Assembly (NCBI GenBank): GCA_021787935.1
Contig: JAJYLC010000003.1
Span: 1 to 61,195, forward strand
Length of the DNA: 61,195 nucleotides
Direction of reading: 5' to 3'
Source of the DNA: Chloroflexota bacterium
GTDB lineage: Bacteria; Chloroflexota; Dehalococcoidia; SZUA-161
The notes under the pieces were generated by a model. The model saw only the letters and a program-made list of their open reading frames with translations, had not been told where the DNA came from and searched no databases. Numbering within the stretch: position 1 is the first letter of the stretch; each line of letters starts with the position of its first letter. Positions 1 through 61,195 of the stretch are shown piece after piece. Both the position numbers and the translations under genes were made by a program.

Positions 1-2
1 GA

Positions 3-797
3 CAGATGTCTACATCAGACCTGCTCCAGTGGACATTTCATGCTCCCTTCGGGCACATGTCTGAGGCAGGACGAGTCGCTATGATTGTGCGCCGATATGT
101 ACATGAGTTCGGTATCAACAGCGAGCAATTCGGCTGGGTCCCTGTAGTATGCAAAGAACACGGCGCTCAAAATCCCAATGGCATGTACTACAAGAAGCCA
201 ATTACTATCGAGAACTACCGGAAATCGGAGATGGTTGTGGAGCCTCTGCGAAGGCTGGATTACTACGAAGAGGCTGACGCGGCTGCTGCCCTAGTCGTTA
301 CTACCGCAGAAAGGGCAAAAGACCTCAGACAAAAAACAGTCTATGTGCTCGGAGCCGCTCAGAGCATGGTGCCTGAAACTGAAGAACAAAACTCGTATTA
401 TCGGCGGTCTATATCGGGTTTCCCTGAGATGGCGGAGGTGGGAAAGAAGATTTTCTCTATGGCCGGTGTTACCCCGAAGGATATAAATTGCGTGCAACTC
501 GATGATTCATATGGGCCTTTTGTTCCTATGCAGTTGGAGGAACTGGGGTTCTGCAAGCGGGGCGAAGGCGTGGACTTCTGCAATGGCGGCAGCCGTATCA
601 GGTTAGGCGGCGAGTTGCCCCTCAATACCTCCGGCGGCTCTCTCGGCGAGGGCCATTTATACGGTATGAACCACGTCATCGAAGCAGTACGCCAGATAAG
701 GGGCATATCAACGGCCCAGGTGAAGAATGCCAGGCTGGTGCTGGTTGCTTCAGGGGCAGGCAGTCCAGCCAGTGGTCTCATTCTAGGAGGTAAATAA
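3..797 (+). CDS. Thiolase-family protein, SCP-x/archaeal type (C-terminal part; 5' end lies outside the window)
   Basis: The frame is open to the window edge. C-terminal thiolase-like motifs are present (NTSGGSLGEGHLYGMNH). Its stop overlaps the next start (TAATG), which suggests translational coupling with the DUF35 gene. Confidence 0.75.
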   Translation, partial: QMSTSDLLQWTFHAPFGHMSEAGRVAMIVRRYVHEFGINSEQFGWVPVVCKEHGAQNPNGMYYKKPITIENYRKSEMVVEPLRRLDYYEEADAAAALVVTTAERAKDLRQKTVYVLGAAQSMVPETEEQNSYYRRSISGFPEMAEVGKKIFSMAGVTPKDINCVQLDDSYGPFVPMQLEELGFCKRGEGVDFCNGGSRIRLGGELPLNTSGGSLGEGHLYGMNHVIEAVRQIRGISTAQVKNARLVLVASGAGSPASGLILGGK

Positions 798-1216
798 TGA
801 GCATGGCTTATGATACGGAACATCCCATACCCATGCCCCCTATACTCTGGGATAACAAGGGCTTTTGGGATGGCGTTAAAAAGCATGAGCTGGTCTTTCA
901 GAGATGCAAACAGTGCGGCACCTGGCTTCATCCTCCAAGGCCTGCGTGTCCCAAATGCCGTTCCTTTGAAAAAGAGTGGGCACCCTCGACGGGGAAAGGT
1001 ACCGTGTATAGCTTTGTCACCTATCGAGAGTCGCCTCATCCCGCTTTCAAAGCGCCATATTCAGTGGTGCTGGTGGAGCTGGAGGAAGGAGTGCGGCTGG
1101 TCAGCAATATGGTTGATGTAAAGCCGGAGCAGATATTCATTGGCATGCCTGTGGAGGCGGTCTTCGATGACATATCCGAGGGCCTCACCCTCCCCAAGTT
1201 CAGAAAGGTGGGGTAG
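797..1216 (+). CDS. DUF35 family OB-fold / zinc-ribbon protein (thiolase partner)
   Basis: Contains a four-Cys ribbon (CKQCGTWLHPPRPACPKC) followed by an OB-fold-like C-terminus. It sits directly after a thiolase gene, the usual DUF35 context. Confidence 0.8.
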   Translation: MSMAYDTEHPIPMPPILWDNKGFWDGVKKHELVFQRCKQCGTWLHPPRPACPKCRSFEKEWAPSTGKGTVYSFVTYRESPHPAFKAPYSVVLVELEEGVRLVSNMVDVKPEQIFIGMPVEAVFDDISEGLTLPKFRKVG

Positions 1217-1217
1217 C

Positions 1218-2351
1218 ATGGATTTCGCCCTTAGTGAAGAGCAGGAGATGTTGAAGAAATCGGCGCGAGATTTTCTCAGCATTGAGTGTCCCAAAAAATT
1301 AGTGAAGGAGCTGGAGGCCGGGGAATCGGGTTACTCTCCCGAGCTGTGGCAGAAGATGGCCGGGCTGGGCTGGATGGGCCTGGCGTTGCCTGAGGAATAC
1401 GGCGGAGCCGGCCTAAGCCTGCTCGACATGGCGGTGCTGTTTGAGGAGTTTGGGCGTGCTGCCATGACTGAGCCCATGTTCAGTACTATAGCCTTCGGAG
1501 CGCTGCCGATTCTGCAATGGGGAACCGAGGAGCAGAAAAAAACATTCCTTCCCAAAGTGGCGGCCGGTAAGCTACTTTTGACCTTGGCGCTGGCAGAGCC
1601 GGGTGTAAACGAAGACCCCATGTTCATCACCACTCGCGCCATGACAAAGGACGATGGCTTCCTAATCCACGGCACCAAGCTTTTTGTTCCCTACGCACAC
1701 ATTGCAGATTATCTACTCGTGGTGGCAAGGACAAAGGGAGTTGCCGGCGATAAAATAGGTATCACCGTTTTCATAGTTGATAGAAAGTCTCAAGGCATTA
1801 GTATCGCCCCGCTGGCAACCATGGCCGCCGACAAGCAGTTCGAGGTAAATTTCGATAAGGTATATGTTCCGTCAAACAATATACTCGGAAGCCTACACAA
1901 CGGCTTGCCTTTAGTCAGAGAAACGCTTAAAAAGGCCACAGCAATACAGTGCGCCGAGATGGTAGGCATAGCACAGCAGGAACTGGAGATGACAGCCGAG
2001 CATACCAGGAATCGAATACAGTTCCAGCGCCCTCTCGGCACATTCCAGGCGGTGCAGCACAGCCTGGCCGATATGTTCATTGATGTAAATGGCGCTCGTT
2101 GGACAACGTACCAGGCGGCGTGGCGTCTGAGCGAGGGGCTACCTGCTGACCGTGAGGTAGCCATCGCCAAGGCATTTACCAATATCGCCTGCCAGCGAGT
2201 TGCCTTCACGGCCCAGCAACTGCACGGCGGCCTGGGCGTTGACAGAGACTACGACCTCCATTTCTATTTCCGTCGTGCCAAGGCCTTTGCCCTGACCCTG
2301 GGCAGCACACCGTTTCATTTGAAGACAATCGAGGCAGAAATAGGCAGTTAG
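1218..2351 (+). CDS. Acyl-CoA dehydrogenase
   Basis: The ATG at 1218 gives MDFALSEEQEMLKKSARDF, a typical ACAD N-terminus. The C-terminus has QLHGGLGVDRDYDLHFYFRRAK. The listed ORF start at 1140 overlaps the DUF35 gene and is not needed. Confidence 0.85.
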   Translation: MDFALSEEQEMLKKSARDFLSIECPKKLVKELEAGESGYSPELWQKMAGLGWMGLALPEEYGGAGLSLLDMAVLFEEFGRAAMTEPMFSTIAFGALPILQWGTEEQKKTFLPKVAAGKLLLTLALAEPGVNEDPMFITTRAMTKDDGFLIHGTKLFVPYAHIADYLLVVARTKGVAGDKIGITVFIVDRKSQGISIAPLATMAADKQFEVNFDKVYVPSNNILGSLHNGLPLVRETLKKATAIQCAEMVGIAQQELEMTAEHTRNRIQFQRPLGTFQAVQHSLADMFIDVNGARWTTYQAAWRLSEGLPADREVAIAKAFTNIACQRVAFTAQQLHGGLGVDRDYDLHFYFRRAKAFALTLGSTPFHLKTIEAEIGS

Positions 2352-2383
2352 AATCCGGAATACTATTCAAGGAAGGTGACAGA

Positions 2384-3187
2384 ATGTTAGTCGGAGGCTG
2401 TGATGTAGGCTCAGCCACAGGCAAGGCCGTGGTAATGAGAGATGGTGAGATCGTTTCCTATGAAATCATACCGTCCACAACCAAGCCCGAAGTAACCGCA
2501 CGGATGGTTATGGATAAGGCCGTTGAGAAGGCTGGCCTCTCATCAATCGCAGATCTTCAGTACATTGTTGGCACCGGATATGGTAGACTAAAGGTTCCCT
2601 TCGCCAACGAGAACATCTCTGAAATTACATGCCACGCTCGAGGTGCACAGTGGCTTTTGCCTACCGTTAGAACGGCAGTGGATATAGGAGGTCAGGACTG
2701 CAAGGTGATGTCGCTCGGAGCAAACGGTAAAGTGCTGGAATTCGTTATGAACGACCGGTGTGCTGCCGGTACAGGCAGGTTCTTTGAAGCCATGGCGAGG
2801 GTCCTCGACTGTGGACTTCAAGGGCTATCCGAGCTGTCACTCCAGGGCAAAAACCCGGCAACCATCTCAAGCCAGTGCAGCGTGTTCGCCGAGTCGGAGG
2901 TGGTGACCCTGGTCAATGAGGGCATGGAACTTGCCGACATAGTAGCAGGCCTCCATGCTTCGATAGCCAGCAGGCTGAACTCAATGGTGCGGAAGGTAGG
3001 GCTGGTTGAGGACGTTGTGCTTACGGGAGGATGTGCTAAAAACGACGGCCTCGTTAAAGCCCTCGAAGAGAAACTCGGCGTGACAGTCAAAAAGCTACCC
3101 CTAGATCCGCAGATCGCGGGGGCGATTGGAGCTGCGCTTATTGCTGCGGAGAAAGTAAGCAAGCAGACCATGAAGAGCCCCGCCTAG
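2384..3187 (+). CDS. BadF/BadG/BcrA/BcrD-type ATPase; activase of 2-hydroxyacyl-CoA dehydratase type (HgdC-like)
   Basis: Has an N-terminal GxDxGS motif (GCDVGSATGK) and the cluster-bridging Cys contexts NDRCAAGTGRFFE and SSQCSVFAESEVV. The length of 267 aa fits. Confidence 0.85.
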   Translation: MLVGGCDVGSATGKAVVMRDGEIVSYEIIPSTTKPEVTARMVMDKAVEKAGLSSIADLQYIVGTGYGRLKVPFANENISEITCHARGAQWLLPTVRTAVDIGGQDCKVMSLGANGKVLEFVMNDRCAAGTGRFFEAMARVLDCGLQGLSELSLQGKNPATISSQCSVFAESEVVTLVNEGMELADIVAGLHASIASRLNSMVRKVGLVEDVVLTGGCAKNDGLVKALEEKLGVTVKKLPLDPQIAGAIGAALIAAEKVSKQTMKSPA

Positions 3188-3258
3188 AAAGGGCATAGTG
3201 TAACGCTTAAACAGAAAAAACAACCCTTAAAACTGTTCCGGGAAAGGAGGTACAGCGA

Positions 3259-4407
3259 TTGGAAACACCTATAAAGTCCAAGGTATTCGAGCAATTTAAT
3301 GAAGCCACCAAAACGCTGCTTAATCCGGTGCTGCAGGATTGGAAGAAGCAGGGTGGCAAGATAATAGGGTACTTTTGCTCCACAGTCCCTGAGGAGCTAA
3401 TCACAGCCGCCGGGTTAACTTCGTTCCGAATGAGAGCGACAGGAAGCACAAGCACGGAGATGTCAGATGCATTTTTCAGCAGCATCAACTGTAGCTTTCC
3501 GCGCCACTGTTTCAACCTGGCGCTAACCGGCGAGTTCAAGTTTCTAGACGGGGTTGTCTGCGTCAACTCTTGCGACCATGTACGACGCATATACGACAAC
3601 TGGAAACGCTTTGTGCCCGATACGCAGTTTATCGAAGTAATGAGCCTTCCCCGCAAGACAGACCCTCCCCAGATTGCCTGGTACCGCGACGAGATTAATC
3701 TCCTTAGAGAGAAGCTTGAGAAACATTTTGGCGTCAAAATTAGCGACAAAACTCTGTGGAAGGCGATCAAGCTGCACAACGAGACACGGCGGCTGCAAAA
3801 GAAACTCTACGAGCTGAGAAAGAAGGACAAACCGCCGATCACAGGCTCCGAGACACTCGCTGTTATGGTCGCAGGCACTGCTATGCCCAAGGCGCAATAC
3901 AACGATATGCTGCGTGAGCTGTTGGATGAGCTAAAGGGAGTCGAGGGCCCGGGCGACCATAGGGCACGATTGATGCTCGTGGGAGGTATTCTCGATGATC
4001 CCGCCTACGTCAAGGTCATCGAGGATCAGGGCGGGCTTGTCGTTACCGATTCGCTTTGCTTCGGCACCAGGATCATGTGGGTCGAGGTCAATGAAAATAT
4101 TAAGGATCCTGCTGAAGCCCTGGCGAGATATTATGTGGCCGAGCGCCCTTCGTGCCCGCGTTTTTATGGCGAGCATGACAATCGGTCCAATTACGTCATT
4201 AATATGTGCCGCGAGTTCAAATGTGATGGGATCATCGGAGAAAGGCTGATGTTCTGTGACTCCTGGCTCGTGGAGCACTACATGCTTGGGCAGGACCTTA
4301 AAGCTGCCGGGATTCCGATGCTGAAACTGGATAGAGAGTACATTACGGGCGGCGTAGGTCAACTCAGAACCAGGGCCCAGGCATTCCTAGAAACGATTGG
4401 GAGGTAG
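3259..4407 (+). CDS. 2-hydroxyacyl-CoA dehydratase / benzoyl-CoA reductase B/C-family subunit
   Basis: TTG start lies 8 nt after AAGGAGG. It has HgdA/B-family length and Cys-containing segments (INCSFPRHC, VNSCDH, SLCFGTR), and directly follows the activase gene. Confidence 0.7.
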   Translation: METPIKSKVFEQFNEATKTLLNPVLQDWKKQGGKIIGYFCSTVPEELITAAGLTSFRMRATGSTSTEMSDAFFSSINCSFPRHCFNLALTGEFKFLDGVVCVNSCDHVRRIYDNWKRFVPDTQFIEVMSLPRKTDPPQIAWYRDEINLLREKLEKHFGVKISDKTLWKAIKLHNETRRLQKKLYELRKKDKPPITGSETLAVMVAGTAMPKAQYNDMLRELLDELKGVEGPGDHRARLMLVGGILDDPAYVKVIEDQGGLVVTDSLCFGTRIMWVEVNENIKDPAEALARYYVAERPSCPRFYGEHDNRSNYVINMCREFKCDGIIGERLMFCDSWLVEHYMLGQDLKAAGIPMLKLDREYITGGVGQLRTRAQAFLETIGR

Positions 4408-4410
4408 AAG

Positions 4411-5715
4411 ATGGCTTTGGTAGATAAACACCCCGAGATGGTACGTTATATTTCAGAGCTGGAGTGGTTCAAGTTCCTCCGTGAACAGACCGTGGCTCTT
4501 ATCGAAATCCCTGAAATGCAGTTACAGGTAAAGACGCTTGACTCTCTACTGAGCATGTATGGCAGGATAATAGACGCGGTGGAGAATAACAAGCCGTTCC
4601 TTGCCAGCTACTACTGCCTGGCACCGGAGCTGTACACGGCCATGGACTTGCCTTATTACATGGTCATGCAGACTCCGTTCCTGGCTTCCTCGGTACCTTA
4701 TCTTCTAAAAGATATCGATGCCGCTGAAGAGATGGGGCTGGGGAATGACCTCTGCACGGCCATCAGGTTGTCCATATACTATGTTGAAGCCAACCTCTCG
4801 CCCCTGCCAACCTGCGCCCTCAACCTGCTTTACCCCTGCGATGGTGCTCCACTGCTTCACGAGGTGATAAAGCGTAACCAACGCTGGCGCAATATCCCGA
4901 TGTTCGCCCCCGACCCGCCGTACTATATGGATGAGCGGAGCCTGAACTACTTTGCCGGCGAGCTAAGGAATATGGTAAAGTTCATTGAGAAGCATACCCA
5001 CAGGAAGCTGGACCTGGACAAGCTGAAAGAGACCATCGAATGCTCTAATCAAATGTTCAGGCTGTGGGACGAATACAATCAACTGCGGCGCAATGTACCG
5101 AGCCCTCATGGTTGGGGCATAGGCGGTCCGCAGTGCTTCTCTCAAGCCTGGGTGTACCAGGCGGGAACCCCTGAGGGCGTCGATTGGTTCAAGAAGCTGG
5201 TTGAGATAGCCGAGCTAAACGTGAAGGCTGGCGTAGGGCCGGTGCCTCAGGAGAAGATAAGACTGTTCTGGTTCGACCTTCTGCCGTTCGGCTGGGTCTT
5301 CGAGTTTCTGCCTTGGCTGGAGTCAGAGTGGGGAGCAGTCATGGTCATGGACATGTTCGCTAATTTCCCCTACACCATGATTGATACCTCAAGTGAGGAA
5401 AAGATGTGGTTGGGCCTCGCCAAGAGGAATCTATTCGACTCACCGATGGTGAGGCAGGCGCGAGGTGTGGCCGACAACTTCGCCAACGATATCAGGCGAA
5501 TAGTGAAGGACTACAAAATCGACGTGGTAATCTGGCCCGGGCACATGGGCCACAAAGACGGTTCGGCGACTGTGGGCATAATGAGAGAGACCTGCCGCGA
5601 CCTCAATGTGCCGTTTATTCACCTGGGCCTCGACCTGTTCGACAAAAGATACTCGACACCGGACCAGATAAAGGACAAAATTTCGCAGTTCTTCAGAGCT
5701 ATGGGGCTGGGTTAA
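4411..5715 (+). CDS. 2-hydroxyacyl-CoA dehydratase family subunit (second subunit)
   Basis: Starts 3 nt after the previous stop. Paired arrangement and a size of 434 aa are typical of the second HgdAB-type subunit. Confidence 0.65.
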   Translation: MALVDKHPEMVRYISELEWFKFLREQTVALIEIPEMQLQVKTLDSLLSMYGRIIDAVENNKPFLASYYCLAPELYTAMDLPYYMVMQTPFLASSVPYLLKDIDAAEEMGLGNDLCTAIRLSIYYVEANLSPLPTCALNLLYPCDGAPLLHEVIKRNQRWRNIPMFAPDPPYYMDERSLNYFAGELRNMVKFIEKHTHRKLDLDKLKETIECSNQMFRLWDEYNQLRRNVPSPHGWGIGGPQCFSQAWVYQAGTPEGVDWFKKLVEIAELNVKAGVGPVPQEKIRLFWFDLLPFGWVFEFLPWLESEWGAVMVMDMFANFPYTMIDTSSEEKMWLGLAKRNLFDSPMVRQARGVADNFANDIRRIVKDYKIDVVIWPGHMGHKDGSATVGIMRETCRDLNVPFIHLGLDLFDKRYSTPDQIKDKISQFFRAMGLG

Positions 5716-5737
5716 ATAGCAGGGAACCAGTCAATCA

Positions 5738-5776
5738 CCCTGAGCGTAGCGGCCGCTACGCTCAGGGTTTCGGTTT
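5738..5776 (+). terminator. Rho-independent terminator-like hairpin after the dehydratase genes
   Basis: A perfect 30-nt palindrome (ccctgagcgtagcgg|ccgctacgctcaggg, centred on GCGGCCGC) is followed by tttcggttt. Confidence 0.6.
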
Positions 5777-5817
5777 CACCAACACCGTGACTATAGCGGC
5801 GAAAAGGAACCCATTTT

Positions 5818-6603
5818 ATGGCTGTCTTCGATGTCTACATAAAAAAAGTAGCTGAATATATCGAAGCAATGCAGGCCAGCGGCAGGCAGGTCAGGACTTT
5901 CGACTGCCCCAGTGGTCCGGAAAGATTGCTGAACGGGCTGCCTGTCAGGGTTGGCCCCGGAGCAGGCTCGGGAATAGTCCTGCGCGGAGATACCTTTGCC
6001 GAACTGGGCAGTCCTGAGGCCGGTTCTTGTGCCTTTCCGCTCTGGACTAACAATACAAGCCTGGTCAAAGACTGCAGGATTACCCTTATTGGCCCTGATA
6101 TCCTTGAATCTAAAGGTGCAAGCCTGCCCTTCGGTCAAATTATTATGGCGGCGGGGGAAAAGCTCAGCGAAAAAGAGCACTCTGTCTTCGATGAAAGTCA
6201 ATACATCTCAGACCAGATTGAAGGCTACATGGTAAAGAGTACACCTGGACGTATGTGGACGAGGATAAGCAACGACGCTGCAGAGAGGGGCTTTGGCTTC
6301 GAAGCACTGGGAAAGGCACTCATGGCCATCTATAAGTCCCATGCACCCCATGTAGAGGCGATGGAGGTTGTTTTCGTTACCTCGGGCAAAGAAGACGTGG
6401 GACGGCTGGACGAAATCGCTGAGCAGGTAAAGAAGATCAGCAAGGATATTGTCAGAGAGACCTGGCTGGCCAGGGGCTACGACATCCTCGAATGCACCCT
6501 GGGCTGGGATTGCGGGTCTTGCCCGGATAAAGCTGTTTGCGATGATATCAAGACAGTGCTGAAAGTGCGCAAGAAGAAGGCCGTGGATACTGAGACTGCT
6601 TAG
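5818..6603 (+). CDS. Stand-alone acetyl-CoA synthase (AcsB/CdhC)-like domain protein, truncated before the A-cluster region
   Basis: By eye it aligns with the central AcsB / N-terminal CdhC segment (ITLIGPDI..LPFGQI..WTRISNDAAERGFGFEALG..VVFVT). It ends with ECTLGWDCGSCPDKAVC (Cx5Cx2Cx5C). Confidence 0.6.
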   Translation: MAVFDVYIKKVAEYIEAMQASGRQVRTFDCPSGPERLLNGLPVRVGPGAGSGIVLRGDTFAELGSPEAGSCAFPLWTNNTSLVKDCRITLIGPDILESKGASLPFGQIIMAAGEKLSEKEHSVFDESQYISDQIEGYMVKSTPGRMWTRISNDAAERGFGFEALGKALMAIYKSHAPHVEAMEVVFVTSGKEDVGRLDEIAEQVKKISKDIVRETWLARGYDILECTLGWDCGSCPDKAVCDDIKTVLKVRKKKAVDTETA

Positions 6604-6623
6604 AGTTCTGGACTTAGGATTTT

Positions 6624-7415
6624 GTGATGACTGCTCCTGGTATTTCTAAAAAGAGACTTCTAGCCGTCTGCGGCAAGGGAGGCACTGGAAAGACAGCGCT
6701 CACTGCCATGATGACCAGAGTCCTGCTGGACAGCAGCAACTCCGGCAAGCTGCTGCTCATCGATGCCGACCCGGCTATGGGTCTACCCAACGCCCTTGGC
6801 TTAAAAGTCAAGCGGACCATGGGCCAGGTTCGCGAGGAAATCATCAAGACCGCAAGAGGCAGCGACAAGGAGAAAAAGGCTAAGCTGGCCAGTATGCTTG
6901 ACTATATGGTCATGGAGGCCCTTTACGAAACAGATAGCTTCTCGTTACTGGCAATGGGACGCACCGAGACACAAGGCTGTTTTTGTCCGGTCAATAACCT
7001 TCTGCGGGATGCCATAGAAACCCTATCCAGTAATTTCGACACCATCGTTATCGACGGCGAAGCCGGTGTGGAACAAATCAACAGACAGGTCATGCGCCGC
7101 GTAGATACCCTGATTATTGTCAGCGATGCTACATCCAGAGGAGTTCAAACCGCCGCCCTGGTAAAGAAAATGGTGCGAGACGACAAGGTAATACAATGCG
7201 AAAAAATAGGTTTAATCTTCAACAGGGTTCGAGGCAATCAGGAGCTATTGAAACAAGCTGCGCAGGAGATAGGGTTGGATGTCTTTGGTTACGTCCCCCA
7301 GGACGAAAATATAGCCTCCTATGACCTGGTGGGTAAGTCCATCCTGGAACTCCCCGTTACTTCACCCGGACTCGCGGCGATACGTCACATCGTGACCGAC
7401 CACATCCTCAAGTAA
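6624..7415 (+). CDS. cooC: CooC-type nickel-insertion ATPase (MinD/ParA superfamily)
   Basis: Has the deviant Walker A CGKGGTGKT and the CooC-signature CxC metal site (TQGCFCPVNNL). Confidence 0.75.
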   Translation: MMTAPGISKKRLLAVCGKGGTGKTALTAMMTRVLLDSSNSGKLLLIDADPAMGLPNALGLKVKRTMGQVREEIIKTARGSDKEKKAKLASMLDYMVMEALYETDSFSLLAMGRTETQGCFCPVNNLLRDAIETLSSNFDTIVIDGEAGVEQINRQVMRRVDTLIIVSDATSRGVQTAALVKKMVRDDKVIQCEKIGLIFNRVRGNQELLKQAAQEIGLDVFGYVPQDENIASYDLVGKSILELPVTSPGLAAIRHIVTDHILK

Positions 7416-7421
7416 TACCTT

Positions 7422-8888
7422 CTAAGAGTCCAAATACATCTTGCTCTCAGCTACAAACCTGTGGTAATCTGCGAATCGGTTCACAGCCCGGCAAGCCCTG
7501 CGCAGCGAATTGTAGGCTGTGATTCCGGCCTCTCTGAGCTGCCTCGCATATGTTTCAGTATCATGAATCTGCCCCTCCTCCGATAAAGCAACAATCATCG
7601 GCTTGTGCTGAGACATCGGATTAGAGGAGTTAGAGATACGTTTGTGCAACTCGGTTAACACATTAGCCGCCGGGCCCGCAACGAACTCAGCGCCCAGGTG
7701 TAACATGACCATATCTATTTGAGGATCTGCTGCAAGCAATTCATAGGCCCGGTGCAGAGGCGTAATATCCACCACTACACTCGGCACGTCTATCGGGTTT
7801 GCCACCCCCTGATTTACCAGAGAGATAAACTTAAGCAGACCATTTCTTGTATGTTCCGAGAGAGCTGGTAATATAATACCTTCCTCGGCACAGATGTCTC
7901 CGGTGGCTACGCTGCTGCCTCCCCCGACTGCCAGTACGGCTGCCCGTTTATTAGGCGATGGCTCCAAATGGAGGAATGTCATGGTTACCTCGGCCATCTC
8001 TTCAATCGAGTGTACTGCTATGGCTCCCGTCTGTTTGAAGAAGGCCTTCCAGATTTGTTTATCTCCCGCTAGAGAACTGGTGTGTGATGCTGCAGCCCTG
8101 GCACCTGCACTCGTCAGGCCGCCCTTCCAAACAATGACTGGTTTTACCGGATTTATTTGTCTCACAAGCTCCGTAAGCCGCCTGCCATCTTTGACTCCCT
8201 CAAGATACAGGCAGATGATCTGAGTCTCCGGGTCTTTGGCCAGGTATTCAAGGAAGTCAGGGGCATCCAGCAATAGCGCATTACCGTGGCTTATCACCTT
8301 GCTGAAACCTATGCCGAGTTGCGCACCGCGTAACAGGAATATACGTGCGTGGCCCCCGCTCTGGGATACAAAAGCCACAGGCCCACGGACAGGCGGCGTG
8401 TCAGCATGCATCTGCATATTTATTGAGGGTATCTGGAAACCCATGCAGTTCGGGCCGATAACCCGGAGGTTTCCCTTCAAAGCTATCTCACGTATCTCAT
8501 CCTCCAGCTTCTTTCCCTCCGCTTGACCGGTTTCGCCAAAGCCGGAGGTGCATATCTGTACATTAAGCGCCTTGGCTGAAACGCAGTCTCTCACTACCTG
8601 AGGGACTGCGGCGGGAGGTACCGTAATTATGACCAGATCTAGATGCTCAGGGATAGAGATAACACTCGGGTATACTTTGACCCCCTCAATCTCGTTAGCT
8701 TTGGGGTTAACAGGATATACAGACCCCTGGAAACCTGCCTGTCGGAGGATACGAAGAATGCCCGCCCCTGTATACCCCGGGTGCTTGGAGTCATCGTTTC
8801 TGGAAACGCCCACGATGGCGACTGTTCTGGGAGGAAAGCCCTCCCCGAAATTCCAACTGTGTTTCACTAGTCCTACTGTTTTGCTCAC
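7422..8888 (-). CDS. ADP-forming acyl-CoA synthetase, alpha-type polypeptide (CoA-binding plus CoA-ligase domains)
   Basis: N-terminus has PRTVAIVGVSRN...YPVNP (CoA-binding). A succinyl-CoA-synthetase-like flavodoxin domain is present (SQSGG). No ATP-grasp part is fused or adjacent. Confidence 0.7.
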   Translation of the reverse strand: MSKTVGLVKHSWNFGEGFPPRTVAIVGVSRNDDSKHPGYTGAGILRILRQAGFQGSVYPVNPKANEIEGVKVYPSVISIPEHLDLVIITVPPAAVPQVVRDCVSAKALNVQICTSGFGETGQAEGKKLEDEIREIALKGNLRVIGPNCMGFQIPSINMQMHADTPPVRGPVAFVSQSGGHARIFLLRGAQLGIGFSKVISHGNALLLDAPDFLEYLAKDPETQIICLYLEGVKDGRRLTELVRQINPVKPVIVWKGGLTSAGARAAASHTSSLAGDKQIWKAFFKQTGAIAVHSIEEMAEVTMTFLHLEPSPNKRAAVLAVGGGSSVATGDICAEEGIILPALSEHTRNGLLKFISLVNQGVANPIDVPSVVVDITPLHRAYELLAADPQIDMVMLHLGAEFVAGPAANVLTELHKRISNSSNPMSQHKPMIVALSEEGQIHDTETYARQLREAGITAYNSLRRACRAVNRFADYHRFVAESKMYLDS

Positions 8889-9248
8889 TAATTTTTCAGT
8901 ATACCAACTAAATCGTTATTTGTCATTCATCGTATATGGCTTTGTCTTATTATTGAAATTAAATATGGTGAGGCTATTCCAGCTTCAAAAATACCTGAAA
9001 GTAATGTCCGAACCATGATTTTAGCAGAAACAGAAATTGGAATAATAACCATTTGGTCCGATATTTCGCCGGAGACTCCAACGTAAGCCGCATCGCAGAG
9101 AAGGTACTTTGATGAAGTTCTGTCAACACCAAAGTAACTTTGTCGCTGTTACTGCCGTAGGATTGATTCCATTCGATTTCGTAGCATAATTGGTTCAAGA
9201 GTGATCGAGAACACGTCCTATTCAAAACCTGCTTCGATTTGATTTAAA

Positions 9249-11114
9249 ATGACAGATTTCAAACCTATCGCGAGAAAGATTTTAACATACATTTCTGCAG
9301 GTTTAATTGTCGCCCCTCTGTATGTAATCGCGCTTTGGGCTCTCCGCTACTCTACAAACAGCTGGTTCGATCCCTGGGGCATCATCACTATAGTCTTTAT
9401 GGTATTTATTTTTCCCTCGGTTATGGTGACATTAAGGGCCCCTATACAAAAAAAAGTAGATAGAATTCTCTATGGTTGGAGATTGCCTTACCGGGAAACA
9501 ATGCTGAATCTCCCTACCAGGTTGAGAAATATTCTCAGTGTCAGTGACCTTGCTGAAGAATTGTTGCGCCCGATACCCAGAGCCCTGAATACTCCACATG
9601 TAAGTCTCCTTCTCCCCCGTAACGGGAGCTTCGTTTCGCAGTTCCATGACCAGCTTATTGGAGTGACGCCGCCGTCGCCTTTGGAACTCCACAAGGACAG
9701 CCCGATTGTGAAGTGGCTTAGAGAAAATAACGGGCTCCTCTTTCCCCACACCCTGGATACAGCACCTGAGTTCGTGCGGATTGCCCAGGCTGAGAGGAAC
9801 GCAATCAAGGATTGTGACATCGGACTGCTTGTACTAATGCAGCATAAAAGCAACACGATCGGAATCCTCGCCCTGGGGCCAAAACAGAGCGGCCCGTACT
9901 CCGGGGAAGACATCACCCTGCTCACAAAGGTGAGTCAGGAATTGGCCGTGACTATGGCAAACGCTCAACTGTTTAACATCACCAGAGATAGAGTGCATAC
10001 AGATGACTTAACAGGCTTGCTCAGCCACGGGTATTTTCATCAGCGCACAGACGAGGAGATATCACGTTGTTCCCGTTTTGGCAACATATTTTCAGTGCTC
10101 TTCTTGGACGTCGACCTATTCAAATCCTACAACGATGCCTTCGGCCATCTGGCAGGCGACGACATCCTGAGGGAGATAACACGTCATATCAAAAATTCCA
10201 TCAGGTCGATAGACATACCCTGCCGCTATGGCGGAGATGAGTTTGCGGTCATTCTGCCCGAGTCGCCCCTGGACGATGCCTACAATGTCGGTGAGAGGAT
10301 CCGGGAAAAAGTAGAATCCGAGATGGACATCAAAGGTATAGCAATAACATGCAGCATAGGAGTAGCATCGTGGCCCACCAGCGGAGTTACCAAAGAAGCA
10401 CTCCTTATGGCTGCGGATAGCGCCCTGTACCGGAGCAAGCAAGCAGGGCGAAATCAGGTATCCCTGGCCTCTGCCACGATATCCCTCCAACAATCCGATT
10501 TCGATAAAGAGGAGCAGATTCTAAACGCCGTTCATGCTCTGGCAGCCACTGTTGATGCCAAGGACCATTACACTTACGGACACTCCAAGAAGGCGGCAGA
10601 ATATGCCGGGCAAATTGCCCAGGCACTTGGCTATTCCAATGACAAGGTAGCCATGCTTAAAGCAGCAGCGTTATTGCATGATATCGGTAAGATTCGAGTT
10701 CCCGATAATATTCTTTTGAAGCCGGGCTCTCTTACCGACAGCGAATGGACGGCTATACGGGAACATCCCAAGTTCGGTGTGGCAATACTCAAGCATATCA
10801 AGAGCCTGGGCTCATGCTTGCCAGTCATTCAACATCATCACGAACACTTTGACGGAAAGGGTTATCCTGCCGGACTGATTGGTGAAAACATTCCGCTGGA
10901 AGCCCGTATTCTGGCAATCGCTGATGCCTATGATGCTATGACGTCGCCGCGTCCTTACCGACCCAATGCATTACATCACCAGGAAGCCCTGGAGGAAATT
11001 GTGCGCTGTGCCGGGTCTTATTTCGATCCTGAAATAGTGAGAGTATTTGCTGCGACGTGGGAGCCGGCAAATTACCGCACAATGATTAATTCCGCGGCCG
11101 GTAAAAGTGGCTAA
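9249..11114 (+). CDS. Membrane-anchored GAF-GGDEF-HD-GYP c-di-GMP signalling protein
   Basis: Two N-terminal TM helices. GGDEF site is RYGGDEFAV with FLDVDLFKSYND. HD-GYP part has LHDIGK and HHHEHFDGKGYP. Confidence 0.85.
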   Translation: MTDFKPIARKILTYISAGLIVAPLYVIALWALRYSTNSWFDPWGIITIVFMVFIFPSVMVTLRAPIQKKVDRILYGWRLPYRETMLNLPTRLRNILSVSDLAEELLRPIPRALNTPHVSLLLPRNGSFVSQFHDQLIGVTPPSPLELHKDSPIVKWLRENNGLLFPHTLDTAPEFVRIAQAERNAIKDCDIGLLVLMQHKSNTIGILALGPKQSGPYSGEDITLLTKVSQELAVTMANAQLFNITRDRVHTDDLTGLLSHGYFHQRTDEEISRCSRFGNIFSVLFLDVDLFKSYNDAFGHLAGDDILREITRHIKNSIRSIDIPCRYGGDEFAVILPESPLDDAYNVGERIREKVESEMDIKGIAITCSIGVASWPTSGVTKEALLMAADSALYRSKQAGRNQVSLASATISLQQSDFDKEEQILNAVHALAATVDAKDHYTYGHSKKAAEYAGQIAQALGYSNDKVAMLKAAALLHDIGKIRVPDNILLKPGSLTDSEWTAIREHPKFGVAILKHIKSLGSCLPVIQHHHEHFDGKGYPAGLIGENIPLEARILAIADAYDAMTSPRPYRPNALHHQEALEEIVRCAGSYFDPEIVRVFAATWEPANYRTMINSAAGKSG

Positions 11115-11482
11115 ACGCCACCAGTTTTGCCTGCACAGTATATGATAATTCAGTTGCAAGACATATTCTGGAATAACATCCGGCACATTGGCACCTGAGT
11201 TTCCCAGTGTCGCCAGTATTTAGATAGTACTTTTTTCTAGCGAGCTCAAAACTAAAGGGCTATTGTAGAAGCCAGAGATTGCAATGAAAGTACTATTGTA
11301 CCTACGTTGAACATACGCTAAATTTTTATTGTAAGGAAATTATCGCCGTTTAATAGGTTATAGTACAGCAAGTTGGTACTATCACATTATTAGGATTTCA
11401 GTAACAAATTTCGAAAGCTGTACGAGGACTCGTTAATCTTGAATACGACTGCCTATCAAACTGTTAAGGAACTTGAGGTTCG

Positions 11483-12247
11483 ATGCGTAGCATAAAAGTA
11501 ATGATTGTGAGCAGCAATTCATTCGCCCGATCTGGAATCGAGCAGATGTTATCCGGACAAAATGCGCACATACTGGATATCGTAGAGTGCGATTTAGACC
11601 AGGAGGGGGCAAACGTAATCACACAAATCTCGAACTGCTTGCCAGATATCGTGTTGTTGGACCAGGGCTATCATCTTTCGCTAGGGATTCAGTTGACCAG
11701 AAAAATCACAAAGACGTTTAGAGGCACTAAGGTAGTGATTATCAGCAACAGGAATGCAGAAGATGATGCAGAGCTATTTCAGGTCATCAAGAGCGGAGCA
11801 GCGGCGTACCTTAACGCTGAACGGTGCACTCCCGATTTACTAGTTCAAACTGTAAACCGATGCGCCGATGGTGAATATCCTATTAATGATAGTGTAGCAA
11901 ATAGGCCCAAGCTAAGCTGGCGGGTACTTAGAGAGTTCCAGGACTTCTCCTTGAACAAAAAATATGTAGAGAATGCTTTGGAGTCTCTAACCTCCAAAGA
12001 ACTCCAGATATTGAAGCTCATCTGCGAGGGCAACTCGAATAAGCAAATCGGGGATATATTAGGCACCAGTGAACAGACAATCAAAAATCAGGTCAGTTCG
12101 ATTTTGCGCAAATTGAATGCAAACGATCGGGCACACGCTGTGTTCATAGCGGCACGCGATGGCTGGATATACATTAAGAACGATGATAAGGCAAACGAGC
12201 GTGATTCTCATTCAGGCCAAATGGTTAATATTGAATCGTCAACTTAG
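11483..12247 (+). CDS. LuxR/FixJ-type regulator with an atypical receiver-like N-terminal domain
   Basis: C-terminal HTH is LTSKELQILKLICEGNSNKQIGDILGTSEQTIKNQVSSILRKL. The N-terminal REC-like fold lacks the usual acidic DD pair (MIVSSNS). Confidence 0.75.
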   Translation: MRSIKVMIVSSNSFARSGIEQMLSGQNAHILDIVECDLDQEGANVITQISNCLPDIVLLDQGYHLSLGIQLTRKITKTFRGTKVVIISNRNAEDDAELFQVIKSGAAAYLNAERCTPDLLVQTVNRCADGEYPINDSVANRPKLSWRVLREFQDFSLNKKYVENALESLTSKELQILKLICEGNSNKQIGDILGTSEQTIKNQVSSILRKLNANDRAHAVFIAARDGWIYIKNDDKANERDSHSGQMVNIESST

Positions 12248-12329
12248 AAAACTTGTCGTCATAAATTTTCTCAAGAAATCAGGTGAATAATACACCGGCC
12301 GCTTAATAACACAACGGGGGGATTTGAGC

Positions 12330-13394
12330 ATGAAAATAGAAGAATTACTCCGCTTAATGGTAGATAGAAGGGCTTCCGACCTGCATCTGAGGGTGAGGAG
12401 ACCACCTATTCTGCGTATTGATGGCGTCCTCCAGGTAATGGAAGACATGCCCCATATCACGCCATCCGATTTGAAAGAAGCGTTTGAACACGTAGCCAAT
12501 GAGAGCCAGAGAGACCGTTTCCACCACGATATGGAACTGGATCTGGCGTATGGAATCCGTGGAATGGCTCGTTTCAGAATCAACGTCTTCATGCAGCGGG
12601 ATACCCTCAGTCTGGCCATCAGGCGAGTACCGTACGTGGTGCCCACTGTGGACGAATTGGGACTTCCGGAGATCTGTAAAGCTCTGGCATTGAAGCCAAG
12701 GGGACTAGTACTCCTGACTGGCAGAACCGGAACCGGAAAATCAACCACGTTAGCCGCAATGATTGACCACATAAATAAAAACGAGTCACGGAACATAATA
12801 ACCATCGAGGACCCCATAGAGTATATATTCCAGGATGATAAGAGCATGATAGCGCAGCGAGACCTTGGGTCAGACACCAAGTCTTTCGGTAATGCTCTGA
12901 GGCATGTGCTCCGACAGGACCCCGATGTGATCCTGGTCGGGGAAATGCGGGACCTGGAGACAATCGCGACAGCTATAACTGCTGCTGAGACAGGGCACTT
13001 AGTGTTAAGCACCCTGCACACCCCGAGTGCACCCCAGGCCATCGACCGCATTATCGATGTTTTCCCGCCCCACCAGCAGGAGCAGATAAGATTGCAGCTA
13101 TCGCTAGTGTTGGAAGGCGTGCTCTCCCAGATTCTATTGAGAAGGGCAACGGGACATGGACGGGTAGCATCGGTGGAAATCATGCTTGGCACCGATGCCG
13201 TGCGGAATATCATTCGTGAAGGCAAAATAGAGCAGATGCCTACCTACATGCAGACCGGCAGTCAGTTCGGCATGCTGACTATGGATCAAGCGCTACAGAA
13301 CCTCGTCAGGTCTCGCATGGTTACGGTCGAAGAAGCGTTACCCTATTGCAGCAAACCGGATGAGCTGTTAGGCAGGCCGGTTCTTTCCCGCTGA
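12330..13394 (+). CDS. pilT: Type IV pilus retraction ATPase PilT family
   Basis: ASDLHL motif, Walker A GRTGTGKST, and AIDRIIDVFP. The ATG at 12330 is better spaced from the G-rich RBS than the TTG at 12324. Confidence 0.8.
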   Translation: MKIEELLRLMVDRRASDLHLRVRRPPILRIDGVLQVMEDMPHITPSDLKEAFEHVANESQRDRFHHDMELDLAYGIRGMARFRINVFMQRDTLSLAIRRVPYVVPTVDELGLPEICKALALKPRGLVLLTGRTGTGKSTTLAAMIDHINKNESRNIITIEDPIEYIFQDDKSMIAQRDLGSDTKSFGNALRHVLRQDPDVILVGEMRDLETIATAITAAETGHLVLSTLHTPSAPQAIDRIIDVFPPHQQEQIRLQLSLVLEGVLSQILLRRATGHGRVASVEIMLGTDAVRNIIREGKIEQMPTYMQTGSQFGMLTMDQALQNLVRSRMVTVEEALPYCSKPDELLGRPVLSR

Positions 13395-13464
13395 CGGGCG
13401 GGGGTTTAAAAATATTTGTTACAGGGCTTTTTTACCGGGTCTCGCCCCCAATTGCCTACGCTCA

Positions 13465-15039
13465 TTATCTGGGCCACTTAACTACTTTGACTTTGGTCCG
13501 CGGTGCCTTAAGATAGTCTTCCTGAAGCTCGCTTTTTAGCTGGGAAAGCGCAGGGCTCAATTGAACCTTTGTCTTGCCATACTCTTCCAGGGGGACAACA
13601 AATCTCTTTCTTTGCTCCGCTACCCAGCGCTTCAACTCGTGAGGCGTCCTCAATTCTGGGTACATCCCATGCCTCCAAAAGGGCTGGATAAGCGGTGTCG
13701 CGTTACAAACCCCGCGTCCTTTAGGAGCCTGCTCATTTGCCAGGCTTAAAACGTCGAACATATACCTGCCTTTTCTATCTTCGCATCTCCAAATCTGCAA
13801 TTTCCCGGGCAGGGTTTCCTTTCCCGGCGTCCCGGAAAGTTTTAGTGTAGGTTGCTCCCAGAACTCTATCAACTTAAAGATCACGCCGGCGGTTTTTTCA
13901 ATCTCAGCGGTGAATTTCGTACCGACAGCAACTCCCATAATCCCCATATTCTTCAGCGCCTTCTGTAATACCTGGGGACTGTCACCTTCAAGGGACTGTC
14001 GATTTTCTGTCTCAAGATTTTTTAGAGAGTAATCCCGCAACCCAAGTGCAATCCCCTCCACCCTTCTGTAATCTAAATCTCCGGTCAGAAGGATCTTCAC
14101 TTCCTGCAGGCCGTTGGCATCTAGCATCCTCCTGGCAAAAATACTCCCTTTTACCAGGTCTCCCGAATCAATTCTCACGGCCCTGAGAGCCTTCCTGCGC
14201 TTACGGCTGCTGAGAGCTGCCTCAATCACATGGATCATGCCGAGTTTAAGCGACAAAGTATCCACAAGACATACTGTTCCATGCGGGTGAGCGTCAAGCC
14301 AGTATTCGAAACAAATTCTCTGCCCGTGCTTCAGATTGCCATTTTCGTCATACCAGGGCTGGGGAATTTTATTGCCTCCCTTTACGGCACCGGAGACCAA
14401 ACTCATAAACGCCTGGACTAAATAGTGGGCCATCGTGCCAACCGAGACGATTCCGTAAAGAAAAGCCGCCTCCAGATTGCTGGTGTCATCGCAGCCGCCA
14501 ATGTAAAGGTACTTTGACACCTCGACTGCCCGATCCAGGTCGCCCGACCTTCTCAGGGAAAAGTCAGAGACGAAAATTTCATCGCCAACCATTTCCTTTA
14601 TCTGCATCGCCAGGTAGGCCAGTGTCATCGGAAGGTCGTAAGTATATTCAAAAACGACTTCAAACATCTGTATCATGGCGAAAGGCCCGCACACCTCAGC
14701 GATAGGTTCACCCGCAAAAACGATTGTCCCTTCGGGGACGGCAAACACCTCTCCGGGGAAACGTGAGTGCTTCAGCCTCTCAGCGATGAGCTTGAGGCCG
14801 GCCCTATCTTCGGTGAGGAACCTGGCTCGGGGTTCATCGGCACGTGACCTGTTTAATAAATCAACCATTCTTTCGTAACCCAATGCCGGAGCATAAGGAA
14901 TTTTTCTTTCAGTGACATAAAAGGTAGCCGGCATATCACCCAGGGTTTCACCCAGCCCCAAAGGGTCAACCCCGAGCGAGAAATTACCCATAACTGCGTG
15001 ATAGCGGTCTGCGCAGAGGGCTGTGCTCCTCTCCACCAT
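13465..15039 (-). CDS. pncB: Nicotinate phosphoribosyltransferase family protein
   Basis: NAPRT motifs SVGTMAHYLVQAF and AVRIDSGDLV. It is divergent from an isochorismatase-family gene. Confidence 0.7.
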   Translation of the reverse strand: MVERSTALCADRYHAVMGNFSLGVDPLGLGETLGDMPATFYVTERKIPYAPALGYERMVDLLNRSRADEPRARFLTEDRAGLKLIAERLKHSRFPGEVFAVPEGTIVFAGEPIAEVCGPFAMIQMFEVVFEYTYDLPMTLAYLAMQIKEMVGDEIFVSDFSLRRSGDLDRAVEVSKYLYIGGCDDTSNLEAAFLYGIVSVGTMAHYLVQAFMSLVSGAVKGGNKIPQPWYDENGNLKHGQRICFEYWLDAHPHGTVCLVDTLSLKLGMIHVIEAALSSRKRRKALRAVRIDSGDLVKGSIFARRMLDANGLQEVKILLTGDLDYRRVEGIALGLRDYSLKNLETENRQSLEGDSPQVLQKALKNMGIMGVAVGTKFTAEIEKTAGVIFKLIEFWEQPTLKLSGTPGKETLPGKLQIWRCEDRKGRYMFDVLSLANEQAPKGRGVCNATPLIQPFWRHGMYPELRTPHELKRWVAEQRKRFVVPLEEYGKTKVQLSPALSQLKSELQEDYLKAPRTKVKVVKWPR

Positions 15040-15186
15040 GTCAGGCCTCCCAGATTATCCCGTATTCCATAAACCTGCTAAAAAGCCACAACCGGATTTT
15101 ACTTTTGCACAAATATAGCATAATAGGTATATCCCGACAACCCGGAAGCGTCTTTTCCCTCAGGCTAAACCCGTTGTCTTCTCCAT

Positions 15187-15288
15187 GTCATTGCGAGGCC
15201 ATCCGAAGGAGGCCGCGGCAATCTTTCGTGCTTCTTCCCTATTTACGAGTACGAAAGATTGCTTCGTCGCTGCACTCCTCGCAATGAC
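15187..15288. repeat. About 100-bp nested palindromic intergenic element (type 'tcattgcgag')
   Basis: Outer arms are gtcattgcgagg (15187-15198) and cctcgcaatgac (15277-15288). Inner arms are gcaatctttcgt (15218-15229) and acgaaagattgc (15251-15262). Confidence 0.85.
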
Positions 15289-15367
15289 ATACTGGGCGTC
15301 AGCCCGAGGGGGGCGTCTTCACATGGTGTGTTAATATATAGGATATCCGGTGGCAAGGGAGTACAAA

Positions 15368-16438
15368 ATGATAAGGAGAATTTCTCGGCTTCCTGTTCCG
15401 GGACATTACGATAAGGCAAATGCCTACAGGTTCGACTACCATGTGGCCGACATAACTAAGCTGCAACAGCAGGCTATCGAGTGGAGGAAAACACATCAGC
15501 TCCACTATGTGTCGAGCGATGAGGTGAAAATCCACCTGCTGGTCGTTGATGTGCAGTTCGACTTCAGTTTCCCGGACGGGAAGCTGTATGTCGGAGGACG
15601 CTCAGGCACCGGGGCGATGGACGACCATGACCGTCTTGCCAGGTTCATTTACCGCAATCTACACCTGATCACTGAGATCACTTTTACTATGGACACCCAT
15701 CTGCCTTACCAGATATTTCACCCTGTTGCTCACTTGTGTAAGGATGGCACTCATCCCAAACCCATGACAATTATCTCGGCTGACGACTATCATCGCGGGA
15801 AATATCGTGCCAATCCGGTAATGGCGTTCCAACTGGGTATGGACCCTGACGACCTGAACAAGCAGTTTACCTACTATTGTGAAAAACTGGCTGAGTCGGG
15901 GAGATACCAGTTGACTATCTGGCCTTACCACTGCCTTCTGGGGTCGCGCGGCCACCGGCTGGTGGGTGTGATAGATGAGGCCCGTCTGTTTCACAGCTTT
16001 GCCCGCGGCTCCGTCAACAAGCTGGAAATCAAAGGCGACAACCCGCTGACGGAACACTACTCGATATTCGAGCCTGAAGTAATGACCATGTATACCGGCA
16101 AAACGATCCCTCGCGCCGCGAAGAACGAGAAACTGCTGGAGACCCTTTATAGCAGCGACATGACCATCATCACCGGAGAAGCAAAAAGTCACTGCCTGGC
16201 CTGGACCATCGAAAGTCTGCTTGACGATATCTTCGCCAGAGATGAGTCACTGGCCCGAAAAGTATACATCCTGGAGGACTGTTCCTCGCCTATCGTCGTG
16301 CCGGGCGTGGTCGATTACACCGAAGAAGCAGACAGGGCATTCCAGCGTTTTGCCGATGCCGGAATGAACCTGGTCAAGTCCACAGACCCCATCGAGACCT
16401 GGCCCGGAGCGGAAGTGAAGCTAAAGGCGCTCCGATAA
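15368..16438 (+). CDS. Isochorismatase/nicotinamidase-family cysteine hydrolase (long form)
   Basis: Contains VVDVQFDF and GEAKSHCLAWT (nucleophile Cys context). The ATG at 15368 follows AAGGGAG, with an alternative GTG at 15350. Confidence 0.65.
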   Translation: MIRRISRLPVPGHYDKANAYRFDYHVADITKLQQQAIEWRKTHQLHYVSSDEVKIHLLVVDVQFDFSFPDGKLYVGGRSGTGAMDDHDRLARFIYRNLHLITEITFTMDTHLPYQIFHPVAHLCKDGTHPKPMTIISADDYHRGKYRANPVMAFQLGMDPDDLNKQFTYYCEKLAESGRYQLTIWPYHCLLGSRGHRLVGVIDEARLFHSFARGSVNKLEIKGDNPLTEHYSIFEPEVMTMYTGKTIPRAAKNEKLLETLYSSDMTIITGEAKSHCLAWTIESLLDDIFARDESLARKVYILEDCSSPIVVPGVVDYTEEADRAFQRFADAGMNLVKSTDPIETWPGAEVKLKALR

Positions 16439-16944
16439 GCGGGACTCTCCCTGCGTCTATCGTACGACCTTTCAGGTATAGCACGGCCCGAGATTCGAAT
16501 TTAGGCATTTCAAAATTTTCGGAGCCCCTGCTCGCCGGCATCCCGCCACTCTGTGTTGAATCCAGTGTTTAACGCAGTGGAGACTGCCCGATTTAGGAAC
16601 ATTCCTAACCCTAAGTTTAGGAACGACATCCCCGGACGAAATCCAGCGGTGAAACCCCTTATTCAGTTTATCAGTAAAGTCAAAACTTTACCGAGCCAGC
16701 CGGCCATCAGCCTCAAGCTTGCTCTAAAAAGTCGGTAGTTTCGGGCACCGAACCCCGATGAGTTTGGTGTAATAATAGAACATTAGTGCTGATATTGTCA
16801 AGAGGAAAGTGTCGCAGAGAAATTTAATAAGTGCGCCGGGGCAGATTCGAGTTACCGACACCCTGATTAAAAGATACAAAAGACTTGTACCTGAGCGTAA
16901 AAAGCAGTAATCGGTTATATCTTATTATTCTAAAATTGCCTTCG

Positions 16945-16975
16945 GGTGGTACTTTTCAGTACCACCTTGTTTATT
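16945..16975 (+). terminator. Orphan terminator-like hairpin in a 780-bp non-coding gap
   Basis: Stem ggtggtact / agtaccacc (9 bp, loop tttc) is followed by ttgtttatt. No convincing upstream gene. Confidence 0.4.
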
Positions 16976-17217
16976 GTAGTGGAGAAAAGTTCGTTAGCAA
17001 AAATGTTAGCAATAAGGTTGTATATAAAGCACTGAGTAGACTCTTGGTTTTACGCCGCCCTCTAAGCTGCAAGCACGTTGGTGCACTTAATTCACCGCGT
17101 TCTTGACTCCTAGGGAAATCGTAGTAGAATCTCCCCAGGCACGTTACTATTCGACCATAACTCCGGGCAATTCCACGGGTTTGGGAAGAACCTAGTATTG
17201 CATCAGGAGGTGCGTAA

Positions 17218-18084
17218 ATGTCCTGGAGAGCGAAAATCGCCTGTCTCTTGTTAGTCTTATTTACTATCCAAGCCGTGGTCGGTGCGTGTGCCAGCGGAAA
17301 TGAGGGTGGGCCATCAGGTGCAGTCGAAGGATTGAAACAGATACCCAGTGATTGGCAGTCATTTCTATATGTAGACCTGGCACATCTACGTAACGATTTT
17401 GACCTAAGACCGTTGTATGACGCTCTTCGAAGTTCGATTGGCGGAGACCTTAGCTCGGTCGGCATTAGTTCAAGCGATGTTAATACGGTATTCGTTGGAA
17501 CCAGTGCAAGTGGCCAAAATTACGGCATAGTTAGCGGTAATTTGGACTTCGCAAACATTAGGAAGGTTCTGCAAGATGGAGGTGCTGAAAAGACCGAGTA
17601 CATGAGCATAGAGACTTGGACAGAGCGGGAACAAGGCCAAACGCAGGTTATGGTCTTCGCACGAGGTGCCATTTCTGCAGGCGCATACGATGCCGCAAGG
17701 GAATACATCGAGGTTATTGCAGGCAAAGCAAAGTCTTTATATGACGATAATGACGTTAGAGACGTTGTCTATAGGTTACCCAACACGGCCGTCGCTGCTA
17801 CGGTCGCAACAGGAGGAGATTCTTTCCCTACAGACGAAACCAACTGCGTTGCTGTTGCCTACGCTTTCCATAAAATTGATGCCCAGACCTTGGAGTTGAC
17901 CTGTGTTGGAAAGTTCACGGATTCCACTAACGCCGCATCGTCCTTATCTGACTTCAAGTTGTGGTCTTCCAACCAGGTTAGTTACAATCTGGAGAACGTG
18001 CAATCGGTGCAAGAAGGCCAGTTCATAAAGCTAACAGCAACCTTGCCAATAAGCGAGATCGGAAATGGGGCAACATCATCCTAA
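17218..18084 (+). CDS. Hypothetical lipoprotein
   Basis: Signal peptide with lipobox-like VVGAC. Strong RBS (caggaggtgcgtaaATG). The segment is AT-richer. Confidence 0.6.
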   Translation: MSWRAKIACLLLVLFTIQAVVGACASGNEGGPSGAVEGLKQIPSDWQSFLYVDLAHLRNDFDLRPLYDALRSSIGGDLSSVGISSSDVNTVFVGTSASGQNYGIVSGNLDFANIRKVLQDGGAEKTEYMSIETWTEREQGQTQVMVFARGAISAGAYDAAREYIEVIAGKAKSLYDDNDVRDVVYRLPNTAVAATVATGGDSFPTDETNCVAVAYAFHKIDAQTLELTCVGKFTDSTNAASSLSDFKLWSSNQVSYNLENVQSVQEGQFIKLTATLPISEIGNGATSS

Positions 18085-18206
18085 AAGTTATGTTCCACAA
18101 CCGATGCCATAGGTTAGCCGGTAGAACACCCGCGGAACCCAATCATGAAAGACCCGCGCTAAACAAGGGAACTCCGTAACTACATCAACTCATTAGGAGG
18201 TGCTAC

Positions 18207-18389
18207 GTGGAACTAGGTAAGATTAATTACAAGAGGAAATGCCCGCAATGTGCGTACACATTTGAGACAGCTGATCCCGAAGGGAGAGTACCTGAACATA
18301 ACACAACGGACAATCCGTCAACTAAATGCCCTGGTTCAGATCAGATAGGTAAAGATATTGGTAGGAGAATTGACCCCAAAATAAAATAA
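18207..18389 (+). CDS. Small hypothetical zinc-ribbon-like protein
   Basis: GTG start after ttaggaggtgctac. Has CPQC...C cysteines. There is no recognisable family, so the call is weak. Confidence 0.4.
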   Translation: MELGKINYKRKCPQCAYTFETADPEGRVPEHNTTDNPSTKCPGSDQIGKDIGRRIDPKIK

Positions 18390-18396
18390 TTCCAAT

Positions 18397-18416
18397 TTCA
18401 AATTGACCCACTACCC
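18397..18416 (+). repeat. Solo copy of the island inverted-repeat motif (ttcaaattgacccactaccc)
   Basis: Nearly identical to 45212-45231 and related to the 19-bp inverted repeats at 46975-46993 and 50875-50893. Confidence 0.7.
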
Positions 18417-18703
18417 AAGTTTTGGACAAGTTGACATTTGCTTGGAAGTATGTTTATAAGCGTAATCGCTAGCCGAGACGCCTGAAGAGGTAGCTCGAAG
18501 CATGGTAACCCAAGGCAATATCGCGAAGGCTGGAGCTTGGACTCCAGTCTTTTGCTATTTGCTAGGTCTACTATGAACGCGCATTCGTCTGCTTCGCCTC
18601 TGAGCTCGTACATATTTATATGGTGGATGAAGTGAAATAGAACACGCCGACACAAATCGAGTGAATGGGGGGTTTCGCTGTCCGACGAAGGACTTCACCC
18701 ACC

Positions 18704-19490
18704 CTACCGATCCTGGTGTGGGGGTCGAGGTGGCAGCGGTCGCTGGCCCGCAGCATAGCGGCGCAGCGCTTCGGCCATGTCAGGGTCCGAGAGGCTGGCC
18801 CGATGAAGCCGCCGCTCAAGCCTAAGGCCTTCAGGCAGGGGTAGTGACATGCCCTGGTAAACGCTCTGCCGGTCATTGCGGAGGCTGGCCTGAGGGTACG
18901 CAGAGATAGCCTCGGCTAGCTCCAGGGCGCGTGCCAGCGCCTGCCCCGGTGACACAACCTCCTGTACAAGTCCGATGCGGAACGCGTGAGCGGCGTCGAT
19001 AAGCACGCCCGACTCAATCAGATAGAGGGCGTTGCCCAAGCCGACGATTCTGGGCAACCGTTGGGTGCCCCCATCTACGAGGGGAACACCCCAGCGGCGG
19101 TTGAGCACGCCGAACTGCGCGTTGCGGGATGCGACACGAAAGTCACACCAGCAGGCCAATTCCAGACCGCCAGCCAGGCAGTAACCGTTCACGGCCGCTA
19201 TGGTCGGCTTGTGGAGGTTAGTGATGTGGCTGATACCCATCGGGCCCCGACTTCTTAGCGCCCCGGCGAGCCGCAAGGCCACCGATGTCCTTAAGGTCAG
19301 CCCCGGCGCAGAAAGAGACCTCGCCAGAGCCAGTGAGGATGAGTACGTCGAGGCTATCATCCTGACGGAATGCCTCGACCGACTTGAAAAGCAGCCCCGC
19401 GGTCTCTGCGTCAACAGCGTTGCGAACCTCAGGGCGGTTGATGGTGACGATGAAGGCCCGACCCTTGCGTTTAGATCTAATCTTGGGCAT
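18704..19490 (-). pseudogene. Enoyl-CoA hydratase/crotonase, split by a frameshift near 19239-19250
   Basis: The N-terminus (ORF 19218..19490: FIVTINRPEVRNAV...FCAGADLK) and the remainder (other frame: KPTIAAVNGYCLAGGLELACWCDFRVA...) join at a ggggccc run. The patch is markedly GC-rich. Confidence 0.65.
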
Positions 19491-19597
19491 AGCGCACCTG
19501 TTTGGGCGCCTCTCACTAATCCATTGTACCTGTTGGTCCGCTCTCTATTCTATGCTCGTGGGTGCTTCTTAACAAGGGGCGAGAGGTTTGGTCCGGG

Positions 19598-19630
19598 GCA
19601 CCTGGATTCCCGCCTGCGCGGGAATGATAT
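19598..19630. repeat. Short hairpin repeat (gcacctggATTCCCGCctgcGCGGGAATgatat)
   Basis: 8-bp stem at 19606-19613 / 19618-19625. Copies at 21386-21418 and 22923-22942. Confidence 0.8.
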
Positions 19631-19724
19631 TGTGTATGCTGTTAGGGCTCAGAGTGACACCTTTATATGCAAGGCATCGTGAATGCCGGAAGCAGAAGTC
19701 CAATCATATGCCACCGTACCGAAG

Positions 19725-21131
19725 CTAATTCAGGATGACCTCATCCTGATACTTCGGCACCGATATTTCCCAATGTGTTCTCTCTCTCAGGAACTGAGCA
19801 AAGTGGCAAGCGACCTCCAGCTCACCGTGGGTGATAAAGAGATGTAAAGGACTTTTCTCTAAACCAGACAGCCATCTGAATAGCTCACCCCTATCGGCAT
19901 GCCCGGAAAGACCATTCATGTGAATAATCCTTGCCAATACGGCACGCATTTGTCCTAATATACCGACCTGCTTCGAGCCCTCGACAATCTGCCTGCCCAG
20001 AGTTCCGATTGCCTGGTATGCAACGAATAGTATCGCACTCTCTGACCTGGATATATTACTTGCAAGGTGATGTCTTATTCTGCCCCCCGTGCACATGCCC
20101 GAGCCAGCTATGATGATGGCGGTATCACCGGTGTGATCTATGACCATTGACTCCTCAATTGTCCTGACAATCCTTAGGCCGGGAAAGTCGAACGGGGATT
20201 TCCCCTGGCGCAAGAGTTCGCTTGTTTCCTCATCGACCAGATCGAGATGGTGCTTGAAAACCTCGGTGACATTTGTCGCCATGGGGCTATCCAGGTAGAC
20301 CATCAAATACGGTATGCGGCCCTCCAGGCGCAATTTGTTCAAGCGATACAGTATTTCCTGGGACCTCTCCAGCGCAAAGCTAGGGATAACTATGTTCCCT
20401 CCGGCTTTTCTGGTGGAGTTTATGACATCGGCGAGCATATCCTCTACATTTTTCTGCTCCTCATGCAGCCTATCGCCGTATGTGGATTCCACCACTACGT
20501 AATCGGCTTCGTGGAGAAGTGTGGGGTCACGAAGTATGGGGCTGCCCCACCTTCCAATGTCTCCAGAGAACAATAGCGTCCTGTGCTCTCCGCCTTGTTT
20601 TACCTCAAATTTGATAATGGCAGAGCCGAGCACATGACCTGCGTCGTAGAATGTTGCTTCAATCCCGTCCCGTAACGCAATTGAGTTTTCGTATCTCACA
20701 GGAGAGAACAACGGGAAACAGTTCTTTACTTGACTCGTTGTGTACAGCGGGACCTCCGGATATGGCCTGCGCACAGGATCACATTCATGCGTTTCGTGCC
20801 TAAACTCTGCTTCATGCTCCTGCACATGAGCAAAATCCATGAGAAAAAGCCTGGAGAGCTCGGCGGTGGCAGCCGTGCAATAGACTTTTCCCCCGAACCC
20901 CTCGTGAACCAGCTTGGGCAACAAACCACAATGGTCGAGATGAGCGTGTGTGAGAAGGACAGCATCTATGGTTTGGGGAGTGACCGGGAACGGAGCCCAG
21001 TTTCTTCCACTAAAATGCCTTTCTTGATAAAGCCCGCAATCCACAAGAAGCCTTACGCCATTGCATTCCAGCAAATAAGCAGAACCAGTGACGTTCTGAG
21101 CTGCGCCCAGAAAACTCAGCTTGATCTTTAT
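19725..21131 (-). CDS. Beta-CASP family metallo-beta-lactamase RNase (RNase J/CPSF-like)
   Basis: HAHLDHCG motif and a beta-CASP body. The conserved N-terminal strand (KIKLSFLGAAQNVTGSAYLLE) lies upstream of the first ATG (21074). AGGAGG is placed for an ATA (21131) or ATC start. Confidence 0.75.
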   Translation of the reverse strand: MKIKLSFLGAAQNVTGSAYLLECNGVRLLVDCGLYQERHFSGRNWAPFPVTPQTIDAVLLTHAHLDHCGLLPKLVHEGFGGKVYCTAATAELSRLFLMDFAHVQEHEAEFRHETHECDPVRRPYPEVPLYTTSQVKNCFPLFSPVRYENSIALRDGIEATFYDAGHVLGSAIIKFEVKQGGEHRTLLFSGDIGRWGSPILRDPTLLHEADYVVVESTYGDRLHEEQKNVEDMLADVINSTRKAGGNIVIPSFALERSQEILYRLNKLRLEGRIPYLMVYLDSPMATNVTEVFKHHLDLVDEETSELLRQGKSPFDFPGLRIVRTIEESMVIDHTGDTAIIIAGSGMCTGGRIRHHLASNISRSESAILFVAYQAIGTLGRQIVEGSKQVGILGQMRAVLARIIHMNGLSGHADRGELFRWLSGLEKSPLHLFITHGELEVACHFAQFLRERTHWEISVPKYQDEVILN

Positions 21132-21261
21132 GCTTGAGCCTCCTGCAATATGTTCATCTTCGCTGGCGCGAATTGATTTCTTTAAAAACCTTGTTGCACT
21201 ATATTCTACCTGATATCAAGGCACGAGGAAACGGGGACAGGTCATGCGGCAATGACAAGGA

Positions 21262-21575
21262 GGGCGAGGAAACCTCGCCCCTACTGCATACTGTGCCGCT
21301 ATAAGATGGACTCGGGGACAGACGAGGGCGTCTGTCCTACCGGTATGGCCCGATTTTTATTACGGGGGCGGCTCGTCCCTACAGCGCACCTAGATTCCTG
21401 CCTGCGCAGGAATGACATGAAAAGGGCGACCCCATGGGGAGCAACCTGCGAGGCCCTTCAGCAATCCTTCGGCGAGCTCAGGACAGGGCTCAGGACAGGC
21501 TGGGAAGCCTGTCATACCGAACTGAATCCCGTTGTACGGAAGGCCGTAGGGCGGGTTTCCCAACCCGCCCTACGG
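21262..21575. repeat. Cluster of GC-rich hairpin modules in the 21138-21579 spacer
   Basis: Hairpins at 21262-21280 (gggcgagg/cctcgccc), 21394-21413 (attcctgc/gcaggaat), 21494-21513 (gacaggct/agcctgtc) and 21544-21575 (14-bp perfect stem). Confidence 0.8.
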
Positions 21576-21579
21576 CTAT

Positions 21580-22023
21580 TTATTCGACGAAAACCTTCAC
21601 CTTTTCACCCTTTGCGCTTACCACGTCCACTTCCAGGTCGCTTAAAGCGCCAATAAGCTCTTCAATGTCTTCCGGTTTCATATTGCGTACGTCGAAACCG
21701 ATACCCTTCTCCCGCAAAGCCCCGTTCACTTTGTCCCTGGCCTCGGGCGGTATCAGGGAGGTCAGCTTGATGCCGGCGCGTATCAGCGACATGGGCACGC
21801 GCACATTTACACGATCCACATTTTGGCTGTGCTCGTGTTCCGGGTCAGGCAGCACGGTGACGCGCAGGTATTTGGGTTTGACTTTGCCCGCCGTTTCTGT
21901 CTTCGGCGTGCTTTCCTGGCCGCTCTCCGTAGAGTCGATTGCGCTGAGCAGGCGATAAGCATCGTCAACGCTTATCTTTTTATCAGCAAGCATCTCCAGT
22001 ATCTTTTTTCGGTTCTCAGCCAT
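21580..22023 (-). CDS. SHOCT-like domain protein (third gene of the DUF2089 cluster)
   Basis: N-terminal ILEMLADKKISVDDAYRLL is SHOCT-like. It lies downstream of the DUF2089 and small membrane genes. Confidence 0.55.
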   Translation of the reverse strand: MAENRKKILEMLADKKISVDDAYRLLSAIDSTESGQESTPKTETAGKVKPKYLRVTVLPDPEHEHSQNVDRVNVRVPMSLIRAGIKLTSLIPPEARDKVNGALREKGIGFDVRNMKPEDIEELIGALSDLEVDVVSAKGEKVKVFVE

Positions 22024-22049
22024 GGCAGTATCCTCCTTTTCTTAACTGT

Positions 22050-22328
22050 CTATACGACAGAAATATATACAGATTGATGACGTCCCTGAATATCGATTTT
22101 TAGGCCGCGCAGTGAGCAAAATACCTGGTAGGCGGCCCTTAGAACAAACAGCGCCCGCTTTCCCCTGCCGCTGGGCCAGAGAATAATGACACCGATCAGT
22201 ATCAGCGGAGAGAGGATGATCAGGACCACCAGCGCCAGGGGCAGCAGCAGAAAGAGCGGCAGCCACAATCCGAAACCCCTGTGTTCCCCCTGAATTTTGA
22301 TGTGCATCCATGTGGGCGGTCGATTCAT
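22050..22328 (-). CDS. Small membrane protein
   Basis: Two hydrophobic helices (LWLPLFLLLPLALVVLIILSPLILIGVIILW). Overlaps the upstream gene's stop by 4 nt. Confidence 0.55.
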   Translation of the reverse strand: MNRPPTWMHIKIQGEHRGFGLWLPLFLLLPLALVVLIILSPLILIGVIILWPSGRGKRALFVLRAAYQVFCSLRGLKIDIQGRHQSVYISVV

Positions 22329-22687
22329 TTCGATAACCTCCTTATTGCCTCATCGGTGGAGATTTCTCCACGTTCAAGCTCACCGATTACTTCCTCTGTA
22401 GGTGAGACATGGACAATCTCGACTAACTCAAGCTGCCGGGCGATGCGGTTAATCCGGTTTTTCACGGTGGGATAGCTTATGCCGAACATCTCTTCCATCT
22501 CCTTGATGGAGCCGTGACAGCGAACAAAGGCCATCACGAAGACCTGGTCTTCCGCCGAGAGATTGGCCAGAGGCGGGAGGGTAAAGCTGCCTTCGATGGC
22601 GATGTCGCTATCCACCAGACGGACGCGTTCGACTGTTACCGGCTTACCCTGGGTCATTTTTGTCAGCTCGTGCCACTCTTTAGCCAT
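22325..22687 (-). CDS. DUF2089-family putative DNA-binding protein
   Basis: Contains VERVRLVDSDIAIEGSFTLPPLANL and an HTH-like GSIKEMEEMFGISYPTVKNRINRI. The start at MAKEWHEL (22687) is preferred over 22717. Confidence 0.65.
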   Translation of the reverse strand: MAKEWHELTKMTQGKPVTVERVRLVDSDIAIEGSFTLPPLANLSAEDQVFVMAFVRCHGSIKEMEEMFGISYPTVKNRINRIARQLELVEIVHVSPTEEVIGELERGEISTDEAIRRLSK

Positions 22688-22922
22688 TTCTACCACCATC
22701 AATAAAATTAATTGCATTATTAATTATCTTCATTATTTATAGCATATAATATTAAGTTTGTCAATAGTCATTTTAAATTTATTGAGGTTGTTAAAACCTC
22801 ATGTTTCATGCTCGATATTAAGAGGAAACGCCTCCGAATGCGCCAGTCATCCGGGGAGATTACGTACTGTTCAGTTGGCTAGTCTTTGTCCTGGTTAGGT
22901 GGCCAGGCTGTGAGGCTCCTTG

Positions 22923-23125
22923 ATTCCCGCTTGCGCGGGAATCTATCATGAACATCACATCGTTCACCACGAAGAATGAAAATATTTTTTCGGGGTAGCC
23001 TGGAGCACCCGCTCCAGGCCCAGGTCGGAGCAGGTGCTCCGACCTACCCGTAGCCAAAATGCAACTAGAAAAAGCCTATTTTCAAAGCAATGACATAAAA
23101 AGGGGCGACCCGACGGGTCGCCCCT
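22923..23125. repeat. Mosaic of intergenic repeat modules (locus 1)
   Basis: Modules: 22923-22942 hairpin; 22965-22985 caccacgaagaatgaaaatat; 22992-23050 double hairpin; 23076-23099 ctattttcaaagcaatgacataaa; 23101-23125 hairpin. All but the last recur at 38001-38362 in a different order. Confidence 0.85.
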
Positions 23126-23179
23126 ACAGAAAGCACAAAAGAGGCAAACTCTAAAGAGAAACCTAAATTACGAGTGGCT

Positions 23180-25096
23180 TTACCTGAGAAGGCCTTCCTT
23201 CTCTAACGTTCGAGCGACTTCGTTCAGGCCAAGCTCTCCGAGCTTGGCCCGCTTCTGCAAGCCGGAGGGGACGTCCCAGCCCCGAATTCCATAGAATTCG
23301 CCTTTCATCTTCTCGAACTGCTCGCGGTCCAGAACAGCGTCTTTTCTGGAGTAGAGCTCGCCATCTTTGCCCGGGACTAAACAGTCTTCGTTGCCGAAGT
23401 CACCCTTCAGCGGCGTGGTGAAGTTATATTCATCTATGGTGTCGAATTCCCTGCCCCGGTGTCCCTCCCTTACAAGAATAGCCCTCTGCAGGTTGAAATT
23501 CCTCTCACCGATCTTGTATAGCCCTGCTTCATCCACCTCTCTTCCCGTCACAGCCGCACAAATTTGGCTCTCCATAGACGGATCCCCTACCCCATCGGGC
23601 GAGGACTCCGAGAAGTAGACAGGCCAGAAAAGGTCGCATAGAATAAGGCTCTCCTTGGCATACTCGCGGTCTTGAATCATGGCCGCCGCCCGGGCCTTCC
23701 CCTCATACGTGGAGTAGTCCACCGCCAGCTCGCTGCCGAAGAACCGCCTGGCCATCTTGCGCAAGACTTCAGTGTTTGCCGGCGCGTCCTTCATGCCCAT
23801 GAGCCAGAGATGCCACAGCATCACCGGCACACTGACCTCATGAAGATTCTGAATGGGCAGCCTCGGCTCCATCGCCCAGAAAATGGCCGTGGTTATATAC
23901 AGCCTGGGCCCGTATAGTGCATTCTCGCCGGTTTTCACTATATAGTCTTTTATCAGACTCTGAGCTTCTTGCCCCAGACTCTGAGCTGCTTTATGGGTGC
24001 CTCCAGCGAGCACGTCTCCGAATCCCTCGCGGCCGGCTATCTTCTTCAGCAGCGTTTCGATAAACTCATAGCTGCCAATCTGGGAAAGCGGTATCCCCGT
24101 CCCCTCATCGGTCAATATCCCTGCCTTGTGGCATCTGCTCAGCCACATAATCATGGTCTCTACGGAACGGGTATCCAGACCTAAATCATCGCAGAGCTCG
24201 GTGGCTTTGATGGCTGCCTCGGTATTCCCAGAGTAGCGCTTGGCACGTGTCTCATAGAACATGGCAGCCTCGCACATGAACTTCCTCTCACCGCCATCGG
24301 GCTTTTTATAAGTCGAGCGTACGCATCCCGCCGGGCAGCCCTGGCAGAAACTCTTCTTCAATCTGTCCCGGGGCGTCAGCATCCCCAGAGCCAGCAACGG
24401 TTCGACATAGCCGGTGCTCAACTTTCGTATCTCGCCCCTGAGCCTGGAAAGCCTGTCCGGATGAGCTACCTTGAGCTTCCTATCACCCTTCACAGCGATG
24501 GCCCTGAGATTCTTAGAGCCCATCACCCCGGCCAGCCGCCCCGAGCCCACCGAATCATCGGAGGCCAGAAAAGTGGCAAAGCTCACCATGTTATCGCCCG
24601 CGGGGCCTACTGTGAGCACACGGACGGAATCGCCCAGGTCGTCTTTTATTATTTTCTCGCGCTGGAACGCGCTTTTGCTTGCGAAATGAGAGGCATCCTT
24701 TATCTCCACTTCATCGCCGTCAATCGAGATATACACAGGCTTGTCTGCCCTGCCTGAAACCACTACGCCGTCGTAGCCTGCCCACTTGAGATTAGCGCCC
24801 CAGGAGCCGCCCAGATTGCAGAAGGAGAACTGGTTGGTTCCCATAGACTTGCCGCAAATCTGGAAGCGGCTGGCGAAGCCGGGAACGCCGCAGAGCGGGC
24901 CGGTCATAAAAATAAGCCTGTTCTCGGGGTCAGAGGCATCGATTTTGGGCGGCACCTCATCCCAGTAGATTTTGGCAGCAATCCCCCTGCCGCCGAGGAA
25001 GAGGTCGGCATACTCGCTGGTGGGCACACGGGCGATGCTTGCTGATGACAAGTCTATCTTGAGAATATTTCCGGCGTACCCATTCTGACCCGTCAT
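23180..25096 (-). CDS. aor: Aldehyde:ferredoxin oxidoreductase family (tungsten/molybdopterin enzyme)
   Basis: N-terminus GYAGNILKIDLSSASIARVPT...LGGRGIAAKIYWDE is typical of AOR. The length of 638 aa fits. Confidence 0.85.
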   Translation of the reverse strand: MTGQNGYAGNILKIDLSSASIARVPTSEYADLFLGGRGIAAKIYWDEVPPKIDASDPENRLIFMTGPLCGVPGFASRFQICGKSMGTNQFSFCNLGGSWGANLKWAGYDGVVVSGRADKPVYISIDGDEVEIKDASHFASKSAFQREKIIKDDLGDSVRVLTVGPAGDNMVSFATFLASDDSVGSGRLAGVMGSKNLRAIAVKGDRKLKVAHPDRLSRLRGEIRKLSTGYVEPLLALGMLTPRDRLKKSFCQGCPAGCVRSTYKKPDGGERKFMCEAAMFYETRAKRYSGNTEAAIKATELCDDLGLDTRSVETMIMWLSRCHKAGILTDEGTGIPLSQIGSYEFIETLLKKIAGREGFGDVLAGGTHKAAQSLGQEAQSLIKDYIVKTGENALYGPRLYITTAIFWAMEPRLPIQNLHEVSVPVMLWHLWLMGMKDAPANTEVLRKMARRFFGSELAVDYSTYEGKARAAAMIQDREYAKESLILCDLFWPVYFSESSPDGVGDPSMESQICAAVTGREVDEAGLYKIGERNFNLQRAILVREGHRGREFDTIDEYNFTTPLKGDFGNEDCLVPGKDGELYSRKDAVLDREQFEKMKGEFYGIRGWDVPSGLQKRAKLGELGLNEVARTLEKEGLLR

Positions 25097-25236
25097 GGTA
25101 TCATCCTTTACTAACTATGAATACCCGATAACTCGATTATAGCGAATTCGAGGGGGGCTTTCCACCACCAGTCATGCGAGGCATTTACGAATAGGCAATA
25201 CGGGATATCTAAGGCAGGACCGGGCATGATTCAGAT

Positions 25237-25345
25237 GTCATTGCGAGCCCGCCTTTGGGGGCGTGGCAATCTCACCGCATTAAAGGTATTTACAGACACG
25301 AGAGATTGCCGCGTCGTCCTTCAAAGAAGGACTCCTCGCAAAGAC
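25237..25345. repeat. About 100-bp nested palindromic element (type 'tcattgcgag'), second copy
   Basis: Outer arms gtcattgcgagc (25237-25248) and cctcgcaaagac (25334-25345). Inner arms ggcaatctc (25265-25273) and gagattgcc (25302-25310). Confidence 0.85.
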
Positions 25346-25423
25346 ATATCGAAAATGTAACCTCTGGTAAGCGTGGGATTGGATAAAGAAGTGCGGCTAG
25401 GAAAGAAGCGGGACTATGGAAAG

Positions 25424-25593
25424 ACCGCCAGCATATCCAGCCCCGTAGTCTCGGGGAAGCCCAGCATGAGGTTCATGTTCTGAATCGCCTGACCCGCTCC
25501 ACCTTTAACCAGGTTGTCTATGCAGCTTATTACGATGAGCCTGCTTGTCCTTATGTCAACTGTGGGGTAGAGCAGGCAAAAGTTGCCGGTCAT
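25424..25593 (-). pseudogene. argC: C-terminal relic of argC (N-acetyl-gamma-glutamyl-phosphate reductase)
   Basis: The minus strand reads [59 protein letters not shown]. This matches only the last ~55 residues of ArgC. Upstream sequence is AT-rich and non-coding. Confidence 0.75.
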
Positions 25594-26090
25594 ACTTACT
25601 GGAAGGACTCGTCAACATAGCATCCATAAACGTAATAAGTATTTAACTTTTCGCTCTTCTTTTTTATGACTTATTAATCCTCTGCAAATATCATGATAAC
25701 ATCACGAAATCTTTAGAAAGAGATAATGCGTTTTGTATGGTTCAGGTAGGAGCACAAAGAGTAAGTACTAGTATTACACCTTACGATACTACCATATCAA
25801 ATAGGAAAATAGGTTTTTGACTATTGTTAAAAGATGTATTATCATTGTATACAGCGCCATTTGGTAGAGCGAACTTGACTTTTCTGGTCTCCTGTGTTAG
25901 CTTTCGTGTCAATTGTAGGAGGCGAACCAAAGGGCTCGCCCGAATTAAAAGCATATTGGCAGCTACAGAGTCTGACATTGCGGAAATTTACAGCCGGGCT
26001 AGCTTCGTATAGAATGTGCCCTGTTTTTAAAAGGCACATTTTTCATTCTACACTTAGCATTTTTAGAATAGATTCTTACAGGGGGCTCCT

Positions 26091-27182
26091 ATGATAAAGG
26101 TAGGCATCTTAGGCACAGGCGGTTACGTTGCCAAGGAGCTAATACGGCTTCTTCTTAATCATCCAGATTGTCACATAGAATGTTTAGTTTCTGAATCCAG
26201 TGAGGAGGGTAAGAATATTGGCGAAATCTTCCCCACATTCAGAAAGTTAATCAACAAAAACACAACAAAAGAGTTCGAAGCCCTGTTTGATTGCGAAGCT
26301 GTTCTGACATCAAAACCAGACGACAATTCTATCAAGAATGTACCTATACTGGTAGAACAACGTTGTCGCGTAATAGACCTAAGTGCTGCATATAGATTTC
26401 GGAACGCACATGTATACGAAACAACATATAATCGATCCCATACAAGCAAAGAGCTACTAAAAGAAGCTGTATACGGGCTGACTGAGCTTTATGGGGGAAA
26501 GATAAAGAGCGCAAAATTAGTTGCTAATCCAGGTTGTTATCCTGTTTCCGTAATTCTAGCTTGTGCCCCACTTTTGAAGGAGCAACTTGTTGATCCTGAT
26601 GACATTATAGTAGATTCATATTCCGGAGTCAGTGGTGCCGGAGCCGATCCCAAACCATACTCCGATTACCTTTTTTGTGAACTGATGGGAAACTTAAAGC
26701 CTTATAAAGTCTGTGAGCATAGGCATGCTCCTGAAATAGAACAGGAGCTCGGTTCGCTTGCCCAATGTAAGGCAACGATGACCTTCGTACCCCATCTCGC
26801 TCCATTAAAACGAGGTATATTGAGTTCAAGCTACCTTAAGTTAGAAAAGTCAGGGGTTTCCCCGAGCTATTTGAGGGATTTGTATGCCGATTTCTACAAA
26901 GATAAGTACTTCGTCCGCATTATGAAACCAAAAGAGGCACCAAGCGTCAGCAATGTGGCAGGAACTAATTTCTGTGATATAGGCATCTTCTCTGATAGGA
27001 GAACCTCTAGAGTCGTAGTTATATCGGCCATAGATAACCTTATCAAGGGGGCTGCAGGACAAGCTATTCAGAACTTGAACGTGATGTTTGGCTTAGACGA
27101 GACATCTGGACTGGTTGGCGTGAATGCTGAGACACCAGCAAATATGCTAGACAATATCACAATTGAAAAGCTGCTCAAGTGA
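26091..27182 (+). CDS. argC: N-acetyl-gamma-glutamyl-phosphate reductase
   Basis: KVGILGTGGYVAKELIRLL Rossmann start, PGCYP active-site Cys, and AIDNLIKGAAGQAIQNLNVMFGLDETSGL. The gene is visibly AT-richer than its neighbours. Confidence 0.85.
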   Translation: MIKVGILGTGGYVAKELIRLLLNHPDCHIECLVSESSEEGKNIGEIFPTFRKLINKNTTKEFEALFDCEAVLTSKPDDNSIKNVPILVEQRCRVIDLSAAYRFRNAHVYETTYNRSHTSKELLKEAVYGLTELYGGKIKSAKLVANPGCYPVSVILACAPLLKEQLVDPDDIIVDSYSGVSGAGADPKPYSDYLFCELMGNLKPYKVCEHRHAPEIEQELGSLAQCKATMTFVPHLAPLKRGILSSSYLKLEKSGVSPSYLRDLYADFYKDKYFVRIMKPKEAPSVSNVAGTNFCDIGIFSDRRTSRVVVISAIDNLIKGAAGQAIQNLNVMFGLDETSGLVGVNAETPANMLDNITIEKLLK

Positions 27183-27226
27183 TACGGAGACGAGCACCAA
27201 TGTAGATTTAGCTTCTTGGATTCAAA

Positions 27227-27266
27227 AAGGCTGGTTCCCCAGTAGGAGTGAACCAGCCTTTTTTCT
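27227..27266 (+). terminator. Rho-independent terminator after argC
   Basis: Stem aaggctggttc / gaaccagcctt (11 bp) followed by ttttc. Confidence 0.7.
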
Positions 27267-27300
27267 TGCTCGCTGTGAAACTTCTATTGCAGTGAACAAA

Positions 27301-27354
27301 TGCCACTACCGTGGCGACGAATCACATGCGTCGTGACAGGAGTCACGACGCTAC
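27301..27354 (-). repeat. Double-hairpin repeat 'gtagcgtcgtgactcc..' (inverted orientation)
   Basis: The reverse complement reads gtagcgtcgtgactcctgtcacgacg-catgtgatt-cgtcgccacggtagtggca. Copies at 38302-38362 and 41206-41263, with a half copy at 38001-38024. Confidence 0.85.
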
Positions 27355-27995
27355 ATTTCTTGCCGCTCGCCTACCGGACATACTACCACACATTTATCGC
27401 ATATCGCCAGTTGACCGCGGCGCTCACCGGATATGGCTGCCAGACAGCGGTCGGCATCCACTAAGCGATACGGCTGCAAAATCCTTACCGGACATGCCTC
27501 GATACATCGCTGGCACGACCTGCAATCAGGGTTCCCTTCTTTGGCATATACACCCGGGCCAGTCAGAGCCAGAGGCGCATTTGTCCTGATGGCCATGAAC
27601 CTGAGCCAGGGGCCGAAACGCGGGTTGATCACCACAGTGTTTTTGCCCTGCCTGCCCAGACCAGCAGCGACAGCCAGGTGTTTCAGGTTCGGCTTGCCGC
27701 TGGGAGAATAGCCCATCTTGCCCACAAGCTGGGCAGAGAAACCCTGCTTCCCGATGAAATCAAGCAAGGCATCCAGTTTGGGTTTGGCATATCTGACGAA
27801 GCCGCGCCAGAACGAATCCCTGCCGCCCTTCATCTCCTCTATTACGAAATCATCCAGGTCTCTTTCAGGTGTGGTTACTAAACCTAAAATCAGGATGGCG
27901 TCTTTAGTAGCAGGGTCACGAGCCACACCTACTGCATCGAAAAGAGAACGGGCACAGGCAAGTATTTCATCTTCCTTGCTCATATTCTGCCTCAA
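27351..27995 (-). CDS. QueG/reductive-dehalogenase-like 4Fe-4S protein
   Basis: Has AAGLGRQGKNTVVINPRFG plus two ferredoxin-type Cys motifs (CRSCQRCIEACP, CDKCVVVCP). Confidence 0.55.
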   Translation of the reverse strand: MRQNMSKEDEILACARSLFDAVGVARDPATKDAILILGLVTTPERDLDDFVIEEMKGGRDSFWRGFVRYAKPKLDALLDFIGKQGFSAQLVGKMGYSPSGKPNLKHLAVAAGLGRQGKNTVVINPRFGPWLRFMAIRTNAPLALTGPGVYAKEGNPDCRSCQRCIEACPVRILQPYRLVDADRCLAAISGERRGQLAICDKCVVVCPVGERQEM

Positions 27996-28650
27996 CCAGC
28001 ATCTGACCTGTCGGGCAAATTTTTAGCAGCACACACTCGCGGCACCTGGGACGCTGCGCCTTGCATATTCTTCTTCCATGCTCAATCATCAGAATATGGA
28101 ACCGGTAGACATCCCTGGCGGGAACTATACCGCCCAGAATCTCGTGCGCCTTCTCCGCCGAGACTCTTGAGTCGATGAGTCCCAGCCTCTGGGCCACCCG
28201 GTGGATATGTGTGTCCACAGGCAGCACAGGCTTTCCCAGAGAGAACAGCAGCACGCAGGCAGCAGTCTTGGGCCCCACCCCGGGCAAGCTCTGCAACCAT
28301 GCTTTTGAATCAGCAATAGGCAATTTCTTGAGAAACCCTAAGTCGAGCGAGCCTCTCTGAGACTGAATCTGTTCGAGAATATTCTTAATCCTGGGAGCCT
28401 TGACCCGGGCCAGGCCGCCAAGTTTTATAGCTTCCGCTATATCCTCCACGCTGCCCCCGGCCACAGCCTCCCAGCTTCCGAATCTGCTGAGCAGAGAGTC
28501 AAAGGCACGCCTGGAATTATGGTCCGAGGTGTTCTGCGAGAGGATAGTCATGATGAGCTCTGAGAGGGGGTCGGTACGGGAGCGCCAGGTTACGCTGCCG
28601 TATTGCTTTGCCAGCAACTGTATAATCTGAGCGATGCTCAACGGGCTCAT
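27967..28650 (-). CDS. nth: Endonuclease III-family HhH-GPD DNA glycosylase
   Basis: HhH motif (LPGVGPKTAACVLLF), VDTHIHRV, and a C-terminal FeS Cys cluster (CKAQRPRCRECVLLKICP). Confidence 0.8.
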   Translation of the reverse strand: MSPLSIAQIIQLLAKQYGSVTWRSRTDPLSELIMTILSQNTSDHNSRRAFDSLLSRFGSWEAVAGGSVEDIAEAIKLGGLARVKAPRIKNILEQIQSQRGSLDLGFLKKLPIADSKAWLQSLPGVGPKTAACVLLFSLGKPVLPVDTHIHRVAQRLGLIDSRVSAEKAHEILGGIVPARDVYRFHILMIEHGRRICKAQRPRCRECVLLKICPTGQMLVEAEYEQGR

Positions 28651-29267
28651 CCTGCAGCCAGGCTCTTCAGATGGCAGGTGTCATTGACCAGCATCACCAG
28701 GGGAGAACCGTCCCTGATCTCGAAGATGTTGATGGCGTTCACGTCCTGCCTCACCTGCCAGAAATGGGAGTTGTCCAGACCCAGCATGGCGCACATCAGT
28801 ACCTGGCACACCATTTTGTGAGAGACCAGGATAACAGTCTGATCCTTGTGCTTAACTGCAAGCTGTTCCACTGCAGGGACTACCCTTTGCCGGACATCCT
28901 GCAAGCCTTCTCCTCCGGGGAAACGGACTTTGTGAGGCTGCTCGAGCCAGAGTCTGTAAAGGTCACCATACTGCTTCGTTGCCTCCTCGGCGGAGAGGCC
29001 CTGAAAGCTGCCGAAATCCAGGTCGATAAGCCCCTCAAAAGGCTGGACCGGGAGCTTGAGCTGACTGGCAAGAATGTCGGCTGTTTCGATAGTGCGCTTC
29101 ATGGGGCTGGAATAGATAGCTGCTATCTGCTCACCCTTCAGCCTGAGCGCCGCAGCCTCGGCCTGTCTCCTCCCCGTCTCATCTAATAATAAATCCGCCC
29201 TGCCGCGAAACCTCTCCACACGGTTCCACTCCGTCTGTCCATGCCTTACCAGGATAAAACGAGTCAA
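28647..29267 (-). CDS. Histidine phosphatase (phosphoglycerate mutase-family) protein
   Basis: N-terminal RHGQTEWN catalytic motif. Length 206 aa. Confidence 0.8.
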   Translation of the reverse strand: MTRFILVRHGQTEWNRVERFRGRADLLLDETGRRQAEAAALRLKGEQIAAIYSSPMKRTIETADILASQLKLPVQPFEGLIDLDFGSFQGLSAEEATKQYGDLYRLWLEQPHKVRFPGGEGLQDVRQRVVPAVEQLAVKHKDQTVILVSHKMVCQVLMCAMLGLDNSHFWQVRQDVNAINIFEIRDGSPLVMLVNDTCHLKSLAAG

Positions 29268-30889
29268 TCCGACCTCCTGGCCAGTTTTTTTGGAGAAGCT
29301 AAGCCGTAGCGCAGCAGCCAGTACTCCAGGCTGTCTGCGAGGGCTATCCAGCTTGCCTCGATGATATTAGTGGAGCTGCCCACCGTGCGCCAGTCGTGCT
29401 TGCCATCGCTGGACTCTATAAGCACCCTCACCTGAGACTTAGTGCCATCGCTTTCCTCGAGGATGCGCACCTTATAGTCCATCAGCTTCACTGCCGACAG
29501 GCTGGGATAAAACTGCAGCAGCGTCTTACGCAGTGCAGCATCAAGGGCATTGACCGGACCGTTGCCCTCGGCTACGGTATGAATTACCTCGCCCTTAACC
29601 CTGACCTTGACCATTGCCTCTGAAAGCATATCCTCCATGCGGTCTGAAACGATAGGGGTGCGGCGATGTTTCTCGACCACAACCATAAAATCCACCAACT
29701 CGAAAGGCGGCCGGTAATCCGGGGCAGTGCGCCTGACCAAAAGCTCGAACGAAGCCTCAGCGCCTTCGTATTGAAACCCCTGATTCTCCAGGGTCTTAAC
29801 CTGTTCCAGTATTGCTCTCGCCCGCTCACCCTGGGGGATATCCAGCCCTAACTCCCTAGACTTATAGGTGATGTTGCTCAAGCCGGATAGCTCTGAGACT
29901 AGAACCCGGCTGCGGTTGCCTACCAGGTCAGGATCGATGTGCTGATAGCTCTCCTCGTGCTTCACCAGCCCCGAGACATGGAGTCCGGCTTTATGGGTGA
30001 AGGCGCTGGCCCCCACATAGGGAAGATGCGGATCGGGGATAATGTTGGCAAGCTCACTTACATAGCGAGAGACATCTGTCAGTCTGGCCAGATTCTCATC
30101 GCTGATGCAGTCGAGGCCCATTTTGAGCTTGAGCGCAGGGATAATAGAGCAAAGGTTAGCGTTGCCGCTGCGCTCCCCGTAGCCGTTGATGGTCCCCTGA
30201 ACTTGAATAGCACCCGCCTCGACAGCAGCCAGGGTATTCGCTACCGCCAGTTCGCCATCGTTGTGAGCGTGGATGCCCAGAGGGATACCCACCTTTTTCG
30301 CCGCTTTGACTGCGACGGTTATCTCGTCAGGAAGTGTACCGCCGTTGGTGTCACAGAGCACGGTGCACTCTGCCCCAGCCTCAGCGGCAGCCTCGATGGT
30401 GCGCAGGGCATACCCGGGATTCCTCTTGTACCCATCGAAGAAATGCTCAGCATCGAAGAAAACAGACTGGCCGCCCGACTTTATGTAACGGACAGAATCA
30501 GCGATCATCCTCAGATTTTCTTTAAGGGTGGTCTGCAGCACACCGGTGACATGCAGGTCCCAGGACTTCCCTACCAGGGTGACAACCCTTGCCCCCGACT
30601 CCTTCAGGGCACCTAGATTGGAATTGCTTTCGGCTCCGGCATTGGGACGTCGGGTGCTGCCAAAGGCGACCAGCGTAGCACGTCCCAGATTGAGACCCCG
30701 GGCGCGTGTGAAGAACTCCGCATCCTTGGGGTTGGAACCGGGCCAGCCGCCTTCGATAAAATGTATGCCTATCTCACTTAGGCGTTTAGTAATCTTGAGT
30801 TTATCCTCGACAGAGAAGGATATGCCCGCACGCTGCGCCCCATCTCGAAGAGTGGTATCGTATAGCTGAATTTTCAGTTTTTTAGCCAC
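29264..30889 (-). CDS. cimA: Citramalate synthase / 2-isopropylmalate synthase-family enzyme
   Basis: LYDTTLRDGAQ, HAHND, and a LeuA-dimer-type C-terminal domain. The GTG at 30889 gives a normal N-terminus. The longer listed ORF (to 31024) runs through repeat sequence. Confidence 0.75.
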   Translation of the reverse strand: MAKKLKIQLYDTTLRDGAQRAGISFSVEDKLKITKRLSEIGIHFIEGGWPGSNPKDAEFFTRARGLNLGRATLVAFGSTRRPNAGAESNSNLGALKESGARVVTLVGKSWDLHVTGVLQTTLKENLRMIADSVRYIKSGGQSVFFDAEHFFDGYKRNPGYALRTIEAAAEAGAECTVLCDTNGGTLPDEITVAVKAAKKVGIPLGIHAHNDGELAVANTLAAVEAGAIQVQGTINGYGERSGNANLCSIIPALKLKMGLDCISDENLARLTDVSRYVSELANIIPDPHLPYVGASAFTHKAGLHVSGLVKHEESYQHIDPDLVGNRSRVLVSELSGLSNITYKSRELGLDIPQGERARAILEQVKTLENQGFQYEGAEASFELLVRRTAPDYRPPFELVDFMVVVEKHRRTPIVSDRMEDMLSEAMVKVRVKGEVIHTVAEGNGPVNALDAALRKTLLQFYPSLSAVKLMDYKVRILEESDGTKSQVRVLIESSDGKHDWRTVGSSTNIIEASWIALADSLEYWLLRYGLASPKKLARRSD

Positions 30890-30947
30890 TGTACTTCCAA
30901 TTCCGCCTGAAGATTTATTGTAAAGTATAGCATAAGGTTGGGCTAGT

Positions 30948-31010
30948 GTCATTGCGAGCGAAGACACAGAAACGTAGTAGGGGCAGGTTGGCAACCTGCC
31001 CCTACTACGT
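30948..31010. repeat. Half 'tcattgcgag' module plus a perfect 18-bp hairpin
   Basis: gtcattgcgagcgaag at 30948-30963. Stem acgtagtaggggcaggtt (30972-30989) pairs with aacctgcccctactacgt (30993-31010), loop ggc. Confidence 0.85.
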
Positions 31011-31026
31011 TTTGCCTGCCTCACAC

Positions 31027-31054
31027 TTGACGGAACGGCGAGCGCTGATATAAT
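31027..31054 (+). promoter_or_regulatory. Sigma-70-like promoter for rsmD-coaD
   Basis: TTGACG, 16-nt spacer, TATAAT with an upstream TG (ctgatataat). It lies about 18 nt before the rsmD start. Confidence 0.5.
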
Positions 31055-31071
31055 AGAAAATTGGCACGATA

Positions 31072-31632
31072 GTGATGAGGGTAATTGCAGGCAAAGCTAA
31101 AGGACATCGTCTGAAAACGCTGAAAAGTTCAGTACTCCGTCCTACATCTGACCTGCTCCGAGGTGCAATTTTTAATATGCTGGAATCCACAGCTACCGAT
31201 TGGTCAAGGGTACTGGACCTTTACGCCGGCACCGGTGCTCTCGGTATTGAAGCACTGAGCCGCGGCGCCGAATGGACGGATTTTGTGGAAAAGAACCCCA
31301 GATTGTGTGCTCTTATTAAAGAGAACCTCGAACATACGGGACTCAGGGAACAGGCGGCCGTTTACTGCGTGACCGCTAAAAAAGCCCTATCTATCCTTAA
31401 AGAGAGATACGGTATACTATTTCTGGATCCTCCCTACGCTGACCCTTCTCTTGCCACCGCTACGGAGCAACTTTCCTGCTCAAGCCTGGTTGGAGAGGAC
31501 TCTACCATAGTCATTGAACACTCCCGGCGTGTTCCCATGAAGGAAAGATACGGGGATTTTAAGCAAGTCAAGAGCCTGCGCCATGGCGATAGCTGTGTCT
31601 CTGTCTACCAATACTCTGGGGGCCAGTCTTGA
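31072..31632 (+). CDS. rsmD: 16S rRNA (guanine966-N2)-methyltransferase RsmD
   Basis: RVIAGKAKGHRLK start, SAM motif LDLYAGTGALGIEALSRGA, and DPPY. Confidence 0.85.
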   Translation: MMRVIAGKAKGHRLKTLKSSVLRPTSDLLRGAIFNMLESTATDWSRVLDLYAGTGALGIEALSRGAEWTDFVEKNPRLCALIKENLEHTGLREQAAVYCVTAKKALSILKERYGILFLDPPYADPSLATATEQLSCSSLVGEDSTIVIEHSRRVPMKERYGDFKQVKSLRHGDSCVSVYQYSGGQS

Positions 31633-32129
31633 CCAGTGCTATTTACCCCGGTAGTTTCGACCCCGTGACAAACGGACATCTCGATATAGCTAATAGAGCC
31701 GCTGCCCTTTTCGATGAGCTGATCATAGGTGTATACGATAGGCCGTCGAAGCACCTGCTGTTCAGCACCGGGGAAAGGGTCGACTTGATGAAGAAGGCGG
31801 TTGCCCATCTGCGCAATGTACGTGTAGCGTCCTATAACGGCCTGACCGTTGATTTCGCTCGCAAGATGAAAGCCAAGGTGATGGTGCGCGGGTTGAGGAT
31901 GAGCTCTGATTTCGAGCGAGAGTTTGAGATGGCACTGATGAACAAAAAGTTGGATCATGATATAGAACTGGTCTGTCTTATGACCAGCCTCGAGTTTCAG
32001 TTTCTCAGCTCCAGTTTGCTCAAAGAGGTCTTCGAGCTGGGTGGAGACATCAGCGCTCTCGTTCCCAAGGACGTTGCCATTGCCTTGAAAGAGAAATTCC
32101 CGGAAACACGAAAACGGGACGGGAAATAA
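31629..32129 (+). CDS. coaD: Phosphopantetheine adenylyltransferase
   Basis: [17 protein letters not shown] motif. TTG start overlaps the rsmD stop, the conserved rsmD-coaD pairing. Confidence 0.85.
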
Positions 32130-32164
32130 AGAGTGGCCAAGAACATTATTTAGGAGGAAGAGAA

Positions 32165-32410
32165 ATGGCCTATAAGATCACCGAAGAGTGCATCAGTTGT
32201 GGCGCCTGCGAGCCTGAATGCCCCAACCAGGCGATCAGCGAAGGCGAGAAAGTCTATGTCATCGACTTCAACAGATGCACTGAGTGCGTGGGTGCCTACG
32301 ACTCATCCAAATGCAAAGAGGTATGCCCGGTCGATGCCTGCGTCCCCGACGAGGCCCATAAGGAAACCAAAGAGCAACTGCTTGCAAAGTATAAGAAGCT
32401 GCATCCCTAG
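32165..32410 (+). CDS. 2x[4Fe-4S]-type ferredoxin
   Basis: [12 protein letters not shown] and CTECVG...[10 protein letters not shown] motifs. Confidence 0.85.
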
Positions 32411-32749
32411 GGATTCAGTTCTGAGACATTGGCTGTTTGTTAATCAGGTGAGTATATATTAGCACTGCCACCTTCTTGCTTTGCTCCAGCAGCCATCGAA
32501 CTTTATCGCCGCCCAATCAGAGGGTAAGATGTGGAGTTCCAGCCTGGCTTATTCAGTGTAGCTTTTTGCTGCACTGAATAAGTAGCTCTGGAAATCGCGA
32601 CCGTTCAATCACCATCGCTTCCATACCTGCCACGTGAGTTCTTGTTCAGAGTATCACCATGTCCTTACTTCTGATATAATGCCTTCAGAGCTAAACTCAA
32701 GGTAATTCAACCTTGCGCTGAGCCAAGGGTCTTAAATTACCAGAAAACC

Positions 32750-35473
32750 ATGCCAAGTCAAAAACCACTGCTTCTGCTTTTCGACGGGCACGCCCTGGTG
32801 CACCGCGCCTTCCATGCGCTGCCCCCGCTTTCGCTGCCCAAGACCGGCGAGCCCACCGGAGCGGTCTATGGCTTTGCCAGCATGCTGCTCAAGATTCTGG
32901 CAGAGCTCAAGCCAACCCATTGGGCTATGACACTGGATAGCCCGGGCCCGACCTTCAGACACGAAAAGTTTGAGGAGTACAAAGCGCACCGACCTCCGGC
33001 CCCGGATGAACTCAAAATCCAGTTCTCCAGAGTGAAAGAGCTAATCAAAGCATTCAACATGCCCTCCTTCGAGGTGCCCGGCTACGAGGCTGACGACATA
33101 ATCGGCACTATCTCCAAAAAAGCCAGCGAGCAGGGCATCGACATTATTATCGTAACCGGCGACACCGACACGCTGCAGCTAGTCTCGCCGCACGTTCGCG
33201 TGCTCACCCCTAAACCGGGAAGGCCATTCAGCGATACCGTTATTTACGATGAAGCAGCGGTGCAGCAGCGCTACGAACTCTCCCCCGATAAACTTCCTGA
33301 TTTCAAAGGGCTTAAAGGCGATCCCTCGGATAATATCCCCGGGGTGCGCGGCATCGGTGAGAAGACCGCCACAAAGCTGATACAGGCCTTCGGCAGCATC
33401 GAAGGTATTTACCAGCATATAAATGAGGTAACGCCGCCTAAAACCCAGGAGGCACTGCGGCAGAACGAGCGGGATGCACGGCAGAGCAAAGAGCTCGCCA
33501 CTATAGACACGGATGTGCCTATCGATTTCGACCTGGAGGCCTGTCACGTCAGCACCTACGAGCGGAGCAAGGTGGCTGAGCTATTCCGCGAGCTTGAATT
33601 CTCCAGCCTGCTTCCCAAGCTGCCTCAGACTATAGCTGGGGAGGAGAATCCTGCCCCGGTAATGGAGCAAGTCAGCAAAATAGAAACTGACTACCAGATT
33701 GTTGATACTGCCGAGGCTCTCGACAAAGTGGTCAGCGCCTTATCCCGTGCCGAATCCTTTGTCTTCGATACAGAGACAACAAGCCAGAATCCCAGACAGG
33801 CCTCGCTGGTGGGCATCTCCCTGTCCATTACGCCAGGGAAGGCCTGGTATTTGCCAGTCGGTCATTCTTCAGGAAATCCGTTGCCCATCGAGCAAGTCAT
33901 AGACAAGCTCAAACCGCTCCTGGAAAACTCTAAGCTGCCCAAGGTAGCCCATAACGGCAAATACGACATGACCGTGCTCCAGAAATACCTGGTAAATGTG
34001 CAGAATCTCAGCTTTGACACTATGATAGCCGCATACTTATTGGGCGAAAAGTCGCTGGGACTTAAGCCGCTGGCTTTCTCCAAGCTGGGCATCGAGATGA
34101 CGCCGATAACCAATCTTATTGGGTGCGGGGCCAAACAGATTTCCATGGCCTGGGTTGACATACCGAAGGTGTCGGAATACGCCTGCACTGATGCCGATAT
34201 GACCATCAGGCTGAGCAAGCTGCTGGAGAAGGAGCTCAAGGCTCAGGAGCTGTGGAAGCTGTTCGCTGAAGTTGAGATGCCTTTGCTGCCAGTGCTGCTG
34301 CGCATGGAGACTAACGGAGTGGCCCTGGATACTGCCAGGCTGCGCGAGATGTCGTGGAGCATGAGCGAGCGGATGGCCAAACTGGAGAACGAGATATACA
34401 AAGATGTGGGCCATGCGTTCAACATAAACTCGACTCAGCAGTTGGGGCAAATACTTTACGAAGAGCTTAAACTCCCTAAAGCGAGGAAAACCAAGAGCGG
34501 CTACTCTACAGAGGCATCGGTACTGGAAGCGCTCAAAGGGGCGCACCCCGTTATTGAGCTTCTGCTTGAGTACCGGCAGTTGGCCAAGCTGAAGTCCACC
34601 TATATTGATGCCCTCCCCGCGCTTATCGACCCCGACACCGGCAGGGTACATACCAGCTTCAACCAGACAGGCACTGTCACCGGCAGGCTGTCCTCGAGCG
34701 ACCCCAATCTGCAAAACATCCCGATTCGCACCGAGGAGGGAAGACAGGTCAGAAAAGCGTTCATCGCCGAGAAGGAGACCTCTCTGCTCCTCGCCGCCGA
34801 TTACTCCCAGATAGACTTGCGAGCCCTGGCACATCTGTCTCATGACCCCAAGCTGGTAGCCGCTTTCCAGCAGGGCGAGGATATCCATGCCGCTACCGCA
34901 TCACAGGTGTTCGGCGTCCCGCCGTCGGAAGTTACCAGGGACATGAGGCGCCTGGCCAAGACGGTCAACTTCGGCGTTATCTATGGCATGAGCGAGTACG
35001 GGCTGGAGCAGGCCACCGAGCTCTCTCGGGAGCAGGCAGCGCAGTTCATTAAGTCCTATTTCGAGAAATACAGCGGGGTTAAGGAATATCTGAACCATAC
35101 CAAAAAAGAGGCAGTGCAAAATGGCTACGTACAGACCCTGCTGGGCCGAAGGCGCTATATCCCCGAGATTAACTCTCCCAACGCCCAGGTGAGAATGGCA
35201 GCGGAGCGCATGGCGATAAATATGCCTGTGCAGGGTACCTCTGCCGATATTATCAAGGTGGCGATGATACAGCTTCAACACGAGATGGACAGGCTGGGGC
35301 TGGAGGCAAAGATGATTCTCCAGGTGCACGACGAGTTGCTTTTTGAGCTTCCTCGTAAAGAAGAGCGAAAGCTGAGGGAGCTGGTGCTCGAGATAATGCC
35401 CAGCGCAATCAAGCTCAGCGTCCCCGTCAAGGTAGACATCAAGACAGGCAAAAGCTGGGGGGATATGGAGTAG
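32750..35473 (+). CDS. polA: DNA polymerase I
   Basis: Has a 5'-nuclease domain, a 3'-5' exo-like domain and polymerase motifs (DYSQIDLR, RRLAKTVNFGVIYG, QVHDEL). Confidence 0.95.
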   Translation: MPSQKPLLLLFDGHALVHRAFHALPPLSLPKTGEPTGAVYGFASMLLKILAELKPTHWAMTLDSPGPTFRHEKFEEYKAHRPPAPDELKIQFSRVKELIKAFNMPSFEVPGYEADDIIGTISKKASEQGIDIIIVTGDTDTLQLVSPHVRVLTPKPGRPFSDTVIYDEAAVQQRYELSPDKLPDFKGLKGDPSDNIPGVRGIGEKTATKLIQAFGSIEGIYQHINEVTPPKTQEALRQNERDARQSKELATIDTDVPIDFDLEACHVSTYERSKVAELFRELEFSSLLPKLPQTIAGEENPAPVMEQVSKIETDYQIVDTAEALDKVVSALSRAESFVFDTETTSQNPRQASLVGISLSITPGKAWYLPVGHSSGNPLPIEQVIDKLKPLLENSKLPKVAHNGKYDMTVLQKYLVNVQNLSFDTMIAAYLLGEKSLGLKPLAFSKLGIEMTPITNLIGCGAKQISMAWVDIPKVSEYACTDADMTIRLSKLLEKELKAQELWKLFAEVEMPLLPVLLRMETNGVALDTARLREMSWSMSERMAKLENEIYKDVGHAFNINSTQQLGQILYEELKLPKARKTKSGYSTEASVLEALKGAHPVIELLLEYRQLAKLKSTYIDALPALIDPDTGRVHTSFNQTGTVTGRLSSSDPNLQNIPIRTEEGRQVRKAFIAEKETSLLLAADYSQIDLRALAHLSHDPKLVAAFQQGEDIHAATASQVFGVPPSEVTRDMRRLAKTVNFGVIYGMSEYGLEQATELSREQAAQFIKSYFEKYSGVKEYLNHTKKEAVQNGYVQTLLGRRRYIPEINSPNAQVRMAAERMAINMPVQGTSADIIKVAMIQLQHEMDRLGLEAKMILQVHDELLFELPRKEERKLRELVLEIMPSAIKLSVPVKVDIKTGKSWGDME

Positions 35474-35477
35474 AAAA

Positions 35478-36314
35478 TTGCCTGAGTTGCCCGAAGTCGA
35501 GACCATTGTAAATGACCTGCGGCCCGGTCTGAAAGGCCGCAGTTTCACCGATATAACCATCCTCTGGCCCCGAATGGTGCTCCGGCCCTCGGCCGAAGAG
35601 TTGCGACAGCGACTACCCGGCCAGACTATCCAGGATATAGGCCGGAGGGGTAAATATCTTATCTTCCGTCTTGCCAGCGGCGAAGTACTGATACTACATC
35701 TCAGGATGACCGGCTCGCTGCTGCTCAAGCAAAAAGGCGAGCCACTCGCTAAGAATAGTTCCTATATAAGAGCGGTTTTCGGCCTGGACGATGGCATGGA
35801 GCTGTTATTTAACGACCGGCGTAAGCTTGGTACGGTCTCGCTGGTAAAGGACGAAAAAGAGGTAATCGGTAAGCTCGGCCCCGAGCCGCTCGGTGCCAGC
35901 TTCACCGCAAAGGAGCTGGCAGAACGGCTGAGCAAGCACAAAGCGCCTATCAAGGCAGTTCTCTGCGACCAGGAGGTCATCGCCGGCATCGGCAACATGT
36001 ATGCTGATGAGGCGCTGTTCTTCGCCAATATCCATCCTCTGAGGGCAGCCAACAGCCTTTCCCCTGAAGAAATAGAGAGGCTGTATCGAGCTATACAAAA
36101 GGTGCTTTCCAAAGCCATCGGCAACGGCGGCGCCAGCATCAGCGACTACCGCCGTCCCACAGGTGAAAAGGGAAGTCAACAGAATGATTTTTATGTAGCA
36201 CATAGGGGTGGCCAAACCTGCAAGGTTTGTGCCACCCCTATCGAACGCATTCCAGTGCGCAACCGGGGCACCTATTTCTGCCCCAGGTGTCAGCGCCCTC
36301 CTACTGGTTCTTGA
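35478..36314 (+). CDS. mutM: Formamidopyrimidine-DNA glycosylase
   Basis: (M)PELPEVE N-terminus and a C-terminal zinc finger CKVCATPIERIPVRNRGTYFCPRCQ. Confidence 0.9.
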   Translation: MPELPEVETIVNDLRPGLKGRSFTDITILWPRMVLRPSAEELRQRLPGQTIQDIGRRGKYLIFRLASGEVLILHLRMTGSLLLKQKGEPLAKNSSYIRAVFGLDDGMELLFNDRRKLGTVSLVKDEKEVIGKLGPEPLGASFTAKELAERLSKHKAPIKAVLCDQEVIAGIGNMYADEALFFANIHPLRAANSLSPEEIERLYRAIQKVLSKAIGNGGASISDYRRPTGEKGSQQNDFYVAHRGGQTCKVCATPIERIPVRNRGTYFCPRCQRPPTGS

Positions 36315-37077
36315 AGTTAGGCCTCCTCTTCTCCCTGAGCGCCGCTGCGCCTTCTTGAGTATCTTCCATGCCTTTCAGGTTCTGTTCCAGGGCCTGTCCG
36401 AAAGCCCGGCCCAGCTTGGGCTCCATATAAGCACCGCGCTTGATAATCTCTTTAAAGTTCCACACCGCTCGAGGCGCCAGATAAAGCATGCGTTCTGCCC
36501 AACTCATTGCTTCTTCCATAAGCTTCTCCGCCGGCACAACTCTGTTGTAGAACCCCATTTCGTAGGCGCGCTGCGCGTTGACCCTCCTGTCACCCCAGAG
36601 CACCATCTCCATGGCATGGCCCAAATGTAAATGGAGATGCAGGTCACGCACCCAGCTTGCCGGCATGTTCCTCATGGCCTCGGCTATGCCGAACTCGGCG
36701 TTCTCGGCAGCGATGCGGATATCGCAGTCATGAGCGATGAGAGCGCCTCCGGCAATGCAGTGCCCGTTGAGAGCAGCGATGGTCGGCTTCCAGACATCCT
36801 CCGGACCGAAGGCGGGAATCCGGAACGGGCCGGGCCTCACCATCTTGGGCGGGGTGAGCAGGTCAGCCCCGGCGCAGAATACCCTGCTGCCAGCGCCGGT
36901 AATTACTGCCACACGGGCACCATCATCATCCTGATATGCCTTCCAGGTATCCTCGAGGTCATACATCATATCGAGGGTGAGTGAATTTGCCCTATCGGCA
37001 CGGTTGATAGTGATAACCCATATTTTGCCATCTTCCTTCTTGTCGACAACTATCTCCTTCTGTTCTTCGGCCGACAT
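36301..37077 (-). CDS. Enoyl-CoA hydratase/isomerase family protein
   Basis: Crotonase motifs VFCAGADL and PTIAALNGHCIAGG. Confidence 0.8.
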   Translation of the reverse strand: MSAEEQKEIVVDKKEDGKIWVITINRADRANSLTLDMMYDLEDTWKAYQDDDGARVAVITGAGSRVFCAGADLLTPPKMVRPGPFRIPAFGPEDVWKPTIAALNGHCIAGGALIAHDCDIRIAAENAEFGIAEAMRNMPASWVRDLHLHLHLGHAMEMVLWGDRRVNAQRAYEMGFYNRVVPAEKLMEEAMSWAERMLYLAPRAVWNFKEIIKRGAYMEPKLGRAFGQALEQNLKGMEDTQEGAAALREKRRPNFKNQ

Positions 37078-37153
37078 CTCCTATTTTCCCTCCTATAAAG
37101 AGCATTTCCGAGGCATTATTATAATCGTGGCCGGCTATCGGCGTCAATCTGTC

Positions 37154-37181
37154 GTAGGGGCGTTCAATTGAACGCCCCTAC
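37154..37181. repeat. Perfect 28-nt GC-rich palindrome
   Basis: gtaggggcgttcaa|ttgaacgcccctac. Same style as hairpins at 21544-21575, 23101-23125 and 30972-31010. Confidence 0.8.
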
Positions 37182-37221
37182 AGTTGACGTACCACCCCTG
37201 AGTGCTAAAATAGGCTTGCTC

Positions 37222-38004
37222 ATGAACCACAAAATAGACTATTCCCTGCTCGACCAGCCGCAGATCCTCCAGTTCGTGTTCTATCCCAGGGAGGACTACT
37301 CACCACCGCCGCGCAACGCCGTAGACCATTCGGTGCCTGTGCAAAAAGACACCTCCATAGGCTGCCGCTTCTATCCCACAAGTAAAAGCGCCCCATCCAT
37401 ACTATATTTTCACGGCAACGGCGAGGTGGTCTCCGACTATGACGATGTCGCCCCTTTTTACAACAGGTTAGACATCAACCTGTTTGTGGCGGATTACCGC
37501 GGCTACGGCCGGAGCGACGGCACGCCCTCTTTCTCCAACACAGTTGCGGATTCACATGTCGTCTTCAAGTATTTTCGTGATACCCTGAAAAAGGCAGGCT
37601 ACACAGGCTCCCTCTTCGTCATGGGCAGGTCTCTGGGCAGCCTTTCGGCAACAGAACTGGCAGCCAGCTATCCTGCAGATTTAAAGGGTTTAATCATTGA
37701 GAGCGGTTTCGCCAGCGCAGGTAAATTTCTGAGATATCTGGATACCTTCTCATCTTTTACGCGGCTGGACGAATTCGAAAAAGCGAACCTGGATAAGCTC
37801 CGCTCCATCACTATCCCCATCTTGATAATCCATGGCGAGTGGGACGAGATTATCCCGTTTGAGCAGGCGGAGATTTTCTATCAGAACGTGGGCTCGAAAG
37901 ACAAGAAGCTGCTGCGTATCCCTCACGCAGGCCACAACGACATCATGCCGGTGGGAATGGAGCAATACTTCCAGGCCATCAAAGAGTTCGTGTCCCCACT
38001 GTAG
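37222..38004 (+). CDS. Alpha/beta hydrolase
   Basis: Nucleophile elbow GRSLGS and HG..D.. near the C-terminus. The ATG at 37222 is preferred because the TTG at 37168 lies inside the palindrome. Confidence 0.7.
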   Translation: MNHKIDYSLLDQPQILQFVFYPREDYSPPPRNAVDHSVPVQKDTSIGCRFYPTSKSAPSILYFHGNGEVVSDYDDVAPFYNRLDINLFVADYRGYGRSDGTPSFSNTVADSHVVFKYFRDTLKKAGYTGSLFVMGRSLGSLSATELAASYPADLKGLIIESGFASAGKFLRYLDTFSSFTRLDEFEKANLDKLRSITIPILIIHGEWDEIIPFEQAEIFYQNVGSKDKKLLRIPHAGHNDIMPVGMEQYFQAIKEFVSPL

Positions 38005-38362
38005 CGTCGTGACTCCCGTCACGAATCATCGGGACACCACGAAGGATGAAAATATGGTGCCATTCTGAGGAGTCCTTCGAAGAAGGACGACCGAAGAATC
38101 TCGGACTATAGGGTGAAGCTGAATACGAGATTCTTCGCTAAAGCTCAGAATGACATTTACTCATCCTTCTATTTTCAAAGCAATGACATAAACCTCCTTC
38201 ACGGCCAGCTTTTTCAGGGTAGCCTGGAGCGGGTGCTCCAGGCCCAGGTCGGAGCAGGTGCTCCGACCTACCCATCGTAAGGGCGAGGTGACCTCGCCCT
38301 TGTAGCGTCGTGACTCCCGTCCACGACGTAGGACTTCGTCGCCACGGGAGTGGCAATGCTAT
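38001..38362. repeat. Mosaic of intergenic repeat modules (locus 2)
   Basis: 38001-38024 half double-hairpin; 38035-38055 caccacgaaggatgaaaatat; 38059-38154 96-bp nested palindrome ('tcattctgag' type); 38169-38192 ctattttcaaagcaatgacataaa; 38217-38273 double hairpin; 38281-38299 hairpin; 38302-38362 double-hairpin repeat. Confidence 0.85.
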
Positions 38363-38413
38363 ATTCTGTTTGTGCTTAAAATCACAATGTTATTTGCCCC
38401 TCAGTGCTCAAGA

Positions 38414-38422
38414 TGCTATAAT
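38414..38422 (+). promoter_or_regulatory. Extended -10 box (TGCTATAAT) upstream of module 1
   Basis: The string caagatgctataat is shared exactly with 41288-41301. It lies about 24 nt before the start codon. Confidence 0.45.
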
Positions 38423-38445
38423 TTTTTACGACGAAAGGAGGAACA

Positions 38446-39888
38446 ATGGTAGGGATTACCTCTTATGGCGCCTACATCCCTTTGCAGCGTATTAACCGTA
38501 AAGTTCTGGCAAATGCCACGGGTTGGTCCACCTCAGCAACTTCTCTGCCCGGTGAAAAGGCAGTTGCCAATTACGACGAAGACAGCGTAACTATGGCAGT
38601 GGGTGCCTCTATTGATTGTCTTACTGGGTTCGATAGAAACAAGGTGGGCGGCGTGTACTTCGCCACCACCACCCCACCCTACAGGGAGAAACAGAGCGCA
38701 GGGATTATCACCACTGCTCTCGACCTCCGCCCCGATGTCCGGGCCGCAGACTTCGCTGACTCTGTTAAGGCAGGGACTCATGCCCTGCTGGCTGCCTGCG
38801 ACGCTGTTAAGGCGGGCTCAGAGAAAAATATGATCGTGTGTGCCGCGGATTGCCGCCTGGGCAGGCCGGGCAGCGCCCAGGAGGTTATCTTCGGGGAAGC
38901 CGGCGCAGCTTTTATGGTAAGCGATACCGACGTCATCGCTACCCTGGAGGGTTCTTACACCCTTACCTATGACTTCCAGGACCAGTGGCGGGCTGACGGC
39001 GAGAAGTTCAACCGCATGTGGGAGGACAGATGGGCTCGAGACGAAGGCTACACCAAGTTCATCCCCGAGGCTATCAACGGCCTGTTGAAGAAATACAAGC
39101 TGAATATCAAGGATTTCGCCAAGGTCATTATTCCCTGCATCTATTTAAGGGAGCACCAGGGGATGGCAAAAGCACTACAACTCGACGAAAAGCAGGTCCA
39201 GAAAGAGATGCTGACTACAGTGGGCGACACCGGCACCGCCAACTCATTGATAATGCTGGTCGCCGCGCTCGAAGACGCCAAGCCGGGCGATAAAATCCTG
39301 GTGACGAGCTACGGAAACGGCGCCGATGCCCTGTTCTTCCAGGTGACCGAGCACATCGAAAAGGCTAAAAACAGGAGGGGAATTAAGAAACAACTAGCCT
39401 CACGGAAAGAGCTGACCAACTATGACAGATATTCGTCCTTCCGAGACATTGCACCTATGGAGGCAGGCTTCCGCGGAGAGGTGGGACCAACCAAGGTGTC
39501 GATGGCGTGGAGGGAACGAAAGGTCATCCTGGCCCTGTGTGGAGCCCGCTGCAAGCGCTGCGGCACTCCACAGTATCCTTACCAGAGGGTATGCGTCAAT
39601 CCCAAGTGCGGGGCGATCGATGAAATGGAATACTACCGCTTCTCCGACAAGAAGGCAAAGTTATTCAGCTACACCAGCGACAGCCTGGCCTACAGCGTCA
39701 GCCCACCGGAGATGTACGGTGTGGTGGAATTCGACGGGGGAGGAAGGTTCGCTTTCAATCTCACCGACTGCGAAGCAGAATCGCTTGCAGTAGACATGCC
39801 TTTGGAAATGACCTTTCGCAGAAAATATGTCGATAACGTACGGGGCATTCACGGTTATTTCTGGAAAGCAATGCCACCGAGAGCATAA
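38446..39888 (+). CDS. HMG-CoA synthase-like domain fused to a DUF35 zinc-ribbon/OB-fold (paralog 1)
   Basis: N-terminus GITSYGAYIP...GEKAVANYDEDSVTMA is HMGCS-like. C-terminus CKRCGT..VCVNPKCG plus OB fold is DUF35. The catalytic-Cys position appears substituted (DSVKAGT). Confidence 0.7.
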   Translation: MVGITSYGAYIPLQRINRKVLANATGWSTSATSLPGEKAVANYDEDSVTMAVGASIDCLTGFDRNKVGGVYFATTTPPYREKQSAGIITTALDLRPDVRAADFADSVKAGTHALLAACDAVKAGSEKNMIVCAADCRLGRPGSAQEVIFGEAGAAFMVSDTDVIATLEGSYTLTYDFQDQWRADGEKFNRMWEDRWARDEGYTKFIPEAINGLLKKYKLNIKDFAKVIIPCIYLREHQGMAKALQLDEKQVQKEMLTTVGDTGTANSLIMLVAALEDAKPGDKILVTSYGNGADALFFQVTEHIEKAKNRRGIKKQLASRKELTNYDRYSSFRDIAPMEAGFRGEVGPTKVSMAWRERKVILALCGARCKRCGTPQYPYQRVCVNPKCGAIDEMEYYRFSDKKAKLFSYTSDSLAYSVSPPEMYGVVEFDGGGRFAFNLTDCEAESLAVDMPLEMTFRRKYVDNVRGIHGYFWKAMPPRA

Positions 39889-39937
39889 AGCCCGTGAGCA
39901 CAACAATCAAGGTAAATAGAACCATAAGGAGGTTAAG

Positions 39938-41143
39938 GTGGCTGCAGGAATAAGAGACAAAGTAGCAATTATCGGAATGGGCTGCACCAAGTTCGGGGAG
40001 CTCTGGAACAAAAGCCCGGAAGACCTCATGGTTGATGCTTTCAAGGAACTTCTTGAAGATGCCAAGATAGAGAAAAAGGACATCCAGGCCGCCTGGCAGG
40101 GCGGCCCCGAGTTCACTCCGGGCAGTGTAGGAGACAGCGCTCTGCCCCTGGCTCAGACTTTAAAGCTCCCATTCATACCTGTGACTAAAGTAGAAAACAT
40201 GTGTGCCAGCGGCTCGGAAGCTTTCAGGGGCGCCTGTTATGCTGTGGCCTCAGGAGCTTGCGACATAGCCATGGCGCTGGGCGTGGAAAAGCTCAAGGAT
40301 AATGGCTATGGCGGCCTTCCTGAGTTCTCGCACTATGCCACCATAGGCACCAAGCACAGGATTATCGGGGCGAACCAGACTGCGCCGGGCATGTTCGCTA
40401 TGCTGGCTACCAGATACTTCAACAGATATGGCATCAGCCCGCAGGATGGTAAGAAGATGCTGGCTGCGGTATCAGCCAAAAGCCATCACAACGGCGCTTT
40501 GAACCCCAAGGCCCACCTGCGCAGAGAAGTAACCATCGAACAGATAGTGAATGCGCCGATTGTAGCCTGGCCCCTGGGGCTGTTTGACTGCTGCGGGGTG
40601 AGCGATGGCGCAGCATCAGCCATCGTCTGCCGTGCCGACATGGCAAAGCAGTTCAGGAGCGATCCCGTCTATGTCAAATCCCTCCAGATTGCTGCAACCT
40701 CCGGTGAGGAGGAGATGTACACGGATTACGACTATACTCACGTGGAAACAACCACCCGTGCTGCAGCAAGGGCCTACGCCGAGGCGGGGATAAAGAACGC
40801 CCGCGATGAGATCAGCATGGCCGAGGTCCACGACTGCTTCTCCATCACCGAGGCGGTTACTATGGAGGACTTGCAGTTCAGTCCTCGGGGCAAGGTGATG
40901 GACGATATCATGTCGGGCCGCTTCAATCTGGACGGAGCACAGCCGGTGCAGCCCGACGGCGGGCTGAAATGTTTCGGCCATCCTATCGGCGCTTCCGGGA
41001 TTCGCATGATCTACGAAATGTACAAACAGCTTCAGGGCAAGGCTGACAAGAGGCAATTGAAAAATCCCAAATACGGACTCACTCATAACCTGGGCGGCAT
41101 CCCCTACAGGAGCGTAGTCAGTATAGTCATCGTAGGCAATTAG
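39938..41143 (+). CDS. Thiolase (archaeal/SCP-x type), paralog 1
   Basis: GTG start after AAGGAGG. Has VAIIGMGCTKFG, the nucleophile context VENMCASGS, and GHPIGASG. Confidence 0.85.
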   Translation: MAAGIRDKVAIIGMGCTKFGELWNKSPEDLMVDAFKELLEDAKIEKKDIQAAWQGGPEFTPGSVGDSALPLAQTLKLPFIPVTKVENMCASGSEAFRGACYAVASGACDIAMALGVEKLKDNGYGGLPEFSHYATIGTKHRIIGANQTAPGMFAMLATRYFNRYGISPQDGKKMLAAVSAKSHHNGALNPKAHLRREVTIEQIVNAPIVAWPLGLFDCCGVSDGAASAIVCRADMAKQFRSDPVYVKSLQIAATSGEEEMYTDYDYTHVETTTRAAARAYAEAGIKNARDEISMAEVHDCFSITEAVTMEDLQFSPRGKVMDDIMSGRFNLDGAQPVQPDGGLKCFGHPIGASGIRMIYEMYKQLQGKADKRQLKNPKYGLTHNLGGIPYRSVVSIVIVGN

Positions 41144-41168
41144 CTTCAAACGGAAGGGAAATGTTCGG

Positions 41169-41198
41169 GGGCGTCCTTCCCGCATGGGAAGGACGCCC
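41169..41198 (+). other. Perfect 13-bp hairpin after thiolase 1
   Basis: gggcgtccttccc-gcat-gggaaggacgccc. There is no U-run, so terminator function is uncertain. Confidence 0.5.
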
Positions 41199-41205
41199 TA
41201 TATAT

Positions 41206-41263
41206 GTAGCGTCGTGACTCCTGTCACGACGTAAATACGTCGCCACAGGAGTGGCGGCGCTAC
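41206..41263 (+). repeat. Double-hairpin repeat 'gtagcgtcgtgactcc..'
   Basis: gtagcgtcgtgactcctgtcacgacg-taaata-cgtcgccacaggagtggcggcgctac. Each half is itself a hairpin. Confidence 0.85.
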
Positions 41264-41292
41264 ACAAAGGAATTGTGAACGAAAGCACAAGA

Positions 41293-41301
41293 TGCTATAA
41301 T
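41293..41301 (+). promoter_or_regulatory. Extended -10 box (TGCTATAAT) upstream of module 2
   Basis: Same caagatgctataat string as at 38409-38422. Confidence 0.45.
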
Positions 41302-41334
41302 GAACGTCGAAAGTTGCTAATTTAAGGAGGGCAA

Positions 41335-42759
41335 ATGGCAGGGATTGCATCATATGGTGCATACATACCGCTTTACCGGCTGAATCGGGCTGAAATTAAC
41401 AGCGCGTGGGGTGGTATGTTTCCAGTCCCGGGCGAAAAAGCGGTTGCCAGTTATGACGAAGACAGCATAACTATGGCAGTGGCTGCTGCCAGGGACTGCC
41501 TCAAAGGTATCGACCGGAACAAAGTCGACCGGTTGTATTTCGCCTCTACGACCTCTCCCTACAAAGAGAAACTGGCAGCATCTATCATTGCCGGCGCCCT
41601 GGGGCTGCGCAGAGATATATACGCCATGGACTTCGCAGGCTCCTTAAGGGCGGGGACAAATGCCCTGAGAGCGGCTATCGATGCCGTGGATGCCAAGGCA
41701 GCCAAGTACGTTCTGGTCACCTGCGCTGAGACCCGTCTCGGGGCCCCCAAGGGCGATAAGGAGATAACCTTCGGCGATGGTGCCGCTGCTTTCCTGGTAT
41801 CGAGCACAGGAGTAGCAACCAGCATCGAAGGCAGCTACGCCATCTTCCAGGAGTTTCACGAGAACTGGCGCTCGGACAAGGACACCTTCGTTCGTTCCTG
41901 GGAAGAGCGGTTCATTCGTGAAGCAGGATACACTAAGCTGGTCCCCGAAGCGGTCAACGCAGCTCTGAAGCAGTGCAAAATTACCGTAGCTGATATCTCC
42001 AAGGCTGCTATTTTCGCCGCCGACCCCAGGCTGCTGGGGAACGTAGCCGGGAAGATAGGATTCGACGCCTTTGCCCAGCTTCAAGACCCTATGTTCATGA
42101 CAGTGGGCAATACCGGCGCAGCGCTTCCCCTGATGATGCTGGTGGCAGCTATGGAGGATGCTGGTCCGGAACAAAGGCTCATGTGCGTGGGCTACGGCGA
42201 TGGCTGCGACGTGCTAATCATGAAGACGACTGAGGCTATCGAGAAAATCAAGGATAGAAGAGGGATAAAGCGTCATCTGGAAGCCAAGAAGATGATTCCG
42301 AATTACCTGAAGTACGTGCTCTGGCGCGGGCTGATGGAAACCGAGCCCCCTCCGCGCCCTCCCATCAACCATATATCCGTACCGGCGCTGTGGAGAGACC
42401 GCGAGTGGGGCCTTTCCCTCACCGGCCAGCGCTGCAAAAAATGCAAGACTCCCCAGTACCCACCCCAGCGCGTATGTGTTATCTGCCAGTCAGAGGACAA
42501 TTTCGAGCCATACCACTTCACCGATGTAAAGGCTACGCTCAACACTTTCTCCCATGACAACCTGGCAGCCAGCATAGACCCGCCGACGACCATTGCAGCG
42601 GTTGACTTCGCAGAGGGCGGCAGGATCATATTCAATATGACCGACCGCGACCCCGAAGAGGTGAAGACAGGCATGCCGCTAGAGATGGTGTTCAGACAGG
42701 TGCATTACTGGGAGGGGATTCACAATTACTGGTGGAAGTGCGCACCCATCAGGTGCTAA
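41335..42759 (+). CDS. HMG-CoA synthase-like domain fused to a DUF35 zinc-ribbon/OB-fold (paralog 2)
   Basis: Collinear with 38446..39888; roughly half the positions are identical by eye. Zinc ribbon is CKKCKT..VCVICQS. Confidence 0.7.
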   Translation: MAGIASYGAYIPLYRLNRAEINSAWGGMFPVPGEKAVASYDEDSITMAVAAARDCLKGIDRNKVDRLYFASTTSPYKEKLAASIIAGALGLRRDIYAMDFAGSLRAGTNALRAAIDAVDAKAAKYVLVTCAETRLGAPKGDKEITFGDGAAAFLVSSTGVATSIEGSYAIFQEFHENWRSDKDTFVRSWEERFIREAGYTKLVPEAVNAALKQCKITVADISKAAIFAADPRLLGNVAGKIGFDAFAQLQDPMFMTVGNTGAALPLMMLVAAMEDAGPEQRLMCVGYGDGCDVLIMKTTEAIEKIKDRRGIKRHLEAKKMIPNYLKYVLWRGLMETEPPPRPPINHISVPALWRDREWGLSLTGQRCKKCKTPQYPPQRVCVICQSEDNFEPYHFTDVKATLNTFSHDNLAASIDPPTTIAAVDFAEGGRIIFNMTDRDPEEVKTGMPLEMVFRQVHYWEGIHNYWWKCAPIRC

Positions 42760-42802
42760 AACAAAGCTATAATCAGAATTGCCATATACTTAAGGAGGGT
42801 AA

Positions 42803-43981
42803 ATGGGGAGCATCAAAGGTATTAGAGACAAAGTCGCAATAATAGGAATGGGCTGCACCAAATTTGGTGAGCATTGGGATAAAAGCAAAAATGACTTAAT
42901 CTATGAGGCAACCAGGGACGCCCTGGCGGATGCCAAGATGGAGCCTAAAGATATCGAGGCTGCCTGGGGAGGCACCTGGGTATCCGGGTTCGATGGACGT
43001 TGCCTGGCTGACCCCTTGAAGCTGCAGTACATACCCGTCACCAGGGTGGAGAACGCCTGTGCCTCGGGGTCGGACGCCTTCAGAAACGCCTGCTACGCAG
43101 TAGCAGCCGGCGCCTATGACATCTGTCTCGCAGTCGGCTTCGAGAAGCTGAAGGACTCGGGCTGGAGCGGACTTCCCGACCAGCAGAGTCTGCCCAATAA
43201 TAGGTACCCCGACAGGACTGCGCCGGGTATGTTCGCCCTGATGGCTACAACATATTTCTCCAAGTACAAGCTGAGCCCGGAAGAGGGCAAGAGGATGATA
43301 GGCCTGGTCTCGGTGAAAAGCCATCACAACGGCACCCTGAACCCCAGGGCGCACTTGCGCAGAGAAGTGACGATAGAGCAGGTAATGAACGCGCCTATAG
43401 TTGCCTGGCCTCTGGGTCTCTTCGACTGCTGCGGCGTGAGCGACGGAGCGGCAGCCGCTATCGTGTGCAGGGCAGACGTGGCGAAAAAGTACAGGACCGA
43501 CCCTGTCTATGTCAAGGCACTGCAAATTTCCGTGTGCCCCAGCGAGGGCGAGCTCAGGGCCGACTACGATTTCACCACCGTGAAGGCGACAGTCAGGGCC
43601 GGCGAAGCGGCCTATGCCGAGGCCGGGATAAAGAACCCGCGCGAAGAGATAAGCATGGCTGAGCTTCATGACTGCTTCAGCATAACAGAGGCTGTCACCT
43701 GTGAAGACCTCAAGTTCAGCCCCAAGGGTAAAGTGAAGCAGGATATCGAGTCAGGCTTCTTCAACCTGGATGGTGGGCTGCCGGTGCAGCCTGATGGAGG
43801 CCTGAAATCCTTCGGCCATCCCATCGGAGCCAGCGGCGTGAGGATGCTGTTCGAGATGTACCTCCAGCTTCAGGGCAAGGCTGACAAGCGCCAGATAAAG
43901 AACCCCAAGTTTGGCCTGACCCATAACCTGGGCGGCATCCCGGTGAGCAACACGGTGAGCGTGCTCATCATCGGACTGTAA
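42803..43981 (+). CDS. Thiolase (archaeal/SCP-x type), paralog 2
   Basis: Has VAIIGMGCTKFG, VENACASGS and GHPIGASG. Collinear with 39938..41143. Confidence 0.85.
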   Translation: MGSIKGIRDKVAIIGMGCTKFGEHWDKSKNDLIYEATRDALADAKMEPKDIEAAWGGTWVSGFDGRCLADPLKLQYIPVTRVENACASGSDAFRNACYAVAAGAYDICLAVGFEKLKDSGWSGLPDQQSLPNNRYPDRTAPGMFALMATTYFSKYKLSPEEGKRMIGLVSVKSHHNGTLNPRAHLRREVTIEQVMNAPIVAWPLGLFDCCGVSDGAAAAIVCRADVAKKYRTDPVYVKALQISVCPSEGELRADYDFTTVKATVRAGEAAYAEAGIKNPREEISMAELHDCFSITEAVTCEDLKFSPKGKVKQDIESGFFNLDGGLPVQPDGGLKSFGHPIGASGVRMLFEMYLQLQGKADKRQIKNPKFGLTHNLGGIPVSNTVSVLIIGL

Positions 43982-44036
43982 GTAGCACAACGATATAGAA
44001 AGGTTTTGTGAGCGATTATAGCGCTGCTCCACACTA

Positions 44037-44259
44037 CTAACCATGAGAATGAACATGAGGCGATTCACTAGGCTAACAAATGGATTCTCAAAGAAAGTGG
44101 AGAACCTAGAATACGCTGTAGCACTTCACTATATGTACTATAACTTCTGTCGAGTGCAATAAGAGCCTAGCTAATCCTTATCCCAAGACGCTAGCGATGG
44201 CAGCAGGATTAACTGACCCTGTTTGGAATATAGAGGAAATAGTTAGGCTGACATATTAA
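44037..44259 (+). pseudogene. C-terminal relic of an IS1-like (single-ORF DDE) transposase
   Basis: Reads LTMRMNMRRFTRLTNGFSKKVENLEYAVALHYMYYNFCRVQ*, then after a +1 shift KSLANPYPKTLAMAAGLTDPVWNIEEIVRLTY*. This parallels the C-terminus of the intact gene at 48506..49342. Confidence 0.75.
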
Positions 44260-44282
44260 TCGAAATAATCAGTATTAAAGTA

Positions 44283-45131
44283 TTAAAACGATGTTTCTTC
44301 GGCATTAAGGGCATCAACAGGCAACTGGATATTAACCGGTTCATTATAATCGCTGTATGTAGTACTACAAGTAAATGTCACTGTCATGCTGTCCATATTC
44401 AGTAAAGTATTACCAACATCTTGACGCTCCATTTTGAGGGATATATTGGTTTGGTTTTTTACGGGAAGATATTTATCCTTCGATATCCATTCTCTAATCG
44501 AATAGGACTTGAGAATTTTGCTCCAGTCTACGCCATTGATATCAACTAACCCATTCAGATTATCAGCCAAATATGATTTCGTTAGAGTGTCCATTTCCGG
44601 TGTGAATTGAATAACATAGCAGTCAACACCATCAACTTTTTCAACACCTGCCTTGGTAATCTTGTGTGCTGATTTAAGAGCATCGGCATCTCTACCTATC
44701 TGATTACTGATCATCCATGCATCTTGAGTCAACTCCTTTTTCATCCACTGACCGCTATCATTGGGTGAACTCGCTTTTCCATAAAACCACCCATCCATAA
44801 AATACGTGTAGGAAGTGAGATATCGGGTAACCAATTGTCCTGTCTGATCTAAGCTTGATTGCAGAGTTCTCTGCATTTCTCGGTTAATTATATTCAAGGA
44901 AGCAGTCGAGTTGCCCCGGGATATGATATAGCCCTGCCCTGTCTTACTGGTAACTGTTAGCACTTCTTGCGAAGTCTGAGTGTATTTATACGTATTCAAT
45001 GTCGCTATGTTACTCAGCGCATTAGATAATATGGCTTGTGCACCCACCCCGTTGGTACATCCTGAGAGACCAAGGGGCACAACAAGGGCTAGCAATAATA
45101 ACCAGTATAAACCCAAATAATGTTTAGCCAT
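44283..45131 (-). CDS. Hypothetical lipoprotein
   Basis: Signal peptide with lipobox LSGC. AT-rich gene inside the accessory island. No family assigned with confidence. Confidence 0.6.
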   Translation of the reverse strand: MAKHYLGLYWLLLLALVVPLGLSGCTNGVGAQAILSNALSNIATLNTYKYTQTSQEVLTVTSKTGQGYIISRGNSTASLNIINREMQRTLQSSLDQTGQLVTRYLTSYTYFMDGWFYGKASSPNDSGQWMKKELTQDAWMISNQIGRDADALKSAHKITKAGVEKVDGVDCYVIQFTPEMDTLTKSYLADNLNGLVDINGVDWSKILKSYSIREWISKDKYLPVKNQTNISLKMERQDVGNTLLNMDSMTVTFTCSTTYSDYNEPVNIQLPVDALNAEETSF

Positions 45132-45398
45132 GGATGATTTTGGCCTCCACTATCAATGGCGGGCATCTTATATGATTATCTCCAACTATAATACACTAAA
45201 TAGCTTTAGTATTCAAATTAACCCACTACCCGCTTTTTGGTTCTCTTGCATTTTGCTGTATCCTATGATATAGTCCGAACATGGGTAAAAATAGACCTGC
45301 CTGTAAGTCAAAGAAGGGGGCATGTAAGGAAATAAAGCTGCCACCTGATTCGAAAGGCAAGGTCGTACTGAGAAAGACATCACGTAGAATAAACCCCC

Positions 45399-45860
45399 CT
45401 AAATAGTAATTATCAATATCCCTAAAATGACAGCCTCCAAAGCAAAACTTATATAGCATATTCGCAACCATTTAGCTTTGCTATTCAAGACTTTCGCATT
45501 GTCAGGTTCTACATCTGAGATTTGCTTAGCTGACCATAGCAATAATTCATTGTCTGTATATTCCTCTGACATTGTATATGTCTGCAAATCGTTCAAAAGG
45601 GGGTTAATTTTCCACTTCCGTAGCCATAGTGCTGCAATCGCAGATATTGCACAAGCCGCAAAACAGATTAATGCCCCTATGAACAGATAATGCGGACGTT
45701 CAATGAAATGGTGCTTAAAACTGCCAAAGGCTACAGCACCAATTAAGGCACCTGCTATGGCTAGCATTGCAGTAGCCATCATATCAAAATGCCGCCTACT
45801 GCTCTCTTGCTCTTCTTTAGTTAGTTTCGCATAATCGTAATATAATTCATATTTATCCAT
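45399..45860 (-). CDS. Small three-TM membrane protein carried inside the IS6 element
   Basis: Hydrophobic helices MMATAMLAIAGALIGAVAFG, YLFIGALICFAACAISAIAALWL and WLRICYISFALEAVILGILIITI. Starts 8 nt after the transposase stop. Confidence 0.55.
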   Translation of the reverse strand: MDKYELYYDYAKLTKEEQESSRRHFDMMATAMLAIAGALIGAVAFGSFKHHFIERPHYLFIGALICFAACAISAIAALWLRKWKINPLLNDLQTYTMSEEYTDNELLLWSAKQISDVEPDNAKVLNSKAKWLRICYISFALEAVILGILIITI

Positions 45861-45868
45861 ATAGCCTC

Positions 45869-46894
45869 CTAAAACCCGAAAGGCGTTTTTTGCCTCAGCT
45901 CAACTTGCTGAAAAGAAGTTGCATTAAATTTAACGACATCCGTCCAGCTAGTCAATGGCGATTTAATCCCTGCTACTTCGGCAGGTGTCTTATCCTTCAA
46001 GGACATATGCGGACGAAAGTAATTATAGTGAAGCAAGAAGCCGTCCAGAATTTGTTCGGCGGTCTCTATTGTTTTGAAGCCTCTTAATACCTTTGTGCGA
46101 CCTTTTAGAGTCCCGTGGAAACGCTCAATCAGGTTCGTGCTGATTTCCGCAGTTAAGCCTCTAGATTGAATATGTTTGGAATATGACCCGAACACTAACT
46201 CAATCCCGTCAATGTAAGCTGCCAGTTGGTCTGAGATAATGAATCTAGGCGCTTTGCCTGCTTTTTGCCATGCCCTACGCATGATGGTAGCGGCGTCAAG
46301 AGTGGTGCGAGATTTGGACAAATGAGAAGCTAGAAGGAATCGGGTATCCTCGTCAATGATGTCCCAAAACCATAGATTTCGCCCCGTTGCCTTGATAACT
46401 GTCTCGTCCACAACCCAAACGTCTGATACCTTCGGCTGTAAAGGATTCAGTATCGTAGCTGCGATAAAGGTATACCGTATTATCCAACGATAGACAGTCG
46501 AAGGCGCAACGGGATTGTTATAGGTTTCCTTGAAGTGATTGGCTACTAATGCTACAGACATGCCATCATAGAACATATTTAGGGCTGCGCCTATTTGGTC
46601 GGTAGGGGTTTGGAAGTGGTAAGGGGCATCTTTGTCTATAAAAACCCTGCCACACGCCTTGCAAATATAGTTCTGTACCCCGTTTCTTACGCCACGCTTC
46701 ATTATGTCCGTGCTGCCACACCATTTACAGGCAATAAGCTGAGGCTCGGTATAAATCTGTTTCTCTAAGCTTGCTGTGCCAGCAGATTTGTCTAATATCG
46801 TGCATGGCTTAATGCTGATACATTTTGACTGTTTTTGTTCGTGCTCTAACATCTTTTTTAACCTGCGTTCAAATTTCCTATCTCTCTTAACCAT
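45869..46894 (-). CDS. IS6-family DDE transposase with N-terminal zinc ribbon
   Basis: CKWCGS...CKACG ribbon. DDE context VVDETVIKA...IISDQLAAY...NLIERFHGTLKGR, ending RPHMSL. The ATG at 46894 follows AGGAGG. Confidence 0.8.
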   Translation of the reverse strand: MVKRDRKFERRLKKMLEHEQKQSKCISIKPCTILDKSAGTASLEKQIYTEPQLIACKWCGSTDIMKRGVRNGVQNYICKACGRVFIDKDAPYHFQTPTDQIGAALNMFYDGMSVALVANHFKETYNNPVAPSTVYRWIIRYTFIAATILNPLQPKVSDVWVVDETVIKATGRNLWFWDIIDEDTRFLLASHLSKSRTTLDAATIMRRAWQKAGKAPRFIISDQLAAYIDGIELVFGSYSKHIQSRGLTAEISTNLIERFHGTLKGRTKVLRGFKTIETAEQILDGFLLHYNYFRPHMSLKDKTPAEVAGIKSPLTSWTDVVKFNATSFQQVELRQKTPFGF

Positions 46895-47009
46895 CCTGTA
46901 GCCTCCTTTGGGATAGCTACAGGATAGCATTTTCGACTTTAAATTACATCATGGTGCAAGAGAACCCGCTTTTTGGTAGTGTATCATTTTGAATTTTTCC
47001 TTTTCTAAA

Positions 47010-47038
47010 TTGACTTCTAAACCTAGACAGTCTACAAT
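47010..47038 (+). promoter_or_regulatory. Promoter of the methyltransferase gene (probably a leaderless mRNA)
   Basis: TTGACT, 17-nt spacer, TACAAT. The -10 box ends 8 nt before the ATG and there is no Shine-Dalgarno sequence. Confidence 0.5.
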
Positions 47039-47046
47039 CTTCTGCG

Positions 47047-48501
47047 ATGGATACGAACATTATCTACTGTGGTGACAATTTAGAAATCCTGCCTAAATAT
47101 ATTCCTGATGAGTCTATAGACCTGATATATATTGACCCGCCGTTTAACACGAGCCGACAATATGAGGTATTCTGGGGAGAAGCACAGGAGAGGAGGGCTT
47201 TCGAGGATAGATTCGGGGATGTAATGACATATCTCGATTGGATGCGTCCACGGTTGCGAGAGCTACACCGCATATTGAAATCGACTGGCAGTTTCTATTA
47301 TCACTGTGATTGGCACGCTACCCATTATATCAAGGTGGAACTAGACCGCTTGTTTGGCTTCGATAATTTCCAAAATGAGATTATCTGGCGTCGTACTACA
47401 TCTCACGGTGACTCAAAGCAGGGTGCAAGGCATTATGGGCGCATACATGACACCCTTTTATTCTATACTAAAAGTGCTGAATATACATGGAACACTCAAT
47501 TTGTTGAATTTTCGGCAAGCCAAATAAAACAGCAATATAATAAACAAGAAAAGGATGGCAGAAGATACCGACTCGTAACGCCTACTGCCAAAAAGCCTGG
47601 CGGAGACACATCTTATGAATGGAAAGGAGTGCGACCACCAAAAGGCCGTTTTTGGGCATATACTAGAGAGAAAATGGCAGAAATGGATTCCAAAGGACTA
47701 CTCTACTATAGCAAGACAGGGCAACCTTACATCAAATATTATCTGGACGAACGACCTGGAGTAGCCGCACAATCGCTGTGGACGGATGTTAGCCCAATGT
47801 CACCAACTGCCAAAGAACGATTAGGATACCCTACCCAAAAACCTTTAACTCTGCTAGAGCGAATCGTGAATGCCAGTAGCAATGAGGGACAGGTCGTAAT
47901 GGACGCATTTTGTGGTTGCGGAACAACACTTGAGGCTGCGGCCAAGCTAAAAAGAAAATGGATTGGTATAGACTTCTCCCCAACAGCTTGTCGTGTCATG
48001 GCAGAACGTTTAGAAAAGCGATTAGGCCTCAAAGAAGGTATTGACTTCACATTGAAGGACATGCCCAAAACAGTCGACCAACTACACAGAATGCCACCGT
48101 TTGAGTTCCAAAACTGGGCAGTAGTTGCACTCGGAGGAATTCCGAACAAGGTCAAAGTAGGAGATTACGGAATAGATGGAAGGCTCTACTTAGCTGATAT
48201 GGCTAAAGAGGAGAAAACCGTCAAGCGCATATCAGAGAAAGTTGCCCAAGGCATGTTCGAGACCTTAGATAAATGGTATCCTATTCAAGTGAAGCAAGTA
48301 GACAAGGTAGGAAGACCGGATATAGATAAGTTTGAGACAGCTATGCGTAGAGATAAGAGGCTGAAAGGGTACTTTGTGGCTTTCGGATTCTCAGGAGATG
48401 CCACGAAAGAGATACAGCGAGCACAGAAAGTTGAAGGCTTGGAGATAACACCCATCACGGTTGAAGAATTGTTAGGATACGAAAAAACAGCTTTGGACTG
48501 A
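47047..48501 (+). CDS. DNA methyltransferase (beta-class, DPPF) fused to an Mrr-like PD-(D/E)xK nuclease domain
   Basis: Motif IV IDPPFNT precedes motif I VMDAFCGCGTT. The C-terminus has GDYGIDG ... YPIQVKQ, typical of the Mrr catalytic domain. Confidence 0.7.
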   Translation: MDTNIIYCGDNLEILPKYIPDESIDLIYIDPPFNTSRQYEVFWGEAQERRAFEDRFGDVMTYLDWMRPRLRELHRILKSTGSFYYHCDWHATHYIKVELDRLFGFDNFQNEIIWRRTTSHGDSKQGARHYGRIHDTLLFYTKSAEYTWNTQFVEFSASQIKQQYNKQEKDGRRYRLVTPTAKKPGGDTSYEWKGVRPPKGRFWAYTREKMAEMDSKGLLYYSKTGQPYIKYYLDERPGVAAQSLWTDVSPMSPTAKERLGYPTQKPLTLLERIVNASSNEGQVVMDAFCGCGTTLEAAAKLKRKWIGIDFSPTACRVMAERLEKRLGLKEGIDFTLKDMPKTVDQLHRMPPFEFQNWAVVALGGIPNKVKVGDYGIDGRLYLADMAKEEKTVKRISEKVAQGMFETLDKWYPIQVKQVDKVGRPDIDKFETAMRRDKRLKGYFVAFGFSGDATKEIQRAQKVEGLEITPITVEELLGYEKTALD

Positions 48502-48505
48502 CTGC

Positions 48506-49342
48506 CTATTTTGTTAAGTTCACGATTTCTTCAATACTCCAAACGTGGTCTGTGAGTCCTGTTGCCATAGCAGGGGTTCTCGGATAAGGATTAGCCAACG
48601 TCCTATGAGTCCGAGCGAAATTGTAGTGCATGAAGTAAAGAGCAAGGGCAAGCGTGTGATTTTCTAGCTTCTTAGAAAAGGCATTGGTTAATCGGGTAAA
48701 TCTCCTCATGCACATTCTCATGGTCAAGTTCTGGCGCTCTACATAGCTTGTAGAGACCTTTGAAATATCGGGATTGCCTTGTACCACGTGCTTCTCGGTT
48801 CCGATGCACTTAGCAGGACTATACCGTTTCTCATTTTCAGTATCTTGCCCATAGAACTTAACTAATTGTGCATACTCTATCTCTCGCCCAAAAGCCTTTT
48901 CTACCGCTTCGAGATACATCTTATGACCGTCTGTAGTTAACTGCACTCGACTAGCAAGCCTATCCTTCAAGTCTGAAAGAAACTCATAAGCGCAATCAGC
49001 GTCACGAGTGCCAACTTTCCAGCAGGGAACAAGCTTGGTATCAGCATCTATCGCTGTGAACGTCCAGACATCGCCATAGCCAAACTCACTATTGTGTTCC
49101 TCTGGCACATTCTTAGCCTTGGCATAAACGAAGCTCCAAACCTCGTCAACCTGTAGCTTATTACAGGGCAGATTCCGCATGTTCTGATACTGATATGCCA
49201 AACAAGCAGCCCCTACGTCTCGAAGCAGCTTGACCACTGTATTGATAGCCGTGTTGGTTATCCGAGCGGTGCTACGTATTGAGTTACCCTCACAGAGAAC
49301 CTTTATAACCTGTGCTTGTCTCTCCAAACTCATCTTGTTCAT
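48506..49342 (-). CDS. IS1-like single-ORF DDE transposase
   Basis: N-terminal HTH; LQVDEVWSF, LTTDGHKMY and YVERQNLTMRMCMRRFTRLTNAFSKK. No terminal inverted repeats of its own were found. Confidence 0.7.
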   Translation of the reverse strand: MNKMSLERQAQVIKVLCEGNSIRSTARITNTAINTVVKLLRDVGAACLAYQYQNMRNLPCNKLQVDEVWSFVYAKAKNVPEEHNSEFGYGDVWTFTAIDADTKLVPCWKVGTRDADCAYEFLSDLKDRLASRVQLTTDGHKMYLEAVEKAFGREIEYAQLVKFYGQDTENEKRYSPAKCIGTEKHVVQGNPDISKVSTSYVERQNLTMRMCMRRFTRLTNAFSKKLENHTLALALYFMHYNFARTHRTLANPYPRTPAMATGLTDHVWSIEEIVNLTK

Positions 49343-49371
49343 CGTAGTCTCCCTATTTCCTAACTGACTAT

Positions 49372-49400
49372 ATTATACCACACCGCTCACGCATTGTCAA
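49372..49400 (-). promoter_or_regulatory. Consensus sigma-70 promoter of the IS1-like transposase
   Basis: The minus strand reads TTGACA, 17-nt spacer, TATAAT. Confidence 0.6.
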
Positions 49401-49451
49401 TAGTTTTGCGCTATATTTCTCGTCATTTTCGCAAAATATATAGCAAGCATA

Positions 49452-49480
49452 TTGACAATTCATGCTTGCTATATTATACT
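49452..49480 (+). promoter_or_regulatory. Promoter of the P63C gene with a flanking palindrome
   Basis: TTGACA, 17-nt spacer, TATACT. The inverted repeat agcaagcat (49442-49450) / atgcttgct (49462-49470) brackets the -35 box. Confidence 0.55.
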
Positions 49481-49515
49481 ACCAATAAGCAAACTTTCAA
49501 GGGGGTAGCATAAAG

Positions 49516-50568
49516 ATGGCTAGTGCAAAACAGCAAGCATTGTGGAACAATAGCGCCTCAAAAGGTGGCAAAATCAGAGCAGAAAGACTATCACCCGAAA
49601 AACGAGCCGATATTGCAAAAAAAGCTGCAATTACTAGGTGGAGAGGTAGTCAAGATAATGGTAGCAATAATCTTATAGCCTCATTTCCAGGTACTCTTTT
49701 CATTAATGACTTAGTATTGCCTTGCGCTGTGCTGGACAATGGGGTAAGAGTTCTATCAGAGACTGGAATGACAAAGGCTTTGGGTAGCACTCGTGGAGGT
49801 GCACACTGGAAGCGTTTGCATGAAAACCCTAGTAGAGATTATTTGCCAGTATTTTTGTCGGCCAATAATCTAGAGCCCTTTGTTTCACCAAGTTTGCATG
49901 CGGCTCTCTCGAATCCAATCCTGTATAAAACCAAGAGCGGTGCCATCGCTTATGGTGTATTAGCTACTCTCGTGCCAGAAATTTGCGAGACGTGGCTAAA
50001 AGCTAGAAAAGTTCGTGGTGTTCTTAACGCCGCTCAAGAGGAAATAGCAGACAAAGCAGAACGTCTCCTTGGTGGTCTAGCGAGGGTGGGCATCATAGCC
50101 TTAATTGATGCTGCGACTGGATATGAACAATATAGAGACAGATATGAACTCAATAAGATTCTTCAGGCTTATGTATCAAAACAATTACTTCCTTGGGAAC
50201 AACGCTTTCCGGAGGATTACTACAAGGAATTGTTCAGACTTAGAGGGTGGTCTTATAGCCCACCACAACCTAAGCGCCCTAGAATCATCAGCCAACTGAC
50301 GAGCGAATTGGTATATCAGAAGTTGCCAGAAGGTGTATATGCTGAATTGAAATCACGCAATCCAATAATCAAAGACGGAAGGCGAGCCCACAAGAACTTC
50401 CAATTTCTTACTGAAAATGTGGGCAATCCTCATCTGGAAAAACAGTTGACAGCCGTCATAACTTTAATGAAAGCATCACCGAATTGGGGGACTTTTAAGC
50501 GCTTATTCAATAGAGCATTTGCAAAAGAGGGTGTGCAGAGCGAAATGTTTGAGGGTGAAGACCTCTAA
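49516..50568 (+). CDS. P63C-domain-like protein with an N-terminal KGG basic motif
   Basis: N-terminus has SKGGKIRAERLSPEKRADIAKKAAITRW. The body resembles phage-associated P63C proteins; this is recalled, not searched. Confidence 0.5.
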   Translation: MASAKQQALWNNSASKGGKIRAERLSPEKRADIAKKAAITRWRGSQDNGSNNLIASFPGTLFINDLVLPCAVLDNGVRVLSETGMTKALGSTRGGAHWKRLHENPSRDYLPVFLSANNLEPFVSPSLHAALSNPILYKTKSGAIAYGVLATLVPEICETWLKARKVRGVLNAAQEEIADKAERLLGGLARVGIIALIDAATGYEQYRDRYELNKILQAYVSKQLLPWEQRFPEDYYKELFRLRGWSYSPPQPKRPRIISQLTSELVYQKLPEGVYAELKSRNPIIKDGRRAHKNFQFLTENVGNPHLEKQLTAVITLMKASPNWGTFKRLFNRAFAKEGVQSEMFEGEDL

Positions 50569-50828
50569 AGTTTTGCCCACCTAGCCTTGGCTGCTCTCCT
50601 TGCCGATTCCTTGCGCTGTTCCGGAGTCATCTTGCTCGCTCTAGCCTTACCACCTTTGAGTCCACCTAAACGTCCTAAAGCAACTGCCGCAGCATGTCTA
50701 TCTATTGAGGACTCAGGAGGAACTTCCTTCGCTTCAACTTGAGGTTGTTCGGTAGCTTCCTGGACTACTCTAAACGCAGTTATAGCGAAGTCATAGTCTC
50801 GTTTCGGTTTTCTCTTTTTCCCTGCCAT
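50565..50828 (-). CDS. Small basic protein with a C-terminal KGG motif
   Basis: Contains LKGGKARASKMTPEQRKESARRAAKARWAK. It is convergent with the P63C gene, with overlapping stop codons (ctaa). Confidence 0.5.
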   Translation of the reverse strand: MAGKKRKPKRDYDFAITAFRVVQEATEQPQVEAKEVPPESSIDRHAAAVALGRLGGLKGGKARASKMTPEQRKESARRAAKARWAKL

Positions 50829-50834
50829 GACACC

Positions 50835-50863
50835 ACAATACTAAATCGCTCACGCATTGTCAA
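50835..50863 (-). promoter_or_regulatory. Promoter of the small KGG gene
   Basis: The minus strand reads TTGACA, 17-nt spacer, TATTGT. The 19 nt cgctcacgcattgtcaata (50847-50865) are identical to 49384-49402. Confidence 0.5.
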
Positions 50864-50982
50864 TAATGTCTAATTTCAAAATGATACACTACCCGCTTTT
50901 TATTCGCCTTGACTATTCTCGTAAACTAAGGCAAAATATAGCTTTGTTGGGTCTGGCAAAATGGTAGCAGGCAGGATGCGCT

Positions 50983-51534
50983 ATGGATTTGATGCAGGCT
51001 ATTAAGGGACGAAGGAGTGTTCGCAAATACAAGACTGACCCTATCAGCGATAAGGCTGTCGAGACAGTCCTCGAAGCTGCCAGGTGGGCTCCGTCCTGGA
51101 CAAACAGTCAGTGCTGGCGGTTTGTGGTGGTCCGGGACTTTCAACTAAAGGAAAAACTGGCGGCTATTCTGGACCGAGAGAAGAACAGGTCGGCCCCAGC
51201 GGTGAGAAATGCTCCGGTGGTCATAGTGGCCTGCGCTGAGCTGGGGAAATCGGGGTATTATAGGGGTCAGATAAGTACAGATAAAGGCGACTGGTTCATG
51301 TTCGATACGGCTTTAGCTATGCAGAACCTGACGCTGGCAGCCCATGCCACCGGCCTGGGCACTGTACATATCGGCCTGTTCGATGCCAAAGAGGTGGCCA
51401 GAGTCCTGGATGTCCCCGATGGGGTGGCAGTGGTAGAGATGACCCCGCTGGGCTACCCCGATGAAGAGCCACATCAGTCCAGCAGGAAAGAACTTACTGA
51501 GATCGCGTTCAAAGAAAAATACGGCAAGCAATAG
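50983..51534 (+). CDS. Nitroreductase family protein
   Basis: N-terminal IKGRRSVRKY and PSWTNSQCWRFVVV motifs. Confidence 0.8.
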   Translation: MDLMQAIKGRRSVRKYKTDPISDKAVETVLEAARWAPSWTNSQCWRFVVVRDFQLKEKLAAILDREKNRSAPAVRNAPVVIVACAELGKSGYYRGQISTDKGDWFMFDTALAMQNLTLAAHATGLGTVHIGLFDAKEVARVLDVPDGVAVVEMTPLGYPDEEPHQSSRKELTEIAFKEKYGKQ

Positions 51535-51577
51535 CCAGAGAGATATCCTGGCTGGTAGTGTAGACTGAGGTAAACTT

Positions 51578-51673
51578 ATGAGTTCCGTTGTAAAAAAACG
51601 GCGCAAGAAGATGGCCAAGCACAAGCATCGCAAGATGTTGAAAAAGACTAGGTGGCAGAGACGGCACGGATAA
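51578..51673 (+). CDS. bS22-like ribosomal mini-protein (AURKAIP1/COX24-type basic peptide), 31 aa
   Basis: Not in the ORF track. GAGG lies 5 nt upstream of the ATG. Translation is MSSVVKKRRKKMAKHKHRKMLKKTRWQRRHG*, matching the M.SV.KKRRK.M.KKKHRK.L..TR.QRR pattern. Confidence 0.7.
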   Translation: MSSVVKKRRKKMAKHKHRKMLKKTRWQRRHG

Positions 51674-51718
51674 AACAGGGAAGGATGCCGGGAAATCCGT
51701 TTGCCGGTTGACAGGGCG

Positions 51719-52744
51719 ATGTGGCAGGTGATTGGTCAGTCCAGAGCGATAGAGTTGCTGAGGCGCAGCCTTGAGAGCGAGCGCCTCTCTCATGCTTACC
51801 TTTTTGTAGGCCAGCCCCACGTGGGCAAAACAACCCTCGCTATTAATCTGGCACAGGCGCTGAACTGCGAACAGGAAACAAAGCCGTGCGGCCAATGCCG
51901 GTCCTGCCTCCGTATAGCAGCAGGAAATCACCCCGATGTCCAGTCTATCGGGCGCATGGCAAACGCCGAACCCGGCCAGGCAAGCACTAAGAAGGAAATA
52001 AGCATAGCGCAGATAAAGGAAGTACAACGGTCTGCCGGACTGCAGCCTTATGAAGGCAAGCACCGGGTCTTTATCATAGATGGCGCCGAGTATCTAAACG
52101 AGGAGTCGGCCAACTGCCTGCTCAAGACGCTGGAGGAGCCTCCGCCGAGGGTACTCTTCATTCTGTTGACGGTTAATGACGCCAGGTTGTTGTCCACAAT
52201 CGTTTCCCGGTGCCAGCGGGTTGAGCTCTTCCCGCTGCCTGCTGAGGTCATAGAGCAGGCGCTGATGGAACAATGGCAGGTAGCCCCTGAAAAAGCCAGA
52301 GTGCTGAGCAGGCTTTGCCGGGGCAGTATAGGATGGGCGGTCTCCGCCTCACGCGATGAAAGCCTGGTCCTGGAACGCTCTCAAAGGTTGGATGAGCTTC
52401 TCAGTCTAAACAACGCCAGCCTTGACCAGCGGTTCGCCTTCGCAGGCAAGTTAGCAACTCAGTTCGGTAAGAGTCGGGACTCGGTCGAGGAGGTGCTCGA
52501 CCTTTGGTTGGGGTGGTGGCGCGATGTCATTCTTGCCAGGGAAGGATGCGCACAGTTTATAACTAACCTCGATAGGGAAGCAGCACTCCGCATGTCTGCG
52601 CAGTGCTACAGCATGGCTGGCATCAGAGATTTTATGGAAGCTATTCGGGAGACCGTGGTGCAACTGGGGCAAAATGCCAATCCCAGGCTGGCGCTGGAAG
52701 TCTTAATGCTTAATCTCCCCAGGGGCGAAAGGGCGGGCGTCTAA
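51719..52744 (+). CDS. holB: DNA polymerase III delta' subunit
   Basis: HAYLFVGQPHVGKTT and zinc-module CGQCRSC. The ATG at 51719 is preferred over the TTG at 51701. Confidence 0.8.
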   Translation: MWQVIGQSRAIELLRRSLESERLSHAYLFVGQPHVGKTTLAINLAQALNCEQETKPCGQCRSCLRIAAGNHPDVQSIGRMANAEPGQASTKKEISIAQIKEVQRSAGLQPYEGKHRVFIIDGAEYLNEESANCLLKTLEEPPPRVLFILLTVNDARLLSTIVSRCQRVELFPLPAEVIEQALMEQWQVAPEKARVLSRLCRGSIGWAVSASRDESLVLERSQRLDELLSLNNASLDQRFAFAGKLATQFGKSRDSVEEVLDLWLGWWRDVILAREGCAQFITNLDREAALRMSAQCYSMAGIRDFMEAIRETVVQLGQNANPRLALEVLMLNLPRGERAGV

Positions 52745-52814
52745 CATCGTTAATCTGTCTAGGTATTTGCAGGAACCGTCGGAAAGAGCGACAATGATAA
52801 TTAGGGCCAAGTAC

Positions 52815-52871
52815 CGAGATTCTTCGCTGAAGCTCAGAATGACACAAAAAACTAGAATTCTATTTTCAAAG
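52815..52871. repeat. Partial copies of intergenic repeat modules
   Basis: cgagattcttcgctgaagctcagaatgaca (52815-52844) matches 38126-38155. ctattttcaaag (52860-52871) matches 23076-23087 and 38169-38180. Confidence 0.8.
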
Positions 52872-52873
52872 AG

Positions 52874-53680
52874 ATGAGTAAAGTAGTAGGCGTCCGGTTC
52901 AAGCGAGCGGGGTTGATATATTTTTTTGATCCCTCGGATATCGAGCTTGCTATAGGCGACGACGTGGTGGTCGAGACCTCTCGCGGCTCGGCAATCGGCA
53001 AAGTTGTTTCTGCACCCAGAGAGGCGGCTTCCACAGAAATCAGCGAGCCTTTGAAGCCAGTCCTGCGTAAAGCTCAGCCGGATGACTTTGAGCAAATGAA
53101 GCGAATGAAGGAAAAGGAAAGGGAGGCATTGGCCAAGTGTGCGGAACTGGTGGAGAAGTTCCGTCTCCCTATGAAGCTTATCTCAGCAGAGTACAACCTC
53201 GATGGCAGCTATCTCACCATCTACTTCAGGTCCGAAAAAAGGGTTGATTTCAGGGCCCTGCTGCGTGAGCTTTCCAGTACCCTAAAGACCCGCGTGGAAC
53301 TGCGTCAGGTGGGTACGCGCGATGCTGCCAAATTGGTGGGCGGCATCGGCAGATGCGGGCGGCCTTTGTGCTGCGGCAGCCATTTGTGCAAGTTCGAAAC
53401 TATCTCCATGAAAATGGCGCGTGAGCAAAACTTGCCCCTTAATCCGGCTAATATCTCCGGCGTATGCGGCAGACTGCTCTGCTGCCTGTCTTACGAGAAC
53501 GAGCAATATCGTGTTATGAAACAGAAACTCCCCGCTACAGGCGAGATGATAAAGACACGTCTTGGTGTGGGCAAAGTAACGGGCACCAATCCTCTAAAGG
53601 AAACCGTCACCGTGCAGCTCGAGAGCGAAGCAGTATTAGAATTACCCCTTTCCGAGATAGAGCCCTGCAGCAGCAATTAG
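52874..53680 (+). CDS. ricT: PSP1 domain protein (YaaT/RicT-like)
   Basis: VVGVRFKRAGLIYFFD start and the Cys cluster GRCGRPLCCGSHL...CGRLLCCL. It sits in the conserved position after holB. Confidence 0.75.
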   Translation: MSKVVGVRFKRAGLIYFFDPSDIELAIGDDVVVETSRGSAIGKVVSAPREAASTEISEPLKPVLRKAQPDDFEQMKRMKEKEREALAKCAELVEKFRLPMKLISAEYNLDGSYLTIYFRSEKRVDFRALLRELSSTLKTRVELRQVGTRDAAKLVGGIGRCGRPLCCGSHLCKFETISMKMAREQNLPLNPANISGVCGRLLCCLSYENEQYRVMKQKLPATGEMIKTRLGVGKVTGTNPLKETVTVQLESEAVLELPLSEIEPCSSN

Positions 53681-53812
53681 CTTCTATAAGCAACAATATC
53701 AACCTTTTGAGCATAAAAAACAGCTAAAGTATTGCATTATCAACTAAAATATGATACGCTTCTTTTGCTAATCTTTTAAGGTTAGCGAAGGAGGTGGTGT
53801 GGTTTCCACATT

Positions 53813-54004
53813 ATGGAAACTGAATTGTTATCGGTAGATGATATTACAAAGATACTCAGGATAAGCAAAGGTACCGCGCAAAGATGGTGCCGCGATCGCA
53901 GGCTTCCAGCAGCAAAAATTGGGAAGGCATATCGGATCAGAAAACAAGACCTGGACGAATGGTACGAGGGAAAGCTTCGGGATAAAGTAACCGCTGAGCG
54001 GTAG
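53813..54004 (+). CDS. Excisionase/MerR-like helix-turn-helix DNA-binding protein
   Basis: LSVDDITKILRISKGTAQRWCRDRRLPAAKIGKAYRIRKQDLDEW. Confidence 0.7.
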   Translation: METELLSVDDITKILRISKGTAQRWCRDRRLPAAKIGKAYRIRKQDLDEWYEGKLRDKVTAER

Positions 54005-54103
54005 GCTTCTTTAATCTAAAACAGAAAGAATAATCGAATTTCGACCACCGTGTAAAATGCAGGTGGTGATTTTTTGTTTGATAACCTAGAAGGGGTGGGA
54101 ACA

Positions 54104-54502
54104 ATGCACCTGATTATCGATGGTTACGGAGGAGATCCACAGAAGATGCAGGATGTCGAGTTCATCTTCCAGTTACTCGACGGTTATCCTGATAAAATTG
54201 GGATGACGAAAATCTCAACCCCGCATGTCTCCAAATATGTTGGCTCCAAACCCGAGGATTGGGGGGTTTCCGGCTTTGTTCTCATTGCCGAGAGCCATAT
54301 CAGCATACACACCTTTCCCGAGCGATTCTACATCAATATCGATGTCTTCTCCTGCAAAGAGTTCGATGCCGAACGAGCTATCAAGGAGTTCAAACAGAAT
54401 TTCGGGCTGACCGAAGTGAGAAGCTATATCCTCAACCGAGGCCTGGAATTTAACAATTATCAGCAGCCCTCGTTAGCTCTGGACCCGGCCGGCAGCAGGT
54501 GA
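54104..54502 (+). CDS. speH: S-adenosylmethionine decarboxylase proenzyme (small pyruvoyl type)
   Basis: Self-cleavage context VLIAESHISIHTFPE. The ATG at 54104 follows GGGGTGGGA. Confidence 0.8.
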   Translation: MHLIIDGYGGDPQKMQDVEFIFQLLDGYPDKIGMTKISTPHVSKYVGSKPEDWGVSGFVLIAESHISIHTFPERFYINIDVFSCKEFDAERAIKEFKQNFGLTEVRSYILNRGLEFNNYQQPSLALDPAGSR

Positions 54503-54529
54503 GACACTCCGCCTGTATGGACAGACAAA

Positions 54530-55405
54530 TTGACTGATGAGCTGTTCCTGCCCCCGAGAAGCTTTGCTGGCATACCTCTTCAAGCTATGCCCTTCGATAC
54601 AGCGAAGGTGATCATCGTCCCTGTGCCTTACGATGGCACCGCCGAGTATAAGAGCGGAGCCCGGGAGGGACCGCAGGCCATTATAGACGCCTCACAATAC
54701 CTCGAGCTGTACGACGCCGAGCTGGACCGCGAGATCAGCGAGGTGGGTATCCACACCCTGCCCGAAGTGCAGCCCCTGGCGAGCGGGCCTGAGTTTATGG
54801 TGGAGCGGGTATACGGCATAGCGAAGTATATGATTGAGAAGGGCAAGCTGTGGGCTATGCTGGGTGGAGAGCATTCGCTTACGCTGGGCGCAGTCAAGGC
54901 CTTTCATGAAAAATACCCGGAGCTTTCGGTGCTGCAACTGGACGCCCATGCTGACCTCCGTGACCAGTATCAGGGGACGAGATACGGCAACGCTTCGGTG
55001 ATGCGCCGAGTATGGGAGATTTGCCCTGTTGTGCAGGCAGGCATCCGCAGCTTCAGCCTGGAAGAACACAAGTTTCTGCAGCAGCAAAAGAAGGAGCCGT
55101 TCTATGCCGAGGCTTCAAACAGCCCCGATTTTGCAAACAGTGTGACCTCTGCGCTGTCACCTACGGTATACGTATCCATCGACCTCGATGTCCTCGATCC
55201 ATCGATCATGTCAGCAGTGGGCACTCCCGAGCCCGGTGGCTTGAGTTGGCAGCAGGTGCTGGACCTGTTGCGAGCAGTAGCTGCCGAGAAGAAAGTCGTC
55301 GGATTCGACCTGATGGAGCTCTGCCCGCGAGAGGGGCCAACCTCCTGCGCCTTCCTCGCCGCCAAACTGGCCTACAAGCTAATTGGATATGCCACACGCC
55401 TCTAA
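54530..55405 (+). CDS. speB: Agmatinase (ureohydrolase family)
   Basis: GGEHS, LDAHADLRD and SIDLDVLDPS metal-binding motifs. Confidence 0.8.
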   Translation: MTDELFLPPRSFAGIPLQAMPFDTAKVIIVPVPYDGTAEYKSGAREGPQAIIDASQYLELYDAELDREISEVGIHTLPEVQPLASGPEFMVERVYGIAKYMIEKGKLWAMLGGEHSLTLGAVKAFHEKYPELSVLQLDAHADLRDQYQGTRYGNASVMRRVWEICPVVQAGIRSFSLEEHKFLQQQKKEPFYAEASNSPDFANSVTSALSPTVYVSIDLDVLDPSIMSAVGTPEPGGLSWQQVLDLLRAVAAEKKVVGFDLMELCPREGPTSCAFLAAKLAYKLIGYATRL

Positions 55406-55664
55406 TCACGCCGTATCCCCGTGATAAGTACTAATCTCTAAAGCTCGAAATCCTAAATGCTCGTTCAGGTACTACTATTTTCCTACTATTACCAACACTA
55501 ATTAACCATGTACACCCGATAGCAGGTGCGCTAATGTTTGAACGAGAAAGGCACGTGTTCGAGTATCACTACAAGAATTATTGGAATAAAAGCCAGTAAC
55601 ACAGTTCTTAAGGGATTCGAGAGCGAATGGGTGACTTTTTATAGGAAACTTAAGAGGACAATCT

Positions 55665-58600
55665 ATGACACTACGTAGAAAAACTATAGTCATTATTACA
55701 GCCACGCTAGCTGGCCTGCTCCTGATTCTATTTGCAGTCTCGGAGAGCATCTTCCTGAGAGATGCCGCTCACACCGGACAGACTACCGTGCTTTATTTTC
55801 TCTGTCTTCTTCTGGGAGCCGGCCTAGCGTTTATCGGGGTATTCTACGTCCTATTGGACAGGTTAGTACTTTCTCCACTATCCCAACTCAGCTCAAGTGT
55901 CAGCAAGATAGGTAGAACCAGGGCTTTGTCAGCGAGAGTAACGATAAAAGGCAAAGATGAATTAGCAGGCTTGTCAAACGACATCAATAGGATGCTGGAA
56001 TCACTGGAGCATTCTCATGACGATTTGCGGGAATCGGAGGAAACGTTCAGGCACCTGGTTGAAGACATGAACGATGGGTATTTCGTGGTTCAGAACTCCA
56101 GGATAGTCTTCGCTAATACCCGCAGCGCGGAGATGTTCGGACGTTCTGCTGAAGAGGTAACCGGCAGAACTGTTGAGGAATTCCTCACGCCTGAAGAAGT
56201 AAAAGTTCTGTCGGAATGGTATGAAAGGCGGCTCCGCGGGGAAGCTGTGCCCCATCAATATGAGACAACGTTGGCCAGAAGCGACGGAACAATAGTTGCC
56301 GTCGAGTTCGGGGCCAGGCGCATGTATTATGCAGGCAGGCCTGCCATTTCTGTGGTTTTGAGGGATATCACCAAGCGCAGGCAGATGGAGCAGGCACTGC
56401 ACGAGAGTGAGGCAAAATATCGCGAAGTAGTCGAGCGAGCTAACGACGTCGTTGCCATAGTTCAAAACACGATTATCAAATATATCAACAAGCGTTCGTT
56501 AGAAATGCTTGGTTATCAGCCTGAAGAGATGATTGGCACCCCAGTTACAGAGTATGTTCACCCCGACGAAATTCGGCAGGTTATCTCAGGCTATGAGCGG
56601 TGGATGTCAGGCGATACTGCCAGATCGATGTATGAGACAGCGCTCCTGCATAAAAATGGTAACAGAGTAGATATTGAACTGAATGCAGGAGTGATTACAT
56701 ATGAAGGAAGGCCCGCTGACCTCGTTATTGTGCGTGATATCACTGAGCGCAAAAAGGTGCAGCAGGCTTTGCGGAAATCCGAGGAGCATTACTCCACACT
56801 GGTGGGAAGCCTCACTGACGCGGTTTTTAAGTCAAAAGGCAGACTGATTACCTGGTGTAATGACAGAGTAGAAGAGATATACGGCTACAAGAGAGAGGAA
56901 CTTATTGGCAAGGAAGCAGCTTTCCTTTTCCCTGAGGGCGTGAGCCGCTCTAAATTTGCCACGGAAGTCGCTGAGGCAATAGGAAAACAGGGATACTTCA
57001 GTGGTACACACAGGGTGAAGAGGAAGAATGGAAGCCTGGTAGATGTCGAATATACCATCTCGCAGGTAAAGGCTGTAGAGGGTAGTGAGCCGATTGAGTT
57101 AGTATCAATCGCTCGAGATATCACTGAACGTAAGAGGATGGAAGAGGAGTTGAGGGATAGCGAGGAGAAATTTCGCAACGTTCTCGACAACTCTCTCGAT
57201 ATGATTTACAGCATGAATCTTCAAACTGGTAGATACGAGTATGTAAGCCCGGCATCGAAGCAAGTGCTCGGATATGGTCCAGAGGAGTTCCAAGCATTTA
57301 ATCAAGAGGAACTGATTTCTTTAGCGCATCCTGATGATGCGGAAAGGCTTCAACAGAATATCATCGACTTGATTACTCAAAAAGACGCCCGGGCTCTATC
57401 TTTTGAGTATCGGGTTAAACATAGAGAGCTGGGGTATCGCTGGGTAAGCGACAGCCGTTCGGTAGTATGCGATGACACAAATATGCCGGTGGCCATAGTT
57501 GGCAGTCTGAGAGACATCACTGAGCGCAAACTGGCACAGGAGGCCTTGCGGCAGAGCGAGGAAAGATTCCGCAGTGTGCTCGACAATTCTATCGATATGA
57601 TATATAGCTTGAACCTTCAGACTGGTAAATATGAGTACATAAGCCCGGCATCGGAAAGAATACTCGGTTGCAGTCCAGAAGAGGCGATGCGGCATAGCCT
57701 TGAAGAAACGAGGGCTACGATACATCCCGAGGATATACAAAAGATGGACGAAAATGTCATCGAATTGATCGCTTCGAAAGGAGCGGCCGCTTCCAGAATT
57801 GAGTATCGGGTCAAACACAAAGAGCTAGGGTATAGATGGATAAGCGACAGCCGTTCAGTGATATACGATGACGCAAACATGCCGGTTGCCATGGTCGGCA
57901 GTCTGAGAGATATCACTGAGAGCAAACTGACGCAGGAGGAACTGCGCCAAAGAGAGCAAGACTATCTAATCTTGTTGGAAAGCACGCATGACAGCATTGT
58001 CGTTGTCGATGCCGAGACGCTGAAGATCATCTATGGTAACCGGCGCGCTTCACTGATGTTCGGATTCGATCCTGTACTTCACGATGGAGTAGGGATGAGT
58101 TTACTTGATTTTGTCCACCCCGAGGACAGGGAGAAAGCCATAAAGGGATTTGAGGAAGACCTGTATCAGCGGGAGCGACGTCAGAGATACGATGTCAGGG
58201 CAAAGACGAAGGACGATAGAGAAATATGGGTAAGTGCCCTTGCCACAAGGATTGAATTTCAGGGAAAAGTTGCCGTTTTGCTTTCATTGAAAGACGTCAC
58301 TGAGACCAGGTGGGCGGAGGAGAAGTTGAAGCAGACTATGGCAGAACTAGTGCGCTCCAATACCGAGCTGGAGAGGTTTGCTTATGTGGCATCTCACGAC
58401 CTGCAGGAGCCACTGCGCATGGTGGCCAGCTATACACAGCTCCTGGCTCGTCGTTACAAAGGTAAACTCGATTCCGACGCCGATGAGTTCATTGGCTACG
58501 CTGTTGACGGCGCTACCAGAATGCAGCAGCTTATCAATGCTCTGCTGGACTACTCCAGGGTGGGCACCCGCAATAAACCCTTTGAGCCAACCCGCTGTGA

Positions 58601-59042
58601 GGAGGTACTTAATCAAGCAGTCGCCAATTTACAGGCTGCGATCAAAGAAAATGACGCGGTTGTGACACATGATTACTTGCCCACCATTACAGCCGATGCA
58701 ACACAAATGGTCCAGTTATTCCAGAACCTGATTGGCAACGCAATCAAGTTCCATGGCGAGAAGAAACCAGAAGTGCGTGTAGGAGCAGAGCGCAATGGCA
58801 TCGAGTGGATTTTCTCGGTACGCGACAATGGCATTGGGATCGAACCTCAGTACTTCGAGCGCATCTTCGTCATCTTCCAGCGCCTGCACAGCAGGGCGGA
58901 ATACCCGGGCACGGGAATAGGGCTGGCCATATGCAAAAAAATTATAGAGCGCCACAACGGACGTATCTGGGTTGAGTCACAGCCCGGTAATGGCGCCACA
59001 TTTTATTTCACGATACCCAACGGAAAAGAGGAGAAATCATGA
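55665..59042 (+). CDS. Membrane-bound multi-PAS sensor histidine kinase
   Basis: Two TM helices, a HAMP-like linker and repeated PAS units ending in RDITERK-type junctions. HisKA is [10 protein letters not shown]; HATPase is [13 protein letters not shown]. Confidence 0.9.
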
Positions 59043-59494
59043 ATATGGCAGAAATGGGCAGGACTATCGAGATCTTGCTGGTTGAGGACAACCCCGGCGA
59101 TATACGTCTGACTAAGGAAGCCCTTCGTGAGGCTAAGGTTTGCAATCGGATACACGCGGTCTACGACGGCAAAGAGGCCCTGGCTTTCCTGAATCGAGAG
59201 AGCGGCTATATCAACGTTCCTTGCCCCGACCTCATACTGCTTGACCTGAACCTACCTAAAAAGGACGGACGGGAGGTTCTGGCATCAATTAAGGCAAATG
59301 AAAAAATTCGTCGGATACCGGTGGTGGTGCTGACTACTTCGAAGTCAGAGGAAGATATTATTAAGAGCTATGAACTGCAGGCGAGCTGCTATGTAACCAA
59401 GCCTGTTGATTTGGACCAGTTCCTCCAAGTAGTAAAGTCAATCGCCGACTTCTGGCTCGCCGTCGTAAAGCTGCCTCCGGGAGGGGTAATATAA
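59039..59494 (+). CDS. Single-domain response regulator
   Basis: [23 protein letters not shown], and YVTKP. The start overlaps the kinase stop (ATGA). Confidence 0.85.
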
Positions 59495-61195
59495 GTGGAA
59501 GGTGAAAAGATCAGAATATTGCTGATAGAGGATAACCCCGGGGACGCTCGCCTGATAAACGAGCTGCTCGCCGCAAAAGGTAGCACTTCCTTTGTCTTAG
59601 AACATGCCGACCGGCTCTCGCCGGGCCTGGCCCGACTTGCCCAGGGCGGCATCGATGTAATTCTACTCGACCTCTCTTTGCCGGACAGCCAGGGGCTCGA
59701 CGGCCTCAACAAGATATCCGTGCAAACGCCCAACGTGCCGGTAGTTGTTTTAAGCGGCCTCAGCGACGAGGCGGTTGCGGTCAATGCAGTTCAGGAGGGT
59801 GCCCAGGATTATCTGGTCAAAGGAAATATAGATAGCGCCCTATTAGTGCGGTCCCTGCGCTACGCCATGGAGCGGCAACACCTCCGGGTAGCATGGCAGG
59901 AGAGCGAAGCCCGCTACCGCCTGCTTGCTGACAACGTTGTGGATGTTATCTGGACAGCCAATATGAAATGGCAGATAACCTACGTCAGCCCGTCTATTAA
60001 GCGTTTGCTGGGCTATACGGTTGAAGAGATGAAGAGGTTGGCGATAAAAGACTTTTTGACCCCTGATTCCTTTGATCAGGCTGTAAAGCTCATCAGGAAC
60101 CAAATGGATATTATAACCCCGGAATTACAGTATCCATCGCTGTCTCTAACCGTGGAGTATGTACGTAAGGATGGTTCCAAACTCTGGGCTGAGGTTACAT
60201 TGTCGTTCCTATGGGACAAAGATGGAAAGCTCAGTGAAGTTCTGGGAGTTACACGTGATATCACAGAGCGCAAGAAGGCTGAGGAGGCATTGCGCGAATC
60301 TGAGGAAGAACTGCAGGCCATTTTCGACTCTTCGGGGAATGGTATAGCATTATTCGATCTCGATGGTAGACTTATCAGAGTTAACAAGAGAGTGTTGGCA
60401 GTAGGCGGTTATGAGATGGAGGAAATCTCCGGCAAGACCTTTGACCTACTCAAGATGTTTACCCCGGAGAGCATTGAGAAAATGTACTCTATCAAGGACA
60501 TGATATTGTCAGGCAAAGAGGTGGGTGCCTTTGAATGTGAAGTCCACACCAAATCAGGCAAGAAAATGAGCCTTGAAGTCAACGCCGGTCCTTTCCTCAT
60601 GAAAGGACAACTCTTTGGCTTTGTTGCTGTCATGAGGGACATCACCGAACGCAAACGTATGGAAGAAGAATTAATCCGGCTCTCCGATGCATTTATGATG
60701 TCTACAGATAGCATCGTAATAACCGACCTTGAGGGTAGAATTACCGAGGTAAACGAGGCAAGCCTGAAAATGCATGGCACGCAAGACAAGAGAGCTTTGA
60801 TCGGCAAAGATGCATTTGCCATTATCGCGCCTGAAGACCGAGAGATGGCGCTGGCGAACCTGTCAAAAATAATAGAAGCAAAGTCTCTTGTCGACCAGGA
60901 ATATCATATTTTGACAAACGACGGAAGAAAGATTCTCGTCGAATCTAGCGCATCTGTTATAAGGGGGAAGGACGGGAAGCCGGTGGGATTTGTCGGTGTC
61001 ACTCGCGATATTACTCAGCGCAAGAGAGCGGAGGAGGCGCTACGCCAGAGCGAAGAGCGCTACCGCGAACTGTTCGAAAACGCCAACGATATTATTTATA
61101 CCCACGACTTATCTGGCAATTTCACCTCAATAAATAAGGCAGGCGAACGTGTCACCGGCTACAGGCGCGAAGAAGTATTGGGTATAAACATATCT
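59495..61195 (+). CDS. Response-regulator receiver fused to multiple PAS domains (3' end outside the window)
   Basis: Not in the ORF track. The GTG immediately after the previous stop opens a 567-codon frame with no stop to the window end. It has ILLIEDNPGD, ILLDLSLPDS and repeated PAS...RDITERK units. Confidence 0.8.
   Translation, partial: MEGEKIRILLIEDNPGDARLINELLAAKGSTSFVLEHADRLSPGLARLAQGGIDVILLDLSLPDSQGLDGLNKISVQTPNVPVVVLSGLSDEAVAVNAVQEGAQDYLVKGNIDSALLVRSLRYAMERQHLRVAWQESEARYRLLADNVVDVIWTANMKWQITYVSPSIKRLLGYTVEEMKRLAIKDFLTPDSFDQAVKLIRNQMDIITPELQYPSLSLTVEYVRKDGSKLWAEVTLSFLWDKDGKLSEVLGVTRDITERKKAEEALRESEEELQAIFDSSGNGIALFDLDGRLIRVNKRVLAVGGYEMEEISGKTFDLLKMFTPESIEKMYSIKDMILSGKEVGAFECEVHTKSGKKMSLEVNAGPFLMKGQLFGFVAVMRDITERKRMEEELIRLSDAFMMSTDSIVITDLEGRITEVNEASLKMHGTQDKRALIGKDAFAIIAPEDREMALANLSKIIEAKSLVDQEYHILTNDGRKILVESSASVIRGKDGKPVGFVGVTRDITQRKRAEEALRQSEERYRELFENANDIIYTHDLSGNFTSINKAGERVTGYRREEVLGINIS

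Follow-up and report, generated by a model that had tools for sequence, protein, structure and literature searches.

An acetyl-CoA synthase-derived protein and a CooC-type ATPase accompany a benzoyl-CoA reductase-like module in Dehalococcoidia and other anaerobic bacteria

Nickel is inserted into acetyl-CoA synthase (ACS; AcsB/CdhC, EC 2.3.1.169) by the ATPase AcsF, a paralogue of CooC. ACS itself binds acetyl-CoA mainly through its A2 domain, where the adenine is stacked on Trp405 and the diphosphate is held by a patch of lysine and arginine residues (bioRxiv 10.1101/2024.08.05.606187). A separate group of systems, the BCR/HAD/DCCP superfamily, includes class I benzoyl-CoA reductase (BCR) of the Bzd type, composed of BzdNOPQ and the ferredoxin BzdM (PDB 8S02, 9G87), and the homodimeric DCCP, which has its own reductase, DCCP-R (6ENO, 7YYL). 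It also includes the 2-hydroxyacyl-CoA dehydratases (HADs; HgdAB or HadBC with the activase HgdC or HadI), which carry one [4Fe-4S] cluster per subunit. To our knowledge, neither the canonical BzdNO and HAD systems nor DCCP have CdhC-like or CooC-like partners.

The window considered here, a stretch of 61,195 nucleotides from a Chloroflexota bacterium of the class Dehalococcoidia (GCA_021787935.1, contig JAJYLC010000003.1), encodes relatives of both groups side by side. The CdhC-like protein (5818..6603, forward strand; 261 aa from an ATG start) contains all the motifs quoted in the initial annotation, which had seen homology only to the central segment of AcsB, or the N-terminal segment of CdhC. 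This assignment is borne out by profile, sequence and fold matches. The Pfam CdhC model (PF03598) matches residues 42–190 significantly, with an E-value of 1.2e-17 and 64.6 bits (cut-off 24). NCBIfam CdhC/AcsB models are matched only over model segments 4–171 of ~460, or 297–466 of ~705–710, and the scores of 60–75 bits miss the whole-protein equivalog level (cut-offs 356–809). Sequence matches in the PDB are confined to CdhC residues 5–166 and to residues 319–487 of the Moorella (Mt) ACS. The AlphaFold model of the protein alone (pLDDT 92.5) recovers the ACS/CdhC fold, and a Foldseek search of the PDB with this model matched only ACS/CdhC chains (E ~1e-13, ~180 columns, rmsd 2.3). Its pLDDT is lowest at the C-terminal Cys motif, as expected of a cofactor loop. 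The protein consists of a family-specific N-terminus (aa 1–35), an ACS A2-like domain (aa about 36–215), a long helix and a C-terminal Cys loop. It is an ACS derivative in which A2 and the beginning of the A-cluster cubane loop survive, while A1, the remainder of A3 and the Ni-binding Cys-Gly-Cys are gone.

The presumed Fe-S site is C226-x5-C232-x2-C235-x5-C241 (6493..6540, forward strand). C232, C235 and C241, which form the Cx2Cx5C core, are invariant in all 123 aligned family sequences. C226 is present in 97 of the 123 and is missing in a subgroup with two activases, whose members have only three of the cysteines; in these proteins, the cluster may have an open site or share its ligation with a partner. 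The initial annotation held that the protein stops before the A-cluster cysteines and ends in a Cys motif of its own, a view that needs correction in light of the alignment of the family profile with Mt ACS. This alignment passes from A2 into the cubane loop without large gaps, and sets the motif collinearly against the opening portion of that loop: C226, C232 and C241 correspond to C506, C509 and C518, respectively, and C235 lies at the position of Phe512. The Cys motif is thus probably homologous to the A-cluster cubane loop rather than an unrelated motif. Of the four cubane cysteines of the A-cluster (Mt C506, C509, C518 and C528), only the equivalents of C509 and C518 are invariant in the family. 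The 261-aa protein ends 20 residues past C241, so that the fourth cubane cysteine (Mt C528) and the body of A3 are missing. The Ni-binding Cys595-Gly-Cys597 (Mt) has no counterpart, as the 261-aa sequence contains neither a CGC motif nor a region aligned with it. The acetyl-transfer arginine and histidine of A2 (Arg383 and His386 in C. autoethanogenum) are not conserved either: the window protein has E126 and Y129, and arginine and histidine are found at these positions in 31/123 and 17/123 family sequences.

The determinants of CoA binding are better preserved. A CoA-site-like patch identified in the family alignment (R/K140, R/K145, W147, R149, K/R152 and K/R157; 6235..6288, forward strand) includes W147, conserved in 119 of the 123 sequences, R149 (120/123) and a basic residue at position 140 (122/123). 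The family and ACS have a W-x-R-x-S motif in common, the tryptophan of which corresponds to the adenine-stacking Trp405 of C. autoethanogenum ACS, an equivalence derived from a numbering offset and not from a direct alignment.

The CooC-type P-loop ATPase (6624..7415, forward strand; 263 aa from the GTG at 6624, with the ATG at 6627, giving 262 aa, the likelier start) begins 20 nt past the stop codon of the CdhC-like ORF. Its P-loop, GKGGTGKT (a deviant Walker A, aa 17–24), and its CxC motif, GCFCP (C119-x-C121), are as described in the initial annotation, and the pairing of the two genes is conserved far beyond the window. The best match in a PDB sequence search is CooC1 (3KJE; E 7.9e-16, 62 bits, compared with 22–32 bits for other proteins), in which QCYCR is aligned with GCFCP, placing the CxC at the same position. 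GKGGxGKT and GC[FY]C are found in 52 of 52 partner genes, where C119 and C121 are invariant. A fold search with the model of the ATPase (pLDDT 78) did not separate MinD, CooC1, NifH and FleN (all TM ~0.55–0.6); the Fe proteins of nitrogenase and of methylthio-alkane reductase ranked about level with CooC1 and MinD. Its description as a nickel chaperone goes beyond its assignment as CooC-type: the nickel role, taken from the family name only, is countered by the absence of the ACS Ni ligands, by the absent or non-conserved acetyl-transfer Arg/His and by the lack of a recurring Ni transporter in the loci surveyed. The only conserved candidate client of the ATPase is the CdhC-like protein, which is without the ACS Ni ligands.

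Compared with ACS and AcsF, the pair therefore has an A2 domain homologous by sequence and fold, the adenine-stacking Trp, the basic patch, a collinear cubane Cys loop and a co-encoded CooC-family P-loop/CxC ATPase. The CdhC-like protein differs from ACS in the loss of A1, the A3 body, the Cys-Gly-Cys Ni site, Mt C528 and the conserved acetyl-transfer Arg/His, in the new cysteine at the Phe512 position, and in its location within BCR-like operons with no CODH or corrinoid gene nearby.

The neighbouring reductase module comprises an activase and two subunits of the HGD-D fold, all on the forward strand. The HgdC/BzdQ-type ATP-dependent activase is a single gene (2384..3187; Pfam BcrAD_BadFG, PF01869, E 8.7e-61) that scores 260 bits with TIGR00241, above the cut-off of 125. 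The BzdN-like subunit (3259..4407; Pfam HGD-D, PF06050, E 5.6e-97) has BzdN as its best PDB match (8s02_B, E 1e-49). Its residues C40/78/105/267/299/333 align residue for residue with BzdN Cys36/73/100/263/293/327, the six ligands of the [8Fe-9S] double cubane (ligand list from PMC11971306), and these cysteines are kept in 36–40 of 40 orthologues. The catalytic BzdO/HadB-like subunit (4411..5715; HGD-D E 1.1e-43) is more divergent, with weak PDB matches to HadB and BzdO (E ~1e-6). In a weak alignment with BzdO, C115 corresponds to Cys95, the invariant C143 is one residue off Cys128, and the catalytic His131 finds no match. Position 381, in an HxG[H/C] motif, is a histidine in the window and in 29 of 40 orthologues and a cysteine in the other 11. 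The full BzdO set, three Cys ligands together with the catalytic His131/Glu65, is not present in the window protein. All three proteins miss the NCBIfam equivalog level (BzdN 171 vs 454 bits, BzdO 31 vs 449, BzdQ 200 vs 380). Judged by these sequence comparisons, the module is a member of the BCR/HAD/DCCP superfamily and not a benzoyl-CoA reductase orthologue.

The module shares with Bzd-type BCR the six [8Fe-9S] cysteines of the BzdN-like subunit, the BzdO-like partner, an ASKHA ATPase (encoded by one gene here and, in a subgroup, by two, like BzdPQ) and, in the window, an acyl-CoA catabolic context. It differs in scoring far below the equivalog cut-offs, in the third ligand of the O-like cluster, which is mostly His, in the unmatched His131, and in having CdhC-like and CooC-like genes instead of a ferredoxin gene. 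The HGD-D fold, the six-Cys double-cubane signature of the N-like subunit and ATP-driven electron injection are also found in DCCP with DCCP-R, which can likewise stand alone without CoA genes, as does the module of an Eggerthellaceae relative (L064); DCCP, however, is a homodimer, whereas the module has a heterodimer-type pair. The HADs belong to the same families (PF06050, PF01869) and have a single activase gene as well, but the module has the double-cubane Cys set in place of one [4Fe-4S] per subunit, no 2-hydroxyacid pathway genes and the additional cassette.

A 102-nt gap separates the catalytic genes from the CdhC-like gene. It folds at -39.7 kcal/mol and contains a perfect 14-bp hairpin followed by TTTCGGTTTCA (5737..5768, forward strand), detected in a terminator-like scan. 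In the same gap of five relatives (L005, L007, L008, L010 and L011), the outer stem is conserved, with differing inner stem and loop. Rfam searches of positions 1–12000 detected no riboswitches; the region ahead of the cassette, in particular, has no NiCo riboswitch. The only match was to a snoRNA and is due to chance.

Upstream of the module, an SCP-x-type thiolase (cut by the window edge), a DUF35/ChsH2-type OB protein and an acyl-CoA dehydrogenase were identified with Pfam (6..2351, forward strand). The same order is seen in the close relatives L005–L010; this context is lineage-specific and lies outside the conserved five-gene core. Convergent to the pair is an ADP-forming acyl-CoA synthetase alpha-like protein (7422..8888, reverse strand; Pfam CoA_binding_2 and Succ_CoA_lig), which recurs beside the pair only in Dehalococcoidia relatives (L001, L005, L007–L010 and L013). 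No member of the CODH, ACS or corrinoid-protein families was detected by Pfam among the window ORFs scanned, in line with the initial annotation, which reported no CooS/AcsA, corrinoid protein or full AcsB. Nine ORFs within the first 9 kb were included in the scan, as were, past 14 kb, 30 of the 46 listed ORFs that reach 150 aa or more; most of the rest of these 46 overlap an ORF scanned on the opposite strand. ORFs at 9.2–13.4 kb and shorter ones lay outside the scan. Genes for CODH and the corrinoid Fe-S protein were also absent from the called genes within +/-10 kb in L001–L006 and L064–L065.

To explore how widely this arrangement occurs, 57 species genomes from at least 10 phyla were surveyed. 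Loci were chosen only by a CdhC-like peptide pattern and are, as a result, unbiased with respect to their neighbours. The pattern was built from 16 closer sequences and is narrow, so that distant family members are under-sampled, and the 57 loci were screened with window-derived queries only. In 52 of 57 loci, the same strand carries a CooC-like gene close by, usually directly after the CdhC-like gene. Among the 52 loci informative on this point, 50 have adjacent genes for BzdN/BzdO-like (HGD-D) proteins, in most cases together with an HgdC-type activase, and an activase gene is found near the CdhC-like gene in 48 of the 57 genomes. The link to an ATP-driven dehydratase/reductase module, first noted as an adjacency in the window, is thus the main conserved association of the pair. 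Pairwise identities of the five proteins co-vary (r = 0.86–0.91), the pattern that joint inheritance of cassette and reductase would produce. Eggerthella sp. YY7918 is a cultured carrier, with the CdhC-like protein BAK45479.1/WP_013980723.1. In L064, the five genes form a stand-alone operon with a LuxR-type regulator gene preceding it and no CoA-metabolism gene adjoining; its three downstream genes, encoding the activase, the CdhC-like protein and the CooC-like protein, have overlapping stops and starts. Some loci (L002, L015 and L036) have two catalytic pairs and a single set of activase, CdhC-like and CooC-like genes, an arrangement more in keeping with an accessory used in common than with a stoichiometric subunit. 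The pair is found without nearby HGD-D genes in L001, from a complete Dehalococcoidia genome, and in L059.

No small ferredoxin gene was found near any module in the 57 loci; a ferredoxin motif is present nearby in seven, always within an ORF of 215–399 aa. Clustering and Pfam analysis of the unlabelled neighbours revealed no recurrent sixth partner, Ni transporter or other Ni gene. A tblastn search against plasmids gave no match. The surroundings of the loci vary and include beta-oxidation genes, malic enzyme, an OYE-type reductase, a GMC oxidoreductase and Fer4 proteins; at the exceptional loci L059, L035, L047, L050 and L025, the neighbours are uninformative. We found no description of an association of a CdhC-like/CooC pair with BCR-like genes in the full-text literature searched, the scope of which did not extend to subscription journals; the initial annotation had likewise regarded the arrangement as not a described system.

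The term fragment, used in the initial annotation, does not fit the CdhC-like protein. The family comprises 515 clusters (50% identity) at E<=1e-3, and among the best 150 of these, proteins are 85–310 aa long, most of them 240–290 aa, with no full-length ACS (0/150). Its depth and fixed length, together with its own invariant C-terminal motif and N-terminus, argue against a gene fragment, and the family size and conservation rule out split-gene, pseudogene and chance-ORF readings. On the evidence of these homologues, the protein is a member of an independent, deep family of fixed length (about 240–290 aa), in which certain residues are invariant. A split or decaying acsB, with its other half and cooS elsewhere and the pair serving an ordinary CODH/ACS, is scarcely credible and already contradicted by the data. 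Database annotations do give both genes CODH/ACS names, and the close relative L005 has genes for methylene-THF reductase and formate-dehydrogenase-like proteins ~1.5–10 kb downstream, so that a Wood-Ljungdahl pathway may exist in some hosts. However, such a remnant would not account for the short length and the invariant ends seen throughout the family or for synteny that runs with BCR-like genes, and neither the scanned window ORFs nor the called genes of L001–L006 and L064–L065 include an A3-domain, CODH or corrinoid gene.

The reading we prefer, with a probability of roughly 45%, is that the CdhC-like and CooC-type proteins form a two-gene accessory cassette of an ATP-driven, class-I-BCR-like reductase that works outside the Wood-Ljungdahl pathway, the CdhC-like protein being an Fe-S, CoA/nucleotide-binding auxiliary subunit or electron carrier. 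Its Cx2Cx5C(+C) loop would bind an Fe-S cluster, most likely [4Fe-4S], while Trp147 and the basic patch would hold CoA or an acyl-CoA by its ADP moiety, a role that A2 has in ACS. A dimer of the CooC-like ATPase could, at the expense of ATP, insert the metal site of the CdhC-like protein or make it complete, in the manner of AcsF with ACS. The holo-protein would then act as the dedicated low-potential electron carrier or auxiliary subunit of the reductase, replacing the ferredoxin encoded in canonical bcr/bzd clusters, and it may clamp the substrate at its exposed CoA nucleotide. Several observations count against this proposal. It is not obvious why an electron carrier should have a domain for CoA binding or a P-loop maturase to itself; ordinary [4Fe-4S] proteins owe their maturation to ISC/SUF. 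No such partners are known for the canonical BzdNO, HAD and DCCP systems. The pairs of L001 and L059 without nearby HGD-D genes, the three-Cys subgroup, and the L064 operon without a CoA-metabolism neighbour also speak against it.

The pair could instead be an assembly or repair system, a possible, if unlikely, role in which the CdhC-like protein is a scaffold or carrier with a labile cubane on its exposed C-terminal loop, and the ATPase, in the SIMIBI class with NifH and Mrp/Nbp35, drives the delivery or reductive fusion of cubanes at the [8Fe-9S] site of the BzdN-like subunit or at the BzdO-like site. CooC-type proteins are maturation factors rather than enzyme subunits, consistent with the P-loop and CxC conserved in 52/52 partner genes, and NifH is required for the ATP-dependent formation of the P-cluster from two cubanes. 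One cassette could serve two catalytic pairs, the strong hairpin between the catalytic genes and the cassette in the clade of the window is compatible with lower expression of an accessory, and the variants with only three cysteines hint at a cluster that is labile or can be passed on. However, recombinant BzdNO reportedly had both of its clusters, and the passages of PMC11971306 consulted mention no dedicated factor; moreover, a role in assembly leaves the near-invariant CoA-site tryptophan and basic patch unexplained, as well as the pairs located away from HGD-D genes (L001, L059). Persistence without HGD-D neighbours fits a bond of client and chaperone between the two proteins themselves, as proposed in a nickel-enzyme reading. 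The CdhC-like protein would then be a minimal A-cluster into which the ATPase inserts Ni beside the cubane at the Cys509 equivalent, with the invariant Cys235 (Phe512 position) as the second Ni ligand; ATP-boosted electrons from the BCR-type module would allow Ni(I) to be reached, and the substrate of the site would be the thioester of a CoA ester bound to the A2-like domain. The characterised clients of CooC/AcsF are all Ni-Fe-S sites (Gregg et al. 2016, as reported in a citing paper), the invariant cysteines are precisely the equivalents of C509 and C518 and a new one beside the would-be Ni position, and the CoA-binding determinants are kept. We nevertheless hold a nickel enzyme to be rather unlikely: the protein has neither the Cys-Gly-Cys motif, which in ACS ligates both Ni ions, nor the fourth cubane cysteine, conservation is lacking at Arg383 and His386, the loci show no recurring Ni transporter or other Ni gene, and cubane ligation would consume all three or four cysteines.

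A specific version, in which a new Ni-[Fe-S] cofactor (a stripped A-cluster with a bridge through the Cys509 equivalent, plus Cys235) is installed by the CooC/AcsF-like ATPase, reduced by the BCR-type module to a reactive low-valent form and used to break or form C-S or C-C bonds in CoA thioesters bound to the A2-like domain, appears distinctly improbable. Highly improbable, in our opinion, is a NifH-like function of the ATPase, which would be an electron-transfer ATPase and not a metallochaperone. An Fe-S cluster would span its dimer, held between the two CxC motifs, and the ATP-energised electrons passed to or from the CdhC-like Fe-S protein would constitute a second activation module of the reductase. 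The about equal rank of Fe proteins with CooC1 and MinD in the structure search is in its favour, as is the location of the CxC of CooC1 at the dimer interface, where NifH holds its cluster. Sequence comparison, however, puts CooC1 well ahead of the other solved proteins (62 bits vs 22–32), the module already has an ASKHA-type activase (48/57 loci), and we know of no description of a CxC-bridged [4Fe-4S] cluster.

Both genes currently carry CODH/ACS labels, 'CO dehydrogenase/acetyl-CoA synthase beta subunit' for the CdhC-like protein and 'CO dehydrogenase maturation factor' for the CooC-like protein. These labels can create false calls of Wood-Ljungdahl or CO metabolism in MAGs of Chloroflexota and other phyla. 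A minimal soluble protein of ~260 aa, with A2, the cubane loop and an ATPase of its own, would be a model in which client recognition by CooC/AcsF could become testable. If the reading of low-valent Ni were true, organometallic nickel chemistry of the ACS type would occur outside C1 metabolism, from subsurface Dehalococcoidia to gut Eggerthella. The LuxR-type regulator preceding the L064 operon may, speculatively, point to a diet- or host-derived substrate.

The pair is a conserved companion, and perhaps an accessory, of ATP-driven BCR-like enzymes in many anaerobic phyla. If our preferred reading is true, parts of ACS and of CooC/AcsF have a function beyond the Wood-Ljungdahl pathway, in partnership with the BCR/HAD/DCCP superfamily, a link noted by neither field in the literature searched, and they would define a distinct and widespread subclass of ATP-driven low-potential reductases.

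The gene for the CdhC-like protein (5818-6603, +; 261 aa), which carries all the motifs quoted in the initial annotation, and the ORF for a CooC-type ATPase (6624-7415, +), which starts 20 nt past it, are both present as described there. The mechanically called start of the latter is GTG 6624; ATG 6627, located 10 nt after AGGA, is the likelier start (262 aa), since the closest relatives are mostly 262 aa long. Upstream on the same strand, Pfam identifies an SCP-x-type thiolase truncated by the window edge, a DUF35-type protein, an acyl-CoA dehydrogenase, a BcrAD/HgdC-type ATPase (activase, 2384-3187) and two HGD-D-fold proteins, BzdN-like (3259-4407) and BzdO-like (4411-5715). A convergent ADP-forming acyl-CoA-synthetase-like gene (7422-8888, −; Pfam) ends 6 nt beyond the CooC-like stop. 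The reported lack of CODH/ACS genes was borne out. Pfam scans of nine ORFs within the first 9 kb, plus 30 of the 46 that were listed beyond 14 kb with a length of at least 150 aa, turned up no CODH, ACS or corrinoid-protein family; the omitted ORFs are mostly antisense overlaps of scanned ones, together with those at 9.2-13.4 kb.

Between the BzdO-like and CdhC-like genes lies a perfect, GC-rich 14-bp hairpin with a T-rich tail behind it (5737-5768, +). In the same gap of close Dehalococcoidia loci (L005, L007, L008, L010 and L011), the outer stem is kept while the inner stem and loop vary; the hairpin is missing from distant modules, whose genes overlap. Its role may be that of an intercistronic attenuator or of an mRNA-stability element, which would keep cassette expression lower. 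Unusual beta-oxidation-type genes are abundant elsewhere in the window, including two tandem pairs (38446-43981, +), each encoding a ∼475-aa KAS-III-like/DUF35-fusion protein followed by an SCP-x-type thiolase, enoyl-CoA hydratases (18704-19516 and 36301-37077) and an aldehyde:ferredoxin oxidoreductase (23180-25096). A low-GC island (44000-50600; 0.40-0.44 versus about 0.52 elsewhere), with an rve/DDE transposase (45869-46930, −), an N6/N4 DNA methylase (47047-48501, +), an IS1-like transposase (48506-49342, −) and a P63C-domain protein (49516-50568, +), is probably an insertion of mobile or foreign DNA.

To place the pair in context, one genome per species was scanned with a CdhC-like peptide pattern as the sole criterion, yielding 57 loci. 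These come from Dehalococcoidia and other Chloroflexota, Thermodesulfobacteriota and Syntrophales, Myxococcota, Binatia, Krumholzibacteriia, Acidobacteria, Gammaproteobacteria, Actinomycetota (including gut Coriobacteriales) and Spirochaetota. The ORFs were called in this analysis, and their labels come from phmmer comparisons with the window proteins; gene calls made independently, for which Pfam hits were precomputed, were concordant. In 52/57 loci the same strand carries a CooC-like gene nearby, usually as the next gene, and an activase gene is found in 48/57. HGD-D genes adjoin the CdhC-like gene in 50 of the 52 loci that could be judged (those with an HGD-D gene in view or no less than 3 kb of sequence upstream). 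The pair occurs without HGD-D genes within 10 kb in a complete Dehalococcoidia genome (L001) and in L059, and none is present in the 3.3 kb available upstream in locus L035. Identities of the five proteins, compared pairwise, co-vary (r = 0.86-0.91), and no sixth gene recurs among the neighbours in the loci surveyed. Some loci contain two catalytic pairs yet a single activase/CdhC-like/CooC-like set. In an Eggerthellaceae relative (L064), all five genes are packed into one operon behind a LuxR-type regulator, and stops overlap starts among the activase, CdhC-like and CooC-like genes. Eggerthella sp. YY7918, whose CdhC-like protein (BAK45479.1) is labelled 'hypothetical protein', is a cultured carrier. 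With a probability above 0.9, we assign the pair to BCR-like reductases, as an accessory, and not to CODH/ACS.

In Dehalococcoidia (L001-L004, L018 and the window, 7422-8888, −), a malic enzyme and/or ADP-forming acyl-CoA-synthetase alpha-like gene repeatedly follows the pair. Such genes also follow it in L001, which lacks the HGD-D genes; lineage synteny and a functional link are both possible. In a close relative (L005/L009, 12445-20283, −), the region 1.5-10 kb downstream of the cassette encodes a methylene-THF reductase, a DUF5981 protein, an NADH-dehydrogenase/HdrA-like flavoprotein and a formate-dehydrogenase-like molybdoenzyme, and some hosts may therefore carry Wood-Ljungdahl methyl-branch genes.

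The closest relative of the first HGD-D protein is BzdN (E 1e-49). Its C40, C78, C105, C267, C299 and C333 align exactly with the six cysteine ligands of the BzdN [8Fe-9S] double cubane, as listed in PMC11971306, and are conserved across modules. The second is a distant BzdO/HadB relative with two invariant cysteines, in which the catalytic His131 of BzdO is unmatched. Its third ligand position, residue 381 (nt 5551-5553), is His (HxGH) in 29/40 modules, including that of the window, and Cys (HxGC) in the other 11/40 (orthologues in L007-L063). A cluster held by two Cys and a His, with an open site, would be unusual for the HAD/BCR superfamily. Compared with BzdNO, the reductase has the superfamily features, including the double-cubane signature, but its scores all fall far under the NCBIfam equivalog cut-offs for Bzd proteins; the module is therefore a BCR/DCCP-type ATP-driven reductase rather than benzoyl-CoA reductase itself. 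Canonical bcr/bzd clusters encode a ferredoxin; no small ferredoxin gene was found near any module in the 57 loci.

The CdhC-like protein has significant homology to Pfam CdhC (PF03598; E 1.2e-17, residues 42-190). NCBIfam CdhC/AcsB models score 60-75 bits (cut-offs 356-809) and align only the segment of the ACS middle domain (A2), and PDB sequence matches span residues 5-166 of CdhC and 319-487 of Moorella ACS. A confident AlphaFold model of the protein alone (pLDDT 92.5; input, a 123-sequence family alignment) matched only ACS/CdhC chains in Foldseek (about 180 columns, rmsd 2.3). The family profile aligns further than the single sequence, from A2 through a ∼35-residue helix to the start of the A-cluster cubane loop, with small gaps only. 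C226, C232 and C241 correspond to Moorella C506, C509 (the bridging Cys to the proximal Ni) and C518, and C235 occupies the site where ACS has its conserved Phe512. Missing altogether are the fourth cubane Cys (C528), the remaining A3 domain and the Ni-binding Cys-Gly-Cys. A short Cys-rich stretch could be favoured by chance, but the identical spacing from the A2 end argues for homology. Because the profile continues collinearly, the protein is best described, on sequence grounds, as A2 plus cubane loop rather than A2 with an unrelated tail. The initial annotation was thus right about the A2-only match, but the Cys motif, which it considered the protein's own, aligns with the cubane loop.

This is a family in its own right. 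A word-indexed search gave 542 matches, the best 120 of which are 246-282 aa long; when 1.84 billion cluster representatives were searched exhaustively, 515 clusters reached E<=1e-3 (323 at E<=1e-10), and none of the best 150 of the 515 exceeds 310 aa. NCBIfam has no model for it. The 261-aa protein is one of its members, not a gene fragment. G64, G92, G136, C232, C235 and C241 are invariant in 123 diverse members, E62, L63, W147 and R149 are each present in >95%, position 140 is Arg/Lys in 122/123, and positions 145, 152 and 157 are mostly basic. C226, present in about 80%, is missing from a Cx2Cx5C-only subgroup (L053, L055, L056, L058, L059, L060 and L063), found mostly at the subgroup of loci with two activase genes, as in BzdPQ; the three cysteines suggest that the cluster has an open site or that a partner completes it. 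A split acsB is contradicted by the family depth, the lengths (<=310 aa in the best 150) and the family's own conserved residues, and we give it almost no credence.

In the crystal structure of C. autoethanogenum CODH/ACS with acetyl-CoA, the ligand rests mainly on A2, where Trp405 stacks on the adenine and a Lys/Arg patch faces the diphosphate; Arg383 and His386 are proposed acetyl-transfer residues (bioRxiv 10.1101/2024.08.05.606187). The family Trp, equated with Trp405 by numbering offset, lies in a W-x-R-x-S motif common to ACS, while the Arg383/His386 positions are unconserved, suggesting that nucleotide-binding determinants are retained and those for acetyl transfer and Ni are lost. Compared with acetyl-CoA synthase, the CdhC-like protein keeps A2 features only and lacks the A3 domain, the Ni site, the catalytic Arg/His, above-cut-off scores and a CODH context.

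The best solved relative of the partner ATPase by sequence is CooC1 (E 7.9e-16, CxC motif aligned), with FleN and MinD next at about half its score, and GKGGxGKT and GC[FY]C occur in 52/52 partner genes from other genomes. By structure, a model of the ATPase (pLDDT 78) does not separate CooC from MinD or NifH. Source annotations call it 'CO dehydrogenase maturation factor'. It resembles CooC in sequence and motifs, but its client is neither CODH nor ACS.

CX2CX5C spacing ligates [4Fe-4S] in WhiB-like proteins and AddB/Cas4 nucleases. Given this spacing and its location at the ACS cubane-binding site, the Cx2Cx5C(+C) loop could ligate an Fe-S cluster. Trp147 and the basic patch would hold the ADP part of CoA or acyl-CoA, an ATP-using CooC-like dimer would mature the Cys-loop site, as AcsF does for ACS, and the holo-protein would work with the reductase, either as its dedicated electron carrier or as an auxiliary subunit. 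In BzdNO, CoA kinks past the diphosphate at the channel entrance (PMC11971306); its adenosine end is therefore presumably outside the channel, where a protein whose Trp binds adenine could hold it in place. This combined mechanism is the favoured reading, at slightly less than even odds.

Nickel is the crux among the readings. Every known client of CooC/AcsF is a Ni-Fe-S site, and the Ni-bridging position is among the invariant cysteines of the family; however, the Ni ligands of ACS have been lost and the surveyed loci show no recurrent Ni-related gene nearby. We consider a catalytic, Ni-containing mini-A-cluster doubtful. Slightly less doubtful, though still unlikely, is that the pair assembles or repairs clusters of the reductase. 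A NifH-like electron-transfer role of the ATPase appears improbable.

No description of the association of CdhC-like and CooC-like proteins with such a reductase was found in the full-text literature searched, whose coverage excludes most subscription journals. We regard the system as a reductase of the BCR/DCCP type that has acquired two accessory components, without described precedent, from the ACS machinery.

Follow-up and report, generated by a model that had tools for sequence, protein, structure and literature searches.

What moves the 3.9-kb, four-gene unit in this Chloroflexota contig, and why does the same 8-bp sequence, CGCTTTTT, border both that unit and a neighbouring IS6-like element? 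The window analyzed here is the whole 61,195-nucleotide stretch of contig JAJYLC010000003.1, and its relevant features are collected in Table 1. Judging from sequence comparison, we consider it highly probable that one explanation covers the locus as a whole, i.e., an autonomous, cargo-carrying element of the IS1 family that would insert under the direction of a −35 hexamer, at a promoter where successive elements have stacked.

The unit is delimited by a perfect 19-bp terminal inverted repeat (TIR), GGTAGTGTATCATTTTGAA at 46975–46993 (+) and its exact reverse complement at 50875–50893, which lengthens to 22 nt at 95% complementarity (46975–46996/50872–50893). With up to three mismatches allowed, this 19-mer has 3 matches in the window, against 0.01 expected from shuffles. 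The outer TIR ends (46975–50893) enclose 3,919 bp, and both are adjoined by CGCTTTTT (46967–46974 and 50894–50901), the left copy preceding the repeat in direct rather than inverted orientation, as expected of a duplication. The initial annotation had described these repeats, their flanks, and the four bracketed open reading frames, all of which we recovered. Its suggestion that the unit duplicated 8 bp of its target on insertion is borne out by a survey of related elements (160 fetched loci with transposase homologues; 96 end pairs), in which the same 19-mer or close variants lie on both sides of the transposase homologue. The 19-mer brackets homologues at about 90 related loci, with 0–2 mismatches across dozens of Dehalococcoidia loci, and close variants bracket IS1-like homologues in other phyla. 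Related elements are 1,948–7,329 bp long, none shorter than 1.9 kb being seen among them, and 73 non-redundant elements carry perfect 8-bp duplications of different sequence, A/T-rich in the middle. These data show the boundaries, the cognate transposase, and the duplications, and support the unit as a real transposable element bounded by the 19-bp repeats. An exact empty site was not found among the relatives: at the nearest of them, the syntenic locus L201, other foreign DNA occupies this place, and homology to the window restarts 3 bp before the same TTGACT.

Table 1 Features of the 3.9-kb element, its stacked neighbours and the adjacent promoter (positions in the window).
Feature	Position	Strand	Details
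Oldest element of the stack, IS1-like, 5'-truncated	44037–45230	+	Decayed remnant
Transposase pseudogene fragment in remnant	44037–44253		About 72% aa identity to residues 206–277
Lipoprotein passenger gene in remnant	44283–45131	-	DUF6612/SCO4651-like
Variant end of remnant, TTCAAATTAACCCACTACC	45212–45230		15/19 copy of 19-mer-type end, directly before third CGCTTTTT
Third CGCTTTTT copy	45231–45238	.	
Middle of the stack, IS6-family element	45239–46966	-	1728 bp; ends GGTTCTCTTGCA; CGCTTTTT on both flanks
Passenger ORF of IS6-like element	45399–45860	-	153 aa
Zinc-finger transposase of IS6-like element	45869–46930	-	353 aa
Target-site duplication CGCTTTTT	46967–46974	.	Left flank of 3.9-kb element and right flank of IS6-like element
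TIR, transposase-distal end	46975–46996	+	First 19 nt (GGTAGTGTATCATTTTGAA) perfect; 22 nt at 95%; 19-mer also on both sides of transposase homologues in L003–L102
Cargo, slot 3' of transposase: N6/N4 DNA methyltransferase	47047–48501	+	PF01555, E 2e-48; PADLOC MTase_II, E 5e-79
IS1-family transposase of the element	48506–49342	-	278 aa, single ORF, N-terminal HTH
Promoter/operator-like motif 5' of transposase gene	49375–49402	-	28 nt; TATTGACAATGCGTGAGCG... on - strand
Cargo, slot between small ORF and transposase: P63C-domain protein	49516–50568	+	PF10546, E 5e-32
Conserved small basic core ORF ('KGG gene')	50565–50828	-	87 aa; start codon 66 nt from element tip
Sigma-70-like promoter of small ORF, inside element	50835–50863	-	TTGACA-17-TATTGT, 10/12
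TIR, small-ORF end	50872–50893	-	Partner of left repeat
Target-site duplication CGCTTTTT	50894–50901	.	Promoter-proximal side of 3.9-kb element
Nitroreductase host promoter (ATG at 50983)	50909–50937	+	TTGACT-17-CAAAAT; kept in syntenic L201

Usual IS1 elements measure about 0.8–1.2 kb and rely on a −1 frameshift between insA and insB' to make their transposase; in the ISfinder table, family ends start with GGnnnTG and target duplications span 8–9 bp. The transposase encoded within the 3.9-kb element matches Pfam DDE_Tnp_IS1 (PF03400) at 34.7 bits (cut-off 24.1), and its best NCBIfam family is IS1 (E 7e-18) at 65 bits, under the equivalog cut-off of 100. Its homologues are named 'IS1 family transposase' in their source records, one of them being ISNisp5, and a candidate DDE triad (D66/D138/E202) is invariant in relatives of 42–100% identity. 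Together with ends beginning GGTAGTG and the 8-bp duplication, the homology of this DDE transposase and its N-terminal HTH point to IS1-family membership. The assignment is atypical because the score falls below the NCBIfam cut-off and because all 278 aa are encoded in one ORF, without an insA/insB' frameshift. Unlike other IS1-family members, the element is 3.9 kb long, has passenger genes in two slots, and shows promoter-directed insertion, and its additional conserved small ORF is unrelated to IS1 InsA and has no zinc finger. With 3,919 bp and no frameshift, the unit fits only the single-ORF, cargo-bearing fringe of the family. It would be an autonomous IS1-family element, moved by its own, cognate transposase rather than by the neighbouring IS6.

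The presence of passenger genes recalls the transporter IS (tIS) of Siguier, Chandler and colleagues, defined as IS with passenger genes, with ISDsp3 as an IS6-family example (PMC7986276). As in a tIS, one transposase and one TIR pair accompany non-transposition genes inside the element, and duplications flank the whole unit here as well as its 1.9–7.3-kb relatives with other cargo. Unlike in tIS, cargo is the rule in the IS1-like lineage and not the exception, and is swapped between close relatives, which variously carry HTH+Peptidase_M78, methyltransferases, HigB, PIN_10/DUF433, Gp49, SocA, NYN, and other genes. In 13 of 14 related elements, methyltransferases clustering with that at 47047–48501 occupy the slot downstream of the transposase; the protein encoded here has a weak Mrr_cat restriction-endonuclease-like match at its C-terminus (E 5.5e-4). 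All four bracketed genes had been annotated as cargo, a description that holds for the P63C and methyltransferase-nuclease genes only, which fill the two variable slots, the transposase and the 'KGG' ORF being core genes. The unit is not a composite transposon, since nothing but the 19–22-bp repeats lies at its ends and its single transposase gene is central.

We scored TTGACA at 40 offsets in the 146 outward flanks of the 73 elements with perfect duplications. The exact hexamer was found at offset +8, i.e., 7 bp past the duplication, in 24 flanks, compared with at most one flank at each of the 39 other offsets (+8 enrichment P about 4e-60). Allowing one mismatch, it was present at +8 in 34 of the 73 elements, never on both sides, and absent in the other 39, so that the +8 rule represents either a strong preference or one for which weaker promoters went unscored. 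A −10-like hexamer (TAnnnT) followed 16–18 bp further in 19 of 29 flanks with a −35, versus 9 of 98 others. The data show an association of the insertions with −35/−10 motifs at a fixed distance. Both orientations of the element relative to the promoter were observed (23 vs. 11). In the window, the site lies at 50894–50914, and the junction reads CACTACC, CGCTTTTT, ATTCGCC, and TTGACT-17-CAAAAT in direct succession, 5' of the nitroreductase ATG, and the −35 hexamer starts 7 bp past the duplication and 15 bp from the element tip. Likewise, a solo variant end (18397–18415) is followed by CAAGTTTT, GGACAAG, and TTGACA.

Promoter-directed insertion is a known mode in TnGBS, ISLre2, and ISKra4, which encode prokaryotic Mutator-like transposases. 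At sigma-A promoters they insert upstream, at a fixed 15–17 bp (13–17 bp if counted from the inverted-repeat junction) from the −35, and leave the promoter intact (PMC3942029, and Brochet et al. 2009 as cited in it). By its sequence contexts, the IS1-like lineage would follow the same rule, as a DDE transposon at a fixed tip-to-(−35) distance, here 15 bp, inserting in both orientations like the symmetric-ended elements of that group. Unlike in TnGBS, ISLre2, and ISKra4, the transposases are IS1-like or IS6-like rather than Mutator-like, and no conjugation genes are present. The 3.9-kb element does not belong to the p-MULT 3/4 Mutator-like group, its transposase being IS1-like, and resembles it in target choice only. 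We found no report in the literature of promoter-upstream targeting for IS1 or IS6 lineages.

The recurrence of CGCTTTTT in the window is explained by this choice of target, with three elements at one promoter-proximal position. A third copy lies at 45231–45238, left of the IS6-like element. This neighbour (45239–46966) is an IS6-family element by its IS6-type DDE transposase (125.1 bits against NCBIfam IS6, cut-off 125, plus an IS1/IS1595-type zinc domain), its GGTTCTGTTGCA-type ends, and its 8-bp duplication, and with a zinc-finger transposase and one passenger ORF it fits the description of ISDsp3 and clade h (PMC7986276). Its lineage conserves ends of a different sequence, GGTTCTSTTGCA...TGTA, and makes 8-bp duplications in the relatives as well; a −35-like hexamer stands exactly 7 bp past the duplication at 7 of 11 distinct sites, a small sample, several members of which are on fragmented and possibly chimeric metagenome contigs. 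The data show that the decayed IS1-like, zinc-finger IS6-like, and 3.9-kb elements each used the same 8 bp at the nitroreductase promoter, in that order of insertion, the order of the last two being inferred. Stacking is also seen elsewhere: in the IS1-like stacks L050, L051, and L124, the 8-bp spacer is the duplication and the promoter lies past the newest element; IS6-like stacks are found at L188, L192, and L205; and successive elements reuse the same 8 bp in L050, L051, L124, and L205 as they do in the window. Abutting IS copies also result from IS26-type targeted insertion in the IS6 family, which needs an identical resident IS and makes no new duplication (PMC7986276), whereas the stacked elements here each have their own 8-bp duplication and neighbours from different families.

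We propose that the core of the element consists of the 19–22-bp TIRs, the single-ORF HTH+DDE transposase, and the 87-aa basic protein just inside one end. Its own transposase would mobilize all 3.9 kb and generate the 8-bp duplication through a staggered cut, placed so that a sigma-70-type −35 (TTGACA) lies 7 bp past the duplication and 15 bp from the tip. The targeted promoter, in the window that of the nitroreductase, would point away from the element and stay intact. The −35 may be sensed through contact with RNA polymerase/sigma bound at the promoter, or by reading the DNA directly. Each insertion would restore the 8 bp, the following 7 bp, and TTGACT, and because the target is restored the site could be reused, leaving three CGCTTTTT copies. 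A first IS1-like element, now truncated, would have been followed by the zinc-finger IS6-like element and then by the 3.9-kb element.

Among the alternatives, the most credible, although we regard it as unlikely, is a variant of the stacking step in which the 3.9-kb element landed beside the end of the old remnant and the IS6-like element later entered the 8-bp spacer, abutted ends rather than the promoter being the attractant. The IS6-like element does occupy exactly the spacer that separates two IS1-type ends, L188 has an IS6-like element between two other IS6-like ends, and stacks L056 and L064 have no clear −35 at +8. Yet the promoter rule alone accounts for the window, making a second targeting mode superfluous; decay is greatest in the element farthest from the promoter, and the element nearest to it is intact; and the unstacked IS6-like sites L175, L177, and L207 also obey the −35 rule. 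Near-random insertion, with the promoter link reflecting the survival of harmless insertions, is very improbable: intergenic, promoter-sparing insertions would be expected to last, and the A/T-rich middle of the duplications fits a general taste for A/T-rich intergenic DNA, but selection cannot produce the single-base precision of +8 over its neighbouring offsets, and the same 8 bp are reused in the window and in L050, L051, L124, and L205.

Still harder to sustain is the proposal of the initial annotation that the unit is a non-autonomous transposon dependent on the neighbouring IS6-type transposase, which would recognize its ends and mobilize it in trans. Direct comparison confirms the 12/19 match, including GGT and CATTTTG, to the IS6-like end GGTTCTCTTGCATTTTGCT (45239–45257) on which it drew, and both element types make 8-bp duplications, here with the same 8-mer. 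Against this, the 3.9-kb element encodes an intact, full-length transposase with all family-invariant residues, the 19-mer that brackets its homologues is identical across IS1-like relatives, and dozens of loci with an IS1-like transposase and exactly this 19-mer contain no IS6-like gene. Furthermore, the IS6-like lineage keeps distinct ends, the CATTTTG likeness occurs at only one of the two, and the relationship between the two enzymes is distant (about 25% identity over 97 residues). The other early suggestion, that CGCTTTTT belongs to a longer motif joined to the 19-mer and makes the duplication fortuitous, is the least credible and is refuted by the diversity of the 8-mers at the flanks: two copies of CACTACC-CGCTTTTT are present in the window (45224–45238 and 50887–50901), but the 19-mer is not always followed by CGCTTTTT, which is the duplication in none of the 73 relatives with perfect 8-bp repeats, other copies being flanked by other 8-mers (the solo end by CAAGTTTT), and the left copy is direct, not inverted.

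Beyond this locus, a broader reading seems to us possible, if rather short of probable: that insertion upstream of the −35 is convergent in at least three unrelated DDE families (the Mutator-like TnGBS/ISLre2/ISKra4, the IS1-like lineage, and the zinc-finger IS6-like elements), guided by a common host structure. The geometry of roughly 15 bp common to all three points to such a structure rather than to DNA recognition by the individual enzymes; candidates would be promoter-bound RNA polymerase/sigma region 4, or a DNA bend resulting from it. Since the target would be restored at each insertion, promoters would become stacking sites. If so, cargo-bearing IS would pile up, decay, and recombine at promoters into small defence and toxin-antitoxin islands, and promoter stacks would reshuffle cargo among elements.

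Finally, the small 'KGG' ORF is a conserved core gene of the element and not cargo. It is found in 72 of 92 related elements, on a constant side and strand and with its start mostly at nt 66–67, and had no match in Pfam, NCBIfam, PADLOC, or PDB. The N-terminus of the P63C protein has the motif GGK-RA-LSPE-R-IA-KAA--RW in common with it, and the 28-nt motif 5' of the transposase gene is 89% identical to a copy 5' of the small ORF.

The 3.9-kb unit (3,919 bp, 46975-50893) is best read as one autonomous IS1-like mobile element. As the initial annotation had described, four ORFs are enclosed by a perfect 19-bp inverted repeat (GGTAGTGTATCATTTTGAA at 46975-46993, exact reverse complement at 50875-50893), with the 8-mer CGCTTTTT adjoining both ends. 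This inverted repeat extends to 22 nt at 95%, and the window holds three matches to the 19-mer with up to 3 mismatches, vs. 0.01 in shuffled sequence. The suggestion that the 8-mer might be repeated fortuitously is dismissed by the flanks of other copies: 73 non-redundant relatives carry perfect 8-bp direct repeats whose sequences differ from site to site, none of them CGCTTTTT, and the solo variant end at 18397-18415 is followed by a different 8-mer, CAAGTTTT. By this comparison, the repeats are genuine target-site duplications.

The 278-aa protein encoded within the unit scores above the Pfam DDE_Tnp_IS1 cut-off, and is by homology an IS1-family transposase, termed atypical because its NCBIfam IS1 score falls under the cut-off. 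Homologues number in the thousands, many of them named “IS1 family transposase” at the source and one ISNisp5. We fetched 160 loci from metagenomes and genomes encoding homologues with 42-94% identity, the genome loci being mostly from Dehalococcoidia but also from Acidobacteriota, Proteobacteria, Planctomycetota, and others. In nearly every sufficiently long locus, the 19-mer stands on either side of the transposase gene, with 0-2 mismatches in Dehalococcoidia-type relatives and as close variants (e.g., GGTAGTGGGTCAGTTTGAA) in distant ones; 96 end pairs were recovered, delimiting elements of 1,948-7,329 bp. The window transposase keeps all family-invariant residues, including D66, D138, and E202. 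The neighboring IS6-like enzyme shares only 25% identity with it over 97 residues, and the IS6-like lineage has conserved ends of its own type. The 19-mer is therefore the cognate end of the internal transposase, and mobilization in trans by an IS6-type enzyme, as had been proposed for a non-autonomous cargo unit, is unsupported. Transposase homology, end motif, and duplication length all place the unit in the IS1 family, the family values for the last two being those of the ISfinder table. Unlike classical IS1, it lacks the insA/insB' frameshift arrangement and is not of small size; it fits the “transporter IS” concept.

ORF clustering across 92 elements revealed a core of two genes with variable cargo. 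The transposase was present in all 92, and a small-ORF cluster in 72. Without exception, the small ORF lies between one particular end and the transposase and shares the latter's strand; it most often starts at nt 66-67 from the tip (50828, nt 66, in the window). This small ORF encodes a basic protein with the C-terminal end GGLKGGKARAxKLTPEQRKEIAKKAAxARW and without matches in Pfam, NCBIfam, PADLOC, or PDB sequences. All other genes vary between elements. The slot between small ORF and transposase holds HTH+Peptidase_M78 (20 elements), P63C (9, including the window), HigB, PIN_10+DUF433, Gp49+HTH, or others. Downstream of the transposase, the second slot is occupied by DNA methyltransferases in 13 elements, the window's among them, and otherwise by SocA/Panacea or others. 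Taken together, these comparisons establish the element's boundaries, its cognate transposase, true 8-bp duplications, and two exchangeable cargo slots. The four genes, previously taken as cargo in need of a helper, should accordingly be annotated as a single autonomous mobile element.

Two further features of the core were observed. A motif, GGxKGGKARAxxLTPEQRxEIAxKAAxARW, is common to the C-terminus of the small protein (50565-50828) and the P63C N-terminus (49516-49650), with BLASTP E-values down to 1e-11 between elements; it is an uncharacterized short basic module without Pfam or PDB match. In addition, a 28-nt promoter-like motif is duplicated, ahead of the small ORF and ahead of the transposase. 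The spacer ATGCGTGAGCG occurs in two of the three internal promoter-like motifs in the window (see table), suggestive of a common operator.

Coordinates of mobile-element features in the window
Feature	Position	Remarks
Solo variant end TTCAAATTGACCCACTACC	18397-18415	followed by CAAGTTTT, GGACAAG, and TTGACA (18397-18436 in all)
Stop-containing IS1-like transposase fragment	44037-44253	last ~70 residues, ~72% identity
Lipoprotein-like gene, DUF6612/SCO4651-like	44283-45131	upstream of variant end
Variant end TTCAAATTAACCCACTACC	45212-45230	15/19 of the unit's end; right-end orientation; directly left of first CGCTTTTT
IS6-family element, ends GGTTCTCTTGCA	45239-46966	1,728 bp; left of unit
Methyltransferase gene	47047-48501 (+)	
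Transposase gene	48506-49342 (-)	
TATTGACAAT-containing promoter-like motif	49375-49402	inside element, upstream of transposase
TATTGACAAT-containing promoter-like motif	49450-49477	inside element, upstream of P63C gene
P63C gene	49516-50568 (+)	
Small ORF	50565-50828 (-)	
TATTGACAAT-containing promoter-like motif	50838-50865	inside element, upstream of small ORF

Alignment of 73 elements on their duplications, yielding 146 outward flanks scored at offsets 1-40, revealed a strong and precise target preference. Exact TTGACA was found at offset +8, i.e., 7 bp past the duplication and 15 bp from the element tip, in 24/146 flanks, compared to 0 or 1 at each other offset (binomial P ~4e-60). Allowing up to 1 mismatch, 34/73 elements carried the hexamer at +8, on the transposase-distal side in 23 and on the small-ORF side in 11, never on both; about half of the IS1-like insertions thus have no recognizable -35 at this position. 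TAnnnT followed 16-18 bp after the hexamer in 19/29 flanks with a +8 hexamer vs. 9/98 other flanks, which identifies these sites as promoters of the sigma-70 type, directed outward from the element. Scoring for an outward ORF past the -35, a crude criterion, did not discriminate between the two sets (23/29 vs. 73/98) and is given no weight. The window junction obeys the rule (...CACTACC / CGCTTTTT / ATTCGCC / TTGACT-17-CAAAAT, 46 bp before the nitroreductase ATG). A solo variant end at 18.4 kb, with no transposase nearby, is followed by an 8-mer, 7 bp, and TTGACA, and therefore obeys it as well. The DNA to its left (~16.5-18.4 kb) has lower GC and ORFs without Pfam match, and was probably left behind by a further IS1-like element that carried cargo.

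Mimicry of an IS end by the -35 box was dropped as a general explanation, as TTGCAY occupies positions 8-13 of IS6-like ends but TATCAT those of IS1-like ends. Separately, at three loci (L072, L101, and L102), different IS1-like elements lie in a similar palindromic target, which reads TACA-CGGTTTCG-TGTA or the complement of this. Offset +8 is occupied there not by TTGACA but by TGTCAA (L072 and L101) or ATTCAA (L102). This palindrome could mark a further class of preferred target, or could be a motif that recurs in the host.

The unit forms the right edge of a low-GC island (~44.0-50.9 kb, 40-44% GC vs. 52-58% background) bordered by a thiolase gene (stop 43981) and the nitroreductase gene (ATG 50983), and the island in its entirety consists of three transposons stacked at a single promoter. 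Left of the unit is an IS6-family element whose 353-aa transposase has an IS1/IS1595-type zinc domain and scores 125.1 against the NCBIfam IS6 cut-off of 125 bits. Its passenger ORF (153 aa, 45399-45860) has a weak match to PycTM, a Pycsar transmembrane effector (PADLOC E 2e-5). CGCTTTTT stands on both sides of this element, and is therefore present three times in the window (45231, 46967, and 50894). Farther left, the variant end, the transposase fragment, and the lipoprotein-like gene together identify this stretch as the truncated relic of an older element related to the 3.9-kb unit. The target can be used again because an insertion disturbs nothing on its promoter side, where the 8 bp, the 7 bp, and the -35 box all persist. 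The window is most simply explained by three elements having inserted one after another at the nitroreductase promoter, with the oldest farthest away, an order in keeping with the decayed state of the leftmost one. Alternatively, the IS6-like element may have come last, into the spacer between two abutted ends.

Stacking and the promoter rule both extend beyond the window. In loci L050, L051, and L124, 8 bp identical to the next element's duplication separate that element from an older end, with the promoter beyond, and IS6-like elements are stacked in L188, L192, and L205. All of this evidence is comparative, many of the contigs being short assemblies from metagenomes, and a number of IS6-like junctions visibly join sequence of different samples. 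Across 11 distinct IS6-like sites with identifiable duplications, 7 (window, L175, L177, L192, L205, L207, and the right junction of L169) have a -35-like hexamer (up to 1 mismatch) exactly 7 bp past the duplication, vs. ~0.1 by chance. These flanks establish, at the level of sequence, an association with -35/-10 motifs at single-base precision, as well as site reuse. Extra, nested, or doubled IS1-like ends also adjoin complete elements in L010, L031, L041/L043, L051, and L096, for example two right ends 36-55 bp apart or two left ends 880 bp apart. These look like debris of stacks and could be cargo-exchange sites.

No clean empty site was found: exact-protein look-ups with the transposase, nitroreductase, and thiolase led to no locus other than this one, represented on 3 contigs. 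L201, the closest syntenic relative (95% amino-acid identity in the nitroreductase), carries another insert at the same position. Its alignment with the window breaks off at 44017 and resumes at 50906, 3 bp ahead of the shared TTGACT, and it keeps the nitroreductase promoter (TTGACT-17-CACAAT). The L201 insert (6859-7922, 1,064 bp, 39% GC) is unlike that of the window; it contains a 259-aa ORF without Pfam match but lacks both a transposase and a matching 8-bp repeat. It terminates in ...GAGGAGAACC exactly 15 bp before the nitroreductase -35 box, its last bases, GAGAACC, being the final seven of an IS6-type end; a candidate partner end, GGTTCCCCTTTGTTGTG, lies at L201 6922. Possibly, the insert derives from an IS6-like element and has decayed or is non-autonomous. 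In this lineage, foreign DNA thus repeatedly has its edge at the promoter-proximal position.

The same geometry has been described for the Mutator-like TnGBS, ISLre2, and ISKra4, which insert 15-17 bp from the -35, upstream of sigma-A promoters, and for which contact with the transcription initiation complex was proposed; the same work notes that insertion takes place in either orientation where an element's ends are symmetric (PMC3942029). The elements described here share the 15 bp between tip and hexamer, both orientations, and symmetric ends, whereas the enzymes are unrelated. The transposase or the small protein would find its site via promoter-bound RNA polymerase/sigma, or would read TTGACA directly; a single geometry in three transposase families would favor a host structure as the guide. 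Stacking would, in turn, let related elements recombine and swap cargo, consistent with the duplicated or nested ends in L010, L031, L041, L051, and L096. A promoter-sparing “safe harbor” rule, documented earlier only for Mutator-like elements in the literature searched, is now seen at identical spacing in IS1-like and IS6-like lineages, which are widespread in Dehalococcoidia and also found in Acidobacteriota, Proteobacteria, Planctomycetota, and other phyla. Our literature search, of incomplete coverage, found no report of promoter targeting by IS1- or IS6-family lineages. Two questions are thereby opened to experiment. One is whether RNA polymerase is the means by which bacterial transposases read promoters; the other concerns the assembly of cargo-carrying IS and their exchange of passenger genes, including toxin-antitoxin and restriction-modification genes. 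On the practical side, insertion sites can be predicted from the rule, which also flags real promoters in uncultured phyla.

Some additional observations concern the IS6-like lineage and the remainder of the window. With its zinc-finger transposase and passenger ORF, the window's IS6-like element matches clade h and the passenger-carrying ISDsp3 of an IS6 review (PMC7986276). As a lead only, one homologue of the IS6-like transposase (P0226) has a precomputed Pfam hit to Sigma70_r4_2 (PF08281, region 4.2), and a weak match also occurs in a Mu-transposase-like gene beside another IS6-like copy (L207/L208, 4369-5257); these matches could bear on -35 box recognition. A viral-contig scan with the IS6-like transposase found nothing, and an Rfam scan of the whole window detected no RNA family. 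Upstream of the island, a 300-nt direct repeat (76% identity, 40378-40677 vs. 43216-43515, period 2,838 bp) corresponds to two tandem paralogous thiolase and ChsH2-like pairs, an ordinary gene duplication.
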